Part shown: one piece after another, positions 1-64,000 of the stretch
How the letters are laid out: each line of letters starts with the position of its first letter
Numbering within the stretch: the stretch's first letter is position 1
The notes under the pieces: model-generated
Database searches by the model: none
The model's input: the letters and a program-made list of their open reading frames with translations, nothing else
Told to the model about the DNA's origin: nothing
Source: a phage
DNA length: 64,000 nt
NCBI GenBank assembly: GCA_015370545.1
Contig: GCA_015370545.1_3932.1
Direction: 5' to 3' (one strand)
Made by a program: the position numbers and the translations under genes

Positions 1-79
1 GTGCATACGGAGTTATGGCTGAGGTTGCACAAATTGTCAAAGGCAGAAAAGATAAATCACAACAAGAAGGAAATTCTTA

Positions 80-382
80 ATGGCAGTTCTAAATTGGTCT
101 ACAAACGAAGTAGATACTGATGGTAATCAGTTAAAAGTTTTACCACCACCGGAAGTTCAAGAGACAGGTCTTTTAAAGGGTGAGCCTATGGGTAGACAGT
201 GGTTCAACTATATTATCAACTACCTGCTGAATAAAGTAAATGGCACTGTTGGTGAAGTTCGTTCATATGCAACTGAGCAACCAGATTTAGTGGCTAATGG
301 CTGGAACCTCATTAAGTCTGAGACAGGGACTGCATCAACAAGTACAAGAAACCTTTACACATATGAATATGTAGGAGCTTAA
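80..382 (+). CDS. hypothetical protein directly upstream of tail-fibre genes (possibly tail-associated)
   Basis: 100-aa ORF from track; stop 3 nt before the next gene; no recognisable motif. Confidence 0.4.
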
Positions 383-384
383 TA

Positions 385-1560
385 ATGGCAGTAGGTGAAA
401 TTCAAATTAGTGCCTTGCCACAAGCGGCCTTACCAATTGATTTGAGTGATATCTTCCACCTTAAGCAAGGTGTTGAGGATAAAAGATGTACGCTTGAGCA
501 GTTGTTAGCACCTCACGCATCTTTGAGGAATAACCCTCATGGTGTAACTAAATCACAAGTAGGTCTTGATAATGTTATTAACTCTCTTCAATTAGTTGCA
601 GCTAATAACTTGTCAGATGTTGTAAGTGTTGCTGAGGCAAGAGCAAATCTACAAATTATGTCGTCAGAGGAAGTGAATAACTTAATTCAGCAACATATTG
701 ACGACAAAAGTAACCCACACAATACAACGAAAGCACAGGTCGGTTTAAGTAATGTTCAGAACTGGACAACATCCAATCTGTACAATGAAGATGCTGATAA
801 ATATGCTACCGCGAAAGCAGTTAATAATTTATACAAAGCTATCCAAGCGTCATATCCAGTAGGGACTATTCACCTGTCTGTTAACTCTGCTAACCCATCC
901 ACTTACTTACTTTGTGGAGGTACTTGGGAGTTAGTTTCTAAAGGTAGAGCACTAGTTGGTTATGATACAGATTCTAGACCTGTTGGTTCAACGTTTGGTT
1001 CTCAGACTGTAGCATTAACAAATAATAATTTACCAGCACATACACACTCTATCTATTTAACAGGTGGTGGTCACACACACTCTGCAAGCGTATCTATCTC
1101 TAGTTTTGATTATGGTTCAAAAAGTACATCAACTTTTGATTACGGTACAAAAACGACTAATAGTGCTGGTGCTCATACTCACACGTTTAGTGGCACAACA
1201 AGTAATGCTGGTAACCACAACCATAGAGTACCTATGAGGGGTAATGATAGAGGTGGTACAAATGCTATTACTGCATCTGCTGATGCTGGTGTTGGTAATG
1301 CTATGTATACTGATTTAGCTGGTGCTCACACCCATAGCTTCTCAGGCACAACTGCATCATCTGGTGCTCATAGTCATACTGTTGCAATTGGTGCTCATAG
1401 TCACACTGTTAATATTGGTTCACACAGCCATACAGGTACTGTTACTGTTTCTAGCTCCGAGCATACACACTCAGGAACATCTGGTTCTGTTGGTGGTGGT
1501 CAAGCTTTCAGTGTTGAGCAGCCATCTTTTGTAGTGTATGTGTGGCAGAGAACAGCTTAA
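385..1560 (+). CDS. tail fibre protein with His-x-His repeat receptor-binding tip
   Basis: 391-aa ORF; C-terminal third is full of HTHS/HSHT/GAHSHTV repeats like the metal-binding tips of T4-type fibres; C-terminal module shared with the next ORF (ends ...AFSV...W.RTA). Confidence 0.7.
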   Translation: MAVGEIQISALPQAALPIDLSDIFHLKQGVEDKRCTLEQLLAPHASLRNNPHGVTKSQVGLDNVINSLQLVAANNLSDVVSVAEARANLQIMSSEEVNNLIQQHIDDKSNPHNTTKAQVGLSNVQNWTTSNLYNEDADKYATAKAVNNLYKAIQASYPVGTIHLSVNSANPSTYLLCGGTWELVSKGRALVGYDTDSRPVGSTFGSQTVALTNNNLPAHTHSIYLTGGGHTHSASVSISSFDYGSKSTSTFDYGTKTTNSAGAHTHTFSGTTSNAGNHNHRVPMRGNDRGGTNAITASADAGVGNAMYTDLAGAHTHSFSGTTASSGAHSHTVAIGAHSHTVNIGSHSHTGTVTVSSSEHTHSGTSGSVGGGQAFSVEQPSFVVYVWQRTA

Positions 1561-1570
1561 GTTCTTTACA

Positions 1571-1590
1571 GGGGCTTTATAGCCCCTTTT
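1571..1590 (+). terminator. rho-independent terminator
   Basis: GGGGCT-TTAT-AGCCCC hairpin followed by TTTT, just after the stop at 1560. Confidence 0.6.
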
Positions 1591-1606
1591 AAGAGGAAAA
1601 TTCATA

Positions 1607-4156
1607 ATGGCAGATTACAAATTGAGTCAATTAAACTCAATCGACACAATTCGTTCAGAAGACCTATTGCACATCAGAGTTAAGAAAAGACCTGAAATGT
1701 TGGGTGATGAAGACCGTAGAATGACCTATCAAGACTTCTTGGCTTCCTTCAAACTAGAAAGGTTTGTTCAGATTGCTGGAAGCACTATGACTGGGGATTT
1801 AGGTATTGTCAAGTTACTTTACGGTGGAAAGTCTGTATTTGACCCTACAGGCTCTTCTGAGATTACTATTGGGGATATTTTAAAGACTTTTAAAATTAAC
1901 GCAAATGGTCTTAAACTAACTATTGCAGATGCTTCAAGGTCAGCAACTGTTTATCATACTCTGAATAAGCCAAGTCCTAATGAGCTTGGTATGAGAACTA
2001 ATGAAGAGAATGATACAAGATACGCAAGACTTGCTATCACAAACACATTCTCTGGAACTCAAAATATTCAAGGTGATGCTAACTTACTTCGCCTTAGAAA
2101 CCAAAATGCAAATAATGCACAATATATCGAAGGTGTAAACCTAGATGGTTCGGCTAGATGGTGGGTTGGTATTGGTAGTAATGGCTCTGACGAAGTAAAG
2201 CTGTACAATAACAAATACAACTCAGCCTTGACTGTTGCAAGTAATGTCTCTGTTAATAAGTCTTTAGCAATCACTGGTCAAGTTCAACCTTCAGATTTCT
2301 CTAACTTAGATGCTAGATACTTCACTCAGACAGTTGCTAATCAGAGATTTGCACAGTTAGCTGGTAATAACACCTTTACAGGTGCTAACACATTTAGGAC
2401 TATGAGTGTTATCTCAAATGCTGCTGCTATCACACTGCAATGTGCATCAGCAAACGAATCCCTGTATCTACTTGCAAAAGATTATGAAGGTGGAAACTTA
2501 TGGTATCTTGGTAAAGGTAGTTCAGGTGCTGGTGTAACTATCTACAACTATACCACTAACACCTCTTTAGTCTTAGATGCTGCTGGAGTATCAGCAAATA
2601 AAAATGTCAGAATCACTGGTCAAGTTCAACCTTCAGATTGGGCTAACATTGACTCTAGATATATTCCGGCAGCAACATTAAGTACAATTGCAAGAACTAA
2701 TGCACAAAATGCTTTTAATGGTGTACAGAAAGTTGTTACGGATAATGAAGCCCTAATTGTGAAAAACTCTACTCAGAACAGACCATTGTATATCCGTGGT
2801 GTGGACACTGCTAATGTGTCAAGGTGGTGGGTAGGTGTTGGTGGGGCAGATACTAATGATGTAACCCTAAATAACAGTTTTTCTGGCACTCAGTTAGTTC
2901 TCGGGAATACAACATCATACATTAACAAAACATTGACTATTGCTGGACAAGTTCAACCTTCAGATTTCTCTAACTTAGATGCTAGATACTTTACGCAAAG
3001 TGCTAGTGATAGTAGATACCTAAGAATCAGAAGCACTAGCTTCAATGTGGGAAACACTGATAAGTGGGCTAAAATTGCCACTGTTGTGATGCCACAATCA
3101 GCATCCACTGCTGTTATTGAGGTATTTGGTGGGTCAGGTTTTAATATTAATACACCAAACCAAGCAGGTAAATGTGAAATTGTTCTGCGAACTTCAAATA
3201 ACAATCCAAAGGGCTTAAATGTTGTTGCTTGGAGAACATCAGAGAACACCATTGTCAGGGATATTGGTTATGTGAATACTTCTGGAGACACCTATGATAT
3301 TTACTATCTTGCTGGTACGTATCAAAACAGCACAACGACAAGGGTTCAGTCTTCTAGTAATGCAAGTGTACAGTTGTTTGAAGTCCCACAGACATTTGAT
3401 GATGCTCCACAAGGTATTGTGAAGGGTACAATTGCAAAATACTACACAAGTTTGCAAAAACCAACCCCTTCAGATATTGGTGCATACACTAAAGCAGAAA
3501 CTGACCAGAAGATTGCAGAAGCAATTAGTGACTCTACAGACCTGAATAAAATCTATCCAGTAGGTATTGTGACGTGGTTTAACAGTAATGTTAACCCTAA
3601 TACAGCACTTCCTGGTCTAACTTGGACGTACCTGAATAATGGTGTTGGTAGAACTATTAGAATTGCAGCAGCAAACGGTTCAGATGTTGCTACAACTGGT
3701 GGTTCAGACTCTGTAACGTTGTCTGTTGGTAACTTGCCTTCACACACGCACAGCTTCTCTGCTACTACTTCATCATTTGACTATGGTACTAAGACTTCTA
3801 GCACAACTGGTAACCACAACCACAACAGAGGTACTATGGAGATTACTGGTTCATTTGGTTACTTCAGAAGTGACGCTAGTAGCTTCTACACAGCAAGTGG
3901 TGCATTCTACCTCGGTAGTCAGGCAGGTTCTAAAGGGTATACTGGTAACAACTTTACTAATGGTATCCCTGTCAACTTCAACGCATCAAGAAACTGGTCT
4001 GGTGTAACGAATACAACAGGTAACCACAGCCACACTGTTGGTATTGGTGCTCACAGCCACACAGTTAGCGGTAACACAGGTGGTACTGGTTCTGGTTCAG
4101 CATTTAGTGTTACTAACCAGTTCTATAAGTTAATGGCTTGGGTAAGAACTGCTTAA
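1607..4156 (+). CDS. long tail fibre protein
   Basis: 849-aa ORF; threefold internal repeat ITGQVQPSD(F/W)(S/A)N(L/I)D(A/S)RY; C-terminal HxH repeats (HTHSFS, GNHNHN, GNHSHTVGIGAHSHTV) and ending shared with ORF 385..1560. Confidence 0.75.
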   Translation: MADYKLSQLNSIDTIRSEDLLHIRVKKRPEMLGDEDRRMTYQDFLASFKLERFVQIAGSTMTGDLGIVKLLYGGKSVFDPTGSSEITIGDILKTFKINANGLKLTIADASRSATVYHTLNKPSPNELGMRTNEENDTRYARLAITNTFSGTQNIQGDANLLRLRNQNANNAQYIEGVNLDGSARWWVGIGSNGSDEVKLYNNKYNSALTVASNVSVNKSLAITGQVQPSDFSNLDARYFTQTVANQRFAQLAGNNTFTGANTFRTMSVISNAAAITLQCASANESLYLLAKDYEGGNLWYLGKGSSGAGVTIYNYTTNTSLVLDAAGVSANKNVRITGQVQPSDWANIDSRYIPAATLSTIARTNAQNAFNGVQKVVTDNEALIVKNSTQNRPLYIRGVDTANVSRWWVGVGGADTNDVTLNNSFSGTQLVLGNTTSYINKTLTIAGQVQPSDFSNLDARYFTQSASDSRYLRIRSTSFNVGNTDKWAKIATVVMPQSASTAVIEVFGGSGFNINTPNQAGKCEIVLRTSNNNPKGLNVVAWRTSENTIVRDIGYVNTSGDTYDIYYLAGTYQNSTTTRVQSSSNASVQLFEVPQTFDDAPQGIVKGTIAKYYTSLQKPTPSDIGAYTKAETDQKIAEAISDSTDLNKIYPVGIVTWFNSNVNPNTALPGLTWTYLNNGVGRTIRIAAANGSDVATTGGSDSVTLSVGNLPSHTHSFSATTSSFDYGTKTSSTTGNHNHNRGTMEITGSFGYFRSDASSFYTASGAFYLGSQAGSKGYTGNNFTNGIPVNFNASRNWSGVTNTTGNHSHTVGIGAHSHTVSGNTGGTGSGSAFSVTNQFYKLMAWVRTA

Positions 4157-4235
4157 TCCCTTGTTGACTGATTGTTAAGATGGTGTTAATATTCTTTATG
4201 GGTATTCTCACCATCTTGGCTGATGAGGTGATTAA

Positions 4236-4433
4236 ATGCCTACAATCCTAGCAATTCTTCTAAAAAATCTAGGTAGCTTCTTCTGGAAACTCATTTTATC
4301 CCTTCTAAGTGAATACATGATTGAGAAGGTGTTCTTTAAGCTTGCAAGATATCTTGCGAGTAAGACAGACACACCTATTGATGATGAGTTCGTAGATAAC
4401 TTAGAAAAAGCTTTTAAGGGGGAGAATAAATGA
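4236..4433 (+). CDS. hypothetical small protein
   Basis: 65-aa ORF, hydrophobic/amphipathic N-terminus, ATGA overlap with next ORF. Confidence 0.4.
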   Translation: MPTILAILLKNLGSFFWKLILSLLSEYMIEKVFFKLARYLASKTDTPIDDEFVDNLEKAFKGENK

Positions 4434-4801
4434 AGTGGCTAGAGGATGCTTTTAAAAATAATATTGGTGCAATTGTAGTTGGTATTTTTAGTGTTATTGG
4501 GATGTATACCACGATGCAAGTTTCAAGTGGTAAGCAAGAAGTGTCTGTCACAACGAAGTTACAGCAGCTAGATAATTACACCAAAAGTAACTATTCAGCT
4601 ATTCGTGATTTACAGTCTGACATGAGACTCATTCAGTTAGGAATGGAGAACCAGAAAGTTCAGTTAGAGAATGTTAAGGGTGAGAATGCAAAACTTACCA
4701 AAACTCTTGATAAGTTCTCTGACAGTGTAAATAATCTGGCTCAATCAGTATCAGCCCTCCAAGCTATTACTGAGAAGAACACAAAAAGTACTGAAAAATA
4801 A
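4430..4801 (+). CDS. membrane-anchored coiled-coil protein
   Basis: 123 aa; N-terminal hydrophobic segment IGAIVVGIFSVIGMY followed by heptad-like Q/E/K-rich region. Confidence 0.45.
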   Translation: MKWLEDAFKNNIGAIVVGIFSVIGMYTTMQVSSGKQEVSVTTKLQQLDNYTKSNYSAIRDLQSDMRLIQLGMENQKVQLENVKGENAKLTKTLDKFSDSVNNLAQSVSALQAITEKNTKSTEK

Positions 4802-4808
4802 AGTTTAA

Positions 4809-4834
4809 GGCTCCCGTAAAAAGGAGCCTTTTTT
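4809..4834 (+). terminator. rho-independent terminator at convergent junction
   Basis: GGCTCC-CGTAAAAA-GGAGCC followed by TTTTTT. Confidence 0.65.
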
Positions 4835-4838
4835 GTTT

Positions 4839-5738
4839 CTACTTACCTACTGACAAAGGTGCTTCAATCTTTCCTGCATGTTGGTAGTTGTAAATGCCAC
4901 CAATAAAATCACTTGCAGTAAGGTGTTTTAGGTCACTTAGTGTGTTAAGTGGTACACCAATCTCAAAAGTAGGTGCATGGAACTCTTCATTGTTCATCAG
5001 TTCATAAACCTGTTTCATATGGTTCTGATAAATCTGAGTATCTCCAAAGACACCTATCAAGTACCGTGGAGTGTATCCAGTCATCTTACAAAGAACTTCC
5101 AGAATAAAACCGTAAGATGCAATATTAAACGGAAGTCCTAAAAAGGTGTCTACTGAACGTTGATACCACTGTAAGTCAACTTCACCCTCATTAGTGATAT
5201 AAATCTGAAACAGAACATGACAAGGTGCTAAAGCCATCGAGTTGGATGCAATATCTGCTGCATTCCAAGCATTAACAAGCATGTAGCGGTCTGTAATATC
5301 ACCCTTCATCTTCGTTACTAAGGTCTCTAACTGGTCTACAACACAACCATTATGACCTTCAAAGTTTCTCCACTGAACCCCGTAGATTCTCCCACCTGCA
5401 TCCTCTAACCAATCTTGTTCAGAGGAATAATTAGAGCTTAACCAACGTTTAAAATCATCTGACCAGATTGTCCAGCGTTCTCCGTCATTTTCATCCCAAG
5501 TACGGTAACGAAGTTCACCAAGCTTATTCTCACCATTCAGGAACCATAAAGCTTCCCCAATAACTTGCCGTGTAAACACCTGTTTAGATGTCAAGAGTGG
5601 GAAACCAGTTCTCATATCAAAACGAAACTTAGGTGGGGCAAATGCAGAGATAACATCTCCAGTTCGTGTAGTACGCAGTTCACCAACGGATAAAACATGG
5701 CTTAGGATATTTTTGTAACTTGTATCTGCTTGTGACAT
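4839..5738 (-). CDS. td: thymidylate synthase
   Basis: 299 aa; active-site context LAPCHVLFQIY, overall ThyA-like length; uninterrupted ORF. Confidence 0.9.
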   Translation of the reverse strand: MSQADTSYKNILSHVLSVGELRTTRTGDVISAFAPPKFRFDMRTGFPLLTSKQVFTRQVIGEALWFLNGENKLGELRYRTWDENDGERWTIWSDDFKRWLSSNYSSEQDWLEDAGGRIYGVQWRNFEGHNGCVVDQLETLVTKMKGDITDRYMLVNAWNAADIASNSMALAPCHVLFQIYITNEGEVDLQWYQRSVDTFLGLPFNIASYGFILEVLCKMTGYTPRYLIGVFGDTQIYQNHMKQVYELMNNEEFHAPTFEIGVPLNTLSDLKHLTASDFIGGIYNYQHAGKIEAPLSVGK

Positions 5739-5739
5739 A

Positions 5740-6285
5740 TCAAAAGTGTCCTTTTACTTGTGGAACATAAATTTCAAAGGTTGCTTTACCATCCTCTGAT
5801 GGTTTTGACTGTACCTTTGTAAATACACGGTTATCATACAGCTTCTCAAAGAAGTTTTCAAAAGGTAAATACACAGTGGCCTCTTCAGTAACTTTATGGA
5901 AAACTGTATGGAAAACTACATCAGCATACGGTAAAGCATTGACAAGGACACCTGCACCACCAATTACAAAGACATCTTCATCAATAGAGCTATCGAGATA
6001 CTTCAAAAATGCTCCAAAGGATTCTTTGCTGGCCTTAGCATACATTACCTCATCTTTGCCAAAATCTATACCTAAGTATGGTACAGAATTTGTTAAGATG
6101 AGGTTTGCACGTTCTGGTAAAGGTTTACTACCCAGAGTCTTGAAAGTCTCATTCCCCATTACTACTAAGTTGTTTTTAGTGAGCCTCTTAAACTCTTGCA
6201 TATCCTGTTTATGTCGAGGCCACGGCATACCAGTTGGAGTACCAAACTCCCCATTTTCACCACTTGCAAAGATTAATTTAATCAT
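5740..6285 (-). CDS. frd: dihydrofolate reductase
   Basis: 181 aa; N-terminal MIKLIFASGENGEFGTPTGMPWP typical of DHFR; adjacent to thymidylate synthase. Confidence 0.85.
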   Translation of the reverse strand: MIKLIFASGENGEFGTPTGMPWPRHKQDMQEFKRLTKNNLVVMGNETFKTLGSKPLPERANLILTNSVPYLGIDFGKDEVMYAKASKESFGAFLKYLDSSIDEDVFVIGGAGVLVNALPYADVVFHTVFHKVTEEATVYLPFENFFEKLYDNRVFTKVQSKPSEDGKATFEIYVPQVKGHF

Positions 6286-6542
6286 TTTGTAAATCCTTTC
6301 TTAATGAACCAGTTGATAACATTCTTCACAGCTTTATTGCTATGGTAGATTAAGTGTGGTGCAGGTTGGTATGAACCATAGGCCCAGAATGATAGATGTT
6401 CACCACAACCAACACATGTAGTACTTTCTTCAGCTATATGACCATTAACAATCACATGAACTTCACCTTGCAAGTCTGTACTCCCACAATGTGGACAACG
6501 GATAGGTGTTCCATCAGACTCATAGCAGTGTTCAATTTTCAT
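6282..6542 (-). CDS. zinc-ribbon protein
   Basis: 86 aa with CPHCG...CVGCG cysteine pairs; 4-nt overlap with DHFR start. Confidence 0.5.
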   Translation of the reverse strand: MKIEHCYESDGTPIRCPHCGSTDLQGEVHVIVNGHIAEESTTCVGCGEHLSFWAYGSYQPAPHLIYHSNKAVKNVINWFIKKGFTK

Positions 6543-7058
6543 CTATTTAACCTCAAAAACTGGTTCAAGAACCAATATAAAGTCTACACAGTCATCTTCT
6601 TCATCCAGAATACCATCAAAGTTCTTAGGAACGAAGTCGAAGAGGCTCATCACAAAGCAGTCAGAAGTAACCCTGATAGTTCCCCCGATGTTCTCTACAG
6701 TTAATACTGTACGACTTTCTTTTACCTCTCGCAAAAGATTACTCACAAAGTCATCTAAGAAGTACTTCATCAGTGACTTAAAACCTTTAGGGTAATCTGT
6801 GCCAGAGTATGTTTCAATCTGAGGTACAAGCTTAACATTGATACTGGTCTTTGTTAAGAATGTGCTAGAGAACATGCTATCAGGTAGCTTACAAACAGTC
6901 TTTCCAGTACCTTCATGTTCAATCTCAACAAAACCAGCTTCGTCGCCACATGTAACTATTTTAAAAGATGCTTCATTCTCACACTGTGAAGTCATAAACT
7001 TTTTAAGCATCACTTTAAGGAAATCTGCATGAGCATCTTGTAAGTAGATATCAATCAT
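6543..7058 (-). CDS. hypothetical protein
   Basis: 171-aa ORF tightly packed in minus-strand operon. Confidence 0.5.
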   Translation of the reverse strand: MIDIYLQDAHADFLKVMLKKFMTSQCENEASFKIVTCGDEAGFVEIEHEGTGKTVCKLPDSMFSSTFLTKTSINVKLVPQIETYSGTDYPKGFKSLMKYFLDDFVSNLLREVKESRTVLTVENIGGTIRVTSDCFVMSLFDFVPKNFDGILDEEDDCVDFILVLEPVFEVK

Positions 7059-7071
7059 AATTACTCACCTA

Positions 7072-7431
7072 TTATGGGAACAAACATTTAATGTCATCGT
7101 TTTTGAAAACGAAGCTTGTGTAGTTGTGACCGTCAACATCCAGCCAAACAGCCTGAACATCTACACCATCAAGATTTTGGTAAAGCTCTTTGATGAAGTG
7201 GTCTTTCACAATCTGGCTGCTAGTTGTCTCCAGCTTAATGTTTGAGATTGCTGAACCTACAGCCATATAACCCATGACACGTTTCTTCTCAGTATGCTTA
7301 ATCTTACCATCTTTGTAAGCCATAATGAGATTGGAAAGAATCTTCACACCATAATACTTTTCAAGGTGAGTCGGTACACCATAAAAGCCTAATGCGAAGT
7401 TTTCAGAGTGGATAATGTTTTCACGTTTCAT
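7072..7431 (-). CDS. hypothetical protein
   Basis: 119-aa ORF. Confidence 0.5.
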   Translation of the reverse strand: MKRENIIHSENFALGFYGVPTHLEKYYGVKILSNLIMAYKDGKIKHTEKKRVMGYMAVGSAISNIKLETTSSQIVKDHFIKELYQNLDGVDVQAVWLDVDGHNYTSFVFKNDDIKCLFP

Positions 7432-7432
7432 A

Positions 7433-7762
7433 TTAATCTGCCAGCCTTAAATTAAAATTAACACCAAATTTTTCGCATATTTCCAACATATACTCAAGGG
7501 AGACATTACCAGTGAGGTGGATTATGTTGGATACGCGAGCCTGAGAGATACCACAAATTTTAGCAACTTGCTCTTGAGAAAGACCTCTGGATTTAATCTC
7601 TCTCTTAAAACGATGTGCAACGAAGTCTCTCATTTCGTCTACATCCATTGGACAAATATAACTCTCCATTTCAGCCTCTCTGTCAGCCTCCCAATCATCT
7701 TGTGGAGCATAAGGGTCAAAAGTCTCATTCATCTTTCTTCTTCCGTTTGCGTGAAGTGTCAA
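7433..7762 (-). CDS. helix-turn-helix DNA-binding protein
   Basis: 109 aa; LSQEQVAKICGISQARVSNI resembles an HTH motif. Confidence 0.5.
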   Translation of the reverse strand: MTLHANGRRKMNETFDPYAPQDDWEADREAEMESYICPMDVDEMRDFVAHRFKREIKSRGLSQEQVAKICGISQARVSNIIHLTGNVSLEYMLEICEKFGVNFNLRLAD

Positions 7763-7937
7763 TCAATGAATCTATGTTTGTTGCCCTAACCTTTTCACGT
7801 TCATCGTTAAGATAATCGTCAAGAACCTTTTCAATCTGTGAATCATCTTGACAGATAACTGTAAAGACTGTAAAGCCATCTGTATCGTCAATTATCTTAC
7901 CATAACCGCTTCTGGGATGTAACTTTTTAAGAGCCAT
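7725..7937 (-). CDS. hypothetical protein
   Basis: 70-aa ORF with basic C-terminus, overlaps neighbour start. Confidence 0.35.
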   Translation of the reverse strand: MALKKLHPRSGYGKIIDDTDGFTVFTVICQDDSQIEKVLDDYLNDEREKVRATNIDSLIDTSRKRKKKDE

Positions 7938-7938
7938 A

Positions 7939-8322
7939 TCAAATACCTATGCAGCTTCTGTTTTCTAAGAAATACTCAACACCATACATAGCTTTTTGCA
8001 TCAAATCTTCTTTAAACTGGATGCGATGATTGAGCATAGCCTGTACATCAATATCATCATGGTGCTTCTCTTTAATATTTGCAGATTGCAGGAAATACTC
8101 TGCAAGAACGCGATATTGATAGTCAGTCACCTTATCAGTCATCTCTGTTAAAGACTCTTCAGAGATTGGTTTAAGTAGCTCGCCATTAGCTAGAGCAACA
8201 CCTTTAACAATCTGACAAGTGTCTTCTGGAACACCTGATAAGTCCACATTTGGAAGTTCTGTTGCATTGACTGGTAAATTCATTGCCATAACCATTGCAG
8301 CAGCTAATAAAATCTTTTTCAT
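7939..8322 (-). CDS. secreted/periplasmic protein
   Basis: 127 aa; N-terminal signal peptide MKKILLAAAMVMAMNLPVNA. Confidence 0.5.
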   Translation of the reverse strand: MKKILLAAAMVMAMNLPVNATELPNVDLSGVPEDTCQIVKGVALANGELLKPISEESLTEMTDKVTDYQYRVLAEYFLQSANIKEKHHDDIDVQAMLNHRIQFKEDLMQKAMYGVEYFLENRSCIGI

Positions 8323-8754
8323 AATGACCTCAAAGTTATATTAAATTTTGTATTACATTGAGTATAAAAATAAGCTATAACACCTGACTTGTCAACAGAT
8401 TTTATAGCTTATCTGGCAGATTTTTTATAAGGCTACTGCCATCCTTCCATACCAGACCACACCATGCAAAACCAGACTTCACATCGCCTTGCCGTGCAAT
8501 ACATTACTTAAAAACCCTCTTAAAAGACTCTTAAGTGATTCTGGTGAGTACCTGTTGGTTTATGCTGCTCAGTATACTCACCAAATTTTCTATGTCAACA
8601 ACTTTTATATAAAAGTTCTGATAGCTATATGTGTTACAAAACAGAAGATTGTGAACAAGACACCCATTGCAAAGGATGTGTTCAAAAGTTTACTTGTTAT
8701 GTAAGACAATACAAAGACAACTAATGCAAACAGAATGATTGTGCTTAACATAGT

Positions 8755-9855
8755 TTACTCATAATCCCTAATAACTAGCCCAACAGGAAACTGTAAAGAA
8801 CCCTTACGAGTCATCTTCTGGAACTGTACCGTCAAAGGTTTCCCGATAAACTCTTCAGGATGCTCAGCAAGATACTGTTTCTTCTCATGAGTAGTCTTCC
8901 ATGAGACATCTACAAAGACGTTAGGAAGAGTCTCTACAACGAACTTGCCATGACCACGCTTATCAGTCTTTACACCAGTCACTTTAAACTCTTCAGTGTG
9001 CATCTTCTTGTGCTTAATCAAGAAGTATGAACGGTGACAACACTCATAGAAGGAGTCTTCAGAGATTGAACGGTACATTGCACCTTCAAACTTAGCTTCA
9101 ACCCACTTATCATGAGCTTCATCAAACTCTTCCCAAGAATTTACACGGATAGTCTGTACAGGAACAACTCTACAGGTATCCCCAAGCTCAACAATAGGTG
9201 AGTTATCAATAACTTCACGACGTTCAGGCCAAGATTTTGAATTGTCGCAGATATCATACCAGTAGAATTTAAGAAGGTGACGGTCTGGATTGTCAGCATT
9301 CTTAATCATAGACACGATGTCTTCTAAGTCCCAACCATGAGCATAAATCTCTCCATCAAAGTCTTCGACTTGTGGATGCAATTTAAGCAACAAAAGCAAA
9401 TCTGGGATTAGTTCTGCTGGTACATTGTAAACAGTATTCTCACGAGAATAAGCCGTGAAGCTAACTAAATCAGCATCTCTTGAAATTCTACAACGTACAC
9501 CATCAAGCTTCGGTTGAGCATCAGCAGGGAATTTCAGATACTTTGCATGGCTAACCTTTGCAGCATCATGAGCAAGCTGTACACCTACCTTCTCAGTGTT
9601 CTGTGCAGACTCTTTTGTGTAAGCATAACCTTTGCGGTCAACTTGCTTTTTATACTTAGCAGCAACTTCAAAGAGAGCTTGCTGTTCAGCATTACGCTCA
9701 TTCTTTTTACCGATGTTTTTAGGTTCTGCTGTATACTCTTCAAACATCATCTTGCCATTTTCTTTACCGTAGGTTGTAACAACTTTATCACCTACAGCAA
9801 CGCATGACCAAACGTTGAAAGAGCCGTCTTTATTTTGTTTGTATAGAATTGTCAT
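8755..9855 (-). CDS. ATP-dependent DNA ligase
   Basis: 366 aa; nucleotidyltransferase motif I PKLDGVRC (KxDG); size like T7-type ligases. Confidence 0.8.
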   Translation of the reverse strand: MTILYKQNKDGSFNVWSCVAVGDKVVTTYGKENGKMMFEEYTAEPKNIGKKNERNAEQQALFEVAAKYKKQVDRKGYAYTKESAQNTEKVGVQLAHDAAKVSHAKYLKFPADAQPKLDGVRCRISRDADLVSFTAYSRENTVYNVPAELIPDLLLLLKLHPQVEDFDGEIYAHGWDLEDIVSMIKNADNPDRHLLKFYWYDICDNSKSWPERREVIDNSPIVELGDTCRVVPVQTIRVNSWEEFDEAHDKWVEAKFEGAMYRSISEDSFYECCHRSYFLIKHKKMHTEEFKVTGVKTDKRGHGKFVVETLPNVFVDVSWKTTHEKKQYLAEHPEEFIGKPLTVQFQKMTRKGSLQFPVGLVIRDYE

Positions 9856-9860
9856 TCAAA

Positions 9861-10409
9861 TTACCTTAGCATGTGTGATTTTACTGGAATAAAGATACCA
9901 AATTGTGAGACTGCTAAACCAGATAGTGACATACACTGTTCAGGTAAGTACACAAAAGCCCCTGTGTAGAAGTCTATAAAAGAACCATCATCTTGTTTGC
10001 AGGCTAGTTTTCCATAACCATAGTTGTACAACTTTAATGAACCATCATCATACTTTGAGTAGTTCTTGAACTGAACATTAAAAGCATATTCAGAGAACCT
10101 TGTGTACAGGTCATAAAGCAATCCAATACTGTCGTCGACTATTGCTACACCAAACTTTTTACAAATATCCACATAGTTTTTGTATAATTTATTATGATTT
10201 TCAGGTGTTGCAAAGTTTGTATACCAATGTTCTAAGATAGATAACTTAATTGGCTGATTTTTAGAATATTCTAATACCTTCATGTCATACCAAGATTTCC
10301 TAAGTCTGACATCATCTAGCCTTAAATTTTGAGACACTTCACGGAAGTTTTTGATGATTATATTTCTGCGCCTATTGTCAATCATAATCAGCCCTCTGAG
10401 TGATACCAA
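9861..10409 (-). CDS. hypothetical protein
   Basis: 182-aa ORF. Confidence 0.5.
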   Translation of the reverse strand: MVSLRGLIMIDNRRRNIIIKNFREVSQNLRLDDVRLRKSWYDMKVLEYSKNQPIKLSILEHWYTNFATPENHNKLYKNYVDICKKFGVAIVDDSIGLLYDLYTRFSEYAFNVQFKNYSKYDDGSLKLYNYGYGKLACKQDDGSFIDFYTGAFVYLPEQCMSLSGLAVSQFGIFIPVKSHMLR

Positions 10410-10579
10410 GTATTACAAGCATTACATGCGTAAAGCTCTAAGTCATTTTTATCTGGTTTATGAAAACAGTTTGCTCCGCAGTGGCAACGAAACGGCTTTC
10501 CACCAACTGTCAGGATGAAGGATTGAACCTTTCCATCTGGAGTTCGTACAGCATTTTTATGCTTATCTTCTTTGTTCAT
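10388..10579 (-). CDS. small zinc-finger protein
   Basis: 63 aa; CHCGANC...CNACN. Confidence 0.45.
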   Translation of the reverse strand: MNKEDKHKNAVRTPDGKVQSFILTVGGKPFRCHCGANCFHKPDKNDLELYACNACNTWYHSEG

Positions 10580-10782
10580 TTTCTCTTACCACCAATGTCT
10601 ACGTCAATAACTTGAACATCACCAGCAACATCAAACTTATGAATGATGCTTTCCACAGTGTAAGTCCAACCCTCGATTCGAACCAACTCACCTTCTCGTG
10701 GGACGATTGGGTTACGTTGAGCTACGGTTGTAGTGGAGTGAACAACATCATAACAGTAGATATAGTTTACTAGGACTTCCAT
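10576..10782 (-). CDS. hypothetical protein
   Basis: 68-aa ORF, 4-nt overlap with neighbour. Confidence 0.4.
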   Translation of the reverse strand: MEVLVNYIYCYDVVHSTTTVAQRNPIVPREGELVRIEGWTYTVESIIHKFDVAGDVQVIDVDIGGKRK

Positions 10783-10792
10783 CGTAAAAACC

Positions 10793-11050
10793 TCACTCTA
10801 TAACAGTAGTGTGTGATTGACCATTTTTGCCATAGCTATAAGATGTTGTTGTTTGAGAGTTTGGACATCTGACAACAACAATATCTCTGCTTATGGCATC
10901 ACCATGTAACTTATAGACTTTGCAATCTTGCATCTCTGGTGGGAGGCTATAAGAAGCGTTTTTGTCCTCGTAAGAGGGGTTGCAGCCAGATAGAAAAATT
11001 ACTCCAAGTGCAACCATTGCTTTCACACAACTCTTAACCTTATTGTTCAC
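10793..11050 (-). CDS. putative lipoprotein
   Basis: 85 aa; signal peptide with lipobox-like FLSGC. Confidence 0.5.
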   Translation of the reverse strand: MNNKVKSCVKAMVALGVIFLSGCNPSYEDKNASYSLPPEMQDCKVYKLHGDAISRDIVVVRCPNSQTTTSYSYGKNGQSHTTVIE

Positions 11051-11182
11051 GATAGTCTACCTCTCTGTATGTTTTTAAATAGTGAGTAATGAGTTCTGGT
11101 AATTCACTACGTTTAACGTTTGAACGAAGAAGTGTCCAGTCAAAACCTTTACCAACCCTTCCCCAGAGACTGTACATTTTCT

Positions 11183-11416
11183 TCATAGCAACTCCAGAAT
11201 ATCAATACGTTCACCTTTAAGTACTCCAGTACGGTCTTTTGCAAACTTACCGTCAACGATAAGGATGTGTGTAGACCTTAAAGCGTCGTTGTTAAAGGTT
11301 TTTACGAACTTGCTAGGCATGACTACAATGGACATCTCCTGAATTAACTCTGGAGTGTAGCAGTTATCATGAAGTTGCTGAATAACGTCTGCAAGTGTCA
11401 TTTTTGATGTCTCCAA
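11183..11416 (-). CDS. hypothetical protein
   Basis: 77-aa ORF. Confidence 0.4.
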   Translation of the reverse strand: METSKMTLADVIQQLHDNCYTPELIQEMSIVVMPSKFVKTFNNDALRSTHILIVDGKFAKDRTGVLKGERIDILELL

Positions 11417-11607
11417 TATTCAATATCTACAAGTTCTTGTGCAATGCTTTTCAGATTACCTTTCAAGAAAACCTTCTCAGAACCTGAAAGAGATGAATTG
11501 TCAATTAACCTGTTCATTCTCTCAAACAACTTCTGCTTACGATTTTTGATAGTCTCCTTTGAAGCACCTTTCATCATCGCTGCATGGGTTCTTCCACGAT
11601 GGCTCAT
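11398..11607 (-). CDS. hypothetical basic protein
   Basis: 69-aa ORF, K/R-rich. Confidence 0.4.
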   Translation of the reverse strand: MSHRGRTHAAMMKGASKETIKNRKQKLFERMNRLIDNSSLSGSEKVFLKGNLKSIAQELVDIEYWRHQK

Positions 11608-11668
11608 AAGCCCTCCTATATAAGATATAGTATAAGGTACTCTTCCATGAGCACCTTGTCAATACTAA

Positions 11669-14368
11669 TTAGTGTACTTCAAGCCAGCTTTTACCAACCT
11701 TACCAGTACCTGTTACAAGTGTTTCTTTCTTAAGACCTAAGTTCTTAGAAGCTTGTCCATAATACCAGTCAGTAACTGATTTCACTTCTGCCGTCATACT
11801 TTCTGGACATTCCCAGCTTGTTTCATCGTGATATGCACAGAGTAAACGAGCACCAATAGCTGGTTGACGACCATTCAACTTCATCAAACCTTCGTCAATC
11901 ATACGACGACAAGCAAGGTTAATTGCCTCATTTTGAATCTGAGCCTCTGAACCCATCAAAAGATAGTTCAACAGTTTGTGTGGAGATTTACACCACAACC
12001 AAGCTCCAGCAACCTTTACAAAACCCCCTTTAGAGATTGCAGCGGTCTTACCAAACACCTCTTCAAGTGCCTTCTTAGTCGCTTTGTAGTCAGCTTCCAA
12101 GTCATCCAGCAGCTTCTTAATTTTAGGCAAACGAATAAAGTAAGTCTGTTTAGTCAGTGCACCTTCCTGAGTAGTTGCAGCTTTAATTGTCTTAGCAAAC
12201 TTCTCATCACCTGCACCGAACAGCAGTGCATAGATACCATTCTTAGCTTTTTTACGACCCTTACTAATCTCATGGAGAAGATTCTCATCCTGAGTGGCTC
12301 GACAAGTCAAGATATCCTGCTCATCATTCAAGCTAAAGTAAATACTGTTCAGTGTGTGTGCATCAGTCCCTGAATAGACAACGTACAGGTCATTCTCAGA
12401 GTCATAGCGAAGGTACTTATCAATCTCTGGGTTTAGGTACTCATCAAAGTGTTTGCAGTAATAGCGTCCATCTTCTTGACGAATAAACTCAATTTCTTCT
12501 TTACCTTGCGTTACCGCTTTGGTGAAGTCTTTGTCACCCATAAAGTTACAAAGGAGAACTAGCTGGGCTGAGTTCATGTCTACAGAGACAACATTAGTAC
12601 CTTCTTCACAAATCCACACTGCCCTCATTGGCTCCCCATAGACAGCAGCACCAGACGGTACGTTTACAATACCATATTGTGTCATACGTCCAGTTGAAGT
12701 ACCAAATACCATTGCACCAGCACTAAGGCGACCATCTGGACGAATCTGGTTCAGCCAACCTTTCTCGTCATCCTTTGAGTTCTCAATAGTTCTGCGTCGG
12801 TGCATCAAAGTATAGTACTTCGCAATCTTCTGTCCAAGCTCACCTTCAATCGTATCATAAGATGATTCAGTAAGTTTTGGTGAAGTACGGATTAAGCAAG
12901 GCTCAAGCAAATCTGTGTATTTCTTCACAGACCAGTTATGCTCGATGTACTGTACACCTTCATGTTCAACATAACTCAAACCACACCGCTCAACCATTTC
13001 CTGCCACTTAGGATGCTTTGTAATCATCTTTTTATTGTCTTTGAAACGACAAACTTTGACAGGGCGACCATCTGAGTCTTTCTTGTAATTCCAGTCATCT
13101 GGAATCCAACCAACTGATTTCAAGTAGTCTTTAACAACTGCTACCTGAGTCATACGAGAAACTTCAAACTCAATTGGTGTATATGGTGCATCAATCAATC
13201 CTGTGTAGCGACTTGACTCCAGTTCAAAGTGGTTAACAACATGGCTGTTATAGTACTTCACAGTTTTAACAGTTTTTACTGGCTTCCAGTCTTTGCATTT
13301 CTTACCAATCTTTGCATTCAACTCGTTGCAAATTGCACGAGCATCCTTCATTGCTACAAAGCCTTCCTTGTACTCTTCACCAGTTACAGAGTTGGTTGGT
13401 GTATAGCAATTTCTCTTTTCAATGTTAAAAATCTTTGTAGTTGGCTTACCAAATGGCTTGATTTCGTATGTCTGCATCTCACCGTTACGTACCTGCTGAC
13501 GATACTTTGTTTTAGGGTACTTGGTAATTCTCTTCAGTCCATCTGCATGACCGAATGTTTCAACATACTCATTCCAAGCTTTTGCAAACTCTTCTCCAGT
13601 GACTTTACCTTTGGTCTTAATAGTTGGAGGTAGATGTGGTTCAACCTCTGAAGCAAGTTCATTAGTCAATTTGTCAAGTTCCTTTACATGGAACTCCATA
13701 AGCTCTTTATCAGCTTTCCAACCATTGATAGCTTGTTGACTCATCCAGAAAGATGTTTCTTTAGCTCGCATATAGGTTTCATAGGTATCTATGCCACACT
13801 TCTTCAGCTTGAGATATTCATTATCTAGTGCACGTTTAGTTTTGGCGTTAATACGGATATCTTCTACAACACGAGTGAAGATTTCTGCATTCCATACACC
13901 CCAATGTTCAATCTCTGGTTTACGTACACCAACACGAGCACCCCATGCTGCCAAGCCATGAGCACCTTTATAACCTTTTGGAGTTGGTCTATCCATCCAC
14001 TGAACACGAGACTGGATAAGAGAATCCTGAAAGAAATTACTCCACGGCTTACACTTTGGATTATCAAAATTCCACAAATCAGGTGCAATGTGATTGAAAA
14101 CCCACCAGTCATACCCTAAACCATTATGGATGCAAAGTCGTTTTGCCTTTAACGCAAACTCAATACCTTCACGTAAGCCACCCTTAATGTACTTGGTATA
14201 CTTGTGACCGAGGATAGGCTCATCTGTAAAGACCCATACAGGTGGCTCTTCATCGTCAGATTTATAGTCTGCGAAAGCCATTACGTGCACTTTAGTGAAC
14301 TCAAGGAGTAAACCATCAGTTTCTGTATCACCAACTAAATGTAAGTTTTTAAAATCTACGTTTTCCAT
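11669..14368 (-). CDS. DNA polymerase, family A (Pol I-like) with 3'-5' exonuclease domain
   Basis: ORF 11669..14398; exo motif DTETDG; family A motifs DMNSAQL..., RRKAKNGIYALLFGAG and YHDE; start moved to the ATG at 14368 (MENVDF) because GAGGGAG sits just upstream. Confidence 0.9.
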   Translation of the reverse strand: MENVDFKNLHLVGDTETDGLLLEFTKVHVMAFADYKSDDEEPPVWVFTDEPILGHKYTKYIKGGLREGIEFALKAKRLCIHNGLGYDWWVFNHIAPDLWNFDNPKCKPWSNFFQDSLIQSRVQWMDRPTPKGYKGAHGLAAWGARVGVRKPEIEHWGVWNAEIFTRVVEDIRINAKTKRALDNEYLKLKKCGIDTYETYMRAKETSFWMSQQAINGWKADKELMEFHVKELDKLTNELASEVEPHLPPTIKTKGKVTGEEFAKAWNEYVETFGHADGLKRITKYPKTKYRQQVRNGEMQTYEIKPFGKPTTKIFNIEKRNCYTPTNSVTGEEYKEGFVAMKDARAICNELNAKIGKKCKDWKPVKTVKTVKYYNSHVVNHFELESSRYTGLIDAPYTPIEFEVSRMTQVAVVKDYLKSVGWIPDDWNYKKDSDGRPVKVCRFKDNKKMITKHPKWQEMVERCGLSYVEHEGVQYIEHNWSVKKYTDLLEPCLIRTSPKLTESSYDTIEGELGQKIAKYYTLMHRRRTIENSKDDEKGWLNQIRPDGRLSAGAMVFGTSTGRMTQYGIVNVPSGAAVYGEPMRAVWICEEGTNVVSVDMNSAQLVLLCNFMGDKDFTKAVTQGKEEIEFIRQEDGRYYCKHFDEYLNPEIDKYLRYDSENDLYVVYSGTDAHTLNSIYFSLNDEQDILTCRATQDENLLHEISKGRKKAKNGIYALLFGAGDEKFAKTIKAATTQEGALTKQTYFIRLPKIKKLLDDLEADYKATKKALEEVFGKTAAISKGGFVKVAGAWLWCKSPHKLLNYLLMGSEAQIQNEAINLACRRMIDEGLMKLNGRQPAIGARLLCAYHDETSWECPESMTAEVKSVTDWYYGQASKNLGLKKETLVTGTGKVGKSWLEVH

Positions 14369-14428
14369 TTTTACTCCCTCTAAAATCATTAACCTCATAC
14401 ATTACTGCAAAAAATTATAAAAAGCAAG

Positions 14429-14457
14429 TTGACAATGTACTTGACAAGGTGTTAATC
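14429..14457 (+). promoter_or_regulatory. sigma70-like promoter with tandem TTGACA boxes
   Basis: TTGACAATGTACTTGACAAGGTGTTAATC; 17-nt spacing from first TTGACA to TTAATC; same motif recurs at 60374 and 49873. Confidence 0.45.
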
Positions 14458-14625
14458 TTTGCGAAGTGGGTTTTTACTTAAAAGGTCACTTAACAGTTTA
14501 ACTATACAGATACTTTAAAACTCTTAAAAGATTATTTAATAGCTTTTAAAAAGCTTTAAAGTATAACGTATAGAATACGTTAAGATAAAAGATTAAAACT
14601 TAATAGTTACTTAAAAGAGGCTTAC

Positions 14626-15048
14626 ATGCAGAAAATGTTTGTTCACCCAGACATAGCTGACTTTGTTAGAGCTTTGCAGAAGTTGGAAGAACTTGACATT
14701 GCTGCTCAACGGGAATATGCTCACCATCACAGGAGAATGGTTGATATACAACATGAAATAGAGTTGTCTGAAAACTATGAAGATGACTTAAAATGCTCTG
14801 TATTTGAGCATATGAAAGATGTTGCTACAGCTAGACGTAAAGCTAAAGACACAGTTGCTTTACTAGATTCTCTTAAAAAGAGGTTGCAAAGTGGTACAGA
14901 CCTGTGTAATCTAGCGTCACTGATTAACGATGTTGAAACTTCTTGGGATAGGCACTATTATCCACGTTCTGAAAAGACACTTGACTTTTCTTCACCAGAA
15001 AACTTAAAATGTTCTAGAAAGAAACTTAACCAACTGAGAGAGAAATAA
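14626..15048 (+). CDS. hypothetical protein
   Basis: 140-aa ORF, first gene of plus-strand block. Confidence 0.5.
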   Translation: MQKMFVHPDIADFVRALQKLEELDIAAQREYAHHHRRMVDIQHEIELSENYEDDLKCSVFEHMKDVATARRKAKDTVALLDSLKKRLQSGTDLCNLASLINDVETSWDRHYYPRSEKTLDFSSPENLKCSRKKLNQLREK

Positions 15049-15049
15049 T

Positions 15050-15862
15050 ATGAATACTACTGTAGACCAGATGCTTGAAGAAAAAGGTATTGACGAAGCT
15101 TTCTTAATCAATGCCGTAGAAAGCATGGCTATGATTCTTCGTGGAAACAACTACACAGAACAGTTTATGCCTGCAAGCTATAACCTGCCTAAAGACAAGT
15201 CTGATAACGGTGCTTTTGCAGAACAGGTTAATATGATGCTGTGTGACAAAACACTTGCTTTAGCATCTATTGTTGTAGGTGTTGATGCTCTTGCAGAGTT
15301 CATTTTTTATGAGATGCAGAAAAATGACTATATTGCCATGACCTCTGAAGAAAAAGACTCGCTATTGCTCTTAGATAATAATGAGCTAGTTGACCTGTTA
15401 ATTTCGTCAACGAGTGCTGTTATGGCTGCTCTTGAGAAGCGCATGGAAGAGAAGCTGTCACGATATGAAAAACTTGATTGGGGTGTAGAAGAGTTAAACC
15501 CACGAATCAAAGAGATTATCCAGCAAACTAAAGATTCTTTAGAAGAAGCTGTGAAAGATGATTCTGTAGCTGATGTAGAACCACTACAGGTGAAGGTTGC
15601 TCTGATGATTCCAGCTATTTCTACAATGATGAATATCGTTGCACTAATCCAACTTTCTCAGATGTTGGGAGTAACCATTGAGTTCGTTGAGGAAATGACT
15701 GGCGGTGTGAGTATGCAAGCAATCAATGATGTTTTGGTAAGCATCGGTGCTTCAATCATTGAAGAGAAGCTTCGCATTAACTTCGGTGATGATTTTGTTA
15801 AGCAAATCTCAGCTATGGCTGAAAAAGAACACTCACAGATTAATACTAACCAACTGCACTGA
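15050..15862 (+). CDS. hypothetical protein
   Basis: 270-aa ORF. Confidence 0.5.
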   Translation: MNTTVDQMLEEKGIDEAFLINAVESMAMILRGNNYTEQFMPASYNLPKDKSDNGAFAEQVNMMLCDKTLALASIVVGVDALAEFIFYEMQKNDYIAMTSEEKDSLLLLDNNELVDLLISSTSAVMAALEKRMEEKLSRYEKLDWGVEELNPRIKEIIQQTKDSLEEAVKDDSVADVEPLQVKVALMIPAISTMMNIVALIQLSQMLGVTIEFVEEMTGGVSMQAINDVLVSIGASIIEEKLRINFGDDFVKQISAMAEKEHSQINTNQLH

Positions 15863-15880
15863 GTTTTTATAAATCTTACA

Positions 15881-15904
15881 AGCCTCCTTAGTTGGGGGCT
15901 TTTT
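15881..15904 (+). terminator. rho-independent terminator
   Basis: AGCCTCC...GGGGGCT hairpin followed by TTTT. Confidence 0.55.
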
Positions 15905-15923
15905 AGTAATTAAGGGAGATAAA

Positions 15924-16667
15924 ATGAGTAATATTATCGCATTTACTGGAAAGGCACGTTCTGGAAAAGACACCTCATGTTCTATTGTGAAGAACATCTT
16001 AGAGGATGAGTATGGCTACAATGTTGCTGTAATGGCCTTTGCAGACAACCTTAAACTATCTGCATCAAAGATATTTGACTTGACTTGGAATGACCTGTAC
16101 GGTGAAACTAAAGAGACTCCACAGGTTTTTGACTTATCATATCCTGAACTGATGTTTAAAGTTACGGAAGCTATGGAGTTCACCTTCAGAGATGAACGTT
16201 ACCATATGGACTTCAAGCTTATGTCAGAGTTAACCGGACGATTAATCATGGAGCTTAAGAAGGTTGCTAAACCGACTCTATTGACACGTCTGGGGTTTAG
16301 CAAAAAGTATAAATTCTCATCAAGACAAATTCAACAGATTTGGGGTACTGAAGTTGTCCGTAAAGTAATGGGCGACAAGTTCTGGTCTAAAGACCTTGAA
16401 AAAAGAATGGTTAGATTCCATGAAATGTGCTCACTTAGAAATCAATATGGTTTTGTCTTAATCAGTGATTTAAGATTTGACTCTGAAGCTGAATGGTTGA
16501 GTAGATTTGCACACCAAACTATTGAAGTAAAAAGAGACAATGTGGACAAAGTTTCATCACATGTTTCAGAAAATGGGATTTCTACAAAATATGAGCGTGA
16601 CATTATTCATAATAATGGTACTCTTGCAGACCTTGAGAACAAGCTAAGAGCCATCATTAAAGTTTAA
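15924..16667 (+). CDS. deoxynucleoside monophosphate kinase-like P-loop kinase
   Basis: 247 aa; N-terminal P-loop FTGKARSGKDT as in T4 gp1-type dNMP kinases. Confidence 0.6.
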   Translation: MSNIIAFTGKARSGKDTSCSIVKNILEDEYGYNVAVMAFADNLKLSASKIFDLTWNDLYGETKETPQVFDLSYPELMFKVTEAMEFTFRDERYHMDFKLMSELTGRLIMELKKVAKPTLLTRLGFSKKYKFSSRQIQQIWGTEVVRKVMGDKFWSKDLEKRMVRFHEMCSLRNQYGFVLISDLRFDSEAEWLSRFAHQTIEVKRDNVDKVSSHVSENGISTKYERDIIHNNGTLADLENKLRAIIKV

Positions 16668-16675
16668 AAGAGATA

Positions 16676-16876
16676 ATGAAGATGAGAGTAAAAGACAATT
16701 TTAAAGTTATTGACCACCGTTTAGTGGAACTCTCATCTCTTTCCAATGAGGTAATGATTGAACGTCTTAAGAGAGTTGAATCACGAAGGGAAGAGATTGC
16801 AGATGAAATTCATGAACTGGACAAGATTGAAAATGGATTGAAGGCAGAACTACAACGAAGAGGTGCTAATGTCTAA
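16676..16876 (+). CDS. hypothetical small protein
   Basis: 66-aa ORF, charged/coiled. Confidence 0.4.
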   Translation: MKMRVKDNFKVIDHRLVELSSLSNEVMIERLKRVESRREEIADEIHELDKIENGLKAELQRRGANV

Positions 16877-18854
16877 AGGTCGTAAATTGAAAGAGGCTGG
16901 TCAGTTTATTGGTCATTGTGCATGTCCACGTTGTGGTTCATCAGATGCTGGTTCCATCTATCATCATGACGATGATTCTTATTCGATGACTTGCTTTAGT
17001 TGTAACAAAGGTTTCCCAGAGTGGGATTTTGATAAAGGACAAATCGTGAGCACTTATTCTACTGGTCCAGACAATAAAAACCGTACTTTCCGTGGAATGG
17101 ATTTAGACGATGTAAAAGAAAACCTTGAAGCAATGGACTTAAAAGACAGGAAGATTCCTGCAAAAGTTCTTGAGCGTTTGGGTATCAAGGTTGACATTGA
17201 CAGTGACGGTGAAATTGACGCACATTTCTACCCAACTTACAAACGCAATGAAGATGGCAAGCTAGAGCATGTTGGCTACCGTGTTCGTCACCGTTACCCA
17301 GAAGACCATCCAAAAGAACACCTACGAGGTAAGCTAAAAGACTTTTCTGGTGGTGTTGGAGACATTAAAGGTGAACTGGCAATGTTCGGCTCATGGATTG
17401 CTCCAGAAGGTGGTAACCGTCTATTCATCTGGGAAGGTGAGATGGAATGTGCGACAGCAATCTACATGACTTCTTTGGCGATTAAAGATAAGTCTCGTCG
17501 TAAGAATTACTGTCACGTATCTGTTCCGTCAGGTGCAAACATTAAGTCTATCAAAGATAACTATCAGTACATTACATCATTTGATGAAATTTACTTGTGC
17601 TTTGATAACGATGAAGCAGGTGCTAAAGCTACCAAAGAGGCTGCTGGTATCCTACCTATTGAGAAGGTTCGTTTATTCCAGTATCCAGAGGGTGTAAAAG
17701 ACCTAAACGAATGGTGGACAAAGTTCTATAAAGAGAAAGATACAGTTCTGGAAGGATTTAAGCAGCGTATCTACAACGCACCTCGTTATTGCCCTGCTGG
17801 TATCAAGAACTTTGCAGATGGTTTTGAGGCAATGAAGAATCGTGGTCAGATTCCTTTGATTCCTTTCCCAGAATCTTTCGGGGATTTGAACAGACTAACT
17901 TACGGTGGTTATGGTTTAGGAGAGATTACAACTCTGGCAGCACCATCTTCAGTAGGTAAATCAGCTTACACTCGTGAGATGATTTATTCAGCTTGGAAGG
18001 AAACCGATTACAATATTGGTGTAATTCCGGTAGAAGATACCTATGAAGAGTTGATGGAGATGCTCTGTGCAATTCACCTGAGCAAACAGATTTCTGAGAT
18101 TCCTTATGACGAACGTGATTGGGATGAATTAAAGGAAGCACACGCAGAACTATCTAAAGGTCGTCGTATCCACATCGTAGACCATCAAGGGGCGATTGAC
18201 CAAGACAACCTGCTGGAATTTGTTGACTATCTTGTTAACAGTTTAGACTGTAAGATTATTATTCTTGACCCTATTACGTTGGCTCTGTCACGTTCAGATA
18301 CGGATGAAGAGGAAGTTTTGTCTGAGCTATTGCGTCGTTGCAAACGCTACCAGTATGCACAGGTTAACGTCTGTCACGTTCGTAAGAGTGCAGGTGGTCA
18401 GAAAGCCAACTCTGAAGGTGGAGACATCTCTGAAGAGGATATTAAAGGCTCTGGTGCGTATTTCCAGATTTCCATGAACAACATTCTGTTAATGCGTAAC
18501 AAGGTTGACCCAGACCCTGTTAAGAAAAACTTGACAAAAATAAAGTTAACTAAGTGTCGTCGTCATGGTAAGTCAACAGGTATTGCTGGTCATACTTGGT
18601 ACAATCCAGACACAGGGCGTCTTATCAAAGCTTCTGGGTGTGGTGTTGACATTGATGGTGCAGCAGAAAATATCCGTCAACAGTTTGGTATTGGTGAAGC
18701 TGAAGACCATTATGACGACTCTTTACCTCATTATGAGGATGAAGTGTTTGACCGTGAGACTGGTGAAGTCTATACTGAAGAACAGCGTCAAAGCTCAATG
18801 ATTCCACCTGTATTAAGCGAGGATGCAGATGACTGCCCATTCGAAACTGAGTGA
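16863..18854 (+). CDS. bifunctional primase-helicase (T7 gp4-like)
   Basis: 663 aa; N-terminal zinc ribbon CACPRCGS...CFSCN, TOPRIM-like centre, DnaB-type Walker A APSSVGKS. Confidence 0.85.
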   Translation: MLMSKGRKLKEAGQFIGHCACPRCGSSDAGSIYHHDDDSYSMTCFSCNKGFPEWDFDKGQIVSTYSTGPDNKNRTFRGMDLDDVKENLEAMDLKDRKIPAKVLERLGIKVDIDSDGEIDAHFYPTYKRNEDGKLEHVGYRVRHRYPEDHPKEHLRGKLKDFSGGVGDIKGELAMFGSWIAPEGGNRLFIWEGEMECATAIYMTSLAIKDKSRRKNYCHVSVPSGANIKSIKDNYQYITSFDEIYLCFDNDEAGAKATKEAAGILPIEKVRLFQYPEGVKDLNEWWTKFYKEKDTVLEGFKQRIYNAPRYCPAGIKNFADGFEAMKNRGQIPLIPFPESFGDLNRLTYGGYGLGEITTLAAPSSVGKSAYTREMIYSAWKETDYNIGVIPVEDTYEELMEMLCAIHLSKQISEIPYDERDWDELKEAHAELSKGRRIHIVDHQGAIDQDNLLEFVDYLVNSLDCKIIILDPITLALSRSDTDEEEVLSELLRRCKRYQYAQVNVCHVRKSAGGQKANSEGGDISEEDIKGSGAYFQISMNNILLMRNKVDPDPVKKNLTKIKLTKCRRHGKSTGIAGHTWYNPDTGRLIKASGCGVDIDGAAENIRQQFGIGEAEDHYDDSLPHYEDEVFDRETGEVYTEEQRQSSMIPPVLSEDADDCPFETE

Positions 18855-19110
18855 TAGTTATAAAAGAGAGGGGCTTATACCCTTCTTTGAAGAAAAAAGT
18901 TTAAATGAATTTCAGGAAGAGTGTTTGACAAAGGTTGATAGGTTCTATAGAATGCTCTACATGAAATGTGATGGAGGCGTTGAGGTAGAAGAAAAGTTCC
19001 ATCACAGCATAATCACAGTCACTATTACTATACCTAAACATAATATTGGTTGGCTGTTTGTAATAAAAGAAAATGTGTTTGAATATCAAGTATATCGGAG
19101 AATATCATGA
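18823..19110 (+). CDS. hypothetical protein (doubtful)
   Basis: 95-aa ORF overlapping primase-helicase 3' end; weak support. Confidence 0.25.
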   Translation: MQMTAHSKLSDSYKREGLIPFFEEKSLNEFQEECLTKVDRFYRMLYMKCDGGVEVEEKFHHSIITVTITIPKHNIGWLFVIKENVFEYQVYRRIS

Positions 19111-19328
19111 AACACTCTAAAGCATTTGAAAAAGTTTTTGGGGATTCCTTAAAAGCCACTGCTGGAAAACCAGCAAAATACTATGAAGAGAAGCGTGTAA
19201 GAACTGGAAAAACTGCACGTAAAGCAGCTTCTAAAGATAAGCACAACTTCCAGTAATTAATGTTTGACAATAGAGTATCAACAAACTAGAATTGGTACTC
19301 TTCATAAATTGAGATAGAGGTTTAAATA

Positions 19329-20186
19329 ATGTCTAAAGTTGTTAAAATGAAAGCTCCGGTAGAGAAATACAATGGCACTGAACGCCAAACTCTGCGATAC
19401 CTGCTGAAAGATGTCTGGTTTTATTACCTGAACACTTCACCACGTCCGGGAAAAGGTAAGTCTATTGATAAGAAATTCCCAGGCAAAGACTGTAACTACA
19501 GCGTATCAATTCTGGCAGAAGACGGTAACAAACTGTTTAAAGAGTTTACTAAGTCTAAGAAAAATCCAGAAGGTTGGGATAAAGTCACTACTGAAGCAGT
19601 TGATGCAGACGACTTCGAAGAGAAGTTTGGTTGTAAACCACCTTTTGAAGCAGACACTTACTACATCTTGAAAGTAAGTCGTGCAGCAGCTTATAAAGAT
19701 GGTGCTGTATGGACAGCTAAACAGTCATTCCCTGTTATGCTTATTGAAGAAGTAAATGGTAAGCGTGTAGCTGTTAAGCAGCCGATGAAGAAAATCAAAG
19801 CTCAAGCATCTGATAAACATGAAGATGATAAGAACTATGATGTAATTCATCCAGATATTGCAGTTGGTAACGGTTCTTTTGGTAGTGTGATTCTTTCTAC
19901 TCACTTCTACACTTTTGAGAACAATGTTCTGACAAAACCTATTCAGGAACAGTTTATCATTGATACTCTTGTACCTTACACTGGTGGTAACGGTGCTAAC
20001 GGTGAACCTGAACTGGATGAAGACGAACTGGCTATGCTTGGTCTTGATGGTGTCGAAGATAACGGTGAAATCACTGAAGAAGACGCAACAGACCATAAAT
20101 CTTCGAATGAGTCTGATGATGGTGATGATGAAGATTTGCCAGACCCAGATGACGAAGAAGATGAAGACTTCGATACAGAAGACTAA
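19329..20186 (+). CDS. putative ssDNA-binding protein
   Basis: 285 aa; strongly acidic C-terminal tail DDGDDEDLPDPDDEEDEDFDTED as in T7 gp2.5-type SSBs; sits in replication module. Confidence 0.5.
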   Translation: MSKVVKMKAPVEKYNGTERQTLRYLLKDVWFYYLNTSPRPGKGKSIDKKFPGKDCNYSVSILAEDGNKLFKEFTKSKKNPEGWDKVTTEAVDADDFEEKFGCKPPFEADTYYILKVSRAAAYKDGAVWTAKQSFPVMLIEEVNGKRVAVKQPMKKIKAQASDKHEDDKNYDVIHPDIAVGNGSFGSVILSTHFYTFENNVLTKPIQEQFIIDTLVPYTGGNGANGEPELDEDELAMLGLDGVEDNGEITEEDATDHKSSNESDDGDDEDLPDPDDEEDEDFDTED

Positions 20187-20204
20187 TCTCTAAAAGTTAC
20201 TTTA

Positions 20205-20233
20205 AAGCCCTGTACTTAGTATGGGGCTTTTTC
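20205..20233 (+). terminator. rho-independent terminator
   Basis: AGCCC...GGGGCT hairpin followed by TTTTT. Confidence 0.5.
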
Positions 20234-20248
20234 ATATGGAGAGCCATA

Positions 20249-21289
20249 ATGGAGAAGTACACATTAACAAAGCTTCCCGATTCAGTTACACATGTTTTTA
20301 TTGACTCTGACAGTATTGCCTATAAAGGTGCTTGTGTAGTTGAGAAAGCAAAATATAAATACGTCAATAAACTCACAGCAGAAGAGTCTGAGCCATTTGA
20401 TAATGCGAAAGATGCTGCAAGATGGTTAGCAGACCAGAGAATCCTTGTGGAAGAACTTGGCCTGACATTTGATGAAGATGAATGGGAAAGACAGACTTGG
20501 AAAGAAGCTAAGAGTGAAAAAGAAGCTATCATGGCTACTCAACAGGTGCTTCAGGAATGGCTTAAGATTGTTGGTAAAGAGAGAACTTGGGTAGGTTATT
20601 TAACAGAGAAAGGTGTGCATAAACATAAAGACATTAAAGGTCTTGAGCACCAATATCAAGGTAACCGTAAAGATGCTGTCACGCCAACACACTTAGTCGC
20701 TTGTCGTGAATACCTTCTGTCAAGACCAGAGTTCAAACTCTTAAAGGGAGGATTCGAAGCCGATTCAATCGTAATTGCTAAAGCTGAAAAGATGGGTAAG
20801 AAGGCTGCTCTTATGAGTATTGACAAAGACCTTCGACAAGCTGAAGGAACTTATTGTATTGATATGACTTATGAAAAATCACCACTAATCTTTATCGCTG
20901 ATAACAATGTTGGTGATATCTGGGATTGTCCTATCAAGTCAAAACCAAAAGCTGCAAAAACAGTTGGTGTAGGTTTTAAATTCTTGTGCTATCAGGCTGT
21001 TGCTGGAGATAATGCAGACAACTACTTCGGCCTTAAAGGTGCTGGAAAAGTAGCTGTGATGAATGCTTTAGATGGTAAAGAGACCTATAAAGAGTGTCTT
21101 GACGCTATCTATGAACTCTATGCTAAAAAAGACTCTTATACCTATGTATCATGGGATGGACAGACTGTTACAAAGACACCGTTAGAGCTAATGGAACAGC
21201 ATTTCTGGATAGCATATCAAGAGAGAAATCCAAAAGATAATTTCTCTTTCAAGAAATATAATTGGGAGCCGTGTATGAATGAAGATTAA
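20249..21289 (+). CDS. 5'-3' exonuclease / flap endonuclease (RNase H-like)
   Basis: 346 aa; N-terminal FIDSDSIAY and helix-3-turn-helix-like GDNADNYFGLKGAGKVA. Confidence 0.7.
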   Translation: MEKYTLTKLPDSVTHVFIDSDSIAYKGACVVEKAKYKYVNKLTAEESEPFDNAKDAARWLADQRILVEELGLTFDEDEWERQTWKEAKSEKEAIMATQQVLQEWLKIVGKERTWVGYLTEKGVHKHKDIKGLEHQYQGNRKDAVTPTHLVACREYLLSRPEFKLLKGGFEADSIVIAKAEKMGKKAALMSIDKDLRQAEGTYCIDMTYEKSPLIFIADNNVGDIWDCPIKSKPKAAKTVGVGFKFLCYQAVAGDNADNYFGLKGAGKVAVMNALDGKETYKECLDAIYELYAKKDSYTYVSWDGQTVTKTPLELMEQHFWIAYQERNPKDNFSFKKYNWEPCMNED

Positions 21290-21776
21290 AGGATTTGGCA
21301 ATTGCCCCACCTATGGTCATTGGGTGTCTTTATGTGGGGAAGTTGACCCCACTAAACATTTTGGTTTTGTCTATTTAGTACACTGTAAGAAAACCGGACA
21401 ATATTATATCGGAAAGAAACAGCTTAATAGTGTGACTAAAAGAAAAGTTGCTGGCAAGACTCGGAAGAAGGTAGTCACTAAGGAGAGTGATTGGATGACT
21501 TATGAAACTTCTTCTGAGTATATTAAAAAAGATATTGAGAGCTTTGGAAAAGAATTTTTTGACTTTTACATTATCCAGACCTACTACACAAAAGGTGGTC
21601 TAGTCTATGGTGAAGCAAACCTTCAACATAAATTCGATGTAATGACAAAAAGGATTGACTCTAAGCTCAGACTCTTCTACAATGCCAATATTGCAGCAAT
21701 TAAGTTTATTACTAAAGAAACTTATGAAGATGCTGAAAAAAGAATCCATAAGGTAATGAAAGCAAACTGTGCTTGA
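21279..21776 (+). CDS. putative GIY-YIG-like endonuclease
   Basis: 165 aa; FVYLVHCKKTGQYYIGKK fits GIY..YIG spacing; weak. Confidence 0.35.
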   Translation: MKIKGFGNCPTYGHWVSLCGEVDPTKHFGFVYLVHCKKTGQYYIGKKQLNSVTKRKVAGKTRKKVVTKESDWMTYETSSEYIKKDIESFGKEFFDFYIIQTYYTKGGLVYGEANLQHKFDVMTKRIDSKLRLFYNANIAAIKFITKETYEDAEKRIHKVMKANCA

Positions 21777-21782
21777 TAACTA

Positions 21783-22046
21783 TTGAGAGAGAATAAAATG
21801 TTTAATAAAAGCAAAGCTGTGAGTCATGTAGCAAAAGTTGACAGTAAGATTGAAGAACTTGAGCGCATTCTTGCAAATGCTAGAGAGTCGATAATTAAAG
21901 AAGTTGAAGCTGTTGAATCTCAAATGCAGCACCTAATGCTTAAACGCCAAGAGCTACGTGAACATCTGGAATATATTGAAACACGAGAGCTAAAGGTTAA
22001 CAGATATTTTAAGGAGTCCGAATGTTTAACTCAAGAGAATCAGTAA
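21783..22046 (+). CDS. hypothetical coiled-coil protein
   Basis: 87-aa ORF. Confidence 0.45.
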   Translation: MRENKMFNKSKAVSHVAKVDSKIEELERILANARESIIKEVEAVESQMQHLMLKRQELREHLEYIETRELKVNRYFKESECLTQENQ

Positions 22047-22777
22047 AAAACTGGAATCTTCGTTGCGGAAAAACTCAAAAACAACCATACAGTAATGAGT
22101 ATTGGGAGTCTTTGAAATCTCAATCTCTGTGTATGCTTGAAGAAGCAAAAGAGCTTGTAAAAGCAATTGAAGAGAAAGACCCCATTGAGACACTGGATGC
22201 TCAGGCAGATTTGCAATATGTTCTTGACGGTTTGATTTACCTGTCACAACATGACCATAATGGTGCTATGAAAGCTGTTTGTCATAATAATGACCTGAAA
22301 TACACAGACGATTATGAAGAAGCTTTAAAACGTCTTGCAGATATTGAGAAGCGTACTGGTCAAGATTGTATTGTCAGAATGTCAGTAGTTGATGGTAAAG
22401 AGTGGTACGCAATTGTTCGTGTAGCCGATGGGAAGATTATGAAGCAATCGAATCTCCCAAAAGTACAGCTTGGTGAATACATTGTAGAACTTGAAAGCCA
22501 AGAACTTTTTGTGGTAGTATCTGATACATGCGTTATCTGCAAAGGTATTGTAGGTAGCTTAAAGGATTTGGGTGTAGATGGTTTTGTAGAAGTTAATCCA
22601 ATTACCTCTAAAGCAGATAAAGATTTCTGTAAAGAGAACGGACTATGGATTGCAGATATTGTCTACTATGATGGTGAGCAGTTCCATGTAACCTCATACC
22701 CGAAACTGAATTATGATGCTAATAACCTGAAGTGCTGGTTAAAAGGGGTTGGTTATAATGGATTCACAGAACATTAA
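22022..22777 (+). CDS. hypothetical protein
   Basis: 251-aa ORF. Confidence 0.5.
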   Translation: MFNSRESVKNWNLRCGKTQKQPYSNEYWESLKSQSLCMLEEAKELVKAIEEKDPIETLDAQADLQYVLDGLIYLSQHDHNGAMKAVCHNNDLKYTDDYEEALKRLADIEKRTGQDCIVRMSVVDGKEWYAIVRVADGKIMKQSNLPKVQLGEYIVELESQELFVVVSDTCVICKGIVGSLKDLGVDGFVEVNPITSKADKDFCKENGLWIADIVYYDGEQFHVTSYPKLNYDANNLKCWLKGVGYNGFTEH

Positions 22778-23081
22778 TAAAGAAGGTGTGGCTCAGAAGA
22801 GCCACTTCTCAAACTATAATATTTCTATGACGGTGTTTATGTATGACCCGTTACTTGAGAAGTATGGTGAGACTCCAGATACACTTCTGGATAATGAACA
22901 AGTTTTAAAAGCAGTCCTGTACAAATACGGGATTGACATTGAGAAAGAGTATTCTTTTGAAATCTGCCAACACAGGAATACTTTCGGTAAAGTTGTGATG
23001 GCTCCGCTCTTTATGGGTGTAGAAAGGACTGACTATGGTTGGCTGTATCTGAAAAGAAACTTGGAGAAATACCGTGTTTAA
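22749..23081 (+). CDS. hypothetical protein
   Basis: 110-aa ORF. Confidence 0.45.
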   Translation: MVIMDSQNINKEGVAQKSHFSNYNISMTVFMYDPLLEKYGETPDTLLDNEQVLKAVLYKYGIDIEKEYSFEICQHRNTFGKVVMAPLFMGVERTDYGWLYLKRNLEKYRV

Positions 23082-23409
23082 AGCAAAAAAGCTATCTTAT
23101 GATGATATCATTTCTGGCGCTAAATTAGGTGTTGACAGTCTCGGACAAGACGTTAAACACGGAGACACAGTGATGTACTGTGATGACCGAAGAGGAAGAA
23201 GTGCAATCTTGTTTGGAAAAGTTGTATGTAAAATACGCGGTAATTATGTTGTTTCAGATATGGATGTCAACGTCGCACAAAAGCTCAAAACAATCATGGA
23301 TAGCAAGATTTCATCATGGCTCTTAAATTGTATGCACGCATCGTCAATCACAAAGGTAAGTGATAAGTTTTACGATATGTGGCAGAATGAGCAAATTTTC
23401 AAGATTTAA
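23074..23409 (+). CDS. hypothetical protein
   Basis: 111-aa ORF. Confidence 0.45.
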   Translation: MFKAKKLSYDDIISGAKLGVDSLGQDVKHGDTVMYCDDRRGRSAILFGKVVCKIRGNYVVSDMDVNVAQKLKTIMDSKISSWLLNCMHASSITKVSDKFYDMWQNEQIFKI

Positions 23410-23414
23410 ACTAG

Positions 23415-23437
23415 GGAGCCTCTTCGGAGGCTCTTTT
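23415..23437 (+). terminator. rho-independent terminator
   Basis: GGAGCCTC-TTCG-GAGGCTC followed by TTTT. Confidence 0.65.
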
Positions 23438-23455
23438 CATCTGTAGGATTTAAAA

Positions 23456-25690
23456 ATGATTAAGACAATTAAAAAATCAAACGGTACAGTAGTAAGCTTT
23501 GACCCAGAAAGACTGAATAAATGGGCATCATGGGCAGATAAGCGTGGAATTATCTGGTCAGAAGTCACTATGGAAGCTATGAAACGTGTCTATGAAGGTT
23601 GCACCACAAAAGAGATGCACCAAGCCATGATTGATGTTTGTGTTGATAAACAAACTCAAGAGTACTCAGACATGGCTGGACGGCTACTTCTGGGGATTAT
23701 CTACAAAGAAGCCTTTGGAGGCTTTACTAAGGTTCCTACACTGATTACCTTCGTTAAAAATATGGAGAGAGCAGGACTTTGGGAGAAGATGGATTATTCA
23801 CAGGAAGAGCTTGAATACCTGCAAGGTTACATCGTGCACTCAAAAGATATCTCTTACGGTTATGCAGTCTTGAAACAGTTCAGAGACAAGTATGGCATCC
23901 GTGATATTAAAACGGGAAGACTTTTTGAGTCACCACAATTTATGTTCATGGGTATGGCTATGAAAGCCTTTGAGAAGCAACCAAAGCACCGTAGACTGCA
24001 AGATGTTATCAAGCTGTACACTTACCTATCTGACCTAAAGATTAACGCTCCTACGCCCTATTTAAACGGTTTAAGAGCAACTAAATCGGGCTATGCGTCA
24101 TGCTGTTTGATTAAGGCAAATGATACTGCTGAATCACTTGGTATTGCTGCAAAGGTTGCTTATGATATGACTACAAAGCAAGCTGGTATTGGTATGCTGA
24201 TGGAGACTCGCACTATTGGTGATGGTATCCGTCAAAATACGATTGAGCACATGGGTAAGCTACCTTATTACAAGCTTGTACGTTCATCTGTAGAGGCAAA
24301 TAAACAGAAGAGTCGTGGTGGTTCAGCTAATAACTTCTACACTGCTCTAGACCCGCAGATTGAAGATTTACTGCGTTTGAAGCACCCTACAACGGTTCCT
24401 TCTAAACGTATTAATGAGATGGACTACTCATTCGGTACAAACGATTATTTCTGGCAGTGTGTTCAGTATGATACAGATTGGTTGCTATTCTCTTACAAAG
24501 ATGCACCAAAACTCTATGACATGTTCTACACAGCATCTGCTGATGAGTTTGCTATGGCAGTTGGTCACGCAGTACATTCAGGAGTTAAGCACAGACGAGT
24601 CAAGGCTCGTGAAATTGCTAAGCTGTTTATTCAACAGCGTTATGCTACAGGTCGTGTGTATCCATTCTTCACTAACAATGCAAACACACATACACCATTT
24701 AAAGAACCATTGAAGATGTCAAATCTTTGTATGGAAATTGTATTGCCAGTGTATGGTTTTGAGAAAGAGACAGACCTTTACAGAGACGATGCTGTGAAAG
24801 AGGATGGTGAGGTTGCTCTTTGCTTCCTAGCTAGTTTGGTTGCAGGGAGAATTTCAGAAGATGAATACGCTGACGTTGCTTATTATGCTCTTGCAATGGT
24901 TGACTCCGTTATTGACCTTATGGATTATCCGTATCCGTCGATGCGTAACCATGTTCAGAAGCGTCGTTCTGTTGGGATTGGCCTTACAAATGTGGCTCAC
25001 TACCTTGCGAAGAACTACGTGAACTACTCTTCACGAGCAGGTAAAACGAAGCTTCATGAGCTTGCTGAAATGCACTCTTACTACTTACACGAAGCTTCTT
25101 TAAGACTTGCTAAAGAACGTGGTGTGCCTGAGTATATGCAGTTCACTAAGTATCCTGAAGGATGGGTTCCTCCAAAGACAGCTAACAGGAAGATTGATGA
25201 GAAGCATGATGCAAAGCTAAGATATGATTGGGATGACTTAGCACAACGTATCAAAGAGAACGGTGGAATCCGTAACTCTGTATTAGAGGCTTACATGCCT
25301 AATGAGAGTTCTTCTCTGGCGACTAATACAACTAACGGCTTGTACCCAATTCGTGACTTTATTTTAACTAAAAAGTCTGCAACTGGTAACGTACTGTTTA
25401 TTGTTCCAGATTATGAAGAGTTGAAGTATGTATATGAAATTGCTTGGGATATTGATACCTTTGACCTGATTGATTGTTATGCAATTGTTCAAAAGTTCAC
25501 TGGTCAAGCTATCTCTTCAGACTTCTATGTTGACTATGCAAAGTCTAAGAAGGTATCATTGGCTCAAGCTCTGAAGTATATGATTTATGCCAACTCGGTA
25601 GGTATGAAAACCATGTACTACCTTAACAGTCGCATCGGTGTAGGTAAGTCTGCACTGCAAGATGCTTATTGCGAGGGCTGTGGTGTTTAG
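23456..25690 (+). CDS. nrdA: ribonucleotide reductase large subunit (class I)
   Basis: 744 aa; ATP-cone-like N-terminus, active-site SNLCMEI, C-terminal CEGCG tail. Confidence 0.85.
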   Translation: MIKTIKKSNGTVVSFDPERLNKWASWADKRGIIWSEVTMEAMKRVYEGCTTKEMHQAMIDVCVDKQTQEYSDMAGRLLLGIIYKEAFGGFTKVPTLITFVKNMERAGLWEKMDYSQEELEYLQGYIVHSKDISYGYAVLKQFRDKYGIRDIKTGRLFESPQFMFMGMAMKAFEKQPKHRRLQDVIKLYTYLSDLKINAPTPYLNGLRATKSGYASCCLIKANDTAESLGIAAKVAYDMTTKQAGIGMLMETRTIGDGIRQNTIEHMGKLPYYKLVRSSVEANKQKSRGGSANNFYTALDPQIEDLLRLKHPTTVPSKRINEMDYSFGTNDYFWQCVQYDTDWLLFSYKDAPKLYDMFYTASADEFAMAVGHAVHSGVKHRRVKAREIAKLFIQQRYATGRVYPFFTNNANTHTPFKEPLKMSNLCMEIVLPVYGFEKETDLYRDDAVKEDGEVALCFLASLVAGRISEDEYADVAYYALAMVDSVIDLMDYPYPSMRNHVQKRRSVGIGLTNVAHYLAKNYVNYSSRAGKTKLHELAEMHSYYLHEASLRLAKERGVPEYMQFTKYPEGWVPPKTANRKIDEKHDAKLRYDWDDLAQRIKENGGIRNSVLEAYMPNESSSLATNTTNGLYPIRDFILTKKSATGNVLFIVPDYEELKYVYEIAWDIDTFDLIDCYAIVQKFTGQAISSDFYVDYAKSKKVSLAQALKYMIYANSVGMKTMYYLNSRIGVGKSALQDAYCEGCGV

Positions 25691-25745
25691 TTTTAATAAC
25701 TATGAGGGTCGTAAAAGACCCTCTAAAATTAACTTTGGAGAGACT

Positions 25746-26003
25746 ATGAAAGACTTAATAGCAAATCACGAGTGGCCTATATACTTGCTCCACAAACCTC
25801 GAAAAACGCTGTACTATGTGAGTAGCACAGATATGATGATAAAACAAAATGATGACTCATGGGTCGCTGGTGTCTCTTACATCTCTACAGCAGATGGTAA
25901 AATCTATGCAAGACCTTATGACATGTTTAATAAAGAAAATTGGGAAGTTTTAGACAGAAAACAAGCCTTAGAGATGATAAAGAAAGGAGAAATCACATTA
26001 TGA
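25746..26003 (+). CDS. hypothetical small protein between nrdA and nrdB
   Basis: ORF 25662..26003 trimmed to the internal ATG at 25746 (GGAG upstream); ATGA overlap with nrdB start. Confidence 0.4.
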   Translation: MKDLIANHEWPIYLLHKPRKTLYYVSSTDMMIKQNDDSWVAGVSYISTADGKIYARPYDMFNKENWEVLDRKQALEMIKKGEITL

Positions 26004-27073
26004 TTAACCAACACCCAATCTTTTTAGGTGGTGAGAGAAAGACATTTGACTCACTTAACAAGCACTACCCAAAAATCTTTGAGCTATATAAACAACAAAA
26101 AGCGCAAGACTGGTCAGAAGATGAGTTCCCTTTTGAACAATCACGTCTTGATTTTGAAAGTGTGCCAGCATCAATGTCAGGTGTAATGCTTGAGATTCTT
26201 AAGTGGCAGTGGGAAGCAGATACCCAAGTTGCTAAAAGTTTAGCGTTTGCTTTTGCACCATTCATCTCTGATGACATTTATGCAACTGCAATTATGAAGC
26301 AGTCTGAGATTGAAAACCTACACGCCCTGACTTACTCGGAGATTGTAAGGCAATGTATTAAAAATCCTGAAACAATCTTAGATGAGATTAACCAGAACAT
26401 TGCTGTACAAGACCGATTAAAAACTGTGAATCGTGTTCTTGAAGAATTGCTGGATGAAGGTATAAACTATCGACTGAGTTATGTCCGTGACTCACTTCTG
26501 GACAAAGACCCTTTACACTTCCATAAAGTGATTCTGAAAGGTCTATTTGCAGTGACTGCACTGGAAGGTATATCTTTTATGGCATCCTTTGCATGTACTT
26601 TTGCACTTGATGCTCAAGATAAATTTCAGGGTATTGCTCAAGCTGTGCAGAAGATTATGCTTGATGAAATCCTTCACACTAAAATTGATATTGAAGTTTT
26701 AAAAGAAACTTTAAGAGATGACGAGTGGCAGAAAGCTTTTCAACAAATTCTTCCAGAGATTAAAGTAATCTTAGATGAAGTAGTTGAAAGTGAAGAGAAA
26801 TGGTCGTATTATATCTTCTCTGAAGGACGTGCTGTAGTTGGGTTAAATACAAAACTTCTTCATGAGTGGGTTTACTATAATGCTGCCCCACTGTATGATA
26901 TGTTTGGCATTCCCAGAGATTTTGTAGCTCCTAAAGAACCACCTTTGAAGTACATGATTAAGAAGATGGAAATTGATAAAGAGCAGAATGCTAATCAGGA
27001 GCAACAGAACGGTGCGTACCTATTGAATACTGTTGTAGATGATTTGAATAGTGGATTTTTAGAGGTTCCTTAA
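26000..27073 (+). CDS. nrdB: ribonucleotide reductase small subunit
   Basis: ORF 25940..27073; start placed at the in-frame ATG at 26000 preceded by AAAGGAG; ferritin-like di-iron protein, follows nrdA. Confidence 0.8.
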   Translation: MINQHPIFLGGERKTFDSLNKHYPKIFELYKQQKAQDWSEDEFPFEQSRLDFESVPASMSGVMLEILKWQWEADTQVAKSLAFAFAPFISDDIYATAIMKQSEIENLHALTYSEIVRQCIKNPETILDEINQNIAVQDRLKTVNRVLEELLDEGINYRLSYVRDSLLDKDPLHFHKVILKGLFAVTALEGISFMASFACTFALDAQDKFQGIAQAVQKIMLDEILHTKIDIEVLKETLRDDEWQKAFQQILPEIKVILDEVVESEEKWSYYIFSEGRAVVGLNTKLLHEWVYYNAAPLYDMFGIPRDFVAPKEPPLKYMIKKMEIDKEQNANQEQQNGAYLLNTVVDDLNSGFLEVP

Positions 27074-27315
27074 TGACTTATGTAATTTACTCCAAAACTG
27101 GATGCCCTCAGTGTGAGACCGCAAAGAATTTTGCAAAAGCTCGTGGTATTGACCATGTTGTGAGAATGTTAGGGTATGACTATGAGCTATCAGACCTGAT
27201 GGATATTGCACAGATGCCAGTTCGTCAGATGCCATTCATCATGAAAACTGATGGACAAAACCTAAAACCTGTTGGAACGCTACAGAATTTTATGGCAGAG
27301 GTGAATAATGCTTAA
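27073..27315 (+). CDS. glutaredoxin/NrdH-like redoxin
   Basis: 80 aa; CPQC active-site motif near N-terminus; follows nrdB. Confidence 0.6.
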   Translation: MTYVIYSKTGCPQCETAKNFAKARGIDHVVRMLGYDYELSDLMDIAQMPVRQMPFIMKTDGQNLKPVGTLQNFMAEVNNA

Positions 27316-27514
27316 ACGCCTTTGGGAAGGTTTGGTTGTTGATGCACCAGCCATTGTGATTGGTATGCTTGTTGTTAACCTATTTACTGATTTTGAACAA
27401 GGTTCATTGTTTGGGGCCATGCTATTATGGGTTATCTTTGAAATATTAGAGATACAGCTAGGCATCACTGAAAAACTAAGAAAACTCGTTTCAAAGTTTT
27501 CTAAAAAGATTTAA
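27308..27514 (+). CDS. small membrane protein
   Basis: 68 aa, two hydrophobic segments. Confidence 0.4.
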   Translation: MLKRLWEGLVVDAPAIVIGMLVVNLFTDFEQGSLFGAMLLWVIFEILEIQLGITEKLRKLVSKFSKKI

Positions 27515-27521
27515 AATGAAA

Positions 27522-27543
27522 GGGTCTCTTCGGAGACCTTTTT
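27522..27543 (+). terminator. rho-independent terminator
   Basis: GGGTCTC-TTCG-GAGACC followed by TTTTT. Confidence 0.65.
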
Positions 27544-27562
27544 AGCATGTAAAGGGGCAATA

Positions 27563-29707
27563 ATGAACAAAGTACAGATTATTAAAAAGAATGGCTCACT
27601 TGAAGAACCTGATATCAAAAAAGTTTTAGCAGCAGTAACTAAGTCAGCTAACAGGGTTGGGTATAAAGAACTTCCACCAGATGTTACCCAAGCTCTTGAG
27701 TCAGCATTCATGAGGATTCTGGTGAAGTCCACTAAGCAGAATAATTTGCTCATCTCGGTAAATGACATTCACAGTATTGTTGAGGGTGCTTTGGCAGAAG
27801 TCAATCACGAGATTTACGAGTCTTACTCAACATATAGAAATTACCGTAAAGAGGTTGCTCAAAATTGGGATGAGCTTTACCAAAAGACTAGAGACACACT
27901 CTTCTTAGGTGACCGTGAAAATGCCAACTTTGACAGCAGTTTAATTTCTACAAAAGGTTCAATTATTCGTGGTTATCTGACTAAAGAAATCTTTAAACAA
28001 TACCATTTAACACCAGAGGAACTTGAAGCCATTGAAAAAGGGTTTATCTACATCCATGACTTAAGAGACTTAATTTTTGGTGGTATTAACTGCTGCTTGT
28101 TTGACATTGGTAAAGTACTGAAAGGTGGCTTTGAAATGTCTGGCATCGAATACTGTGAACCGAAGTCTGTACTGTCAGCCTTACAGGTTATTGGTGACGT
28201 AGTACTTTCAGCAACTGCACAGCAATTTGGTGGTTTTACTTTAGCAGAGATTGATAAGGTACTTGTACCGTATGCTAAGAAGTCTCTACGCTATCATGCT
28301 GAGAAAGCATCATCTTATGGTATTCCTAAAGAGCATTACCACAATTATGTAATGGAGCAGTTACAAATTGAACTGACTCAGGGTTTTCAGTCACTTGAGA
28401 TGAAACTAAATACCGTACCTTGTAGCCGTGGTGATTTTGCATTCACAACTTTAACATTTGGTTTACTTGACTCAGATATGTCTAATGAGGATAATCGACT
28501 CCAATACATGATTGCAAGTACTCTCCTAGATGTTCGTATGAATGGACAAGGCAAGAGCAAAAAACCTGTTGTATTCCCTAAACTGGTTTATATTTATGAC
28601 CAGAAGAGACATGATGAAAATATCTGTCAAGGCCACCTGTACAGTAAAGCTATCGAGTGTTGCTCTAAAGCGATGTATCCAGATTTCTTAAGTGTGTCTG
28701 GTCATGGTGCTGTAGCAGAGGCTTTTGAGCGTTCTGGTAAGGTAATTTCACCGATGGGTTGCAGAGCCTTTTTATCTCCATATCTTAATGAGGGTGGAGA
28801 AGAGTTCTACGTTGGTCGTGCTAACATTGGTGCTGTATCTTTGAACTTACCAATGATTTACCAGTATTCTAAAGAGAATGGTTTAGATTTCTGGAAAGAG
28901 CTTGATAAGTACCTAGAGATGATTCGTAGTTTCCATAAGAAACGCTACGAAATGATTGCTAATATGCCAGCAAGTTCTAACCCTCTTGCATTCACACAAG
29001 GTGGTCTGTACAAAGGAACTAAGAAACCTACTGACAAGGTTGGTTGGGATATTGTGAAGTCCTTCACAGCTTCTTTTGGTGTTACTGCGCTTGATGAGTT
29101 GTCTGTTCTTGCTGAAGGTAAACGACTTCATGAAGTTGGAAGCTATAGTTTTGCATATGATGTTCTGGCATACATCAACATGAAAACCGAAGAGTTTAAA
29201 AATGAAGATGGCTTCTTATATGCCGTCTATGGTACTCCAGCAGAATCACTATGTGGGACTCAGCTAAAACAGTTCAGAGATATGTTTGGCGTTATCAAAG
29301 GTGTTTCTGACAAGGAATACTTTACAAACAGTTTCCATATGAATGTTGCAGCAGACATCTCACCATTTGAGAAGCAGGACTTAGAAGAACCATTCTTCCA
29401 TATCTGTAGAGGCGGTAGAATCCAGTATGTAAGAGTAGCTAACCCAGAAAACTTATCAGCACTTAAAAGTTGTATTACAAGAGGGATGTTGAAAGGTTTC
29501 TATCAGGGACTTAACTTTGACTTAGCAATCTGTGAGCATTGTGGTAACAGACCAAAGGCTGATGTTGAAGAATGTGAGGTTTGCCATTCACATGATATCT
29601 CTGTGATTAACAGGGTGTGTGGGTATCTTGGATGGACTAAGATTAAAGGTGAATCCCGAATGAACGATGCAAAAATCGCTGAGATTCGTGACAGAGTTTC
29701 TATGTAA
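27563..29707 (+). CDS. nrdD: anaerobic ribonucleoside-triphosphate reductase
   Basis: 714 aa; C-terminal Cys cluster CEHCG...CEVCH and glycyl-radical motif RVCGYLG. Confidence 0.85.
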   Translation: MNKVQIIKKNGSLEEPDIKKVLAAVTKSANRVGYKELPPDVTQALESAFMRILVKSTKQNNLLISVNDIHSIVEGALAEVNHEIYESYSTYRNYRKEVAQNWDELYQKTRDTLFLGDRENANFDSSLISTKGSIIRGYLTKEIFKQYHLTPEELEAIEKGFIYIHDLRDLIFGGINCCLFDIGKVLKGGFEMSGIEYCEPKSVLSALQVIGDVVLSATAQQFGGFTLAEIDKVLVPYAKKSLRYHAEKASSYGIPKEHYHNYVMEQLQIELTQGFQSLEMKLNTVPCSRGDFAFTTLTFGLLDSDMSNEDNRLQYMIASTLLDVRMNGQGKSKKPVVFPKLVYIYDQKRHDENICQGHLYSKAIECCSKAMYPDFLSVSGHGAVAEAFERSGKVISPMGCRAFLSPYLNEGGEEFYVGRANIGAVSLNLPMIYQYSKENGLDFWKELDKYLEMIRSFHKKRYEMIANMPASSNPLAFTQGGLYKGTKKPTDKVGWDIVKSFTASFGVTALDELSVLAEGKRLHEVGSYSFAYDVLAYINMKTEEFKNEDGFLYAVYGTPAESLCGTQLKQFRDMFGVIKGVSDKEYFTNSFHMNVAADISPFEKQDLEEPFFHICRGGRIQYVRVANPENLSALKSCITRGMLKGFYQGLNFDLAICEHCGNRPKADVEECEVCHSHDISVINRVCGYLGWTKIKGESRMNDAKIAEIRDRVSM

Positions 29708-29861
29708 AACTTGACATGGTGGTGTGAGTCTTGATAGGCTTACATCACCTTTTTTATTGGATGTTAGATATGGCAGAGAGTATTATTGGGTTGTTCATAG
29801 GTTCTGTCTTACTAGGGTTCTTTTTAGGACTCTCTTATTGTGAATTAAGAGGCAAGTTAAA

Positions 29862-30062
29862 ATGTTTAAAATATCAAAAGCGTTGATATACATTCTCCAC
29901 ATTCTAATCTTCTTCTTTGGGGTTAGTGTTATGGTATGGGGTTTTTCAGACCCACAATGGAGTTTCGCATATCAGGGTCAGATGGATTTATGGTCATGCT
30001 TCAAACCATTTTTAGGGTTAGTCATAGCATTCAGTGCATTGCCAACTAAGGTGAAATTATGA
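29862..30062 (+). CDS. small membrane protein
   Basis: 66 aa, hydrophobic. Confidence 0.4.
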   Translation: MFKISKALIYILHILIFFFGVSVMVWGFSDPQWSFAYQGQMDLWSCFKPFLGLVIAFSALPTKVKL

Positions 30063-30454
30063 TTAAGTTGAACAAAAAACAGTTAGAGTGGATTAAAGAT
30101 TATGCCTCAGAGTGTGGCTCTTGCGAAAAGAATCACGTAAGATATTCAACATTCCATACGACCTTCACATTGTACATCAGCGACAACGTTCTAAGTGATT
30201 CCGTAGAAGATGGTGTAGCGTTACCTAATGAATTGCTTGACAAATTAGCTGTAGTCTCTGGAACTTGGTCTGAAGAAGACGGTCATGAATTATCTAACGA
30301 TGTTGTCTTCTACACTCTTGAAAATATTATGAATCCAGAGTACATTATGCTAATGACTTGTGCACAAGATTGTGTGCCATTACAAAACTTCATTAAAGAA
30401 CACTGCGAAGAATTTATTACTAAACAGGTTCCTTGTCAGGTGGTGTTTGAATGA
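30059..30454 (+). CDS. hypothetical protein
   Basis: 131-aa ORF, Cys-containing. Confidence 0.45.
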   Translation: MIKLNKKQLEWIKDYASECGSCEKNHVRYSTFHTTFTLYISDNVLSDSVEDGVALPNELLDKLAVVSGTWSEEDGHELSNDVVFYTLENIMNPEYIMLMTCAQDCVPLQNFIKEHCEEFITKQVPCQVVFE

Positions 30455-30750
30455 GTAAAACAATTCGAAGAAAAGGTTTAAAGAACGTTCATGGACTCTA
30501 TGAGTGGAGAAATGAGGTACGTAACAGAGAAAATGCTTCAGATGTCTACTTCCATTCTGATATGATGTCCAGAAAAGGTGGCTCTTACGACTTCACAAGC
30601 CAGCCTTGTAGAGAGATTAAGAAGGCCACTAAACGTCTTACAAGAACACAAATAAGGCAGCTTTCTAAGACATCCTTCTTAGATGAAGATTTTGATATTG
30701 ATAGCAAGTCTCCAAAGAAAGCCGCTAAGAACACTTATATGTATTGGTGA
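30451..30750 (+). CDS. hypothetical basic protein
   Basis: 99-aa ORF. Confidence 0.45.
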   Translation: MSKTIRRKGLKNVHGLYEWRNEVRNRENASDVYFHSDMMSRKGGSYDFTSQPCREIKKATKRLTRTQIRQLSKTSFLDEDFDIDSKSPKKAAKNTYMYW

Positions 30751-30759
30751 GGTAACTAG

Positions 30760-31245
30760 ATGAATTACATGGAGATTCGACCATTTGACACAGCTAATGG
30801 TGAAGGGGTTCGTGTAAGCCTCTTCGTAGCTGGTTGTAAGCATCACTGTGAAGGTTGCTTTAATAAGGAATCTTGGAAGTTTAATGCTGGTAAAGAGTTC
30901 ACTTATGCAAACCTTTATGGCATCATTAAGTTAATGAATGATAATGCCATCAGTGGGCTGTCAATACTTGGTGGAGAACCTCTGGATGATAGAAACATTC
31001 AAGAGGTTACCAACATATGCAAACGTATTAAAACCGTTTACCCAGAAAAATCTATCTGGCTCTGGACAGGTTTTCAGTTACACGAAAAAATTCACCTAGA
31101 TGTGATGAAATATATTGACGTGGTGATTGATGGTAAGTATGATTCATCTAAACCAACAGTTAAACCATATCGTGGTTCTGATAACCAAAACCTCTGGAGA
31201 AAAGAGTATGGGTGGCAAGGTGATTGTCAGTGGCGAGCCGAGTAA
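30760..31245 (+). CDS. nrdG: anaerobic ribonucleotide reductase activating protein (radical SAM)
   Basis: 161 aa; CKHHCEGC (CxxxCxxC) cluster near N-terminus; downstream of nrdD. Confidence 0.75.
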   Translation: MNYMEIRPFDTANGEGVRVSLFVAGCKHHCEGCFNKESWKFNAGKEFTYANLYGIIKLMNDNAISGLSILGGEPLDDRNIQEVTNICKRIKTVYPEKSIWLWTGFQLHEKIHLDVMKYIDVVIDGKYDSSKPTVKPYRGSDNQNLWRKEYGWQGDCQWRAE

Positions 31246-31369
31246 GTCTCGTCGTAAAGTAGGTTATCGGTAAAGGCCACTTTACAATGTTCTACAGAAC
31301 AAACTTAACCGTTTTGGTGTCACTGAAGAGCAACTTAAAACCTTTTGTGAAAAGATTGAGAGATATGAA

Positions 31370-31627
31370 ATGGGACTTTGGAATAGTTTTAAATTAAAAG
31401 TAAAAGCAGCACTAGCTTCATTAGGTATGCTCACTGGTGTTGATGTGACTCATCTTATGCAGAATTTTAAGATGGATGAGAGGCTGGCTAATGAGATTAT
31501 GGAAAGTATCTATGTAGGCCGTGGCAAAGGTGGTAAGAAACAAGCCCACCGCCAATCCGGTGCAGCAGCTATTAAACGAGCAGCTAAGAAAGCTCGTAAC
31601 CGTAAACGTAACAAGAAGGTTAAATAA
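31370..31627 (+). CDS. hypothetical basic protein
   Basis: 85 aa, K/R-rich C-terminus. Confidence 0.4.
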   Translation: MGLWNSFKLKVKAALASLGMLTGVDVTHLMQNFKMDERLANEIMESIYVGRGKGGKKQAHRQSGAAAIKRAAKKARNRKRNKKVK

Positions 31628-31629
31628 CC

Positions 31630-31950
31630 ATGAGCAAAGTTTATAACACTCGTAAATTACAGATTTTCGTACTGTGCCAGTTTATGGCTAAAGAATACAA
31701 CTTCTACTATTGTGGTACAGGTTTTATTAGTGATGATGATGGCTCATACCTCCCATTCAAAGAGGCTGTAAAACTCTTCAATGAAGAGAAAAGCTCTAAG
31801 AAAGATATTGAAAAGGTTAAGCTAACCTACAGCAAGAGAGATAAGAAGATTATCTGCCTAGATAACTTTGTGAAAGTTACTGGAGAAGCAAAAGAGTTTA
31901 TGGATGAGAGTGAGATTTCATTCACAAGCATCTTGAAAGTAGCTCAGTAA
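31630..31950 (+). CDS. hypothetical protein
   Basis: 106-aa ORF. Confidence 0.45.
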   Translation: MSKVYNTRKLQIFVLCQFMAKEYNFYYCGTGFISDDDGSYLPFKEAVKLFNEEKSSKKDIEKVKLTYSKRDKKIICLDNFVKVTGEAKEFMDESEISFTSILKVAQ

Positions 31951-32001
31951 ACAGATACTATAAGGGGACTGTAAAGGTTCCCTTTTTATTTTGGAGATAA
32001 C

Positions 32002-32517
32002 ATGTATCTGTCAAATCTGAAACGTTCGGCTGCAATGTCAGTTCTAAGACTCAGCTTTGAGGAACGTCAAGAGTTCATTGACTCCCACCAATACGACCCT
32101 TCTAACTCAAATCACATGATTCTCTGGAATCGTGAGAGCACTCGTGAAAGAGCACTATTCCGCTATTACCCACACTACACTATAGATAATTTGTATGAAT
32201 GTTTTGTTGTGAAGAACACCATTACAGTTCTCAATAAACTTTGCAGATACACAGATAGTCAATCCTTCACATTAGGTCACCACAAGCCTGTTACAAAAGG
32301 TGGTGAACATCACTGTGCAAACTGGTTTATTCAGACTAAAGCTGATAATCAAAAGCAAGGAGATAGCCTTCTAAGCACTCCCAAGATGACCTATGAAGAG
32401 CAAGAGAAATATATCAAAAATAATATGCCAGATGTGCTTGACAACAACTATACAGATTTGGCAATATCTCTCCTGTTGAAGTTCGAGACAGTTTATAGGG
32501 CAACTTACAATGGCTAA
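32002..32517 (+). CDS. putative HNH-family endonuclease
   Basis: 171 aa; LGHHKPVTKGGEHHCANW resembles an HNH core; weak. Confidence 0.4.
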   Translation: MYLSNLKRSAAMSVLRLSFEERQEFIDSHQYDPSNSNHMILWNRESTRERALFRYYPHYTIDNLYECFVVKNTITVLNKLCRYTDSQSFTLGHHKPVTKGGEHHCANWFIQTKADNQKQGDSLLSTPKMTYEEQEKYIKNNMPDVLDNNYTDLAISLLLKFETVYRATYNG

Positions 32518-32788
32518 AGAAAAGTGGGAGATTTTACCACTAGTCAGTGAGGGTGGTAATGGTTGTGAAATGTACATGATACGTGGTCATGTCCCAGAAC
32601 CAATTGCACTTGAGATGGTAAACAATTTTACAGATGGCTCTTACAAAGACTTGGGAGAACCAACTGTCAAGCAACAATGGGTTAAACCTGTACCAGACAG
32701 CACAGGTAACTGTAGTGTACTTTATCACGTTGTAGACCCTGCAAAATGCAAATCTGCAATGGCAGTAACAAACGTAACTTTTGATTGA
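32510..32788 (+). CDS. hypothetical protein
   Basis: 92-aa ORF. Confidence 0.4.
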   Translation: MAKEKWEILPLVSEGGNGCEMYMIRGHVPEPIALEMVNNFTDGSYKDLGEPTVKQQWVKPVPDSTGNCSVLYHVVDPAKCKSAMAVTNVTFD

Positions 32789-32803
32789 GAGAGAGAGAAA
32801 ACT

Positions 32804-33268
32804 ATGATTTTTTGCAATTCCCAGAAGCATGTAATAGAGATTCTATATAAGGAGTTTGGTACAGAGAACACCTTTGACTCAAATGAAGCAATTGATGTAC
32901 TAAGAGAAAAAAGCCTCTTTATAAGAGGTCAATCAATTAACAATGCTCGTGGCTACCTAACAGTGCTAAGGCAATCCGGTGTACTGATAACTGTAGGCCA
33001 AATAAAAAGTAAGGGGAGACTAAGCATCAACCAGATTAACCGAGCTTTTATGGAGAAACACCCACAACTATCACGAATGTTAGATGATGGACATGGGGAG
33101 GTAAAGAGCCTTCAAAAAACAACCTCGACCGATGTTAATTCAGTTGACATACAACCAGATGTTAGGTATTTTATTGAGGATGTGATGTTTAAAACAATGG
33201 ATGAAGCAGTTGAACACTGTAAAAAACATCTGATTAAAGTTAAACGTGCAAAGATTGTTTGGGAATAA
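32804..33268 (+). CDS. hypothetical protein, tandem paralogue A
   Basis: 154 aa; shares EILYKEFGT..FDSNEAI...PQLSR(M/L)LD...(V/A)KYFI(E/D)...AVE(H/Y)CKK..IK.KR.KI.WE with next ORF. Confidence 0.5.
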   Translation: MIFCNSQKHVIEILYKEFGTENTFDSNEAIDVLREKSLFIRGQSINNARGYLTVLRQSGVLITVGQIKSKGRLSINQINRAFMEKHPQLSRMLDDGHGEVKSLQKTTSTDVNSVDIQPDVRYFIEDVMFKTMDEAVEHCKKHLIKVKRAKIVWE

Positions 33269-33301
33269 TACTTCAAAAACTTCTATTGAGAGAAAAAGAA
33301 C

Positions 33302-33754
33302 ATGTTAAGTTCATTTTACATAGCACTGACTGAGATTCTATATAAAGAATTTGGTACAGATACCATCTTTGACTCTAATGAGGCTATAAAAGCTCTCAGA
33401 AGTGGAAGTGACTGCCTAAGTAAAAGCCCTATAGCAAACATTCGGTATTACTTGACCACAATGCGTAAAATGGGGCTACTGATGGCTGTAAGTCAGGGAA
33501 CAAAAGACTGTGCTTCTCTATACCTAAACCAACTAAATAAAATGATGATAGAGAGCGACCCACAACTATCAAGACTACTTGATAGTGTTGACAAAACTAA
33601 TAGGAATACAAGAACATCAAAACCAAAAGGTGAGTTCCTCCCTGATGCAAAATACTTTATTGATGAACTAATGTTTGATACCATAGAAGATGCAGTTGAG
33701 TATTGCAAAAAGAATATTATTAAGTTGAAAAGAAAGAAAATTATTTGGGAATAA
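33302..33754 (+). CDS. hypothetical protein, tandem paralogue B
   Basis: 150 aa; paralogue of 32804..33268. Confidence 0.5.
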   Translation: MLSSFYIALTEILYKEFGTDTIFDSNEAIKALRSGSDCLSKSPIANIRYYLTTMRKMGLLMAVSQGTKDCASLYLNQLNKMMIESDPQLSRLLDSVDKTNRNTRTSKPKGEFLPDAKYFIDELMFDTIEDAVEYCKKNIIKLKRKKIIWE

Positions 33755-34662
33755 AACTACCATTATCGAGAGAGAAAACTATGAAAACATCTATCCGTGT
33801 TACAGTTCATTCACCAACTAAAGGAACTCATGAAGAAGAGTTTAACATCATCCAATTTCCTTCTGGTGAGATTGGTGGACACTTTTCGCCAGAGTTTGTT
33901 GATTTCACTGCTTATGCAGCATCATCCATCAACAATGTGATTATGATTGTAAAAGGTTATGATAAGGATACATTGTTTGCTGTGGCACTTGCTAAAGAAG
34001 CAATTGATGATTTAATTCCTCATGGTTATGCTTTAAAGACTGTCATCTTTTACTACTTACCAAATGCACGTTATGACCGTCACATGTTTAAAGGCGACGC
34101 AGCAGCTTTAAAGGTTTTTGCTAAACAGGTAAATGCAATGGGATTTGGTGCAGTCTGTGCAGTTGACCCTCACAGCTATGTACCAGATAACCTGTTTAAC
34201 TGCTTCCAGAGTATTCCTCAAAAGGAAATTGCAGTCCACTATGCAAATGACCCACTGATTGATTACTTAGTAGCCCCAGATGCAGGTGCTGCTAAGAAGA
34301 TTGCAGAGACTGCTAAAGAGGTGGATAAACCATATATCACAATGTCTAAAGTACGCAACCTTAAGACTGGTGAAATTACTGGTATGCGAATCCTTGATGA
34401 TGTTGATTTGACAGATAAAACCGTCATGATTCTGGATGATATCTGTGATGGTGGTCGAACCTTCATAGAAGCAGCTAAACATCTTCGTGAAGCAGGTGCA
34501 AAACGTGTGGAACTCTATGTAACACACGGTATCTTCTCTAAAGATGTTGAAAACCTTCTTGACAATGGCATTGACCACATCTACACTACAAACTCTTTAG
34601 GGGAAGCTAAAGACCGTGGCTTAACACATTATGGTCAAGTTACTGTAGCAAACCTTGATTGA
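33745..34662 (+). CDS. ribose-phosphate pyrophosphokinase-like (PRPP synthetase fold) protein
   Basis: 305 aa; type I PRTase-type PRPP-binding loop VMILDDICDGGRT; divergent N-terminus; immediately upstream of NAMPT-like gene. Confidence 0.75.
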   Translation: MGIKLPLSREKTMKTSIRVTVHSPTKGTHEEEFNIIQFPSGEIGGHFSPEFVDFTAYAASSINNVIMIVKGYDKDTLFAVALAKEAIDDLIPHGYALKTVIFYYLPNARYDRHMFKGDAAALKVFAKQVNAMGFGAVCAVDPHSYVPDNLFNCFQSIPQKEIAVHYANDPLIDYLVAPDAGAAKKIAETAKEVDKPYITMSKVRNLKTGEITGMRILDDVDLTDKTVMILDDICDGGRTFIEAAKHLREAGAKRVELYVTHGIFSKDVENLLDNGIDHIYTTNSLGEAKDRGLTHYGQVTVANLD

Positions 34663-34671
34663 AACTTTATA

Positions 34672-34692
34672 GGGGCTTAAAAGCCCCATTTT
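34672..34692 (+). terminator. hairpin/partial terminator between PRS-like and NAMPT-like genes
   Basis: GGGGCTT-AAA-AGCCCC followed by ATTTT. Confidence 0.55.
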
Positions 34693-34707
34693 GAGAGAGA
34701 TTAAAAG

Positions 34708-36489
34708 ATGACTAAATCACTTTATGCAGTACCAGCAGGTTTAAACGCAGATGCTTACAAATCTGGTCATGTTTACCAGTACCCTAGTGCAACAGAGTAC
34801 TTGATGTTCAACCTGACACCACGTAGTGACAAATGGTTTAACAGCCCCTTAGCAATTGATGGTGTAGTAGCTTTTGGTATTCAACGTTTCGTTAAAGATT
34901 ACTTGATAGACCACTGGAACGCCACTTTCTTTGAACGTGATAAAAAAGAAGCCATTGATGAAATCTTAGAAGTCATGAATGGTGTTCTGGGTAAAGATGC
35001 TATCGGTCGAGAGCATTGGGAAGCACTTCACGACTTAGGTTATCTACCAGTTGAAGTATACGCTGTAGAAGAAGGTACAGTTGTTCCTATGCGTGTACCA
35101 ATGATTGTCTTCCAGAACACTGTTTCAGGTTTCCATTGGGTAGCGGGATATCTGGAAGATGCTTTCTCTGCTGAGATTTGGAAGGCTTGTACCATTGCAA
35201 CTATTGCATTGCATTATAAACGCATCTGTAAGAAGTGGGCTGACCTTACTTGCGACAATGACTTACATTTACCTTATCAGTGCCATGACTTTGCTATGCG
35301 TGGTATGTCCGGCTTTACTGATGACGCATTTAACGCTGTAGGCCACTTAACCAGCTTTAAAGGGACTGATAGCTTCCCTGCTGTATATACAGCTAAACGC
35401 ATCTACGGACAGTCTTACCAAGTCTCTGATATTGGTGGTTCTGTACCAGCCACTGAACACTCTGTAATGTGTGCAAACATTGCTTGGGAAGGTGGTAATG
35501 AGTTGGTTGAAGAAGAAAGACGCTTTAAAGGTGAGTTACAAACCTTCCGTCGTTTCTTAACAGAAACTTACCCAACGGGTATTGCAAGTGTTGTTTCAGA
35601 TACTTATAACTTCTGGAGAACTGTGTCAGAAATCTTACCAGCACTCCGTAAAGAAATTATGGAACGTGATGGCAAACTGGTAATTCGTCCTGACTCTGGA
35701 GACCCTGTACACATTGTCACAGGTTATAAAACAATCCACTTAGAGTGTGCTAAAAAGGCTTATTACGAGCACCTAAGTAAGCTGGAAGCCAGTGACGCAA
35801 TGCTGAATGCTGTTCTGAACATGAAGCTTGAAAACATCAGCTATGGTATTGCTGGATGGCTACTGTCAGAAGGCTACGAAATGGTTGTTGACAGAGAAGA
35901 CTTTGAAGTTGCTGATACAGTGCTGTTGAAGAACGCTTATATGGTTGGCTCTGCAAACGTTGTAACACGCCCTGTAGCAGAGATTGATGGAGCTATTAAG
36001 ACCTTGTATAACATCTTTGGAGGAACTATCAACTCTAAAGGTTTTAAGGTACTGGATGAGCACATTGGACTTATCTATGGTGACTCTATCACGTTGGAAC
36101 GTGCAAACGAAATCCTGAAGCGTCTGTATGAAATGGGGTTTGCAAGCTCTAACGTGGTGTTTGGTGTAGGCTCTTACACTTACCAGTACATGACTCGTGA
36201 CACCTTTGCATTTGCTGTCAAAGCAACTCTTGCAAGCATTGGTGGCAAAGAGATTATGCTTGCAAAAGACCCTAAAACAGATAGTGGTGTTAAGAAATCT
36301 GCCTTTGGTGGTGTAGCACCTATGTGGGATGGTGAGAATTTGAAAGCTGTAGATGGCTACGGATTCCAGAGCTTTGCAGATGCACTTGACCACCCAGCTT
36401 GTGCTTTACGTTTAGTCTTTAGCAACTCTGAGCAGTTCGGTTACACATCTCTTGGTGATATTCGAAATAATATTGACAAGCAGCTTTAA
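34708..36489 (+). CDS. nicotinamide phosphoribosyltransferase (NAMPT) family protein
   Basis: 593 aa; HLTSFKGTDS and GLIYGDSITLERANEIL...VVFGVGSYTYQ correspond to conserved NAMPT active-site regions. Confidence 0.85.
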   Translation: MTKSLYAVPAGLNADAYKSGHVYQYPSATEYLMFNLTPRSDKWFNSPLAIDGVVAFGIQRFVKDYLIDHWNATFFERDKKEAIDEILEVMNGVLGKDAIGREHWEALHDLGYLPVEVYAVEEGTVVPMRVPMIVFQNTVSGFHWVAGYLEDAFSAEIWKACTIATIALHYKRICKKWADLTCDNDLHLPYQCHDFAMRGMSGFTDDAFNAVGHLTSFKGTDSFPAVYTAKRIYGQSYQVSDIGGSVPATEHSVMCANIAWEGGNELVEEERRFKGELQTFRRFLTETYPTGIASVVSDTYNFWRTVSEILPALRKEIMERDGKLVIRPDSGDPVHIVTGYKTIHLECAKKAYYEHLSKLEASDAMLNAVLNMKLENISYGIAGWLLSEGYEMVVDREDFEVADTVLLKNAYMVGSANVVTRPVAEIDGAIKTLYNIFGGTINSKGFKVLDEHIGLIYGDSITLERANEILKRLYEMGFASSNVVFGVGSYTYQYMTRDTFAFAVKATLASIGGKEIMLAKDPKTDSGVKKSAFGGVAPMWDGENLKAVDGYGFQSFADALDHPACALRLVFSNSEQFGYTSLGDIRNNIDKQL

Positions 36490-36504
36490 AAGTATATGAT
36501 AAGA

Positions 36505-36525
36505 GGCTCCTACGGGAGCCTTTTT
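36505..36525 (+). terminator. rho-independent terminator
   Basis: GGCTCC-TACG-GGAGCC followed by TTTTT. Confidence 0.65.
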
Positions 36526-36542
36526 AATTTCTGGAGAAGATT

Positions 36543-36878
36543 ATGAAAATCAAAGAGATGAACATCAACATTGTCTTAGAAGAACGTTGGGAGAATATTA
36601 AGAAACCTGAAGATGGTAAAAAGCTCCTTAACAAAATTTTAGTAGCAGCTAAAGAAGAACTGAATGGCAAGATTGCAGCAGCAGTCACAATAAAAGTTTG
36701 TGTAAAAGGTCTTCCAGACAACCACCAATTTGCGCTTGACGAGTTTAAAAAAAGCTTCTACAATCCAAACAAACAGATGCTTGAAAGTAACTTTGCAGTA
36801 TCTACAAGTATCGTCCATGACAGAAGCTTTATCCTTTACAAAAATATGAGAGGTGAGTCATGCAAGCATATTGGATAG
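36543..36878 (+). CDS. hypothetical protein
   Basis: 111-aa ORF. Confidence 0.45.
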   Translation: MKIKEMNINIVLEERWENIKKPEDGKKLLNKILVAAKEELNGKIAAAVTIKVCVKGLPDNHQFALDEFKKSFYNPNKQMLESNFAVSTSIVHDRSFILYKNMRGESCKHIG

Positions 36879-37064
36879 AAATTTTACTGTCACTTGGTAG
36901 CGTAGCAGTGTTTGTTTACCTTCTTTGCAAGTACTTTGCAGAACACAAGAAGTGTGACTACTGTAACGGAGAAGGGTATACAAGAGCAGGTTGTTGCCCT
37001 ATGTGTGGCGGTTCTGGTAAGATGTTTAATAAGTAATTTAACAGTAAACTAAGAGGAAAGTATT

Positions 37065-39431
37065 ATGCGCATGGTAAATGACCACGCAGAAGTGATTAAG
37101 AGTTCGACTTCTTTAGAGACGTCTCAAGCACAGATTACAATGACACCTGAGATGTTCAGCCTTTTGAGTTCTGGTGTATATACATTTAAAGAAAGGGCAG
37201 TGATTCGTGAACTGTCATGTAACGCAGTAGATGCTCAGAAAGAAGCTGGAAAAGAGAAAATCCCATTCCATGTGCATTTACCTACTCGTTTTGAGCCTTA
37301 CTTCGAAGTTCGTGATTTTGGAACTGGATTGACTCATGATAAAGTTATGAGTTTGTACCTAAACTACGGGGCTTCTACGAAGAATGACTCTAATGACTAC
37401 ATTGGTGCAATGGGTATCGGCTCAAAGTCACCATTTGCAATTGCTCAGTCATTCACAGTATCTAGCTATGTTGACGGTGTTGTTAATAAGTACTCTGTTT
37501 ATCTTGAGAATGGTATCCCTCAAGTAACTAAGCTGACAACTAACCCAACAAAAGAACCTAATGGTTTAGCTGTACGTGTGGCAGTTGCTGACCACCGTAT
37601 CTCAAAGTTCTTTGAAGAAGCTGGGAATGTGTACTCATACTTCACTGTAAAACCAGAAAGTAATATTGAGTACGACGATGTATTAGCAGATATGAACGTC
37701 ATTGCCCGTGAAGAAGGTGTTTATGATGCCATGATTCATAAGCAAAGCTGGCGTTCTGGCGCTAACAGAACAGAGTTTAATGTGGTGATGGGTAACATTG
37801 CCTACCCTGTTAACATGGAAGCATTACTTGGAGATGATTTCTTCAAAGTATTGCCAGAATTTTTCCGTAGGAGCGTAGACCTTGTAAACATCTACATGCC
37901 TATTGGTTCAGTTGCTATTGCAGCTTCTCGTGAAGCATTGCAGATGAATGACACGACAAAAAATGTTATCATCGAGGCTACTAAAAAGATAACTGAAGCA
38001 ATTACAAAGGATGTTATCAAGAAAGTTAATAGTCAACCTACACTCATGGATGCTGCACAGGCTTATGCTGAGTTACGCTTGAACTCACGAGAGATGTTTA
38101 ATGCTGTGTGTCCAAAGCTAGAGTGGGGAGGCGTTAAGCTTGATTCTCTGGAAGAAGAATTACTAAACATTCGTCGTGGAATTATCTACGCAGAAGACGG
38201 CTCAGTTATTTATGAACGTGATGGTAAAGGTAATATTAAGGTTGATAGGAACGGAAACAACATCCCTAAAGTAGATTATCTTTATAATCCAGTTGCTTAT
38301 GTTAAGTTCAACTCTTTAGAAAGTAAGATTCGTGCAACAGCACTTTCCTACACTCAAGAGGCAAGTATGTTCAATATCTTTGGCGTAATGCGCAAAAGCC
38401 AAATTGAACAGTTTTTGTTTGTTATCAATGACCGTCGCAATAAAAATGGTACTGAGAAGACTGTAGGACGCAACCAAATCTTGCGTGGTGCATGTCGAGA
38501 CTATGCCAGTGAGTCAAGTCTGTTTCACAGATATAATGGTATTGTCTTTGTATTCCCTAATGAGGAAGAGCTAGATGATTTAATCAATCTGCACAAACTT
38601 GATAAAAGCTTGTTAAAGATTGTGAAGATGTCTGATAAGGAACACCATTACCAGCGTAAAGAAGCTGTAAGAGGTGTTGTAAAACTCTGGAAAGCTGTTC
38701 CAGCAGAAGGTGTAGCTTCCTATAAAGAGGTTTCAGAAGACTTAGATACGATTGAAGAGCCTCAACTTTATATTAAGGCAGTAGGTGACACAGTTGATGG
38801 CGAATGTTTTTGCTCATCTCCAGAAGATGTAGCTAAGTCAGTTGCCAATGTCATTGAAAAGACAGTCTATGTTTTCCGAAAAGCAAATTGGAAAAAGATA
38901 CCAGAAGACTGGATTGAAGTAGATGAGAAGCTCTTGAACGACAGCTTAACTGATGTTCACTGGATTAATCATAACAGGTATATGACACGTATCTATATGA
39001 ATGGTGTCCTAGACCTTACAAGCAGTTGGATTATTGCCAGAAACTTTACGTTCAATAACAGGAAGATTTCTCGCGGTTATTGCTATTCACGAGACACAAA
39101 CAAAACTATCTTCTTAGAAGGTAATGAAGATGCTGTTGAGGCAATGTTTGGTAAAATCCAATACGTTGCTGCACCGTTTGCATACACTTACACTATTAGT
39201 CGGTTGCAAACTTTGAAAGAGTGCCTTGACAACGATACAAAGCTGTACAAGAAAATTAAGAAAGCTGGTGACCGTATGGTCATTAAGGTGACAAACTATC
39301 TTTCAAAAAGAAAACAAGAAAACTTCTTGCTTTCTCATTTAGATTGGAATAAAGTGTCACCCATCGAAGTGAGTAAGTTCTTAGGCTTTGATGTGAAGTG
39401 TGTTCCAGAAGGGACTACAATTTACGATTAA
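37065..39431 (+). CDS. rIIA: rIIA-like protein (GHKL ATPase domain)
   Basis: 788 aa; N-terminal RAVIRELSCNAVDAQ...RDFGTGL...DSNDYIGAMGIGSKSPF matches the histidine-kinase-like ATPase region of T4 rIIA. Confidence 0.75.
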   Translation: MRMVNDHAEVIKSSTSLETSQAQITMTPEMFSLLSSGVYTFKERAVIRELSCNAVDAQKEAGKEKIPFHVHLPTRFEPYFEVRDFGTGLTHDKVMSLYLNYGASTKNDSNDYIGAMGIGSKSPFAIAQSFTVSSYVDGVVNKYSVYLENGIPQVTKLTTNPTKEPNGLAVRVAVADHRISKFFEEAGNVYSYFTVKPESNIEYDDVLADMNVIAREEGVYDAMIHKQSWRSGANRTEFNVVMGNIAYPVNMEALLGDDFFKVLPEFFRRSVDLVNIYMPIGSVAIAASREALQMNDTTKNVIIEATKKITEAITKDVIKKVNSQPTLMDAAQAYAELRLNSREMFNAVCPKLEWGGVKLDSLEEELLNIRRGIIYAEDGSVIYERDGKGNIKVDRNGNNIPKVDYLYNPVAYVKFNSLESKIRATALSYTQEASMFNIFGVMRKSQIEQFLFVINDRRNKNGTEKTVGRNQILRGACRDYASESSLFHRYNGIVFVFPNEEELDDLINLHKLDKSLLKIVKMSDKEHHYQRKEAVRGVVKLWKAVPAEGVASYKEVSEDLDTIEEPQLYIKAVGDTVDGECFCSSPEDVAKSVANVIEKTVYVFRKANWKKIPEDWIEVDEKLLNDSLTDVHWINHNRYMTRIYMNGVLDLTSSWIIARNFTFNNRKISRGYCYSRDTNKTIFLEGNEDAVEAMFGKIQYVAAPFAYTYTISRLQTLKECLDNDTKLYKKIKKAGDRMVIKVTNYLSKRKQENFLLSHLDWNKVSPIEVSKFLGFDVKCVPEGTTIYD

Positions 39432-39510
39432 AGTGTTTGACAAGGGGCTTCAAAGCCCCTTAGAATAGCCTCACAAATTGATTGATTAACTAGCAAGAGA
39501 GAGTAATAAG

Positions 39511-40620
39511 ATGACTACTAAAACTAAAGCACAGATTGACGCAGAAATTTACAAACTGGTAAAAGAAGGTAAGCTGACCAAAACAGCTATTGCACAGAAA
39601 TTTAACACTTCAACCCGTTCAGTTGGTCGTGCTGTAGAGCGTCATGAAGCAACCCTAAAAGGGAATAAAAAGGCAACTTCTACACCAGCTACGAAGACTT
39701 TGAAACAAGTTGCTAAGACTTTTAAAAAGAAAGCTGGCAAACAAGTTGAAAAGGTCGTTAAAGACACTGTACAGAAAGCTCCAGTAAATAAACTGCACGA
39801 AGCTATGCAGAAAGATGACAAGATTGAGTACATGATTACTGGTGATTCTGTAATTATGACTTATGGTTCAGAATCTGAAATTGTTGAGTCTACTCATCCG
39901 AACTATCAAGAGATTGTAGTTCATGTTGTGAAAGGTGAGTTCAAGAAAGCATTTGAACTGATGAACATTCGTAAGTCTATCGAAAACTTCACTCAGGGTG
40001 CTATCACAATCAAAGGCGACAAGCTATTCTACGGTGCTGTTGAGATGCGTTCTACTCTGGTTGACCGTATTCTTCACATGATGAAAACTGGTGATAAAGG
40101 TTTTGAACGACTTGTAATGTTCTTCGAAAAACTGATGGAAAACCCATCTAAAGATTCTGTAGAACAACTTTGGGGATTTGTATCTCACCTTGATGTTGAA
40201 ATTGATGAAGAAGGTTACATCATTGGTTGGAAGAAAGTCTCTACTCGTGAAGGAAAGCTGGTTGACTCTCACACCTACAAAGTGCCTAATGATTTGGGTA
40301 ACATTGTAGAAATGCCACGTTGGATGGTTGATAATAACCGTAACGTAACTTGCTCTCAAGGTCTTCATGTTGGCGCTTGGGATTATGTTCGTTGCTTCTC
40401 AGGTGATACCATCCTGAAGGTTCGTGTCCATCCACGAGATGTTGTATCCGTACCAACTGATTACAACGATATGAAGATGCGTTCCTCTCGTTATGAAGTT
40501 GCAGCAATCGTTGATAATCAACGTAAAGTGCTGGAAGCATGGGACGGTAAGACTGAAGCTTTGCATGTCATCGTTGGCACTGCTGGTGAACTCATCTCTC
40601 AACGTAAACGTGAAATCTAA
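39511..40620 (+). CDS. rIIB: rIIB-like protein
   Basis: 369 aa directly downstream of rIIA; call rests mainly on synteny and size. Confidence 0.55.
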   Translation: MTTKTKAQIDAEIYKLVKEGKLTKTAIAQKFNTSTRSVGRAVERHEATLKGNKKATSTPATKTLKQVAKTFKKKAGKQVEKVVKDTVQKAPVNKLHEAMQKDDKIEYMITGDSVIMTYGSESEIVESTHPNYQEIVVHVVKGEFKKAFELMNIRKSIENFTQGAITIKGDKLFYGAVEMRSTLVDRILHMMKTGDKGFERLVMFFEKLMENPSKDSVEQLWGFVSHLDVEIDEEGYIIGWKKVSTREGKLVDSHTYKVPNDLGNIVEMPRWMVDNNRNVTCSQGLHVGAWDYVRCFSGDTILKVRVHPRDVVSVPTDYNDMKMRSSRYEVAAIVDNQRKVLEAWDGKTEALHVIVGTAGELISQRKREI

Positions 40621-40636
40621 TAAGTAATTTCTTAAA

Positions 40637-40660
40637 AGGCTGCTTCGGCGGCCTTTTTTA
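40637..40660 (+). terminator. rho-independent terminator
   Basis: AGGCTGC-TTCG-GCGGCCT followed by TTTTTTATTT. Confidence 0.65.
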
Positions 40661-40720
40661 TTTGTATTTTGTGCAGAGTGCTGTATAATTGTTGTCACGA
40701 TAAACTAAACAGGAGAACCA

Positions 40721-41269
40721 ATGAAGAAATTGATTCTAGGTTTGTGCTTAATGTTTACAGCACACTTATCTTATGCAGTTGACTGCCCAGAGCTATCAAT
40801 TAGCCAAAAAGTGAACATGTTAAAAGCTTACCAGTATGGTGAGAATAACATGGGTAAAGGTTGGGGTATCACTCTAGCAGCTATAGCCTTACAAGAGTCA
40901 GAGTTAGGTCTGAAGGTAGAAAATAAAAAGACCCATGACTATGGTATCTTCCAGAATCACTTGAAGACTGTTGTAAAGCGTAACAAAATTAGTCCTAATG
41001 TTGCTAAAAAGAAACTCTTAAAAGATTTTGACTATGCCGCAAAAGAAACACATAAAGAGCTTGAGTTTTGGACGAAGGTACATGGTCAGCCAAAGTCAAA
41101 GAAGACTTTACAAAAAGTTTTAGCATCATATAATGCTGGGTATTCGTACAAAATCCCTAAAGCTAAGAAATACTCTCAAGATGTCTATAACAATATGAAA
41201 GTTATCGCTCAATGTGAATTTGCAACAAACATTTCTAAGGTAAATCATGAAAAAATTAAGAAAGTCTGA
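40721..41269 (+). CDS. secreted lytic-transglycosylase-like protein
   Basis: 182 aa; signal peptide MKKLILGLCLMFTAHLSYA; AIALQESELG and DYGIFQN resemble SLT-domain motifs. Confidence 0.5.
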   Translation: MKKLILGLCLMFTAHLSYAVDCPELSISQKVNMLKAYQYGENNMGKGWGITLAAIALQESELGLKVENKKTHDYGIFQNHLKTVVKRNKISPNVAKKKLLKDFDYAAKETHKELEFWTKVHGQPKSKKTLQKVLASYNAGYSYKIPKAKKYSQDVYNNMKVIAQCEFATNISKVNHEKIKKV

Positions 41270-41942
41270 TGAAGTCCTGTGCCACGCTTATGACTTGCAT
41301 CCTCATGAGTTAGGTCTTGATTCCTGTGTATGGACTCCAGAACAGTGCAGGGATTTTGAAGACACTGCAAGAGAAGTTGTATGTTCACTGGAAGAGTTCC
41401 ACACATCAGAACCAATTGTGAACGTTGTGGACAAAGAGACTGGACAAACTATAGGTGTAAGGCGTGATAGTTTAGTCATAGTCAATAAAGACCTTGTAGA
41501 AAAAGGTAACCTCATCTTAGCAGATATTGATGGTGTTCTTACAAATTTTAATCACGAAGATTGCTCAACGGAATTGACTGATGGGTCATTCTCACAGTAC
41601 ACTAATCTTCTTGACTCTGTAAGAGCAAAACCAACATATGTTTTTAGTATTATTGATGCAATTGCTAGTCATGCTGCCATTGGACTCTTGACAGCGAGAG
41701 GTGAATCTCAGAGAATACCTACTGAGATGTTTTTAAGGCATAACATAGAGCATGATTACATGCTTTTTATGCGTGGTTTTGGAACTAACTCTATAAGTGC
41801 AGAAAGTTTAAAAGTGAGGATGATTCAGTCTTGCATTCTTCCTTATTTTAATATAGTATGCTTTATAGAAGATACAGAGAAGAATGTTCAGAAGGTTAAC
41901 AGAATCCTTCCACACATTAAAACCATGTTAGTTAAACATTGA
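41247..41942 (+). CDS. hypothetical protein with HAD-like DxDG motif
   Basis: 231 aa; LADIDGVLTNF resembles HAD phosphatase motif I; weak. Confidence 0.35.
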   Translation: MKKLRKSDEVLCHAYDLHPHELGLDSCVWTPEQCRDFEDTAREVVCSLEEFHTSEPIVNVVDKETGQTIGVRRDSLVIVNKDLVEKGNLILADIDGVLTNFNHEDCSTELTDGSFSQYTNLLDSVRAKPTYVFSIIDAIASHAAIGLLTARGESQRIPTEMFLRHNIEHDYMLFMRGFGTNSISAESLKVRMIQSCILPYFNIVCFIEDTEKNVQKVNRILPHIKTMLVKH

Positions 41943-42418
41943 GAGAAAAACTTATGAACAATATCATTACGGTAGCACTGGACGATACGGCAAACAAATC
42001 TGAAGTAGTTCGTAAAATGATTCAAGGTAACTTTGAAGGTAAAATTTTCCGTGCTGTTAATGTAAAAGCTGATGGTAGTATTCGTGAATATCGTGCATTG
42101 TTGAATGTTAAAAAGCACGTAAAAGGTGCTGGTTCAACGACTGCACACAAAGAAAACCTGATGACTATCTATGATATGGGTAAGGCTTCAGAGTTAGGTG
42201 CTGAAGGTATCGTTAAAGAAGGTGCTCCGTATCGCTCTTTCAATCTGGAAACTACTCTTATGCTTTCCTTTACAAGTGGTTCTAAAACAATCACTTATCT
42301 CTTTACTGATGCTGCAACGGTATCTGCTATTAAGGATAGCACTGTCAAAGCTGGCGTAGTTGCTGCTGCAAAAGCTTCTTCGATGGCTGCAAATATCCTT
42401 GCTAAAGTCCTCGGTTAA
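41939..42418 (+). CDS. hypothetical protein
   Basis: 159-aa ORF. Confidence 0.45.
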   Translation: MREKLMNNIITVALDDTANKSEVVRKMIQGNFEGKIFRAVNVKADGSIREYRALLNVKKHVKGAGSTTAHKENLMTIYDMGKASELGAEGIVKEGAPYRSFNLETTLMLSFTSGSKTITYLFTDAATVSAIKDSTVKAGVVAAAKASSMAANILAKVLG

Positions 42419-42430
42419 GGTTAAGATACA

Positions 42431-42451
42431 GGCTCCTTCGGGAGCCTTTTT
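42431..42451 (+). terminator. rho-independent terminator
   Basis: GGCTCC-TTCG-GGAGCC followed by TTTTT. Confidence 0.65.
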
Positions 42452-42470
42452 CATTTCAGGAGATTGTTAA

Positions 42471-42818
42471 ATGACATTTAAAGAGTTCTGTCAAGCTACT
42501 TTCATAATTGTTTTCTTAGTTGGGGCAGGTGTCTGGGGAGGATACTCTTACAGAGACTACCAAGTTGCTGAAGCTGAGTTAAGCAATGAGAAACTAATAA
42601 GTGTTGCTAAAGATGCTTATCAGGAAGGTTTAGCCACACTCAGCACCAATTACAAAAATGATTTGAAAGATGTGCTTGCTAAGAATAAGCATACAAAAGA
42701 GGTACTAACATATGAAAAAACTAAGCCAGAGTTTTATAATGTTTGTGTTACTGATAATTATGTCAGGGTGTTCAACGAACAAAGTGAACAGTACATTCAA
42801 AAACTCCCAAGTAAGTGA
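42471..42818 (+). CDS. i-spanin-like protein
   Basis: 115 aa; N-terminal TM segment then charged periplasmic region; overlaps lipoprotein ORF in another frame. Confidence 0.4.
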   Translation: MTFKEFCQATFIIVFLVGAGVWGGYSYRDYQVAEAELSNEKLISVAKDAYQEGLATLSTNYKNDLKDVLAKNKHTKEVLTYEKTKPEFYNVCVTDNYVRVFNEQSEQYIQKLPSK

Positions 42819-42981
42819 GAGTGACAAGTACACTCAAGAAGAGTCAAGATTCACTGTCAAAGGTAATACTGGTAGTGATGTGGCAGCAGCCCTTGAGTTT
42901 TATCGTGATGGTTTTTACCAGTGCACAATCAAAGCTAATAACCTTATTGATATGATTTTATTAGGAAACAAACAGCAATGA
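42712..42981 (+). CDS. o-spanin-like lipoprotein
   Basis: 89 aa; signal peptide with lipobox IIMSGC; starts inside the 3' end of the upstream gene in a different frame. Confidence 0.45.
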   Translation: MKKLSQSFIMFVLLIIMSGCSTNKVNSTFKNSQVSESDKYTQEESRFTVKGNTGSDVAAALEFYRDGFYQCTIKANNLIDMILLGNKQQ

Positions 42982-43247
42982 CAGAGAATGAAGACACTTT
43001 CTATGTAGAAGGGTACTTACTGCTACCACGACCAAAAGAAACTTATATGCGGGTTGATTTCTCACCAACCATTATGGATAATGTGATGTGTCATATCTTT
43101 ATGCAAGGTGTCACAGCACAGCTTAAGCACGTTGGTAAAGAGTGCAAAATAAAGGTTGACACTCATCCAGAAATCAAAGAGAATCACTACACATGGTTCT
43201 TACCAGATTCTAAAGAAATCTTAGCAGTTCTTAAAACGAGGAAATGA
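42978..43247 (+). CDS. hypothetical protein
   Basis: 89-aa ORF. Confidence 0.4.
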   Translation: MTENEDTFYVEGYLLLPRPKETYMRVDFSPTIMDNVMCHIFMQGVTAQLKHVGKECKIKVDTHPEIKENHYTWFLPDSKEILAVLKTRK

Positions 43248-43558
43248 TTATGCAATTCCAGCCAACCAATCGTGGATTTTCTTATGCAGAATTTAAAGAT
43301 GCTAAAGGGGAAATTTGTACTTTACAAGAGAGTTCATCATATGAACCATGTATTTGGTTAGGTGCTAAAGAGGTCTCTGTTCAGTACCTAGATGGTGGCT
43401 GGAAAACACTTGATATCCCAGCATTAGTAGGCAAAGATTTTGTAGGTAACCAAAGAATGAAACTCAACCAAGAACAGGTGAAAGAGTTATTGCCATACCT
43501 TCAGTACTTTGCTGAAAATGGTGAATTACCAACAGAGGAACTTACAAATGCAGATTAA
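43244..43558 (+). CDS. hypothetical protein
   Basis: 104-aa ORF. Confidence 0.4.
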   Translation: MIMQFQPTNRGFSYAEFKDAKGEICTLQESSSYEPCIWLGAKEVSVQYLDGGWKTLDIPALVGKDFVGNQRMKLNQEQVKELLPYLQYFAENGELPTEELTNAD

Positions 43559-43874
43559 TGGAAGAGACTTTGTAGCCGTTTACTACGAGAAAGATAAAGA
43601 AGTTGGCGTAGCACAAGTATCTTATGGTAATGGTAAGTGGTTGTATGGGACAATCGCAGTAGTCGGAACAAGAAGTGATACAAAAACTTTTAAAGATTGT
43701 GTTGACCTCCTTGAAGAATCCATTCAGAATCATTGGTGTCTGATATGGATGACTGACAACGAAGTGATAGAACGCTTCAAAAAGATTGATATCAACATTG
43801 ATAGTATTGAGCATGTTGATTTATATGAGCTAACTGAGAAGGTAAACTATGAGAGTAATTCTAGCCAGAGATAA
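43548..43874 (+). CDS. hypothetical protein
   Basis: ORF 43509..43874 trimmed to internal ATG at 43548 (MQINGRDF) preceded by AGAGGA. Confidence 0.4.
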   Translation: MQINGRDFVAVYYEKDKEVGVAQVSYGNGKWLYGTIAVVGTRSDTKTFKDCVDLLEESIQNHWCLIWMTDNEVIERFKKIDINIDSIEHVDLYELTEKVNYESNSSQR

Positions 43875-44076
43875 AAAGACACGGAAACTCATCCGGTCAG
43901 CAGTATTCATTGGAAGAAATGAAGTCATCCCGTTTACAGCAAACGATGTGATAGCCTACAGGAAAAACTTAGTGTTTAGTGATTGCTTGCGTGGCTTCAT
44001 CTCCCAACCGTTGGAAGACTTTAAAAGCCGTTGTGGTAAAGGTATCATCATTCAAGAGGCAATTATCAATGGCTGA
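43849..44076 (+). CDS. hypothetical protein
   Basis: 75-aa ORF. Confidence 0.35.
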   Translation: MRVILARDKKTRKLIRSAVFIGRNEVIPFTANDVIAYRKNLVFSDCLRGFISQPLEDFKSRCGKGIIIQEAIING

Positions 44077-44269
44077 CTTCTGCAAAGACTGTTCTATCGA
44101 AATGTTCGGACGTGATACAGGTGACTTAAAAGGTCTTATCACTGAAGATGACTTTAAAGCTGGTTATGCAATGCCAGTAATCTGTGAAGGTTGTGGGTGC
44201 ATCTGGGTAGACCACGAAGGACAACGTGTAAAACCTTCAGAAGACAAAGAATCTTGGGAGAGATGTTAA
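44069..44269 (+). CDS. small zinc-ribbon protein
   Basis: ORF 43979..44269 trimmed to ATG at 44069; CKDCS...CEGCGC. Confidence 0.35.
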   Translation: MADFCKDCSIEMFGRDTGDLKGLITEDDFKAGYAMPVICEGCGCIWVDHEGQRVKPSEDKESWERC

Positions 44270-45055
44270 ATGGGTATTGTAAAAATAATTAATGGTGATA
44301 TCTTTGCCGCATTTGATAAAGGTAAGTTTGACATCATCGGTCACGGTTGCAACTGTATGAATTTAATGAGTGCAGGTATCGCTGACAAGATTTCTAAACT
44401 TTACCCAAAAGCATATGAGACCGATACAGAAGTTTATCTGTATGCAGGTGGTATAGGACACAAACCCTGTGAAAATTTACTAGGTAATTTCTCTGTAGCA
44501 CGTTTAAAACAAGGTCGTATAGCTAATCTTTACACTCAGCTTAAGACTGGTAAAGATGCCCGATACAGTGCTTTAGAGTCATCTTTGAAACAGCTTAACA
44601 GATACTGTGAAGTTAATCAGTTGAAGAAAGTTGGGTTACCTATGATTGGTGCAGGTATCGGTGGACTTGACCCTCAAGCCGTTACCGTTATCATTAATCA
44701 GGTGATGAAGAGTGTAGATGTGTATCTGTATGTCTACGAAGGAGAGATGTACCACAAGTTACGCTCAGGTTGGAATAACTACTGCGAACCAGAATACTTT
44801 GCAGGTGTAGTAACGTTCACAGACAATGCAGTTACCCTCTTCAGACGAAGAAAAGGTAAGATACATCAAAGTAACCCTCCGGTTGAAAAGATGTCTCTAA
44901 GTAACGCTCTAGTTACCCACCTGTCGAAGAGCAATCACAGAATTGCAGTAACATTTGGCAGTGATGCAGACACATATATCTATGCAAGGACTGATGAAGA
45001 TATCGAGGAGATTTTCTCATCACAAGAAGTTACCTTCTTAGACGCAAAGAACTAA
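44270..45055 (+). CDS. macro-domain-like (ADP-ribose binding/processing) protein
   Basis: 261 aa; N-terminal GDIF...DIIGHGCNCMNLMSAGIA and glycine-rich VGLPMIGAGIGGLDP fit the macro-domain pattern; extra C-terminal region. Confidence 0.5.
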   Translation: MGIVKIINGDIFAAFDKGKFDIIGHGCNCMNLMSAGIADKISKLYPKAYETDTEVYLYAGGIGHKPCENLLGNFSVARLKQGRIANLYTQLKTGKDARYSALESSLKQLNRYCEVNQLKKVGLPMIGAGIGGLDPQAVTVIINQVMKSVDVYLYVYEGEMYHKLRSGWNNYCEPEYFAGVVTFTDNAVTLFRRRKGKIHQSNPPVEKMSLSNALVTHLSKSNHRIAVTFGSDADTYIYARTDEDIEEIFSSQEVTFLDAKN

Positions 45056-45085
45056 TAAACTCTGTAGAATATTCACAATAGATTA

Positions 45086-45130
45086 AGCCTTCCTTATCTG
45101 GTAAATTTTTCAGGTAAGGAAGGCTTTTTT
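45086..45130 (+). terminator. rho-independent terminator
   Basis: 10-bp stem GCCTTCCTTA/TAAGGAAGGC followed by TTTTTT. Confidence 0.6.
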
Positions 45131-45320
45131 ATTTCAAGATTGTGCAGGTAGAGTTCTGTAGAGAAATCTGTAGAGAAAATTTTGAACTCCAAAGAGAAAA
45201 TTCATTTTCAAACTGTGCAGGTAATCTCCAAAGAGCTTTTTCATTTTCAAAACGTGCAGACCCCGCTCAGGTCGGGCAAGAAAAATCATTTTAGAATTGT
45301 GCAGGTAGGTGGATGCAGGT
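45120..45320. repeat. four direct repeats of TTTTCAAAnTGTGCAGGTA-type unit in ORF-free DNA
   Basis: copies near 45125, 45205, 45245 and 45290; flanking CTCCAAAGAG also repeats. Confidence 0.5.
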
Positions 45321-45484
45321 GGGGATGTCGCCATTTCTCACAAGGCTAACACATCTGGAAATAAAAGTCAACAGAAAAATTTGTAGCGGATTGAAAAATA
45401 ATTCTTGATTGTAGTTCTGTTTTGTGGTAGTCGCGTGCGCCCGTTTCATTACAATTTTTGCAAAAATATTTTTAAAATTCCTAT

Positions 45485-45575
45485 TGACTCTTTGAGTATG
45501 GTTATCTAATATTTGCATCAACGGGGAGGGAATGACCTTCCCCACTAAGTAAAGTCCTAAACTGGAGATTCTAAA
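45485..45575 (+). promoter_or_regulatory. promoter + conserved 5' hairpin leader + RBS
   Basis: TTGACT-17 nt-TAATAT, then CAACGGGGAGGGAATGACCTTCCCC hairpin, then AAACTGGAGATTCTAAA ATG. Confidence 0.55.
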
Positions 45576-45956
45576 ATGGCATACCGTGCACCTAAATTCA
45601 TCAACAAAGACAACTTCCGCAACGCACTGGAGAAGTCACTTGATGAAAAATTTAACGGCAAATTGATTGTTGTTCACGCATTCAATTTTAAGTATGATAT
45701 TAACGGGAATAAAATCAACCATTACACGGCAACCATGTTAGATGGTACGCTATCAAGTGAAAAAGCCGTACTGAATGCACTTGCAGGACGTGGTAAAAAC
45801 CTGATAAGCTGCAATAAGAGACGTTATCAAGGTGGCGCATATGGTTATGATGATGCTGTTTACCATCTTGAAAATATGGGCTATTCAGTGGAGAAAGCTG
45901 GAGCGTCTCAAATAATTGGTAGTGATGGTTATGTGACAATCTTCAAAATTAAATAA
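45576..45956 (+). CDS. small cassette protein 1
   Basis: 126-aa ORF behind conserved leader. Confidence 0.55.
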   Translation: MAYRAPKFINKDNFRNALEKSLDEKFNGKLIVVHAFNFKYDINGNKINHYTATMLDGTLSSEKAVLNALAGRGKNLISCNKRRYQGGAYGYDDAVYHLENMGYSVEKAGASQIIGSDGYVTIFKIK

Positions 45957-46042
45957 AAGTACTTTACAAGGGGCTTATAGTTCGATAAAGTAAGCCCCAG
46001 ATAAAGAGCTTTATCACTCAATCCTAAATTGGAGATTCAAAA
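45957..46042 (+). promoter_or_regulatory. conserved intergenic cassette (hairpin + palindrome + RBS)
   Basis: AAGTACTTTACA-GGGGCTTA...TAAGCCCC-AGATAAAGAGCTTTATC-...TGGAGATTCAAAA; one of four near-identical units. Confidence 0.55.
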
Positions 46043-46300
46043 ATGGCTATTATCAAAAACGTTGTAGTTCCTGCAAAAACTCGTGATGACGCTCGCATCA
46101 TGGCGAAAAAGTTAGGCGGGAAAGTGGTTGACAACGGAAAACAATCTGCTGTAAGATGGAGCGTGAAGGCTGATAAGCAACTAACCTTAAAACGCAGTTC
46201 AAACAATCTTTTTAAAGGTGTAAAATCACTCGGTAAAGTGAACGTGTTTACCAAAAAAGGCTATAAAATGCACTTATCATTAACTGGCAATTTAATCTGA
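46043..46300 (+). CDS. small cassette protein 2 (basic)
   Basis: 85-aa ORF behind conserved leader. Confidence 0.55.
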   Translation: MAIIKNVVVPAKTRDDARIMAKKLGGKVVDNGKQSAVRWSVKADKQLTLKRSSNNLFKGVKSLGKVNVFTKKGYKMHLSLTGNLI

Positions 46301-46390
46301 TAAAGTACTTTACAGGGGGCTTAAAAGCTGATATCTTAAGCCCCAGATAAAGAGCTTTACCACTCAATCCTTAAACTAGGAGATTCAAAA
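46301..46390 (+). promoter_or_regulatory. conserved intergenic cassette
   Basis: same unit as 45957..46042. Confidence 0.55.
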
Positions 46391-46903
46391 ATGAAAACTG
46401 TAGAAGCTACCTTTGAAGTTGTAAAAGAAAAATTTTCCATCATTTACGAAGCTGTTAATTGCTTTGAAGCAAGCCATAACCTTGATAATTGGGAGTTTAC
46501 AGATGACCATCAAGGCGGCGTGACTATTAAAAACCCCAACTGTCAGCGTAATGATTTTAAATATGCAATCCCTTTACATTACAGCCTTAAACAGCTTTCA
46601 AGTGACTATGCAAAACAAGGCCGGGAAAATCCATCAAAAGAGGCTTACATAAGCTTACAGAAAGAACTAGAAAGAGATTTAGAGGCTTCAGAATACAACC
46701 TTGCCGCGAAAGTTGTCGATGCAAATGGTCAAACAATTTTAGATAGTTTTTATATTGGTTACGCTTTCGATTGGTGCTATAGTGACGGCGATGATTTAGA
46801 GGATAGACTAAAAGAAGAGGTGAGCAATTCAGACGCAGAATCTGAAGTATTAGAACGCTTGGAAGCATTAAAAGATTCAGTGATGAATATCTTTAAGAAC
46901 TAA
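46391..46903 (+). CDS. small cassette protein 3 (acidic C-terminus)
   Basis: 170 aa; D/E-rich C-terminal region. Confidence 0.55.
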   Translation: MKTVEATFEVVKEKFSIIYEAVNCFEASHNLDNWEFTDDHQGGVTIKNPNCQRNDFKYAIPLHYSLKQLSSDYAKQGRENPSKEAYISLQKELERDLEASEYNLAAKVVDANGQTILDSFYIGYAFDWCYSDGDDLEDRLKEEVSNSDAESEVLERLEALKDSVMNIFKN

Positions 46904-46990
46904 ATAGATTTCTTTACACGGGGCTATCAAGCTGATAAGATAGCCCCAGATAAAGAGATTTATCAACTATCCTAAACTGGAGATTCAAAA
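46904..46990 (+). promoter_or_regulatory. conserved intergenic cassette
   Basis: same unit (GGGGCTATCAAGCTGATAAGATAGCCCC hairpin variant). Confidence 0.55.
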
Positions 46991-47287
46991 ATGAAATTAT
47001 CAAATAAAGTCCGTGAAAATCTAAGCAAGTTACTCAACAAAATTGATTTTATCGAGACATCAAGGAATAGTCATGATGTTATGGAATGGTTACACGGAAA
47101 AATCAAAGGCCGTCGTGTAGTGATTTGCTTATGGAATAGTTGCAGGGAATATAAAAAACCTGTATTACAAGTCAATATCTATGATGATACTTTTAAAAGC
47201 CCTGTAAAGTCTAAAAGTGATTTATTAGAATCCTATGAGATAACTGTAAATGGCAAAGTATCAAGTAAAGAGGAAACACCATGTTAA
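46991..47287 (+). CDS. small cassette protein 4
   Basis: 98-aa ORF. Confidence 0.5.
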   Translation: MKLSNKVRENLSKLLNKIDFIETSRNSHDVMEWLHGKIKGRRVVICLWNSCREYKKPVLQVNIYDDTFKSPVKSKSDLLESYEITVNGKVSSKEETPC

Positions 47288-47613
47288 TGACTGGTATCAC
47301 TGCAATCATTGCCATTTTCGCGCTATATAAGGCATATAAAGCCTATAATCTAGCAAATAAGGCAATCACACAGCAGGTTAGCAATAGCCTTGTAGAAAGC
47401 TTTCTAGGGCGTCTCAGTGATGAGCAAATAAAGCGGTTAGAAATGAGCTTCAGATTCAAAGCGAAAACCTATCAGATAAGTGACATCTTCAAGGATGATT
47501 TCCAGTTAGTCGATGATTATAATTCTCTGATAAATGCTTTAAATATCAGTGACTTAAAAGACTACTACGCTGTAATTGTTCAAGAGTTGAGCAAACGAAA
47601 ACAAAACTGTTGA
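47281..47613 (+). CDS. small cassette protein 5 (membrane anchor)
   Basis: 110 aa; N-terminal hydrophobic segment ITAIIAIFALY; overlaps previous stop. Confidence 0.5.
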   Translation: MLMTGITAIIAIFALYKAYKAYNLANKAITQQVSNSLVESFLGRLSDEQIKRLEMSFRFKAKTYQISDIFKDDFQLVDDYNSLINALNISDLKDYYAVIVQELSKRKQNC

Positions 47614-47702
47614 CACTGATTTTTAGATAGATTAAATTACACATCAACGGGGAGGGAACAACCTTCCCACTAAATAAAGTCCTTAAACTAGGAGATTCTA
47701 AA
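47610..47702 (+). promoter_or_regulatory. promoter + conserved 5' hairpin leader + RBS
   Basis: TTGACA-17 nt-TAAATT, CAACGGGGAGGGAACAACCTTCCC hairpin, TAGGAGATTCTAAA ATG. Confidence 0.6.
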
Positions 47703-47975
47703 ATGTATACTACTAACAATGGCCTCACTTTGAACGTCACACTACGTCACTATGTAGATGGTGTCATGCACTTTGAAGATTTACAAGCTGAACAACATAT
47801 CTTAGATTGGCAAGTCGCAGGACTCCAAAAAACTGCTACGGGATACGGTAAAAAGATTCCAACTAGTTGGAAAGTTCACTATGAAGGACGTTTGCGCAGA
47901 ATTTATCAAGATGTGCAAAGCAATAGCGCATCGAGTTACATTATAGTAAAAGGTGAAAAACTGCATTTAGTATAA
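47703..47975 (+). CDS. small cassette protein 6
   Basis: 90-aa ORF. Confidence 0.55.
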   Translation: MYTTNNGLTLNVTLRHYVDGVMHFEDLQAEQHILDWQVAGLQKTATGYGKKIPTSWKVHYEGRLRRIYQDVQSNSASSYIIVKGEKLHLV

Positions 47976-48060
47976 AGTACTTTACATGGGGTTTAAAAGT
48001 TGGTATCTTAAGCCCCAGATAAAGAGCTTTACCCCTAAATCCTAAATTGGAGATTCAAAA
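47976..48060 (+). promoter_or_regulatory. conserved intergenic cassette
   Basis: same unit as 45957..46042. Confidence 0.55.
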
Positions 48061-48465
48061 ATGGCTATTAATAATCGTGAGTTATCAATCTTAAAAGCAC
48101 GTTTAACCGTTAATCGAATCAATGTTATCACGTCATCAGCACCAGACGAGACATTACACAACATTATCGGGAAGATTCAAGGTGTTATCTTAGACGTTGA
48201 GAATGTAAAAAACTCATTAGCAGACGTTGCAGCAGGTGTTACACTAGACGGCGCACAATATGAAATGATTGACATGTTAGGCAAATCAAAGGTTATGAAT
48301 AAAGAGTTAGACTTAAAAATGTTTCGATTTGCCGTGAAAGTATGGCTATCTGTCGAGTATGATGCTAATTTTGCAATTGCTGATTTCTTTGCCACTTGGT
48401 TGCAACGTAACTTAACAAATCATGATTTTCGTGATATCTGTGATGCAATTTACGCAGAACTTTAA
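48061..48465 (+). CDS. small cassette protein 7
   Basis: 134-aa ORF. Confidence 0.55.
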   Translation: MAINNRELSILKARLTVNRINVITSSAPDETLHNIIGKIQGVILDVENVKNSLADVAAGVTLDGAQYEMIDMLGKSKVMNKELDLKMFRFAVKVWLSVEYDANFAIADFFATWLQRNLTNHDFRDICDAIYAEL

Positions 48466-48473
48466 AAATTTTA

Positions 48474-48565
48474 TTGACACTGATTTTTAGATAGACTAAA
48501 TTACACATCAACGGGGAGGGAACAACCTTCCCACTAAATAAAGTCCTTAAACTAGGAGATTCAAA
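48474..48565 (+). promoter_or_regulatory. promoter + conserved 5' hairpin leader + RBS
   Basis: TTGACA-17 nt-TAAATT; near-identical to 47610 copy. Confidence 0.6.
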
Positions 48566-49108
48566 ATGAAATGCTTTCACGGTACTACTCAAGAAAACTT
48601 TATCAACCTGATTAATAACGGTGATAAACCATCAGGTGTATGGAATTGTTCGGATATGGACGGCAATTTTTACGTGTACCCAGAAAATAAACTCTATGGT
48701 GATGATGAGGAAGAGATAGCATCGGAAGGTATCCAGCAAGCTCTAGGAAATGCCACTATCACGGCAGCTTTTCAGATGAAAACTCAAAATATTGTTATCT
48801 TAGAACTTGACATTCCAGAGGATGAGCTAAATGATGATTATTCTTGTGATAACATGTCAAATATAGCAAGCTTTACAGAGTACTTTGATGTAAATTGGAT
48901 TAAAAAGGTCTATACAACAGAGTTCAACGCTATGTATTCACCTTTTTGTCTCCCTTCACTGGATAACCCAAATTTGAATTATCTTGATGAAACATTGGAG
49001 CTACTTGCTAAAAGTATCCAACAATCCGACAGTATTCAGGTTTTTTGTGACATCATGGATACACTGACAGAAAACATTGTAGAGAGTGATTTAAAGGTCT
49101 TTTTCTAA
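48566..49108 (+). CDS. small cassette protein 8 (highly acidic)
   Basis: 180 aa; very D/E-rich with almost no Arg. Confidence 0.55.
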   Translation: MKCFHGTTQENFINLINNGDKPSGVWNCSDMDGNFYVYPENKLYGDDEEEIASEGIQQALGNATITAAFQMKTQNIVILELDIPEDELNDDYSCDNMSNIASFTEYFDVNWIKKVYTTEFNAMYSPFCLPSLDNPNLNYLDETLELLAKSIQQSDSIQVFCDIMDTLTENIVESDLKVFF

Positions 49109-49142
49109 AAACCTATACATTCACCTTATAAACACTGATTAA

Positions 49143-49160
49143 CCCCTTACAGGGGCTTTT
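49143..49160 (+). terminator. rho-independent terminator
   Basis: CCCCT-TACA-GGGGC followed by TTTT. Confidence 0.5.
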
Positions 49161-49174
49161 AGAGGGCTTAAATC

Positions 49175-49408
49175 ATGCTTACAACCATTTATCTCATCCT
49201 TTCTATCTGTAACGGTCATTCATGTGACTTTAAAGGGCTTGAAGAGTTTACAGGAAGTAAAGAAAATGCTATTCAGGTTTGCCAGATAGCAAGACAAGAC
49301 TATCCCGCCAGTGACGACATTCAATGCTACTTTAAGACAGAAGATGAAGACGGCATCTATTTTGACAGCGTTGACGGTCAATATGAAATTATCATTGAAA
49401 AAGACTAG
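49175..49408 (+). CDS. small cassette protein 9
   Basis: 77 aa; hydrophobic N-terminus, acidic body. Confidence 0.5.
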   Translation: MLTTIYLILSICNGHSCDFKGLEEFTGSKENAIQVCQIARQDYPASDDIQCYFKTEDEDGIYFDSVDGQYEIIIEKD

Positions 49409-49499
49409 ACAAGCCTGATAAAAGTCTGTAAATTGTCAATCAACGGGGAGGGAATGACCTTCCCCACTAAATAAAGTCCTTAAACTAGGAGATTCAAAA
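49406..49499 (+). promoter_or_regulatory. promoter + conserved 5' hairpin leader + RBS
   Basis: TAGACA-17 nt-TAAATT then CAACGGGGAGGGAATGACCTTCCCC hairpin. Confidence 0.55.
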
Positions 49500-49841
49500 A
49501 TGGCTTATGTAACCGTAATTACCGATAAAGCTGGCTCATCTTGGTCAACTCAGGTTAGTGATAAGATGTCGCCTATGCAGTGCCTAAAATACTTTGAGCA
49601 GTGGAACAAAGGCGAGGATGTAAGCCCCTTTCAAGTGATGCAAATCATCCATACAGATAACGAAGGGAATAAAACGACCTTGAACAGTGAATACTACGCA
49701 AGCCGTTTTGAAACGAGAAGTAAAACAATGAAGCTTTTACGTGAATCCGGCTATTCTCATATTGCCGCGCTAATCTGGGATGACCTGCTAAAAAGCCAGC
49801 GTATCAGCTATGTAAAACCTGAAAAAATATTCATCAGTTAA
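49500..49841 (+). CDS. small cassette protein 10
   Basis: 113-aa ORF. Confidence 0.55.
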   Translation: MAYVTVITDKAGSSWSTQVSDKMSPMQCLKYFEQWNKGEDVSPFQVMQIIHTDNEGNKTTLNSEYYASRFETRSKTMKLLRESGYSHIAALIWDDLLKSQRISYVKPEKIFIS

Positions 49842-49872
49842 TCAATAACTTACAAAAAACTTTTAAAAAAGT

Positions 49873-50062
49873 GTTGACAATACCCCTTGACATTGGTAAC
49901 TTTGTTCGAGGGGGTTTATCTAAAAGGGATTCACTTAATAGATTCTTTATAGATAAACTTAAAAAATTGCTTGCAAAGGCAAATCAAAACAAGTAAATTA
50001 CTAATCAACGGGAAGGGATTAACCTTCCCACTAAGTAAAGTCCTTAAACTAGGAGATTCAAA
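49873..50062 (+). promoter_or_regulatory. tandem promoters + conserved 5' hairpin leader
   Basis: TTGACAATACCCCTTGACA at 49873, then TTGCAA-17 nt-TAAATT at 49971, then CAACGGGAAGGGATTAACCTTCCC hairpin. Confidence 0.5.
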
Positions 50063-50593
50063 ATGAACAAGTTTCAAGCTATCAACTATATTCGCTCATC
50101 CAACGTTATGACTAAGCCCGTTAAAGATACCTTCGAATTTCGTTGCAACGGTGTACACTTTGCAACTATCACTAAATCAGAAAACGGGGCTTATTATATA
50201 CATCGTCGTAATGCCTCTACTGTTGTAGTCTCTCACTTTATGCAAGCTGTAGCAGAACTGTTACCGCTATTCTTAGGTATTTACTTAGATGAGTGCAAAA
50301 ACGTTCGCAACCACGTTAAAGACCTTTTAAATGGTTATAAAATGGCTTATGAACGTTCTATCAAGAATCTTAACAAGTTCTATAAAGCCCCTGAAAATAC
50401 TGTTTCAATGGCTTACAGTGTAAGCGGTGAGTTGGTTAGCCTCTTTGAAGTGGAAGAAATCGCGTTGCATGACTTACGCCCTAGCGGTTACTCTAAGACA
50501 CTAGAGGAAGGTTTAACGTTCAATATCAAGAACTTAGAAAAAACTTTAAAAGATATTGAAAAAGATATTGACGAGACAATCAAAAATCTGTAA
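50063..50593 (+). CDS. small cassette protein 11
   Basis: 176-aa ORF. Confidence 0.55.
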   Translation: MNKFQAINYIRSSNVMTKPVKDTFEFRCNGVHFATITKSENGAYYIHRRNASTVVVSHFMQAVAELLPLFLGIYLDECKNVRNHVKDLLNGYKMAYERSIKNLNKFYKAPENTVSMAYSVSGELVSLFEVEEIALHDLRPSGYSKTLEEGLTFNIKNLEKTLKDIEKDIDETIKNL

Positions 50594-50655
50594 ATTGTCA
50601 ATCAACGGGGGATAACCTCCCCCACTAAACAAAATCCTAAACTGGAGTTATCAAG
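50566..50655 (+). promoter_or_regulatory. promoter-like + conserved 5' hairpin leader
   Basis: TAAATT box at 50591 then CAACGGGGGATAACCTCCCCC hairpin; -35 uncertain. Confidence 0.45.
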
Positions 50656-50919
50656 ATGGAAAACGTAGAATTAACCACACTTTTACAAATTGCAACCGAC
50701 AAAGAAGATGTAGCATTATTCCACCGTATCGAAAGCGATTTGTTCAATGGTGAAATCATTAAAGAATCTTACGAAGTTGTCGGATTCAAAGATGGTAAAG
50801 CATTTGGCTTTTTTGACCTCGACAAAAGCAAAGCGGTTACAATGTACGATGTTCTATCTTGTGAAATTCTGACAAAATACAACGAAAAAAGGCTTGCAAC
50901 CTACGCCAATATGCAGTAA
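50656..50919 (+). CDS. small cassette protein 12
   Basis: 87-aa ORF. Confidence 0.55.
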   Translation: MENVELTTLLQIATDKEDVALFHRIESDLFNGEIIKESYEVVGFKDGKAFGFFDLDKSKAVTMYDVLSCEILTKYNEKRLATYANMQ

Positions 50920-50986
50920 ATTACTAATCAACGGGGAGGGAATGACCTTCCCACTAAACAAAGTCCTAAACTGGAGAATCTAAATT
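50894..50986 (+). promoter_or_regulatory. promoter + conserved 5' hairpin leader + RBS
   Basis: TTGCAA-18 nt-TAAATT then CAACGGGGAGGGAATGACCTTCCC hairpin. Confidence 0.5.
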
Positions 50987-51235
50987 ATGTCAACTATCCG
51001 CGTAACTGTTAATGCTTATGGCTGCCACAAACTTGATGCAAAATTCGATATCGGTGGAACAGATAACACCTTTGACCTTATCAAAATGCTGATTCAGCAG
51101 GTGATACCAGATTATAACCCTACTGATGACTTCTGGAAAGATGCCGTAAAAGAAGCCATAAACGAGGAATCTCACTACCATTATTGGGGTGACTTGATTG
51201 TCTCTCTATACTACAGCAAACAAGGCTACAACTAA
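50987..51235 (+). CDS. small cassette protein 13
   Basis: 82-aa ORF. Confidence 0.55.
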   Translation: MSTIRVTVNAYGCHKLDAKFDIGGTDNTFDLIKMLIQQVIPDYNPTDDFWKDAVKEAINEESHYHYWGDLIVSLYYSKQGYN

Positions 51236-51273
51236 TCGACGCAACGGGGCTAAATAGCCCCAGATACCTTTAC

Positions 51274-51296
51274 AGCCCCTTAAATGGGGCTTTTTT
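51274..51296 (+). terminator. rho-independent terminator ending the cassette array
   Basis: AGCCCC-TTAAAT-GGGGCT followed by TTTTTT; preceded by a second GGGGCTAAATAGCCCC hairpin. Confidence 0.65.
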
Positions 51297-51299
51297 ACG

Positions 51300-52860
51300 T
51301 CTATCGAATCCTTATACAATCCCTTTCCCTTTCCTTTCTAGAATCTTATCAGACCTTAAAAAGCAATAACTCTATAGTCTACTCTATAACCTCTTATCAA
51401 ATCAACTTAAATATAAGCCAATAACCCCAGAAAGGGGATGGCCCATTAAAACGCTCTATAAAGCTCTATAACAGCCTTATCAACCTAACTTAAGCAATCA
51501 TATTAACCCACTCTAAAAAGCCCTTTATAGAGCTTCCCAGAGCCTTAAAAGAATCTTATAAGGGTGAAAGCTTATAGGCTGGCTAGTATCTTGTGAATAA
51601 CTAAACAATCCCCTTGATAGTCACTAAAAAGCATGTTATAGGGGCTATAAAGTTACTTCAAAGTAACGTAAAAAAGGCTATAAAGTTACGTAAATGCTAG
51701 CCCCCTTAACATTTTCTTAACAATTTCTTAACAATCCCTACATAGTTATGCTTGTTAGAGACTTGTTAGCCCCTTGTTAAATCTCTGTTACAACCATGTA
51801 AAAGCCTTGTAAGAACCTTTGACATAGCCTTAAAAGCCCTGTAAAGCCCTATAAAGAGCTATCCATACAGTTGGGCTGTAGTTACTAGGGAGAGACTTAA
51901 AAGGGGCTATACAGAGCTATAGAGGGCTTTTAAGAGGTATGTTTAAAGAATCACTAAGAATCAAAGGGAACGATAAGAAAAGAGATAGTGACCATGTTAA
52001 TAGCTTGTTAAAAAGATTAAACACTTGTTAGAAACTTGTTAATTATCCCTACAAAATAACTCTTTAAAATTAACTTGTTAGCTCTTGTTAGTCATCTGTT
52101 AAGACTCTGTAAAGACTATTCAGCACTTGTTAGAAAACTGTTAAGTTCTTGTTAGTTCTGTTAAGAAACTGTTAAGACCTTTGGAGAGTTGTTAAGAGCT
52201 TGAGAGAGTTGTTAAGAGATTGTTAAGGATATTTTAAAATTCTGCAAAGTACTTGTAAGGGAGCTGTTAAGGGCTACCAAGCAGATATACATCTTCTACA
52301 GATATTTTTCAGTTCCTTCAAAGACCCTAAAAAATGACTTGATAGCCCTATTTTATAAAAATTTTAAAATTCTGAATAATTACCTAGACAGTCTTTTAAA
52401 AATACAGGTAGAAACAGGCTTATAAGATACCTTGTTAGTACCGTGTTAGACCTTGTGAGATAAGGTCTGTGAAGATATTCCTGTTAAGTTTGTTAAAACA
52501 GTCTATATAGAGGCTTAGTAGTACCTAGTGAACATCTATAGAGGGTATCATAGCTAACCTAGAGATTAAGAGGTGTATAGGGGCTTCTAAGAGGGTATAG
52601 AGAGATGGTTAAGGTGATTGTATAGGTTGTTAAGAAGGATTGTTAGAAGAGTGTTTAGAGGGCTATTTAGAAGGGTTATACAGAGGGCTATTAAGACCAC
52701 TAGATAGTTACTAAGATACTATATAGTACTATATAACTATATAGAGAGTAAGATTAAGAAGGTTGTTAAGAAGGATAGATATCTTATTCACATATGATGG
52801 TGACCCAGAGGTTGGGACAACCGATAAAATTTTATAAAAATATAAATTTCGTAAATTTTA
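51300..52860. repeat. ORF-free iteron-rich region (candidate origin or packaging/regulatory locus)
   Basis: no ORF of 60 aa or more; dozens of (C/T)TGTTA(A/G) units at about 10-11 bp spacing (densest 52010-52260); repeated TATA(A/C)AG(A/C)GCTAT and GGCTATAAAGTTAC units; ACTATATA triple near 52720. Confidence 0.6.
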
Positions 52861-52901
52861 CTCAATAAAAAGCCCCCAATTAAGGAGGCTCTTAAGATAT
52901 T

Positions 52902-53525
52902 TTAAATCAGTGTTTCCAGAACTGTTTTTAGTGATGACTTGGTTGTCTGATAAAAATGAGTAAAGCCGTTGTTGTTATCAAATACCTGCATCATGATATC
53001 ATCTCCCTTGATTGGGTACACTCGGATATCATAGTGAAAACCATTAAAGACACAAGAGCCATTACAGAATGCACTAAAGTCATCCACTGAGATATACTCT
53101 TCATGTCCTGTGATTTTTATACAGATACCTTTACTCGGTCTCTTAGGATTAATATCTTCCATCACAGACATATTCTGTCCGCCAAGAGATACCATAGTGA
53201 CCACTTTACGGTTCTTCTGTCTAAAGTACATTTTAACTTTCTGCAAAGTGTCTTCATAGAACGGATAAGACTTCTCTACAAAGATTCCTTCAAGTGGCTC
53301 TTTACCATTTTCAACTTCTCTGTTATGCCGTACTGCAAAGATAATTTGTTCGAACCAGTCAAGATTTTCTTCGGAGAGTGCTTCTCGAATATCCTTCCAG
53401 TCAAGGACTAGATAGTTACCTTCAACTTCTTTTAAGTTATCTTTTTCCATGTTTATCACACCATTATCGTAAAACTTGATATTCTGGTACTGCGAATTTA
53501 TTACTGTTGTTCTTGATGAGGTCAT
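52902..53525 (-). CDS. hypothetical protein
   Basis: 207-aa ORF. Confidence 0.45.
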   Translation of the reverse strand: MTSSRTTVINSQYQNIKFYDNGVINMEKDNLKEVEGNYLVLDWKDIREALSEENLDWFEQIIFAVRHNREVENGKEPLEGIFVEKSYPFYEDTLQKVKMYFRQKNRKVVTMVSLGGQNMSVMEDINPKRPSKGICIKITGHEEYISVDDFSAFCNGSCVFNGFHYDIRVYPIKGDDIMMQVFDNNNGFTHFYQTTKSSLKTVLETLI

Positions 53526-53928
53526 CTTCTGAAACTAAAAATGTAATCCCACATAAGTGTCTGTAACGACTATCATACTCGAATATCTTAAACAGATATT
53601 TACCATCATGATAAACCTGTTGCACTTCACCTTCTGCAACAATCTCGCCTGTAATAAAATTTTTTAGTTTATACACATTACCAACTTTAGGTACTGTTTT
53701 CATCTCAGGCTCTTTTAGTGCTACATCTATTTTTGCATCACTGAGTAGATGAGAACTCTCAAAAGCTACGTGTTTCATATAAGCTTCTGAACATTCCCAG
53801 ATAAAACAATGTACAAGAACCTTAGCAGCATGTCTTGAACAGTTCAACTTATCACAAATTTCTGTGTACATCTCATCTTTAGTTGAGTTGTCAAGCATTG
53901 CTTTTCGAACTGTTTCTTTAATTTTCAT
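53464..53928 (-). CDS. hypothetical protein
   Basis: 154-aa ORF. Confidence 0.45.
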   Translation of the reverse strand: MKIKETVRKAMLDNSTKDEMYTEICDKLNCSRHAAKVLVHCFIWECSEAYMKHVAFESSHLLSDAKIDVALKEPEMKTVPKVGNVYKLKNFITGEIVAEGEVQQVYHDGKYLFKIFEYDSRYRHLCGITFLVSEDDLIKNNSNKFAVPEYQVLR

Positions 53929-54340
53929 AAGCTCTCCGAATAACCCTATTAAGCATCTCTAAAGTCAGCTTTCCAGATTCTAAATGCGGCATAACAAGCT
54001 TTAAAGCTTTTTCAACATCATGCACAATATCAATTATACCTTCTTCATAGGCTTCTACGAGGATATCTTTTACACCAATATAGCCTTCATTGATAAGGAT
54101 TTGCATATCAAAATCTTCTGATTGCTTGTTTAACTTACCTCTCCAATACCCATCAGCATTAAAAGATATCACTTCACACTCTTTAAAATCCATATCATCT
54201 GCATGGAATGGAGTAATTATTGTGCATTGGATTGGGTACTCTACACCAGTGGTGTCAACATCAAAGACCTTCACAGAAGTAAGTGGTTTCTTTGTTTTAG
54301 AGCAGTAAACTGTCAATCTTTTACCAATAAGCTCTTTCAT
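53918..54340 (-). CDS. hypothetical protein
   Basis: 140-aa ORF. Confidence 0.45.
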   Translation of the reverse strand: MKELIGKRLTVYCSKTKKPLTSVKVFDVDTTGVEYPIQCTIITPFHADDMDFKECEVISFNADGYWRGKLNKQSEDFDMQILINEGYIGVKDILVEAYEEGIIDIVHDVEKALKLVMPHLESGKLTLEMLNRVIRRAYEN

Positions 54341-54393
54341 TTCGCTACCTTCTAAGTTTCTACAAAGGGGCTATCAAGTAACCCCTCAAGTTA

Positions 54394-54618
54394 TTACTCA
54401 GACTTTTCAGTCTTCTTGTCGGATTTCTTACTAGTCTTCTTCTCAGCTTTCTGCTCAGGCTCCTTCTCAGAAGTTGCCTTAATAACCATATCAAGAAGCT
54501 CTGATAAGTCACTCTTCAGCAAAGTAACAGGCTGCTCATTGTAGAAGTTTTTGTCAAGATAAACTTTGAACTCTTCTATAGAAGGAAATCCAAAAATTGG
54601 TACAGGTGTCTTAATCAT
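54394..54618 (-). CDS. hypothetical protein
   Basis: 74 aa, K/E-rich C-terminal tail. Confidence 0.4.
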   Translation of the reverse strand: MIKTPVPIFGFPSIEEFKVYLDKNFYNEQPVTLLKSDLSELLDMVIKATSEKEPEQKAEKKTSKKSDKKTEKSE

Positions 54619-54694
54619 TACTTAGTTTCTCCATAGGCATCTTTCAAGATTGCCTTGTTAATCATTTCAGCGATTGCAAAACGAACACATACAG

Positions 54695-55228
54695 CTATAA
54701 TTGTAGGTTGCATTCTTTACTTACCTCTTCAAGTTTAACCTCAGAATCCTTAAGTCGCTTCTTATGAACTCTGAATCTTAGTAGTGAGATGATGATACCA
54801 ACTAAAGGAGCAGCATACAAGTACCAAACATCATATACCTTTGCAGTAATCTGTGTAATTGTTAAATCTTGAGCTATGTAGCTGATTGCTGATACGGCTA
54901 GTAATGTTGCTAAGAAGAAAACCAGTATCATAGCAATATTCAGACAACCTCTGGCATGGTATTCATTCTTAATGCACTTATTCTTCTCTTCAACAACTCT
55001 GTTGTAGTCATTTGTAAAGTCTCTGTAGAAAGCTTTCAAGTATTCTTGACTGTAGCCTTCAAAGCAACCTGTACCGTACCAATAATCACCACCGAAATGT
55101 GCTATGATACCAGTATCTCCGTTTGGTTTTGTTACTCTTAGGGAGACATGATGACCAGTCTTCTGGTAATCTATCTTGTATCTTTCTTCGTAAATCATTT
55201 TCCAATCCCTCTCAATCGTTTGTTCCAC
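54695..55228 (-). CDS. membrane protein
   Basis: 177 aa; central TM segment(s) NIAMILVFFLATLLAVSAISYI. Confidence 0.45.
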   Translation of the reverse strand: MEQTIERDWKMIYEERYKIDYQKTGHHVSLRVTKPNGDTGIIAHFGGDYWYGTGCFEGYSQEYLKAFYRDFTNDYNRVVEEKNKCIKNEYHARGCLNIAMILVFFLATLLAVSAISYIAQDLTITQITAKVYDVWYLYAAPLVGIIISLLRFRVHKKRLKDSEVKLEEVSKECNLQL

Positions 55229-55413
55229 TCAAGGTCAACAAGTCTTTGTAGTACTTTGCCTCTAGGTGTTACACCTTTTAAATCTGCATCGTAACAATGG
55301 TAAAAGTCACCTTCAGCGTGTTTACCATAGCATTTTCTGATATTCTGGCTTCTGCGATACTGTTCTAACAAGGACAGTTTGTAGTAATCTTCAACTGTAG
55401 TTAGTCTTTTCAT
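55195..55413 (-). CDS. hypothetical protein
   Basis: 72-aa ORF. Confidence 0.4.
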   Translation of the reverse strand: MKRLTTVEDYYKLSLLEQYRRSQNIRKCYGKHAEGDFYHCYDADLKGVTPRGKVLQRLVDLEWNKRLRGIGK

Positions 55414-55496
55414 TCTTTCACCGTAGTGTTTGTCTAGAAACTAAAAAGGGAACTACCTCTCGATAGCTCCCATCATAATCAATGTTGTATACTCGG

Positions 55497-56078
55497 TCAA
55501 GAGTATTTTTTAGGCAGTAATGCACTGCGCTTGTTGCTCTCTTCACTCAATAGTGCGATAAATTCATCACCTTTGCCTTTCCACGGGCTAAATGTAGGGA
55601 TGTGTTCTCTGATAGCCTCAATCACTGTCTTCAGTGCGTTATTCTTTAACCACCAATCAGATACTGCCGATGCTACAACATAGTAAGCACCATCATCTGT
55701 GAAGATTGGCTCAGAGATACATGGTGAAATCATGGTAGTGATGATTGAGCCATTATTCATGTAATATGTTCTTTTTTCAACCTTATCAAGAAGCTTATGA
55801 AGGTCTGCAAAGAGACTCACCACCTCTTTATGGTCAATATCTTTTTCAAGATTTGCTCTGTACTTTAATAGTGCAGCATCAACCTCTTTATCATTGAATT
55901 TGAAGTACTGGACTTCTTCATTCACACATACACTGATATTGTTGGTGTTTATCGTCAATTTGCACAGTTTGACTGGAGAATTGATGTTGGTTTGAAAAAG
56001 TGCTACACAGCCTTCTACATTTCCGAAATGTTTTACTAATGTAACTTCTGGTTGGATATGCTCATGTTCTTCTGACAT
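55497..56078 (-). CDS. hypothetical protein
   Basis: 193-aa ORF. Confidence 0.45.
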   Translation of the reverse strand: MSEEHEHIQPEVTLVKHFGNVEGCVALFQTNINSPVKLCKLTINTNNISVCVNEEVQYFKFNDKEVDAALLKYRANLEKDIDHKEVVSLFADLHKLLDKVEKRTYYMNNGSIITTMISPCISEPIFTDDGAYYVVASAVSDWWLKNNALKTVIEAIREHIPTFSPWKGKGDEFIALLSEESNKRSALLPKKYS

Positions 56079-56422
56079 TACAGTTTCCTCATTAAATACT
56101 TTTTAAGTTGTGTGTTAGGTTTCTCAAAAACTTCTATAGAAGATATCTTAACAGACTCACCACGCATACCAGTATGTTTGAATATGTAGTACTCTAGCAT
56201 CCCTATGTACTTTGCTGGTAAGTCATGCTTGACATATACCGTCACAGAATCTTCAAACTCAACAACCTTTGTACCATCTTTGTAGTTAAACTCTTTAGGA
56301 TGGTTGTAGTTGTCTATGTCATACATTAAAAAGAGTCTTTTACGTTGTAAGTCAAGCTTATTTGTTAAAGACTCTTTGATATCTGAGAAGTTTTTGTATA
56401 CTGTGACATGGAGCTTACTCAT
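56078..56422 (-). CDS. hypothetical protein
   Basis: 114-aa ORF. Confidence 0.45.
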   Translation of the reverse strand: MSKLHVTVYKNFSDIKESLTNKLDLQRKRLFLMYDIDNYNHPKEFNYKDGTKVVEFEDSVTVYVKHDLPAKYIGMLEYYIFKHTGMRGESVKISSIEVFEKPNTQLKKYLMRKL

Positions 56423-56708
56423 CGTTAAACTCTCTGACGAAGAAATAGTTGACTTTGTTATTACCTACCATAAGGTCAAAGCAGGTATTTTCAAAAGGCT
56501 TGTTGTAGGCATCATATGAAGTATATGTATCAGCTACTTGTTTAGTGTTGAGCTTTTTACTTGATGGATTTAAGAGGCCACCATACAGCTTCTTGATAGC
56601 CTCTTCTACAACAGACCAGATAATTTCGTCAGTAATTTCTTCGTACAGGTCAAGTTCACGCTCTAGTGAGAAGTCACAAATAGGGAAAACAACCTGTACT
56701 TTACTCAT
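56415..56708 (-). CDS. hypothetical protein
   Basis: 97-aa ORF. Confidence 0.45.
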   Translation of the reverse strand: MSKVQVVFPICDFSLERELDLYEEITDEIIWSVVEEAIKKLYGGLLNPSSKKLNTKQVADTYTSYDAYNKPFENTCFDLMVGNNKVNYFFVREFNDE

Positions 56709-57106
56709 TAACGGATAACCTGTGAGACTTGAATTGCTTCGGTTACTGACAAGTCACCTACTTTCTCTTCTTTGATAAAGGTGAAGGTAAGTTCAACAGG
56801 TTCTTGCTTTTCTTGCTCAACTGGAATGCCATTAAGCTCATCACGGATTGATTGAGTTGTCCAGTCTTCTCCACCATCTGGATAATGGATGGCGTAAAGA
56901 GGGAACTCCATATCATACCAGCCAAATACAGGGCAGCCATCTGCATCATCTCGCATCCTACGTAGTGTGCTACCTGAGCCTGTAAAACGAAGGCAGATAT
57001 TACCATTACACTCAAAGATTACTGCATCAGCAAGACCAGCGTCTTCACGGCCATCATGCCCAAACGTGTCAACTTTTACTTGAATATCTCTAACATCTTT
57101 ATTCAT
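56708..57106 (-). CDS. hypothetical protein
   Basis: 132-aa ORF. Confidence 0.45.
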   Translation of the reverse strand: MNKDVRDIQVKVDTFGHDGREDAGLADAVIFECNGNICLRFTGSGSTLRRMRDDADGCPVFGWYDMEFPLYAIHYPDGGEDWTTQSIRDELNGIPVEQEKQEPVELTFTFIKEEKVGDLSVTEAIQVSQVIR

Positions 57107-57497
57107 AAAAACCTCTCTCTGCTTGTTCGATTTTTGCTCTTAAAGTTTCGCAATGCTGTAAATGGTAGTTAGCTTCTTGTTCATGTGTTGCTAACTGCCT
57201 TTCAAGAACAGTTTTATAGTAACCTGCAAGTTGCTCTTTTGTCAATGGGTGCTCTGAAATAATATCAAGTCCACTTTCACCAAGAGGATTGAATTGTCCA
57301 TACTCATTGACATTGTAAGTCTCAAACTTGAACATACCATTGTTCACAGACTCAATAGGTGACAGTTCAACAAGCTCTACAGTAAACCGTGTATACACCT
57401 TGTCGCCTCTTGAAACTACATTGTTTCCAATGATGCGTACAAGCGAACCATTACGAGTGTATTTAAAAGTCCCAAAATCACTAGCCCAAAGCTTCAT
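57099..57497 (-). CDS. hypothetical protein
   Basis: 132-aa ORF. Confidence 0.45.
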   Translation of the reverse strand: MKLWASDFGTFKYTRNGSLVRIIGNNVVSRGDKVYTRFTVELVELSPIESVNNGMFKFETYNVNEYGQFNPLGESGLDIISEHPLTKEQLAGYYKTVLERQLATHEQEANYHLQHCETLRAKIEQAERGFYE

Positions 57498-57512
57498 AGT
57501 TTTCTCCTTAGA

Positions 57513-57538
57513 AAATAAAAAAGGCTCCCGAAGGAGCC
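57513..57538 (-). terminator. rho-independent terminator downstream of endolysin
   Basis: minus-strand reading GGCTCC-TTCG-GGAGCC followed by TTTTTTATTTT. Confidence 0.6.
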
Positions 57539-57548
57539 TATGAAGATA

Positions 57549-58013
57549 TTACTTTGGATATACACTGTCAAGATAAATGTCAGCTTCCATTCTACGTCTG
57601 TTTTTCAGACCGTTTGAAGTGACCTTCTTACCTTTGACTGTAACCTTGTTCCACCACTGCATAGCTTCTGCACAACCTACCTTATTACCAGCATTGTGGC
57701 GCTTGATAAATGTGGAATCCTGCATAGCTGTGATACCGATGTTGTATGTTTCACTTACAAGTGCATCGAACTCATTCTGAGTAGTTGGAACCTTGATAGC
57801 TTTGTTCACTGCTGCAACAAACTTCTCAACATCCGCGAGAAGATACTGTTCAGCTTGTTCAGCGGTGATTTTCATTCCCATCTTAACAGGTTTTCCGTCA
57901 ATACGGATTGTACCATACCCGATTGTTGGGATTCCGGCAGAGTCTTCGTAAGCCTCTAACTCCAGACCTTCGAAGAACTTAATAGCTTCTAAACCTTTTC
58001 TTGAGAGTTGCAT
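57549..58013 (-). CDS. endolysin, lysozyme (GH24 / T4-lambda lysozyme family)
   Basis: 154 aa; FEGLELEAYEDSAGIPTIGYGT catalytic-region pattern. Confidence 0.85.
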   Translation of the reverse strand: MQLSRKGLEAIKFFEGLELEAYEDSAGIPTIGYGTIRIDGKPVKMGMKITAEQAEQYLLADVEKFVAAVNKAIKVPTTQNEFDALVSETYNIGITAMQDSTFIKRHNAGNKVGCAEAMQWWNKVTVKGKKVTSNGLKNRRRMEADIYLDSVYPK

Positions 58014-58897
58014 TATGCCTCCCCTGCTGGGTTAACTGTAACTGTTGCCGCATTAGATGTTACAGAGCCACCTGCACCAGTAACTACACAAGTGTAGCTT
58101 CCTGCATCAGAAGCAGTTGCACCTTCTTTGGTGTAAGTTGCAGCAGTTGCGTCTGGGATGACTTCCTCACCTTTCTTCCACTGATAACCTGTTGCACCAG
58201 TTGCAGTCACTGCTAAATTGATGTTTCCACCTTCATTAATGGTCTGATTAGAAGGTTGCTGTGTAATCACAGGCAGCGCGTTCACAGTAACTGTTGCTGC
58301 ATCTGAGGTGACACTTGTTCCACCATCTCCAGATACAACACAAGTGTATGAACCAGCGTCAGAAGGTGCTACGGATTGTTTTGTGTAAGTTGCAGAAGTG
58401 GCACTAGAGATGTCCTCACCATCTTTCTTCCACTGATAACCAGTGGCATTAGATGCAACAACACTCAGAGTAAGAGTTCCACCTTCATTGACTGTTTGGT
58501 TTGTTGGTTGCTGAGTGATTGATGGTGGTGTGATGGCATCTTTCAACTTAGCATTCAACATTGAGAACGGCTTAACTCTTGCCAACCATTCACAGTAAAT
58601 TGTGTCAACATCTTTACCGTTGATGATTGCATACTGTAAATCCATGAAGAAATCAGCAGTTCTCATCTGTGCACCAACACTGTAAAGGAGTTCATCACTA
58701 AAAGGAACTTTGTAGTCTGGTTTGTAGTCAAACTTCTTAACTTCTGCGATATCAGCTTCAGGCCAATATGAGCTATAGGTGAGTGGTAAAATAGCTTCTT
58801 GATATGTTCTAAAATCATATCTCTTACCAGCCTTTACATTTGCGATGAAGCCCTTCACAAATTCTTTGAAGTCTGGGTAAGTCTTTGCTTTAATCAT
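58013..58897 (-). CDS. protein with two Ig-like domains
   Basis: 294 aa; N-terminal domain paralogous to next ORF; two tandem repeats TQQP(T/S)NQT(V/I)NEGG..L.V.A...TGYQWKK...AGSYTCVV.G. Confidence 0.55.
   Translation of the reverse strand: MIKAKTYPDFKEFVKGFIANVKAGKRYDFRTYQEAILPLTYSSYWPEADIAEVKKFDYKPDYKVPFSDELLYSVGAQMRTADFFMDLQYAIINGKDVDTIYCEWLARVKPFSMLNAKLKDAITPPSITQQPTNQTVNEGGTLTLSVVASNATGYQWKKDGEDISSATSATYTKQSVAPSDAGSYTCVVSGDGGTSVTSDAATVTVNALPVITQQPSNQTINEGGNINLAVTATGATGYQWKKGEEVIPDATAATYTKEGATASDAGSYTCVVTGAGGSVTSNAATVTVNPAGEA

Positions 58898-64000: not shown

Follow-up and report, generated by a model that had tools for sequence, protein, structure and literature searches.

In the 64-kb window analyzed here (the whole 64,000-nucleotide stretch, which is Escherichia phage vB_EcoM-Ro111lw, a Felixounavirus), a recurring hairpin is one module of a repeated cassette of about 95 bases that combines a promoter, the hairpin, and a ribosome-binding site. 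In Felix O1-like phages, it stands in front of small early genes with no known function. The reading that we favor, and which we consider probable, is that this is a modular expression cassette similar to the promoter-early stem-loops (PeSLs) of T4-like phages, with a hairpin that acts as RNA and a leader that provides homology where the genes differ.

The initial annotation had described seven copies of the hairpin, each just after a sigma70-like promoter, and both statements held. Matches to GGGGAGGGAANNACCTTCCCC, with at most 3 mismatches allowed, occur at six positions on the + strand (45523, 47649, 48513, 49445, 50010, and 50933) and in none of 100 shuffled versions of the window; the remaining copy, at 50607, has a shorter hairpin (GGGGGAtaaccTCCCCC) but the same flanks as the others. 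These seven class A cassettes lie on the + strand and span 45484-50989. Their order is an A-tract, a -35 element, a 17-nt spacer, a -10 element, nnnnATCAAC, a hairpin formed by a G-run and a C-run, a short A-rich linker, GGAG, and ATG. The -35 hexamers are TTGACA (two copies), TTGCAA (two copies), TTGACT, TTGACG, and TAGACA; the -10 is TAAATT in six copies and TAATAT in one. The spacer is exactly 17 nt in 7/7, and exactly 10 nt (nnnnATCAAC) separate the -10 from the hairpin in 7/7, which puts the first paired G 11 nt past the -10. The stems have 6-8 bp and fold at -10 to -15 kcal/mol. From the hairpin to the ATG, the leader (about 60 nt) is nearly identical among cassettes, and GGAG is found 6-10 nt upstream of the ATG in 11/11 cassettes, counting the second class described below. 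The leader sequence quoted in the initial annotation, AAAGTCCTTAAACTAGGAGATTC, is exact in 4 of the 7 copies, and the allele (A/G)TCCTAAACTGGAG is present in the remaining three. Class A cassettes 2 and 3 are 98% identical over 93 nt.

Four further cassettes (class B, 45963-48063) share the leader of class A but have a different hairpin, with a 9-bp stem, that lies across the spacer and the -10. They are interleaved with class A in a single array, and all 11 cassettes fall within 45.5-51.0 kb; no further copies were found elsewhere in the 64-kb window. After the last gene of the array is a remnant in which class A and class B parts are mixed, with neither promoter nor gene. The class B cassettes (at 45963, 46309, 46913, and 47981) and this remnant (51242-51266) had been left out of the initial annotation.

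Table 1. Cassettes, hairpins, and bounding terminators of the array (positions in the window; SD, Shine-Dalgarno sequence)
Feature	Positions	Strand	Details
Intrinsic terminator, upstream array boundary	45085-45126	+	17-bp stem and T-run
Class A cassette 1	45484-45578	+	-35 TTGACT 45484-45489; -10 TAATAT 45507-45512; ATG 45576
Class A cassette 1 hairpin	45523-45543	+	8 bp, -14.0 kcal/mol; SD mini-hairpin 45555-45566
Class B cassette 1	45963-46045	+	TTTACA-17-TAAAGT, then AGATAAAGAGC... and common SD leader; ATG 46043
Class B cassette 1 hairpin	45970-45998	+	9 bp, GGGGCUUAU/AUAAGCCCC type, across spacer and -10
Class B cassette 2	46309-46393	+	Hairpin 46316-46344; -10 TATCTT 46332-46337; ATG 46391
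Class B cassette 3	46913-46993	+	TTTACA 46913-46918; -10 TAAGAT 46936-46941; ATG 46991
Class B cassette 3 hairpin	about 46920-46947	+	GGGGCUAUC/GAUAGCCCC
Class A cassette 2	47610-47705	+	-35 TTGACA 47610-47615; -10 TAAATT 47633-47638; ATG 47703
Class A cassette 2 hairpin	47649-47668	+	7 bp; SD mini-hairpin 47680-47693
Class B cassette 4	47981-48063	+	Hairpin 47988-48016 with U·G pair; -10 TATCTT 48004-48009; ATG 48061
Class A cassette 3	48474-48568	+	-35 TTGACA 48474-48479; -10 TAAATT 48497-48502; hairpin 48513-48532; ATG 48566
Class A cassette 4	49406-49502	+	-35 TAGACA 49406-49411; -10 TAAATT 49429-49434; ATG 49500
Class A cassette 4 hairpin	49445-49465	+	8 bp
Class A cassette 5	49971-50065	+	-35 TTGCAA 49971-49976; -10 TAAATT 49994-49999; ATG 50063
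Class A cassette 5 hairpin	50010-50029	+	GGGAAGG/CCUUCCC; A-U replaces G·U of other copies
Class A cassette 6	50568-50658	+	-35 TTGACG 50568-50573; -10 TAAATT 50591-50596; ATG 50656
Class A cassette 6 short hairpin	50607-50623	+	GGGGGA/UCCCCC, 6 bp
Class A cassette 7	50894-50989	+	-35 TTGCAA 50894-50899; -10 TAAATT 50917-50922; hairpin 50933-50952; ATG 50987
Cassette remnant after last array gene	51242-51266	+	CAAC, GGGGCUA-aau-UAGCCCC, AGATA
Intrinsic terminator, downstream array boundary	51274-51291	+	GCCCCttaaatGGGGC and TTTTTT

By their consensus, the upstream elements of class A appear to be sigma70-like early promoters. In a set of 97 distinct cassettes drawn from relatives, the most informative positions are the A-tract, TTGACA, and TAAATT, and the spacer varies freely; this points to selection on the promoter elements. 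One such site is already annotated as a promoter in the GenBank record for AYO145A. As for timing, RT-PCR in Felix O1 found that ORFs 16, 20, 21, and 22 of the homologous array peak at 5 min (PMC3185647). However, ORFs 19 and 23 peak at 25 min, not at 5 min (PMC3185647); both sit behind class A cassettes, and their late peak counts against the view that the cassettes are early. None of the array genes tested has a known function: for 10, the only matches are to PHROG families without an assigned function, and 10 lack any match in Pfam.

Transcription usually begins 7-8 nt after the -10 hexamer, and the RNA would then begin AAC-GGGG or AC-GGGG; for starts at 7-9 nt, the hairpin is predicted to lie 2-4 unpaired nucleotides from the 5' end. 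In the mechanism we propose, the host's sigma70 RNA polymerase would start at the A residues of ATCAAC, and a stable hairpin (-10 to -15 kcal/mol) would come after the first 2-4 nucleotides, left free, of each early mRNA. In the cassette's own transcript, the hairpin may limit 5'-end-dependent attack by RppH and RNase E; in read-through transcripts, it may be an intercistronic structure that insulates neighboring small cistrons. In either setting, we infer that the hairpin protects or insulates early mRNAs. For E. coli RppH and RNase E, 2 unpaired 5' nucleotides are the minimum, and 3 or more are preferred (PMC8833179). A start at the first A (5'-AAC) would leave three unpaired nucleotides with a purine second, which would make a good substrate; protection would then be only partial and could be weak. 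We found no reports of transcription starts or half-lives when we searched the literature on Felix O1-like phages.

Stabilizing stem-loops at the 5' end of mRNAs are known from other systems, such as the leader of T7 gene 10. Those of E. coli ompA and papA stabilize their mRNAs (Emory, Bouvet and Belasco 1992, as cited in PMC3997798). The cassettes would resemble the ompA and papA type in having a stable hairpin a few nucleotides from the 5' end (here a predicted one), in the accessible SD downstream, and in keeping structure more than sequence. They differ in that, with 2-3 unpaired nucleotides predicted, they would be a borderline block to RppH and RNase E (PMC8833179).

To compare hairpins across relatives, we anchored each copy on the -10/ATCAAC and the SD leader alone and left the hairpin sequence out of the search. 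All 179 of these copies, with 47 distinct hairpins, fold at one common position. In Moogle- and Suspvirus, the layout of the cassette is kept while the inner stem and loop are replaced (GGGGC...GCCCC, GGGGU...GCCCC, or GGGA...UCCC); some cassettes from these two genera have the promoter and leader without the G/C hairpin, so the hairpin is not obligatory. When we swapped arms between variants, the folding energy weakened from -11.8 to -9.85 ± 0.27 kcal/mol, and the native value was reached in 0 of 500 swaps. Orthologous promoters bear different hairpin variants in different phages. One stem position alternates between G·U, A-U, and G-C among variants. Owing to the G·U pairs, the antisense strands of most variants fold less well than the sense strands. 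Thus, the initial annotation's RNA stem-loop is supported, both by the strand that the G·U pairs favor and by a hairpin that is kept where its sequence is replaced, and the hairpin probably works at the RNA level. Covariation across related phages, which that annotation had suggested examining, is thin: in a model-fitted alignment, one pair, and only one, changes on both sides, and a partner slid by -1 pairs equally well (93% vs. 90%), since one arm is a G-run and the other a C-run.

The same comparison bears on whether the hairpin is a functionless passenger, retained by duplication and gene conversion. The Moogle- and Suspvirus cassettes that lack it would fit with this, as would the finding that paralogous cassettes of one genome share rare hairpin variants above expectation (P = 0.04), which is suggestive of concerted evolution. 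However, a hairpin stays in place in other genera even though its inner stem and loop have been fully replaced, 47/47 distinct variants fold while arm-swapped chimeras fold worse, and the adjacent promoter spacer has not been homogenized, so we consider a passenger extremely unlikely. We also considered whether the inverted repeat works in DNA, as the operator of a dimeric repressor or as a cruciform or hairpin target for site-specific recombination. Operators are typically located at about +3 to +25, which is where the hairpin would lie. However, in DNA the commonest variant contains a G·T mismatch (A·C on the opposite strand) that most copies retain, the spacing of half-sites would be inconstant because stem and loop lengths both vary, and the homology at breakpoints (see below) covers the whole leader with no defined core site. 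We consider a role in DNA highly improbable.

If the hairpin does act as RNA, it might be mainly an attenuator or terminator against polymerase arriving from the upstream gene, and each small gene would then rely mostly on its own promoter; such a role has been proposed for PeSL stem-loops and tested with reporters. In RB49/phi1, the stem-loop of a PeSL lowered the expression of lacZ placed downstream to a degree similar to that of rrnB T1 (PMC2839356). Also, class B hairpins are wholly upstream of their own predicted start and can act only on read-through RNA, and a lone hairpin remnant is found past the array's final gene. On the other hand, a U-tract follows 0 of the 11 hairpins, as the initial annotation had noted for its copies, and a scan of the + strand for consensus terminators called none of them: its only calls are the two sites that bracket the array (Table 1), where the phage has canonical terminators with a hairpin and U-tract. 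A class A hairpin, coming after its own -10, would also be oddly placed for a pure terminator. Overall, we view attenuation as the main role as unlikely, and we prefer protection or insulation of the mRNA. As an intrinsic terminator proper, the hairpin was rejected: what follows it is ACUAAAUAAAG or AACAAUCC.

Another kind of RNA-level role would be a binding site, made up of the hairpin and the invariant ATCAAC, for a protein that co-regulates all of the early cassettes, such as an antiterminator of the N/boxB type, a translational repressor, or a RegB-like endonuclease that recognizes GGAG. In every case the stem opens with GGG immediately next to CAAC, and no copy has its arms reversed (C-run then G-run); GGAG occurs in both the 5' arm of the hairpin and the SD. 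The position just past early promoters also resembles that of the lambda nut sites (boxA/boxB) and the HK022 put RNAs, in which an RNA hairpin lies shortly downstream of early promoters. However, the loop of the cassettes is not conserved, no boxA-like element was identified, and the element stands before every gene, not before every operon. Loops of 4-9 nt (AAUGA, AACAA, GAUAA, AAGCAA, and AAGAUAAA are examples) vary freely, and stems vary from 4 to 8 bp, in contrast to boxB, in which the loop determines binding. No candidate for the binding protein was identified and no Rfam family matched: only tRNAs reached the gathering score, and nothing credible was found at E ≤ 1 in 45300-51400. We consider a protein site very unlikely. 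Two specific elements were also rejected. First, an RNase III site of the kind found in the T7 early region consists of an RNA duplex of at least about 20 bp, and the stems here have only 4-9 bp. Second, lambda boxB has a conserved 5-nt GNRA-like loop together with boxA, and the loops here vary in both sequence and length among the 47 variants.

The closest known kind of element is the PeSL, described for the T4-like phages RB49/phi1, PST/T4, and nt-1/KVP40 (Arbiol et al. 2010, PMC2839356; Comeau et al. 2014, PMC4122927). A PeSL consists of a sigma70 promoter, a Gn-loop-Cn stem-loop with G-T pairs, and an SD and ATG; PeSLs occupy hyperplastic regions of ORFans and are associated with indels (PMC2839356, PMC4122927). 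The cassettes of Ro111lw are likewise repeats of about 100 bp: AT-rich DNA precedes a sigma70-type early promoter whose spacer is 17 nt, and a Gn-loop-Cn stem-loop containing G-T pairs and the SD and ATG of a small gene complete the unit. They are clustered in a variable ORFan region, and indels and replacements between close relatives end within them. All five sequence-level hallmarks of PeSLs (promoter, as judged by consensus, stem-loop, SD/ATG, clustering in a variable region, and indel end points) are present. In both systems the position of the stem-loop relative to the promoter differs by subclass, and class B, with its stem-loop across the spacer and -10, is similar to the commonest arrangement in RB49. 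The two differ in that PeSLs are found in T4-like phages, a lineage unrelated to the Ounavirinae, and in that the leader and SD are much more uniform in Ro111lw. Also, for PeSLs, measurements cover activity as promoter and terminator and the formation of mini-circles; the Ro111lw cassettes were compared at the level of sequence. We found no description of PeSL-type cassettes in Felix O1-like phages in the literature that we searched.

The genome paper for Felix O1 does list direct repeats (Whichard et al. 2010, PMC3185647). Its 39-bp repeat, TTGACACTGGTTTTTAGATAGATTAAATTACACATCAAC, is the class A promoter, and its 57-bp repeat, CTTTACATGGGGCTTAAAAG...CCCCAGATAAAGAGC, is class B. They were reported only as direct repeats; the promoter, the hairpin, the cassette, and a role in gene shuffling were not recognized, and the promoters and temporal control of Felix O1 were described as unknown (PMC3185647).

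Finally, we compared the array to those of six related phages. Every break in colinearity is inside a cassette, and the alignments that flank the breaks overlap by 20-60 nt of leader. These alignments show that gene gains and losses among the Ounavirinae compared end in cassettes. Either class can precede the same gene: families F7, F10, and F4 have a class A cassette in front of them in some phages and a class B cassette in others, and genes F12, F20, F22, and F25 are present in some phages and absent in others. A PeSL-like cassette of two classes at these end points had been missed in the initial annotation. The near-identical leader is the common homology at which whole small genes are inserted, deleted, or replaced, and recombination may be the cause of these end points. 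However, the location of the breaks is not in itself proof of recombination driven by the cassettes, since the intergenic DNA is almost all cassette. Insertions or deletions of whole genes need intergenic end points anyway.

A stronger reading is that the ATCAAC-GGG...CCC hairpin is a dedicated cis-element of gene cassettes, both a structured 5' end for the mRNAs of early ORFans and a point of exchange. We consider this quite unlikely. If it were true, the structured 5' end would let these mRNAs survive while host mRNA is degraded, and excision and integration of mini-circles would let Ounavirinae trade early genes for host takeover or anti-defense. The cassettes would then be a promoter-bearing analogue of integron attC cassettes, beyond passive homology.

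The array of small genes that holds the cassettes lies in a stretch (45300-51300) that is 100% identical to Escherichia phage vB_EcoM-Ro111lw (MH571750, Felixounavirus, Ounavirinae). This stretch matches 259 phage records, the majority of which are Felix O1-like phages from Escherichia, Salmonella, Shigella, and Citrobacter. All 13 of its genes are annotated as hypothetical proteins in MH571750. PHROGs scans of 10 array genes matched only families of unknown function, and Pfam scans of 10 array genes gave no match; jointly, these scans cover all 13 small genes, which are accompanied by 11 cassettes.

Seven of the cassettes (class A) carry the hairpins described in the initial annotation. Across the whole window, we found six matches to GGGGAGGGAANNACCTTCCCC with at most 3 mismatches, all on the + strand, and the pattern had no matches in 100 shuffles of the window; a seventh, shorter hairpin (GGGGGAtaaccTCCCCC) has the same flanks. 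The count of seven was therefore correct, as was the placement of the hairpins just after sigma70-like promoters: in every copy, exactly 17 nt separate a -35-like hexamer from the -10 hexamer, which is TAATAT once and TAAATT in the other six, and the hairpin begins after exactly 10 further nt (nnnnATCAAC). All seven continue with ACTAA..AAA(G/A), the Shine-Dalgarno (SD) leader TCC(T)TAAAYT(A)GGAG, 6-10 nt, and ATG. The sequence quoted earlier as following the hairpin is exact in four copies but not in the other three. One copy has a 6-bp stem; the other six have stems of 7-8 bp. When the predicted leaders are folded, the 5' hairpin dominates (-10.5 to -14 kcal/mol for the hairpin alone), and a weak mini-hairpin of 3-4 bp touches the SD. 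The claim that these hairpins are not terminators also held: none of the seven is followed by a U-tract, and the only consensus terminators that the terminator scan called on the + strand flank the whole array on both sides.

The other four cassettes (class B) were absent from the initial annotation. Their promoters are TTTACA, 17 nt, and TAAAGT, TATCTT, or TAAGAT. A different hairpin of 9 bp (GGGGCUUA.../...UAAGCCCC) spans the spacer and the -10, and is followed by AGATAAAGAGC... and then by the SD leader common to class A. Because the class B hairpins end just before the predicted start, they would fold only in read-through RNA from upstream. After the last array gene there is a promoterless remnant, CAAC-GGGGCTAaatTAGCCCC-AGATA.

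Features of the array and of the rest of the window
Feature	Position	Strand	Description
Class A cassettes (seven)	45484-50989	+	Promoter, hairpin 3' of the -10, SD leader
Short class A hairpin	50607	+	6-bp stem in class A flanks
Class B cassettes (four)	45963, 46309, 46913, 47981	+	Interleaved among class A
SD leader (one example)	45555-45566	+	Present in 11 of 11 cassettes
Consensus terminators	45085-45126, 51274-51291	+	Bracket the array
Direct repeats	45187-45304		Three of ~34 nt, after the upstream terminator and before the first class A promoter
Gene lacking a cassette	49175-49408		Upstream gap at 49109-49175
Intergenic spacer	49842-49970		130 nt, upstream of class A cassette 5
Colinearity breaks	45525/45578, 45950/46302, 47672-47706, 48521-48569, 49439, 50647/50916		Against six relatives
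ORF-free stretch	51300-52900		1.6 kb, between the array terminator and the next (minus-strand) genes
tRNA cluster	62557-63972		Six tRNAs at the Rfam gathering score
Coding repeats	1156-4077		GAHSH/THTV type, inside probable tail-fibre genes

The SD leader occurs as TCCT-TAAACT-AGGAG or as TCC-TAAAYT-GGAG. These two alleles differ by an additional T and an additional A, which are either both present or both missing (243 instances in 96 contexts, with no mixed form). This coupling is consistent with the 3-4 bp mini-hairpin partly covering the SD, or with plain linkage. Because there are only two haplotypes, with the changes 6 nt apart, linkage accounts for the coupled indel equally well, and we dropped it as proof of pairing.

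Several other features lie in or beside the array. The gene lacking a cassette is the only array gene with an upstream intergenic gap but neither a class A nor a class B cassette in that gap; before it lie a terminator-like hairpin (CCCCTTACAGGGGCTTTT) and an SD of its own (GAGGG), and in relatives it moves as one unit with the upstream 180-aa gene. In the spacer upstream of cassette 5, TTGACA occurs twice, as overlapping motifs, and TTTAT comes after a CCCCT...GGGGG hairpin; a promoter is annotated at the homologous site of phage AYO145A. The direct repeats before the first promoter are of the form CTCCAAAGAG...TTCATTTTCAAACTGTGCAG, and a small minus-strand ORF is annotated near them in MH571750. 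The stretch beyond the array, which has no ORF of at least 60 aa, is dense in short direct repeats: (C)TTGTTA(A/G) occurs about 20 times, and CTATAAAG/TATAGAG motifs are numerous. The stretch may serve as an iteron-type origin or in packaging. Felix O1 has an equivalent ORF-free gap between ORF23 and ORF24.

We then considered how the promoters vary among relatives. Cassettes were collected from IMG/VR with a pattern for the flanks only and filtered for the SD leader, which left 130 instances and 97 distinct cassettes. (About a dozen matches to the flank pattern on unrelated contigs, with neither hairpin nor SD leader, were set aside as chance.) The information profile of the 97 shows an A-tract 5-9 nt upstream of the -35, TTGACA, and TAAATT, while the 17-nt spacer is nearly free of information. 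A selected sigma70 promoter characteristically keeps its hexamers and the distance between them while the spacer sequence drifts, as is the case here; the class A elements are candidate promoters by consensus. The GenBank record of AYO145A annotates one such site as a promoter, by similarity. ATCAAC is invariant in the IMG/VR set by construction, but cassettes of other genera, retrieved via the leader alone, also have either ATCAAC or TTCAAC throughout. With one cassette as the query, we found matches in 245 phage records, at 1-8 places each, all of them in the Ounavirinae (Felixounavirus, Mooglevirus, and Suspvirus) except for one Staphylococcus phage record. That record (GU169904, phage SA1, 132607-132713) has six copies of the enterobacterial-phage cassette at 88% identity and looks like a chimeric or contaminated assembly.

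Is the hairpin conserved as a structure? We searched with an anchor that is blind to the hairpin (a -10-like hexamer, 4 nt, (A/T)TCAAC, and the SD leader) and obtained 179 instances, with 76 distinct segments and 47 distinct hairpins. All 179 fold, and the hairpin begins 3-4 nt after the first A of AAC. Among the Felixounavirus variants, G·U, G-C, and A-U alternate at one stem position, and both arms are shortened in step (8, 7, and 6 bp). Mooglevirus and Suspvirus cassettes keep this promoter geometry unchanged (-10 TAAAGT, 10 nt, hairpin) but have another inner stem and loop in its place (GGGGC-aagauaaa-GCCCC, GGGGU-aagcaa-GCCCC, GGGA-agcaa-UCCC, and GGGGAG-ggaaaa-CUCCCC). Counting from the base, pairs 1-3 are almost always G-C, and there is more variety at pairs 4 and 5 (G-C, A-U, G·U, C-G, and U·G). 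The 47 variants have a mean folding energy of -11.8 kcal/mol; when their 3' halves were swapped, the mean weakened to -9.85 +/- 0.27 kcal/mol, and not one arm swap out of 500 reached the native energy. For most variants the sense strand folds better than the antisense strand, because G·U pairs turn into A·C on the other strand; this bias favours a putative RNA structure on the coding strand.

Covariation of the stem, which had been proposed as a check, gave a mixed answer: the structure is kept as the sequence turns over, but the formal pair count is weak. A MAFFT alignment of the 40 most diverse hairpins forced all gaps to the 3' side and was unusable for counting pairs. In a covariance-model alignment just one pair changed on both sides (A-U to G-C, 10 cells), and sliding the register by -1 paired equally well, because the arms are homopolymer-like runs of G and C. 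Thus, we do not claim statistically clean, classical covariation; we rely on the replaced hairpins in other genera and on the arm-swap control, and conclude that the structure is conserved despite sequence turnover. Some sequence constraint applies as well, since arms inverted to a C-run and then a G-run were never found among the variants. Some Mooglevirus and Suspvirus cassettes have the promoter and leader without a G/C hairpin, so it is dispensable in at least some contexts. Rfam, at gathering and permissive thresholds, gave only tRNAs and sub-threshold chance matches. Readings of the hairpin as a terminator, an RNase III site, boxB, or a DNA operator each failed on a defining feature. As a separate observation, cassette 1 has a variant in Felix O1 (record L055, ~1850-1925) and in records L008, L027, L041, and L051: it has the same promoter, TTGAC(T/A)...TA(A/C)TAT TTGCATCA, with GAC-GGGC-aagcaa-GCCC in place of the GGGGAGGG hairpin and a shorter leader.

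Counted from the end of the -10 hexamer, pairing begins at nucleotide 11, a G, in all copies. For E. coli RNA polymerase, the usual distance from the hexamer to the start is 7-8 nt, with a preference for a purine that follows a pyrimidine, so the predicted start is at the A residues of ATC-A-A-C, and the RNA would begin with AAC or AC and then the stem. This points to a hairpin near the 5' end, in agreement with the initial annotation. The expected protection of that end is less clear-cut than was assumed: RppH and RNase E need at least 2 unpaired 5' nucleotides and prefer 3 or more, and for RppH a purine is the favoured second nucleotide (PMC8833179). The 5' end would be usable if transcription starts at the first A, and poorly accessible if it starts at the second. 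Our literature search found no TSS or RNA-seq data on Felix O1-like phages. For the homologous array of Felix O1, RT-PCR placed ORFs 16, 20, 21, and 22 at 5 min and ORFs 17, 19, and 23 at 25 min (PMC3185647); expression of the array there is broadly early but non-uniform. Overall, the repeated element is genuine, conserved, and not a product of chance. Its hairpin most likely forms in RNA, both close to the 5' end of early mRNAs and between cistrons in read-through RNA. We infer both the transcription start and any stabilising or attenuating effect of the hairpin.

The cassettes also coincide with differences in gene content. We compared 45000-51500 by BLASTN with six relatives (AYO145A, SPJ41, Felix O1, VpaE1_ev035, H12, and UAB_Phi87), and all of the breaks in colinearity fall within cassettes. 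The alignments that flank each break overlap by 20-60 nt, which means that two leaders of one phage align to a single leader of the other. We also tabulated gene family (F numbers) against cassette class across ten phages. There are insertions (F20, F22, and F25), deletions (F12; F7 with F13), and an alternative first gene (F21 instead of F10 and F8), and F7, F10, and F4 are headed by class A in one phage and by class B in another. Breakpoint position alone is permissive evidence, because whole-gene indels must end intergenically and the intergenic DNA here is nearly all cassette; overlapping homology and reassortment add to it. Reassortment is apparent at orthologous promoters, which we recognised by their conserved spacers: the hairpin is identical in 9 of 101 cases, compared with 42 of 383 for unrelated cassettes. 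As the variants differ about equally often, the promoter half and the hairpin/leader half reassort. A test for concerted evolution found no difference in identical hairpins between paralogous pairs (7/71), orthologous pairs, and this baseline. Rare hairpin variants are common to paralogous cassettes of one genome marginally more often than expected (5 versus 2.0, P = 0.04), and all five class A copies of SPJ41 have the short hairpin type, which suggests gene conversion. Both the identity of the cassettes and their association with gene-content differences come from direct sequence comparison, and the cassettes would explain how the arrays of otherwise near-identical phages differ. The shared leader is probably the stretch of homology where exchange of early ORFans takes place; that recombination is active we infer. 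These differences bear on annotation and on predicting repertoires of host-takeover or anti-defence genes.

Among known systems, the promoter-early stem-loop (PeSL) cassettes of T4-like phages come closest. They combine a sigma70 early promoter preceded by an AT-rich tract, a Gn-loop-Cn stem-loop that includes G-T pairs and varies in its position relative to the promoter, and the SD and ATG of a small ORFan; hyperplastic regions hold clusters of them, and it is in PeSLs that indels between sister phages have their end-points (PMC2839356, PMC4122927). Their promoter and terminator activities have reporter evidence, and mini-circles have PCR evidence (PMC2839356, PMC4122927). The Ounavirinae cassettes, known here from sequence, have all of the sequence-level defining features. 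They differ from PeSLs in lineage and in the class A stem-loop, which the transcript of the cassette itself is predicted to carry at its 5' end. The best-supported reading is that these cassettes are a PeSL-like promoter-hairpin-RBS family in the Ounavirinae. An incomplete literature search found no PeSLs outside T4-like phages or tied to Felix O1-like phages. In the Felix O1 genome paper, the 39-bp class A promoter and the 57-bp class B element appear only in the list of direct repeats, and promoters and temporal control are said not to be understood (PMC3185647); the wV8 paper does not mention the cassette repeats. A known kind of element would thereby extend to a new and practically important group, as Felix O1-like phages are widely used in Salmonella typing, biocontrol, and therapy, and eleven candidate early promoters with a uniform leader in one 6-kb block are directly testable. 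If the analogy is true, then ORFan-shuffling promoter-hairpin-RBS cassettes are not peculiar to T4-like phages and are a convergent or shared strategy of large virulent phages.

Elsewhere in the window, a 28-nt spacer motif (CAAATTTACAGAAGACCGTTTACAGCAA) is repeated between some of the tRNAs of the cluster; in phage H12, a 471-aa gene annotated as an RNA-binding protein precedes the homologous cluster. Coding repeats of the GAHSH/THTV type are also reported to be common to Felix O1 genes 76 and 77.

Follow-up and report, generated by a model that had tools for sequence, protein, structure and literature searches.

The question raised by this locus is why a row of small genes without recognisable domains should be separated, almost gene by gene, by the same repeated sequence. 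The window, by which we mean the whole 64,000-nt stretch of DNA analysed, is 100% identical to GenBank MH571750, Escherichia phage vB_EcoM-Ro111lw, a Felixounavirus, in whose annotation all 13 genes of the island are 'hypothetical'. As the preliminary description had stated, the island consists of 13 plus-strand ORFs of 77-180 aa, located exactly at 45576-51235; Pfam and NCBIfam profiles gave no match above threshold with any of the 13 proteins, and all of them matched PHROGs of unknown function. Among the differences between orthologues, third codon positions were in excess for 13 of 13 ORFs (53-90% of differences), so that these are real genes, and purifying selection acts on all of them. 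The comparison set comprised 36 related loci, several of them duplicate records of the same phage, with 25 complete islands. The island is a variable (hyperplastic) accessory-gene region of a Felix O1-like E. coli phage, composed of 11 modules, nine with a single gene and two with two genes, and bounded on both sides by strong terminators, which are t13 (left) and t23 (right) of Felix O1 (PMC3185647):

45085-45126, plus strand: left boundary, strong intrinsic terminator with a 17-bp stem followed by a T-run, 3' of a macro-domain gene
45576-45956, plus strand: ORF1, 126 aa, pI 9.4, phrog_4495 (unknown function), in 21 of 25 complete islands
46043-46300, plus strand: ORF2, 85 aa, very basic, pI 10.8
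46391-46903, plus strand: ORF3, 170 aa, acidic, pI 4.49
46991-47613, plus strand: two-gene module with a 7-nt overlap and no spacer between the genes, ORF4 (46991-47287, 98 aa) and ORF5 (47281-47613, 110 aa, N-terminal hydrophobic segment)
47703-47975, plus strand: ORF6, 90 aa, phrog_3436 (unknown function)
48061-48465, plus strand: ORF7, 134 aa, in 25 of 25 complete islands
48566-49408, plus strand: two-gene module with a terminator-like hairpin (49143-49160) between the genes, ORF8 (48566-49108, 180 aa, pI 4.05, zero Arg, the most acidic island protein) and ORF9 (49175-49408, 77 aa, acidic, pI 4.08), each in 23 of 25 complete islands
49500-49841, plus strand: ORF10, 113 aa
50063-50593, plus strand: ORF11, 176 aa
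50656-50919, plus strand: ORF12, 87 aa, acidic; of all modules the most dispensable, found in 14 of 25 islands
50987-51235, plus strand: ORF13, 82 aa, in all islands
51242-51297, plus strand: right boundary, hybrid half-cassette CAACGGGGCTAAATAGCCCCAGATA (51242-51266) and intrinsic terminator (51274-51291) followed by a T-run

Since no island product has a known function, a role of the island in host takeover or anti-defence is a guess. The acidity of several products, from which DNA mimicry had been suggested, is real (ORF3, ORF8 and ORF9, pI 4.0-4.5, ORF8 being devoid of Arg), while of the membrane anchors noted at the same time, the N-terminus of ORF5 (Kyte-Doolittle 1.64 over 19 aa) is the sole convincing one and the hydrophobic segments of ORF9 and of an internal stretch of ORF11 are weaker. 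The early, variable location would also suit an anti-defence block in which ORF3 and ORF8 mimic DNA and thereby inhibit restriction or other DNA-binding defence enzymes. However, phage early proteins are commonly acidic, and the structural models lend the idea no support. The AF2 model of ORF3 (pLDDT 92; a beta-sheet with acidic C-terminal helices) gave no clear known-fold match in a fold search and no recognised DNA mimic among the matches listed, while the best fold matches of the ORF8 model, although weak, are ADP-ribosyltransferases in two independent structure searches, and a few members of the ORF8 family have weak PARP and Tpt1 Pfam matches. DNA mimicry thus appears quite unlikely. ORF8, and within the island ORF8 only, weakly resembles ADP-ribosyltransferases of the H-Y-E branch (PARP, Tpt1/KptA, DarT, toxin A subunits), with H-G-T nearly invariant in the N-terminal beta-strand, a Tyr conserved around the following strand and, in a strand further on, a Glu.

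The repeated sequence itself is a spacer of 62-100 nt, which precedes 11 of the 13 ORFs and occurs in two classes, both ending in one universal ribosome-binding leader. In class A, with seven copies in the window, TTGACA-N17-TAAATT is followed by a G/C hairpin of 7-8 bp; in class B, with four copies, TTTACA-N17-TAnnnT is embedded in a bipartite hairpin of 55-60 nt. The copies and their promoter-like boxes are as follows:

45484-45575, plus strand: class A, before ORF1; -35 TTGACT 45484-45489, -10 TAATAT 45507-45512, hairpin 45523-45543, leader 45556-45575
45956-46042, plus strand: class B, before ORF2; bipartite hairpin 45956-46012 (-23.4 kcal/mol) enclosing -35 TTTACA 45963-45968 and -10 TAAAGT 45986-45991; leader 46023-46042
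46301-46390, plus strand: class B, before ORF3; bipartite hairpin (-26.5 kcal/mol), -35 46309-46314, TGn-extended -10 TATCTT 46332-46337, leader 46369-46390
46904-46990, plus strand: class B, before ORF4; bipartite hairpin 46904-46963 (-30.3 kcal/mol, z -6.6), -35 46913-46918, -10 TAAGAT 46936-46941, leader 46971-46990
47610-47702, plus strand: class A, before ORF6; -35 TTGACA 47610-47615 holding the TGA stop of ORF5, -10 TAAATT 47633-47638, hairpin 47649-47668, leader 47681-47702
47973-48060, plus strand: class B, before ORF7; -35 47981-47986, -10 TATCTT 48004-48009, bipartite hairpin whose inner stem (GGGGTTTAA/TTAAGCCCC) contains a G·U pair, leader 48041-48060
48474-48565, plus strand: class A, before ORF8; 98% identity over 93 nt to the copy at 47610-47702
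49406-49499, plus strand: class A, before ORF10; -35 TAGACA holding the TAG stop of ORF9, -10 TAAATT 49429-49434, hairpin 49445-49465, leader 49478-49499
49842-50062, plus strand: long spacer of 221 nt before ORF11; an additional terminator-like hairpin plus TTGACA-like boxes, followed by a class A unit with -35 TTGCAA at 49971, -10 49994-49999, hairpin 50010-50029, leader 50042-50062
50568-50655, plus strand: class A, before ORF12; -35 TTGACG within the ORF11 coding sequence, -10 TAAATT 50591-50596 holding the TAA stop of ORF11, variant hairpin GGGGGATAACCTCCCCC 50607-50623, degenerate leader
50894-50986, plus strand: class A, before ORF13; -10 TAAATT 50917-50922 holding the TAA stop of ORF12, hairpin 50933-50952, leader 50965-50986

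The near-identical leader of the preliminary description therefore holds for 11 ORFs, but not literally for every one: the two exceptions are ORF5, overlapping with ORF4, and ORF9, with an SD of its own 3' of a small terminator-like hairpin. The motif quoted there, TAAACTAGGAGATTCWAAA(A)ATG, is present in five exact copies and a one-indel variant, CCTAAAYTGGAGATTCWAAAATG, in five further copies, the remaining one being the degenerate copy before ORF12; 0.00 and 0.16 matches to the two forms, respectively, are expected in shuffles, and leader and spacer motifs are confined to the island within the window. The leader exists as two haplotypes (158 versus 103), which never occur mixed; a paired T/A indel between them lengthens the UCC(U)/(A)GGA helix that covers the SD. 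Own hairpins, previously seen behind many genes, were found in all 11 spacers and in two distinct classes, which had been missed, and the modular layout with a promoter-like spacer per module was borne out by a -35/-10 pair with 17-nt spacing in 11 of 11 spacers, 9 of which were recovered by a consensus promoter scan of the window. We propose that the locus is probably an accessory island of 11 expression modules, exchanged by recombination between repeated composite spacers, each of which would combine a promoter of the host sigma-70 type with a structured RNA element and a universal strong ribosome-binding leader.

Both promoter-like geometry and hairpins are conserved beyond the window. Over 37 genomes, TTTACA-N17(±1)-TAnnnT is kept in 155 of 156 distinct class B spacers, where T1, A2 and T6 of the -10 box are invariant, the three inner bases vary (12 variants) and a TGn extension is present in 76 of the 156; in class A, TAnnnT (mostly TAAATT) is kept in 108 of 110, typically 10 nt 5' of the hairpin. 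Folding energies of class B range from -23 to -30 kcal/mol (z -3.1 to -6.6). Over 42 distinct copies, paired cells make up 92.6% compared to 89.3% in shuffles, with a covariation score of 0.127 compared to 0.082 (0 of 500 shuffles reached either value), while slid controls are 32-57% paired. Compensatory changes were of the types U-A/A-U and G-C/U-A, and pairing collapses at depth 10. Since G·U pairs, which are common (C-G versus U-G, 24:24), would be C·A mismatches on the other strand, they indicate, together with the compensatory changes, that the spacer hairpins are sense-strand RNA structures. None of these hairpins carries a U-tract, so that classical intrinsic termination is unlikely. 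We found no study in the literature mapping transcript 5' or 3' ends in any Felix O1-like phage, and we therefore infer promoter use and hairpin function. The short G/C hairpin of class A, about 3 nt past the predicted transcript start and upstream of the SD, may act as a 5' stabiliser. Stable hairpins near the 5' end, of the ompA 5' UTR type, protect from 5'-end-dependent RNase E decay, with the difference that the start site in the island is predicted from sequence. In class B, the promoter lies within the roughly 20-bp bipartite hairpin, which can form only in read-through transcripts from the upstream gene and could keep the modules insulated from each other through 3' end formation, attenuation or processing.

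The same structures could also be read as serving mainly coordinated post-transcriptional control, with the island transcribed as long transcripts and recombination at the spacers a by-product, which we consider possible but rather unlikely. Class B hairpins would then be sites of RNase III-type processing, comparable to those in the early region of T7, and the GGAG leader, invariant and with a small anti-SD helix, a common operator shutting off the whole set, with a phage translational repressor or a RegB-like endoribonuclease as candidate partner. Established precedents are T4 RegB, which cleaves at GGAG, and the RNase III sites of T7. The early region of T7 (genes 0.3-1.3) is a row of small host-takeover or anti-restriction genes, between which conserved interrupted hairpins shape the individual mRNAs and make them more stable. 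Class B is similarly bipartite, an interrupted duplex of about 20 bp with a 3x3 internal loop and covariation in both stems, and is a candidate for such cleavage; in addition, the leader is conserved well beyond the needs of an SD, with only two haplotypes and a paired indel. However, class A hairpins, with 7-8 bp, are much shorter than RNase III requires, T7 uses three left-end promoters versus one per gene in the island, no RegB/RegA homologue is known in the Felix O1-like group, and the linkage of the leader haplotype positions could be trivial, as they are 6 nt apart. Such control also offers no reason for the spacer class to move together with the upstream gene. In Felix O1, RT-PCR showed maximal expression of the homologues of ORF3, ORF7, ORF10 and ORF11 at 5 min (the first three being Felix O1 ORF16, ORF20 and ORF21, respectively) and of the homologues of ORF4, ORF6 and ORF13 at 25 min, that of ORF6 being a divergent allele, ORF19 (PMC3185647). 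Early expression of the island, as expected in the preliminary description, is thus supported indirectly, through the four homologues with a 5-min maximum, and peaks that lie apart despite similar promoters speak for post-transcriptional control, which is compatible with recombining modules; the two explanations are not mutually exclusive.

Evidence for the recombining modules comes from the relatives, where the gain and loss of cassettes proposed as a check in the preliminary description was indeed observed: the 25 complete islands, spanning 9-20 genes and 3.9-7.5 kb, display 20 gene-content architectures, with gene order always collinear. Precise fusions of a left and a right spacer (at least 90% identity) with intact flanking coding sequence account for 42 of 56 indel types, many of which are nested views of the same events. 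Crossovers, mapped over spacers ±40 nt with some noise between diverged lineages, were located in the leader in 21 cases and in the promoter/hairpin part in 18. Identity to the window differs sharply gene by gene, ORF2 occurring in two allele classes (~94% and ~69% nt identity) and ORF13 in at least three (about 68%, 80% and 98%). In an otherwise 100%-identical contig, a 77%-identical allele of the ORF11 module is swapped in with breakpoints in both flanking spacers, and a slot in the 221-nt spacer before ORF11 holds an extra gene in other phages. The spacer class is set by the upstream gene and can change for a given downstream gene, as for ORF8, whose spacer is of class A after ORF7 and of class B in phages with an extra gene inserted between them. 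The exchanged unit would therefore be an ORF with its own 3' spacer, commonly joined at the leader.

It is very unlikely that the island is an ordinary operon, in which the repeats are conserved expression signals and content differences arise from unrelated illegitimate recombination or vertical loss, since the indels are predominantly exact spacer-to-spacer fusions without loss of flanking coding sequence, spacer length stays at about 60-100 nt whatever the neighbours, spacers mark start and end of allele replacements, and one and the same downstream gene can be preceded by spacers of different classes. Strictly conserved gene order would fit an operon, as would the lack of concerted evolution: the paralogous spacers of one genome resemble each other no more than spacers from different genomes do (0.72 versus 0.72 in class A, 0.84 versus 0.83 in class B), while orthologous positions are more alike (0.89), so that there is no sign of frequent intragenomic conversion and exchanges may be rare. 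An adjacent cassette-free block likewise varies at one slot (6 architectures in 22 genomes), from which it follows that spacers are not required for indels.

Among known systems, the island closely parallels the promoter-early stem-loop (PeSL) regulatory cassettes of T4-type phages (Arbiol et al. 2010, PMC2839356; Comeau et al. 2014, PMC4122927). We found no paper applying this idea to Felix O1-like phages, and the Felix O1 genome paper only lists repeats. Shared are a repeated intergenic sigma-70-like promoter (including the TTTACW-N17-TAYWAT type) with a GGGG...CCCC stem-loop and an SD, concentration in a hyperplastic region of small one-strand ORFans, and the use of cassettes as sites of insertions, deletions and replacements between close relatives. 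In contrast, the island phage belongs to the Ounavirinae and is not T4-like, its stem-loop encloses the promoter (class B) or follows the start (class A) instead of lying upstream of the promoter, its two classes share a near-invariant leader as the commonest joint, and its spacer is linked to the upstream ORF. Neither this linkage nor the PeSL precedent had been noted in the preliminary description. For PeSLs, promoter and terminator activity, recombination and mini-circles were shown experimentally (PMC2839356, PMC4122927), whereas the island spacers are known from sequence. The PeSL authors speculated about a protein recognising the GGGG...CCCC stems (PMC2839356), which would suit an integron-like system, where the structured 3' element is an attC-like site for a dedicated recombinase or structure-specific nuclease acting at one defined point. 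As in integron arrays, small same-strand ORFs are each followed by a structured element, here an imperfect hairpin of 55-60 nt, that moves with the ORF. We nevertheless regard this as highly improbable, since crossovers are spread over the whole spacer, no GTTRRRY-type attC core is visible in the island sequences and no integrase is known to accompany them, every spacer has a promoter while integron cassettes are promoterless, the G·U pairs point to RNA and not DNA structure, and module order never changes.

For the accessory island of recombining modules, ordinary homologous recombination may serve instead. The spacers are mutually 72-87% alike and flank every module in direct orientation, which would make recombination precise with respect to modules. 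Acting inside one genome or between co-infecting relatives, it would delete, insert or replace whole modules while leaving the expression of their neighbours unbroken.

The island of thirteen small plus-strand genes, ORF1 to ORF13 (45576-51235), carries PeSL-type shuffling cassettes, named after the promoter-early stem-loop (PeSL) cassettes of T4-type phages, in a phage group where they have not previously been described. Within the 64-kb window these cassettes are confined to the island. By BLAST, 45400-51400 is 100% identical to Escherichia phage vB_EcoM-Ro111lw (MH571750; Ounavirinae, Felixounavirus), and about 250 other Felix O1-like phages, with Escherichia, Salmonella, Shigella and Citrobacter as hosts, match at 87-93% identity over only 52-79% of this region; a T5 pre-early region and N4 early hairpin promoters were dropped as candidates after this assignment. 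We could confirm the positions of all thirteen ORFs of the preliminary description. Each is annotated as 'hypothetical protein' in MH571750, and Pfam, NCBIfam and PHROGs assigned a function to none of the 13 proteins. Across orthologues, third codon positions hold 53-90% of the nucleotide differences, and since differences concentrate there, we consider the 13 ORFs real genes. The near-identical leader, a ribosome-binding sequence said to precede nearly every ORF, was found before 11 of the 13 when the 110 nt upstream of each start were extracted: CCTTAAACTAGGAGATTCWAAA(A)ATG before five ORFs, CCTAAAYTGGAGATTCWAAAATG before five more and a degenerate form before ORF12, with a chance expectation of essentially zero for motif matches. 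ORF5 and ORF4 overlap by 7 nt, and the start of ORF9 is preceded by a small terminator-like hairpin located 3' of ORF8. From the 11 leaders and these two arrangements, the island therefore comprises 11 modules, two of them with two genes. What the preliminary description overlooked is that the spacers, the promoter, hairpin and leader units of 62-100 nt before these ORFs, fall into two classes.

Features of the island and its borders (window coordinates)
44270-45055, macro-domain gene of 261 aa (Macro domain, Pfam E 7.7e-07)
45085-45126, left intrinsic terminator, passes the terminator scan, corresponds to Felix O1 t13 (PMC3185647)
Before ORFs 1, 6, 8, 10, 11, 12 and 13 (plus strand), class A spacers
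Before ORFs 2, 3, 4 and 7 (plus strand), class B spacers
47610-47615, stop codon TGA within promoter hexamer TTGACA
49406-49411, stop codon TAG within promoter hexamer TAGACA
50591-50596 and 50917-50922, stop codon TAA within promoter hexamer TAAATT
51274-51291, right intrinsic terminator, passes the terminator scan, corresponds to Felix O1 t23 (PMC3185647)

In class A, a TTGACA-like -35 element is followed by 17 nt, TAAATT, 10 nt, a hairpin with a G/C stem of 7-8 bp (GGGGAGGG-loop-CCTTCCCC), ACTAAATAAAGT and the leader. The stop codon of the upstream gene is often part of a class A promoter hexamer, which is an extreme packing of coding and regulatory signals. Class B starts directly at the upstream stop codon with a bipartite hairpin of 55-60 nt, composed of an outer helix (AAAGUACUUUA/UAAAGAGCUUU), a 3x3 internal loop and an inner 9-bp helix (GGGGCUUA.../...UAAGCCCC), with a folding energy of -23 to -30 kcal/mol (z -3.1 to -6.6). 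The class B promoter, TTTACA-N17-TAnnnT, is enclosed in this hairpin, the -35 element residing in the outer 5' arm and the -10 element covering the loop and the inner 3' arm. Stems of the polyG...polyC type occur as GGGGAGGG/CCTTCCCC and GGGGCTTA/TAAGCCCC. The sequence GATAAAG-AG-CTTTATC was rejected as a second small 5' hairpin of class B transcripts, having a mismatch in most copies and too tight a loop, and more probably represents the 3' arm of the outer helix. An Rfam scan of 44800-53000 returned chance-level matches only.

A function of the spacer hairpins as intrinsic (Rho-independent) terminators is unlikely given the absence of a U-tract, class A hairpins being followed by ACTAAATAAAG and class B hairpins by UUUAYC; none of the 11 passes the terminator scan, which is passed by the two boundary hairpins only. 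The record KT184316 (phage XTG1) labels class A hairpins as minus-strand Rho-independent terminators (1384-1404, 2249-2269, 3803-3823 and 4964-4984), which is probably a mis-annotation, a T-run being absent 3' of them on either strand. At the borders of the island, 45128-45307, between the left terminator and the first promoter, is non-coding with three to four direct repeats ending in TTGTGCAGGTA, a slot occupied by extra small ORFs in other Felix O1-like phages. On the right, 51300-52900 is a 1.6-kb stretch free of ORFs and dense in short direct repeats (CTTGTTAG, CTGTTAAG, CTATAAAG), which separates convergent transcription units and may serve as an origin, as a packaging or terminal region or as an array of protein-binding sites; the GenBank record opens inside it, at about window position 52312.

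To follow selection on these elements we used distinct spacers from 37 genomes, 110 of class A and 156 of class B. Judged from sequence, a putative -35/-10 pair about 17 nt apart is present in all 11 window spacers, a sigma-70-like geometry in 108 of the 110 class A spacers, and TTTACA-N17(±1)-TAnnnT in 155 of the 156 class B spacers, 76 of which carry a TGn extension. In the class B -10 hexamer T1, A2 and T6 are invariant and the three inner bases occur in 12 variants, the conservation pattern of a sigma-70 -10 element. As T1 and A2 reside in the unpaired loop, structure does not account for their conservation. Pairing in the stems was counted inward from the hairpin ends. In class B, 46-50 of 50 copies pair at each of depths 1-9 of the inner stem and only 11 of 50 at depth 10; U-A and A-U replace each other at depths 7-9, and at depth 5 C-G and U-G are equally frequent (24:24). 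The class A stem alternates between A-U, G-C and G-U. For 42 distinct class B copies, 92.6% of cells are paired compared to 89.3% in shuffles and the covariation score is 0.127 compared to 0.082, values reached by 0 of 500 shuffles in either case; slid controls were paired at 32-57%. Double changes were found at four class B pairs, G-C/U-A in the outer helix among them. G·U pairs are frequent, and as they correspond to C·A mismatches on the other strand, they point to an RNA structure of the sense transcript and not to a DNA cruciform. The leader occurs in only two forms among 261 spacers of the 37 genomes, CCT-AAAYT-GGAG (158) and CCTT-AAAYT-AGGAG (103), which are never mixed; the T/A indel is paired and adds to the length of a small UCC(U)/(A)GGA helix over the Shine-Dalgarno sequence (e.g. 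46369-46390 versus 46023-46042).

The island was compared over 9 GenBank and 27 IMG/VR loci, some of which are duplicates of the same phage. Cassettes are gained and lost across related phages, with 20 different gene contents in 25 complete islands of 9-20 genes and 3.9-7.5 kb, in which gene order is always collinear; the strict regular expressions used for this comparison miss some divergent class A spacers. Fifteen families beyond the 13 of the window occur, giving about 28 in total. Of the window's genes, ORFs 4, 5, 6, 7, 10 and 13 occur throughout, and of the 25 islands 14 have ORF12, 19 have ORF3 and 21 have ORF1. For each indel, where one genome lacks genes that another carries between the same neighbours, we asked if the remaining spacer is a chimera of the left and right spacers of the longer arrangement. 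This was the case at an identity of at least 90% for 42 of 56 indel types, with the inferred crossover in the leader in 21 and in the promoter/hairpin part in 18. Class B always follows ORFs 1, 2, 3 and 6 and the inserted families 34, 36, 42, 55 and 56, class A follows ORFs 5, 7, 9, 10, 11 and 12, and ORF8 is preceded by class A after ORF7 and by class B after an inserted gene. Since the class is set by the upstream gene and the same downstream gene can follow either class, the unit of exchange is an ORF together with the spacer on its 3' side, units being joined at the leader.

In relatives, identity to the window changes from gene to gene in a strongly mosaic fashion. The cleanest event is found in one IMG/VR contig, which is 100% identical through ORF10, carries an ORF11 allele of 77% identity and continues at 97-98%, with breakpoints at 49939-49977 and about 50550-50740, the two flanking spacers. 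Such spacer-bounded module differences support the earlier proposal of modular, exchangeable early accessory genes. The adjoining cassette-free block also varies, at one slot. Concerted evolution of the spacers was rejected, since spacers at orthologous positions (identity 0.89) are more alike than paralogues within a genome (0.72-0.84), and paralogous spacers are as similar within as between genomes. The spacer at 49842-50062 is unusually long (221 nt), with an extra hairpin CCCCTTGA...TCGAGGGGG-TTTAT and TTGACA-like boxes, and in some relatives this slot holds an additional gene (family 57). Located 3' of the last ORF, just before the true terminator, 51242-51266 is a hybrid half-cassette, CAACGGGGCTAAATAGCCCCAGATA, with a class A 5' flank and a class B 3' flank, which resembles a remnant of earlier recombination between spacers.

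Among known systems, PeSL cassettes of T4-type phages come closest. They combine a sigma-70-like promoter (TTTACW-N17-TAYWAT in T4/PST) with a GGGG...CCCC stem-loop and a Shine-Dalgarno sequence, sit in hyperplastic regions and are associated with indels (PMC2839356, PMC4122927). For PeSLs, promoter and terminator activity has been measured and mini-circles have been observed. The island spacers share the sigma-70-like promoter with an adjacent stable stem-loop, the clustering in a hyperplastic region of small ORFs without known function, and the indel and replacement breakpoints between close relatives falling in the cassettes. However, in PeSLs the stem-loop directly precedes the promoter of the same cassette (fig. 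3 legend, PMC4122927), whereas class B hairpin arms straddle the -35/-10 elements and the class A hairpin typically lies 10 nt 3' of the -10 element. The island further differs in its phage lineage, in having two classes with a shared leader and in the tie of the spacer to the upstream ORF. In comparison to integrons, the R'/R'' core of attC (GTTRRRY) was not seen in the spacer sequences, and crossovers are spread over the spacer in contrast to the single crossover point of integrons. The genome paper of Felix O1 (PMC3185647) treats class B and the class A promoter as nothing more than direct repeats, of 57 bp and 39 bp, respectively, and one public record annotates a class A promoter. Our literature search turned up no publication that links PeSLs to Felix O1-like phages, and the Felixounavirus comparative-genomics paper does not discuss the island region. 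Across 245 phage records, class A spacers occur 1,270 times; with one exception these records are Felix O1-like phages or close relatives (Shigella Sf13, Citrobacter Mijalis, phiSUSP1). The exception, GU169904 (Staphylococcus phage SA1), contains a Felix O1-type class A spacer at 132607-132713 (88% identity, 6 places) and is probably chimeric or contaminated.

Felix O1-like phages reportedly lack an RNA polymerase of their own (PMC3185647), and the host sigma-70 holoenzyme should therefore fire the spacer promoters at entry. In Felix O1, RT-PCR showed homologues of ORF3, 7, 10 and 11 to peak at 5 min and those of ORF4, ORF6 (a divergent allele) and ORF13 at 25 min (PMC3185647). A literature search for a transcriptome or start-site map of Felix O1-like phages returned none. 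Class A transcripts would start 7-8 nt after TAAATT, which would leave about 3 unpaired nt 5' of the hairpin. Such a short unpaired 5' end is the classic geometry of a 5' stabiliser. A transcript from the class B promoter itself would lack the 5' arms, which would confine the full hairpin to read-through RNA; there it could act on the upstream message by ending, attenuating or processing it or by protecting its 3' end. Compared with an RNase III processing site of the T7 early type, about two turns of interrupted double-stranded RNA, class B offers 20 pairs in two helices with the 3x3 internal loop and class A only 7-8 bp. The direct repeats of 60-100 bp around each module would be adequate substrates for phage recombination systems; a repeat-recombination model has been proposed, and partly demonstrated, for PeSLs (PMC2839356). 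We consider it unlikely that the spacers constitute an active exchange platform in the widest sense, in which leader-to-leader mini-circles would spread self-expressing host-manipulation genes between co-infecting phages, ORF8 would represent a so far unrecognised small ADP-ribosyltransferase family and the leader would also act as a single post-transcriptional switch for all of these genes.

Computed charges agree with the acidic products described earlier (ORF3, ORF8 and ORF9 with pI 4.0-4.5, Arg being absent from ORF8), and hydropathy is in line with a membrane anchor at the N-terminus of ORF5. The proposal that the acidic proteins are DNA mimics is not supported: the net charges of ORF8 (-24) and ORF3 (-16) are strongly negative as in Ocr/ArdA-type mimics, but no known mimic related by fold or sequence appeared among the matches listed, and an ADP-ribosyltransferase-type fold of ORF8 does not fit it. 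The specific anti-defence claim for the island is likewise not supported. The predicted model of ORF3 is confident (pLDDT 92) but has no convincing fold match. ORF8 (48566-49108, 180 aa) is the island's one functional lead. Its AF2 model is moderate (pLDDT 67, pTM 0.70), with pertussis toxin S1 as a non-significant top match in Foldseek. The family extends far beyond Ounavirinae, with 277 cluster representatives at E ≤ 0.001, and with regard to the catalytic H-Y-E signature, in 115 diverse members H5, G6 and Y36 are at least 90% conserved, Glu80 being only a majority residue. Among these 115, Pfam gave weak PARP matches in 5 and a weak Tpt1 match in 1. A PDB profile search placed Tpt1 at the top, aligned on the HGT motif (E 0.19), and a sequence profile restricted to the close ORF8 family matched nothing in the PDB. 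The absence of Arg excludes an R-S-E signature. From the predicted model and these matches we lean towards an ADP-ribosyltransferase-type fold with an N-terminal H-G-T motif. ORF8 lies 3.5 kb downstream of the macro-domain gene, the last gene before the left terminator, which is annotated as phosphatase or O-acetyl-ADP-ribose deacetylase in relatives, and this pairing is notable.

Felix O1-like phages are widely used in Salmonella and E. coli typing, biocontrol and therapy, with all of their small early genes labelled 'hypothetical'. The 13 families of the island and the roughly 28 across relatives are obvious candidates for host-range, takeover and counter-defence functions, and for engineering, modules could be removed or swapped at the spacers with their neighbours undisturbed. 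If confirmed, ORF8 would add a widespread small ADP-ribosyltransferase-like family to phage early genes, near a gene of the ADP-ribose hydrolase type. Modular shuffling by promoter/stem-loop cassettes, which we found in the literature only from T4-like phages, would reach a second, unrelated myovirus lineage, and the different cassette design in this lineage suggests convergent or general use.

What the first reader, a model, noticed from the sequence alone, without database searches (positions are those of the whole stretch)
45957..48060. Four near-identical intergenic units combining a hairpin, a GATAAAG-AG-CTTTATC palindrome and the shared RBS
Units at 45957-46042, 46301-46390, 46904-46990 and 47976-48060 share AAGTACTTTACA, a GGGGCTTA...TAAGCCCC hairpin, then AGATAAAGAGCTTTATC (perfect in the first copy, one mismatch in the others) and the common leader. 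The palindrome looks like a dimeric protein operator; the hairpin may act as an attenuating terminator. Repeated units like this can also provide homology for cassette shuffling.
Basis: seen in the sequence. Interest (0 to 1): 0.5.

Follow-up and report, generated by a model that had tools for sequence, protein, structure and literature searches.

The report
Promoter–hairpin cassettes between phage early genes
The four repeats are portable control cassettes of a Felix O1-like phage, each with a host-type promoter wrapped in a conserved hairpin plus a shared ribosome-binding leader; the same kind of cassette lets T4-like phages switch on and shuffle small accessory genes.

Summary
There are exactly four copies on the gene strand, each filling the gap between two small genes of unknown function in a Felixounavirus (98.8% identical to phage Ro111lw).

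Every copy reads TTTACA-17 bp-TAnnnT, often with TGn. Across 46 distinct family cores, only the -35 hexamer, T-12, A-11 and T-7 stay fixed while the rest of the loop varies. That is the conservation pattern of a sigma-70 promoter.

The GGGG...CCCC hairpin surrounds the -10 element. It is kept by compensatory changes (98.5% of cells paired, 4 of 9 pairs with changes on both sides). No U tract follows it, so it is not a canonical terminator.

The "operator" palindrome is perfect in only 4 of 111 contexts, occurs nowhere outside the units, and pairs with the -35 region as the lower stem of one long hairpin.

Gene gains and losses between related phages have their junctions inside these units and a sister class of units.

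Architecture, position and behaviour match the PeSL (promoter-early stem-loop) cassettes of T4-like phages, read directly from phage Phi1 for comparison. I found no paper describing them in Felix O1-like phages. This is a new member of a known kind, of moderate interest. Promoter and RNA functions are inferred, not measured.

The parts
45954..46045 (+). Class-A unit 1. Runs from the stop codon of gene 45576-45956 to the ATG of gene 46043-46300.
   Evidence: Sequence; ORFs; covariance-model hit of 85.9 bits.
46298..46393 (+). Class-A unit 2. Runs from the stop codon TGA (46298-46300) to the ATG at 46391.
   Evidence: covariance-model hit of 89.6 bits.
46901..46993 (+). Class-A unit 3, the variant with compensated stem changes. 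Runs from the stop codon TAA (46901-46903) to the ATG at 46991.
   Evidence: covariance-model hit of 75.7 bits.
47973..48063 (+). Class-A unit 4. Runs from the stop codon TAA (47973-47975) to the ATG at 48061.
   Evidence: covariance-model hit of 86.8 bits.
45963..45991 (+). Predicted sigma-70 promoter of unit 1: TTTACA, 17-bp spacer, TAAAGT. The inferred start is near A45999.
   Evidence: Promoter scan; family conservation of the -35 hexamer, T-12, A-11 and T-7.
46309..46337 (+). Predicted promoter of unit 2: TTTACA, 17-bp spacer, TGA-TATCTT (extended -10). The inferred start is near A46345.
46913..46941 (+). Predicted promoter of unit 3: TTTACA, 17-bp spacer, TGA-TAAGAT (extended -10). The inferred start is near A46948.
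47981..48009 (+). Predicted promoter of unit 4: TTTACA, 17-bp spacer, TGG-TATCTT (extended -10). The inferred start is near A48017.
45970..45998 (+). Inner stem-loop of unit 1: 9 base pairs and an 11-nt loop that holds the -10 element.
   Evidence: Folding energy -12.9 kcal/mol, z -3.95; covariation.
46316..46344 (+). Inner stem-loop of unit 2.
   Evidence: Folding energy -12.4 kcal/mol; covariation.
46920..46947 (+). Inner stem-loop of unit 3, GGGGCTATC/GATAGCCCC.
   Evidence: Folding energy -15.2 kcal/mol; the TA->AT swap is compensated on both arms.
47988..48016 (+). Inner stem-loop of unit 4, with a U.G wobble.
   Evidence: Folding energy -10.0 kcal/mol; the same wobble is seen in 29 of 67 family sequences.
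45956..46012 (+). Whole extended hairpin of unit 1. The lower stem pairs AAAGTACTTTA (overlapping the -35) with TAAAGAGCTTT. A 3x3 internal loop (CAA/AGA) separates the two stems.
   Evidence: Minimum-energy fold of the 104-nt unit, -23.4 kcal/mol, z -3.2; lower helix 90% paired but mostly invariant.
46301..46359 (+). Whole extended hairpin of unit 2.
   Evidence: Fold -26.9 kcal/mol, z -3.2.
46904..46963 (+). Whole extended hairpin of unit 3. The lower stem is 13 consecutive pairs, ATAGATTTCTTTA with TAAAGAGATTTAT.
   Evidence: Fold -30.7 kcal/mol, z -6.1; G-C to U-A compensation at one lower-stem pair.
47973..48031 (+). Whole extended hairpin of unit 4.
   Evidence: Fold -26.8 kcal/mol, z -3.0.
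45484..45578 (+). Class-B sister unit. It has a TTGACT-17-TAATAT promoter, then ATCAAC plus the hairpin GGGGAGGGAATGACCTTCCCC, then the shared leader and RBS.
47610..47705 (+). Class-B unit with a TTGACA-17-TAAATT promoter.
   Evidence: (repeat family D1).
48474..48568 (+). Class-B unit, 98% identical to the copy at 47610.
49406..49502 (+). Class-B unit.
49971..50066 (+). Class-B unit.
50568..50660 (+). Class-B unit, a diverged copy.
50894..50990 (+). Class-B unit.
45085..45126 (+). Canonical intrinsic terminator (17-bp stem followed by a T run). It marks the upstream edge of the cassette region.
   Evidence: it corresponds to t13 of Felix O1 (PMC3185647).
51274..51291 (+). Canonical intrinsic terminator that marks the downstream edge of the cassette region.

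Best explanation
Each unit is a composite regulatory cassette of the PeSL (promoter-early stem-loop) type, found here in a Felix O1-like phage. Read 5' to 3', it consists of:
- the stop codon of the upstream small gene in an A-rich stretch;
- a host sigma-70 promoter, -35 TTTACA, 17-bp spacer, -10 TAnnnT, usually with an extended -10 TGn;
- a 9-bp G-tract/C-tract stem-loop that encloses the -10 element;
- a conserved initially transcribed stretch, AGATAAAGAGCTTTA;
- a leader and RBS shared with a second class of units.

Proposed mechanism:
1. Host RNA polymerase starts near the A of AGATAAAG, so each small gene gets its own early transcript with a standard leader (inferred).
2. Transcripts that read through from the upstream gene contain the complete hairpin. 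There it acts at the RNA level as an attenuator, a 3'-end protector or a processing site, which insulates neighbouring cassettes. That a structure is under selection is shown. Which of these roles it plays is inferred by analogy with PeSLs.
3. The units are about 90 bp long, repeated 11 times in 6 kb (classes A and B together), and share a common 3' leader. They therefore act as portable homology. Recombination between them inserts, deletes and swaps single-gene cassettes. The pattern is shown by comparison of genomes; the mechanism is inferred.

It contains the 3' arm of a lower stem that pairs with the -35 region.
For: Promoter:
- All four units are listed as TTTACA-17-TAnnnT, with TGn in 3 of 4.
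- In 46 distinct family cores, 45 have TAnnnT placed 17 or 18 bp after TTTACA.
- T-12 and A-11 carry 2.0 bits and T-7 carries 1.84 bits. Positions -10 to -8 carry 0.2-0.4 bits. Fourteen different hexamers occur, and TGn is present in 27 of 46 (invariant columns).
- The spacer stays at 17-18 bp even when the unit length changes.
- Felix O1 genes 16 and 20 lie just downstream of the two 57-bp repeats. They peak at 5 min after infection, while gene 19, upstream of the second repeat, peaks at 25 min (PMC3185647).

Hairpin:
- The inner helix is 98.5% paired across 67 distinct sequences. Four of its 9 pairs show changes on both sides. These include G-C to U-A in Erwinia phages and six pair types at one position.
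- No shuffle out of 500 reaches the observed covariation score. Structures slid by 1-3 columns fall to 31-54% paired.
- The inner hairpin folds at -10 to -15 kcal/mol.

Distribution: 289 phage records in three genera of Ounavirinae, with 3-10 copies per phage in the 15 related loci searched, always on the gene strand.

Shuffling:
- 65 of 86 internal alignment endpoints lie in units (25 of 37 distinct endpoint positions when endpoints are grouped in 10-bp bins), with junction overlaps of 59-114 bp.
- One core type precedes ten different CDS starts, and one gene follows at least 5 core types.
- Chimeras of the two classes exist.
- The flanking genes have no Pfam family.

Known analogue: PeSLs as described in PMC2839356. 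Read directly from phage Phi1, they have the same layout. That layout is a stop codon, AAAAGT, a -35, a GGGG..CCCC stem-loop between the promoter boxes or around the -10, no U tract, and GGAGAATCAAAATG.
Against: - No transcription start, termination or processing data exist for any Felix O1-like phage in the searched literature, so promoter and RNA roles rest on sequence alone.
- The -10 hexamers are weak (3-5 of 6 matches), and one T of the -10 is also a stem base. Part of the conservation could therefore serve the structure rather than the promoter.
- The Felix O1 RT-PCR timing is mixed. Gene 17, also behind a class-A unit, peaks at 25 min.
- In this region nearly all intergenic DNA is a unit, so breakpoints inside units are partly trivial. 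The junction overlaps and chimeras are the non-trivial part.
- The minus strand of the four window copies folds about as well as the plus strand. Strand assignment therefore rests on gene orientation and on U.G wobbles elsewhere in the family.
Confidence: 0.7

Rival explanations
1. RNase III processing sites without promoter function. The units would be transcribed only as part of a polycistronic early mRNA. The 57-60-nt hairpin would be cut by host RNase III, as at the sites between T7 early genes. That hairpin has about 21 base pairs in two stems separated by a 3x3 internal loop. Cutting would release monocistronic mRNAs with a protective 3' hairpin.
For: - All four units fold into one long interrupted helix, at -23 to -31 kcal/mol with z from -3 to -6.
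- The position between cistrons and the gene-strand orientation fit.
- One inner pair is a U.G wobble in 29 of 67 sequences, and one lower-stem pair in 60 of 67.
- No U tract follows, so an RNA role other than termination is attractive.
- The resemblance to T7 sites comes from my own knowledge and was not tested here.
Against: - It does not explain why the only invariant loop bases are T-12 and A-11, at a fixed 17-18 bp from an invariant TTTACA, nor the frequent TGn.
- Seven of 12 lower-helix pairs never vary, and one position is unpaired in 60 of 67 sequences.
- No Rfam family matches.
- This role is compatible with the best explanation as a secondary function. As the sole function it is weak.
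Confidence: 0.12
2. Operator sites. A phage-encoded dimeric DNA-binding protein would recognise the palindrome TAAAGnnCTTTA. It occurs twice per unit, about 46 bp apart, overlapping the -35 region and the start region. Binding would switch these promoters off or on.
For: - Two 12-bp palindromes with the same half-sites flank the promoter core in units 1, 2 and 4.
- Both are conserved as sequence even in Erwinia phages, more strictly than base pairing alone would require.
- The pattern with up to 1 mismatch occurs 29 times against 5.4 expected.
Against: - Exact matches occur only inside the class-A units. The other hits are class-B leaders or lie in coding sequence.
- The full 16-bp palindrome is perfect in 4 of 111 contexts.
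- Unit 3 and its orthologues break the palindrome at both sites, in a way that keeps the two sites complementary to each other.
- A 46-bp spacing puts the two sites on nearly opposite faces of the helix (inference).
- No candidate regulator is linked to the motif. The HTH-like ORF at 7433-7762 lies on the minus strand and has no nearby site.
Confidence: 0.1
3. Canonical intrinsic (rho-independent) terminators that end the transcript of each upstream gene.
For: There is a GC-rich 9-bp stem directly after a stop codon. By analogy, one PeSL stem-loop lowered downstream reporter expression as much as rrnB T1 (PMC2839356).
Against: - The stem is followed by AGATAAAGAG, not a T run.
- The terminator scan reports none of the units. 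It does find the two canonical terminators at 45085 and 51274, which bound the region and have long T runs.
- The 10-11-nt loops are larger than the 3-8 nt the scan allows for a terminator.
Confidence: 0.04

Closest known systems
PeSL (promoter-early stem-loop) cassettes of T4-like phages (Arbiol et al. 2010, PMC2839356; Comeau et al. 2014, PMC4122927)
   Same: - They lie between the stop codon of one small gene of unknown function and the SD/ATG of the next.
- There is an A-rich stretch upstream, then a sigma-70 -35 and -10.
- A G-tract/C-tract stem-loop with G.T pairs sits between the boxes or around the -10, and no U tract follows.
- They occur in many copies, clustered in a variable region.
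- Indel and replacement junctions between related phages lie in the elements.
- Phi1 PeSLs read here resemble the units even in detail: TAAAAAGTTGTTGACA against TAAAAGTACTTTACA, -10 TAAGAT inside a GGGAGTA..TACTCCC hairpin, and GGAGAATCAAAATG against GGAGATTCAAAAATG.
   Different: - The host lineage is Ounavirinae (Felix O1-like, 87 kb), not Straboviridae.
- The -35 is TTTACA rather than TTGACA, and the -10 hexamers are weaker.
- The loop is 10-11 nt rather than about 4.
- An extra lower stem pairs the -35 region with +4 to +16, so the whole promoter sits inside a hairpin of about 60 nt.
- Promoter activity, terminator activity and mini-circles have been shown for PeSLs but not for these units.
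The 57-bp and 39-bp direct repeats listed in the Felix O1 genome paper (Whichard et al. 2010, PMC3185647)
   Same: They are the same sequences. The 57-bp repeat CTTTACATGGGGCTTAAAAGTCTGTAAAGTAAGCCCCAGATAAAGAGCTTTACCACT is the class-A core, and the 39-bp repeat TTGACACTGGTTTTTAGATAGATTAAATTACACATCAAC is the class-B promoter.
   Different: That paper lists them only as direct repeats, without a structure, promoter or function. Its promoter list does not include them. It states that how transcription passes the terminators, and how timing is controlled, is not known.
RNase III processing hairpins between T7 early genes (from my own knowledge, not tested here)
   Same: A long interrupted helix with an internal loop, lying between cistrons of an early transcript.
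   Different: The T7 sites carry no promoter. No cleavage data exist here, and no Rfam model matches.
T4 early promoters (Hinton 2010, PMC2988021)
   Same: They combine an A-rich upstream stretch, a -35, TGn and a -10, all recognised by unmodified host sigma-70 polymerase.
   Different: The class-A units match the consensus less well and have an embedded hairpin.

Membership tests
PeSL (promoter-early stem-loop) cassette | Fills the intergenic gap from the stop codon of one small ORF to the SD and ATG of the next. | tested here: met
   All four units meet this.
PeSL (promoter-early stem-loop) cassette | Sigma-70-like -35 and -10 boxes with an AT-rich stretch upstream. | tested here: met
   Met by sequence only: TTTACA-17-TAnnnT, with TGn in 3 of 4 units. 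The family conservation pattern is that of a promoter.
PeSL (promoter-early stem-loop) cassette | Stable stem-loop, often a G tract followed by a C tract with G.T pairs, placed between or overlapping the promoter boxes. | tested here: met
   A GGGG..CCCC 9-bp stem surrounds the -10 at -10 to -15 kcal/mol. Covariation supports it. The layout matches Phi1 PeSLs.
PeSL (promoter-early stem-loop) cassette | Many copies clustered in a variable region of small genes of unknown function. | tested here: met
   There are 4 class-A and 7 class-B units in 6 kb, and 3-10 class-A copies per related phage. None of 8 flanking proteins has a Pfam family.
PeSL (promoter-early stem-loop) cassette | Insertion, deletion and replacement junctions between related phages lie in the elements. 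| tested here: met
   65 of 86 endpoints lie in units, with junction overlaps of 59-114 bp. Reassortment and chimeras are seen.
PeSL (promoter-early stem-loop) cassette | Measured promoter activity and measured terminator or attenuator activity. | not testable with these tools
   This needs reporter fusions or RNA end mapping. No such data were found for Felix O1-like phages.
PeSL (promoter-early stem-loop) cassette | Excised mini-circles formed by recombination between two elements. | not testable with these tools
   This needs inverse PCR on phage DNA.
Intrinsic (rho-independent) terminator | GC-rich hairpin followed directly by a U tract. | tested here: not met
   The stem is followed by AGATAAAGAG. 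The scan reports no terminator at any unit, but does find the canonical ones at 45085 and 51274.
RNase III processing site (T7 early-mRNA type) | About two helical turns of double-stranded RNA, commonly interrupted by an internal loop, between cistrons. | tested here: met
   The fold has 9 bp, a 3x3 loop, then 11-13 bp with one mismatch. This is a structural resemblance only.
RNase III processing site (T7 early-mRNA type) | Cleavage by RNase III in vivo or in vitro. | not testable with these tools
   No data are available. No Rfam family matches.
Palindromic operator of a dimeric repressor | Dyad symmetry maintained across copies. | tested here: not met
   The perfect 16-mer occurs in 4 of 111 contexts. 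Unit-3-type copies lose the dyad at both sites.
Palindromic operator of a dimeric repressor | Sites also present at other regulated promoters, or near the regulator's own gene. | tested here: not met
   Exact TAAAGnnCTTTA occurs only inside class-A units. Hits elsewhere are coding sequence.
Phage N4-type hairpin promoter | A 5-7-bp stem with a 3-nt loop, read by a virion RNA polymerase. | tested here: not met
   The loop is 10-11 nt. Felix O1 encodes no RNA polymerase (PMC3185647). The N4 features are from my own knowledge.

The most novel reading that the evidence does not exclude
The whole promoter is deliberately enclosed in a conserved hairpin of about 60 nt so that one DNA element gives the same mRNA by two routes. 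Polymerase starting at the unit makes a transcript beginning at AGAUAAAG. Read-through RNA from the upstream gene folds into the complete hairpin and is cut by RNase III in the CAN/AGA internal loop. That leaves a protected 3' end on the upstream message and a nearly identical 5' end on the downstream one. A variant of this reading is that a phage protein binds the twin TAAAGnnCTTTA sites to shut the early promoters off. Either would be a mechanism not described for PeSLs.
Probability: 0.12. Interest if true: 0.6.

Novelty: new member of a known kind. Interest (0 to 1): 0.38.

Why it matters
Felix O1-like phages are widely used for Salmonella typing and biocontrol and as model phages (for example Bas63). 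Their genome paper states that the control of their transcription is unknown.

These cassettes would supply the missing early promoters for about a dozen small accessory genes. They would also explain why that region differs from phage to phage one gene at a time.

If so, the PeSL design is not a peculiarity of T4-like phages. It recurs in an unrelated group of coliphages. That design is a promoter with an embedded stem-loop and a standard leader, which doubles as recombination homology.

The units are also practical. They mark natural, tolerated insertion points, already equipped with promoter and RBS, for engineering these phages.

Tried and rejected
- Rfam scan of 43-53 kb at a permissive E-value: nothing relevant. 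A 21-bit sub-threshold hit to the mir-22 precursor on unit 2 only reflects the long hairpin.
- Terminator scan: no unit qualifies.
- Operator test, looking for TAAAGnnCTTTA elsewhere: exact copies occur only in the units, and the others checked lie in coding sequence.
- Folding of the palindrome as its own hairpin in a promoter-initiated leader: it forms in 1 of 4 units, with unremarkable z-scores of -0.4 to -1.3.
- Strand preference by folding energy: the minus strand folds about as well in these four copies. I therefore do not claim strand specificity from energy.
- T4 MotA-box idea: some relatives read TGCTTTA, the MotA-box consensus as I remember it. It lies 19 bp from the -10 rather than about 12, and Felix O1 has no known MotA/AsiA (PMC3185647). 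Rejected.
- N4-type hairpin promoter: rejected, because the loop is too large and there is no phage polymerase.
- A weak 5-bp complementarity between the -35 and the start region in class-B units: not conserved among copies, so dropped.
- Literature searches for transcript maps of Felix O1-like phages found none. The Bas63 gene-essentiality paper does not treat these intergenic units.
- Pfam scan of eight flanking small proteins: no family.
Full report
**What the window is.** The region 44-50 kb is 98.8% identical to Escherichia phage vB_EcoM-Ro111lw. It is 91-93% identical, with gaps, to many other Felixounavirus genomes. In annotated relatives the stretch is a run of small hypothetical genes on one strand, downstream of a macro-domain phosphatase gene. 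None of the four units carries a promoter or terminator annotation in AYO145A, the relative whose record does annotate such features.

**Checking the observation.**
- The conserved 21-mer occurs four times against 0.01 expected.
- The leader and RBS occur seven times against 0.14 expected.
- A covariance model built from 70 family members finds exactly four copies in the window, at 76-90 bits on the gene strand. The best hit outside the units scores 24.5 bits.
- Unit 3 lacks AAGTACTTTACA and has different stem arms. Unit 4 has a wobble in the stem.

**Anatomy.** Each unit runs from the stop codon of one gene to the start codon of the next. Folding the 104-nt units gives one long interrupted hairpin, not a hairpin followed by a separate palindrome.
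- The lower stem pairs AAAGUACUUUA with UAAAGAGCUUU.
- A 3x3 internal loop (CAN/AGA) follows.
- The upper stem has 9 pairs, GGGGCUUAN/NUAAGCCCC.
- The terminal loop is 10-11 nt.
- Energies are -23 to -31 kcal/mol, with z from -3 to -6.

Taken on its own, in a transcript that would start downstream of the upper stem, it forms a hairpin in only one of four units. The z-scores there are unremarkable.

**A promoter inside the hairpin.** All four units read TTTACA, 17 bp, TAnnnT. Three have TGn in front of the second hexamer. The scan has a high background of about 30 hits expected per 10 kb, so the argument rests on the family.

I collected 85 distinct class-A sequences from IMG/VR contigs and GenBank phages. 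These contain 46 distinct promoter cores.
- In 45 of the 46 cores there is a TAnnnT at 17 bp, or 18 bp in the longer variants, from an invariant TTTACA.
- T-12 and A-11 are invariant and T-7 is nearly so.
- The three middle positions of the hexamer and most of the loop vary freely. Fourteen different hexamers occur.
- TGn is present in 27 of 46.

This is the known conservation pattern of sigma-70 -10 elements. The promoter classes -35/-10 and TGn/-10 are reviewed in PMC2988021. When the unit is one base shorter or longer, the -35 to -10 spacing stays at 17-18 bp. The inferred start is the A of AGATAAAG, 7-8 nt after the hexamer.

The Felix O1 paper offers limited experimental support. Genes 16 and 20 lie directly downstream of its two 57-bp repeats and peak at 5 min. 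Gene 19, upstream of the second repeat, peaks at 25 min. Gene 17, also behind a class-A unit, peaks at 25 min as well, so this evidence is mixed.

**The hairpin is under selection.** I used 67 distinct sequences with the loop removed, so that both arms stay in register.
- The inner helix is 98.5% paired, and four of its nine pairs show changes on both sides.
- These include G-C to U-A in the Erwinia phages (GGTGTTTA/TAAGCACC), U-A to A-U, and six pair types at the innermost pair.
- None of 500 column shuffles reaches the observed covariation score. Sliding the partners by 1-3 columns drops pairing to 31-54%.
- One inner pair is U.G in 29 of 67 sequences. This fits an RNA, or single-stranded form, of the gene strand.
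- In the four window copies the opposite strand folds about as well. I therefore treat strand assignment as likely, not proven.
- The lower helix is 90% paired, but seven of its twelve pairs never vary.
- One lower-helix pair covaries (G-C in 53, U-A in 7, mismatched in 5), and one position is unpaired in 60 of 67.

The lower stem is therefore plausible but only moderately supported.

**Not a canonical terminator, and not convincingly an operator.** No T run follows the stem. The terminator scan ignores the units. It does find two canonical terminators, at 45085-45126 and 51274-51291, that frame the 6-kb region.

The evidence on the operator idea is as follows.
- The 12-bp dyad TAAAGnnCTTTA does occur twice per unit. 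It is well conserved even in Erwinia phages.
- Exact copies occur nowhere else in 64 kb. The near-matches I inspected are in coding sequence.
- The full 16-bp palindrome is perfect in 4 of 111 contexts.
- Unit-3-type copies lose the dyad at both sites while remaining complementary to each other.

**A sister class and a shared leader.** Seven further intergenic units form class B. Each carries a near-consensus promoter (TTGACA-17-TAAATT), then ATCAAC and a GGGGAGGGAAnnACCTTCCCC hairpin, then the same leader and RBS as class A. Together the eleven units occupy nearly every gene boundary between the two terminators.

**Shuffling.** The element occurs in 289 phage records at 1353 places. They span Felixounavirus, Mooglevirus and Kolesnikvirus. 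In the 15 related loci searched, copy number ranges from 3 to 10 per phage.

I aligned window 44900-51500 to 14 related phages (examples).
- 65 of 86 internal alignment endpoints fall in the units. Grouped in 10-bp bins, 25 of 37 distinct endpoint positions do.
- The units cover 15.7% of the region.
- Almost all intergenic DNA here is a unit, so this result is partly expected.
- The stronger signal is in five relatives that lack one or more genes. There, six pairs of flanking alignment blocks overlap by 59-114 bp on one shared unit.
- Where a relative has an extra gene, one window unit aligns to two units in the relative.

The same stem-loop core precedes ten different CDS starts, and one gene is found behind at least five different cores. 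Class-A cores joined to class-B leaders also exist. None of the eight flanking proteins tested has a Pfam family. In Bas63 the surrounding region is described as small hypothetical genes of varying, condition-dependent essentiality (PMC11482910).

**Comparison with what is known.** The Felix O1 genome paper lists the class-A core as a 57-bp direct repeat and the class-B promoter as a 39-bp direct repeat. It assigns them no function. It states that how the phage's transcription is organised is unknown.

The closest described system is the PeSL of T4-like phages (PMC2839356, PMC4122927). A PeSL has these features:
- an upstream stop codon in an AT-rich stretch;
- sigma-70 boxes;
- a G-tract/C-tract stem-loop, with G.T pairs, between or overlapping the boxes;
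- a Shine-Dalgarno sequence and ATG;
- clustering in hyperplastic regions next to genes of unknown function;
- a demonstrated role in indels, with promoter and terminator activity shown in reporters.

I read the PeSLs of phage Phi1 directly. They look like TAAAAAGTTGTTGACA-GGGGATCGGGAGATCCCC-TATAAT...GGAGAATCAAAATG. Some have the stem-loop around the -10 (GGGAGTAGTAAGATACTCCC), as in class A. None has a U tract.

Every sequence-level defining feature of a PeSL is met here. The experimental ones could not be tested. The differences are:
- the phage lineage;
- a weaker promoter;
- a larger loop;
- the extra lower stem, which puts the whole promoter inside a hairpin.

I found no paper describing PeSLs outside T4-like phages in the searched library.

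**Verdict.**
Shuffling is supported, the attenuator role is possible, the operator is not supported, and the promoter was missed.
- The most likely reading, at about 0.7, is a PeSL-type composite promoter, stem-loop and leader cassette in Ounavirinae.
- What the hairpin does in RNA remains open. It could be an attenuator, a 3'-end protector or an RNase III site.
- This is a new member of a known kind, of moderate interest.

Noticed in passing
window 45484-45578, 47610-47705, 48474-48568, 49406-49502, 49971-50066, 50568-50660, 50894-50990: There is a second class of seven intergenic units. Each has a near-consensus TTGACA-17-TAAATT promoter, ATCAAC, a GGGGAGGGAAnnACCTTCCCC hairpin in the predicted 5' UTR, and the same leader and RBS as the four reported units. 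Its promoter is the 39-bp repeat listed in the Felix O1 paper.
   Followed up: partly
L133 (phage Phi1, EF437941) locus 11128-18664 and 26448-27340, minus strand: PeSLs of this T4-like phage resemble the Felix O1-like units in layout and in short stretches of sequence. The stretches are AAAAGT before the -35, GGGG..CCCC around or before the -10, and GGAGAATCAAAATG. I did not examine whether this reflects convergence on host signals or exchange between coliphages.
   Followed up: partly
window 51236-52901: This is a 1.65-kb stretch without ORFs of 50 aa or more, between the + strand cassette genes and the first minus-strand ORF (52902-53525). It is packed with short repeats of 10-11 bp period built on (C/T)TGTTAAGA, including inverted copies at 51715 and 51726. 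It looks iteron-like and could be a replication origin or a packaging region.
   Followed up: no
window 45187-45304: Three direct repeats of about 34 nt (CTCCAAAGAG...TTCATTTTCAAACTGTGCAG), spaced 39 and 45 bp apart. They lie in the gap between the terminator at 45085-45126 and the first class-B promoter. A small minus-strand ORF is annotated here in relatives.
   Followed up: no
It is 109 aa with a TTG start and contains a helix-turn-helix-like stretch, LSQEQVAKICGISQARVSNI. No TAAAGnnCTTTA site lies near it outside coding sequence.
   Followed up: partly
L008 (IMG/VR contig 2974556886_000001, 90 kb): This relative carries ten exact matches to the 14-mer CCCCAGATAAAGAG, against four in the window. 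At one place the ATG after a unit's RBS runs straight into the next unit's CTTTACA (ATGCTTTACATGGGG), so the two units follow each other with almost no gene between them. This suggests a recent deletion or duplication event.
   Followed up: no
window 62600-64000: A cluster of tRNA genes is visible as repeated T-arm sequences in the repeat search, as expected for Felix O1-like phages.
   Followed up: no
window 1150-1440, 2250-3000, 4010-4080: There are in-frame nucleotide repeats, rich in histidine codons (GGTGCTCATAGTCA and similar). Longer 76-nt repeats lie within what are probably tail-fibre genes. They may correspond to the repeats the Felix O1 paper reports in genes 76 and 77.
   Followed up: no
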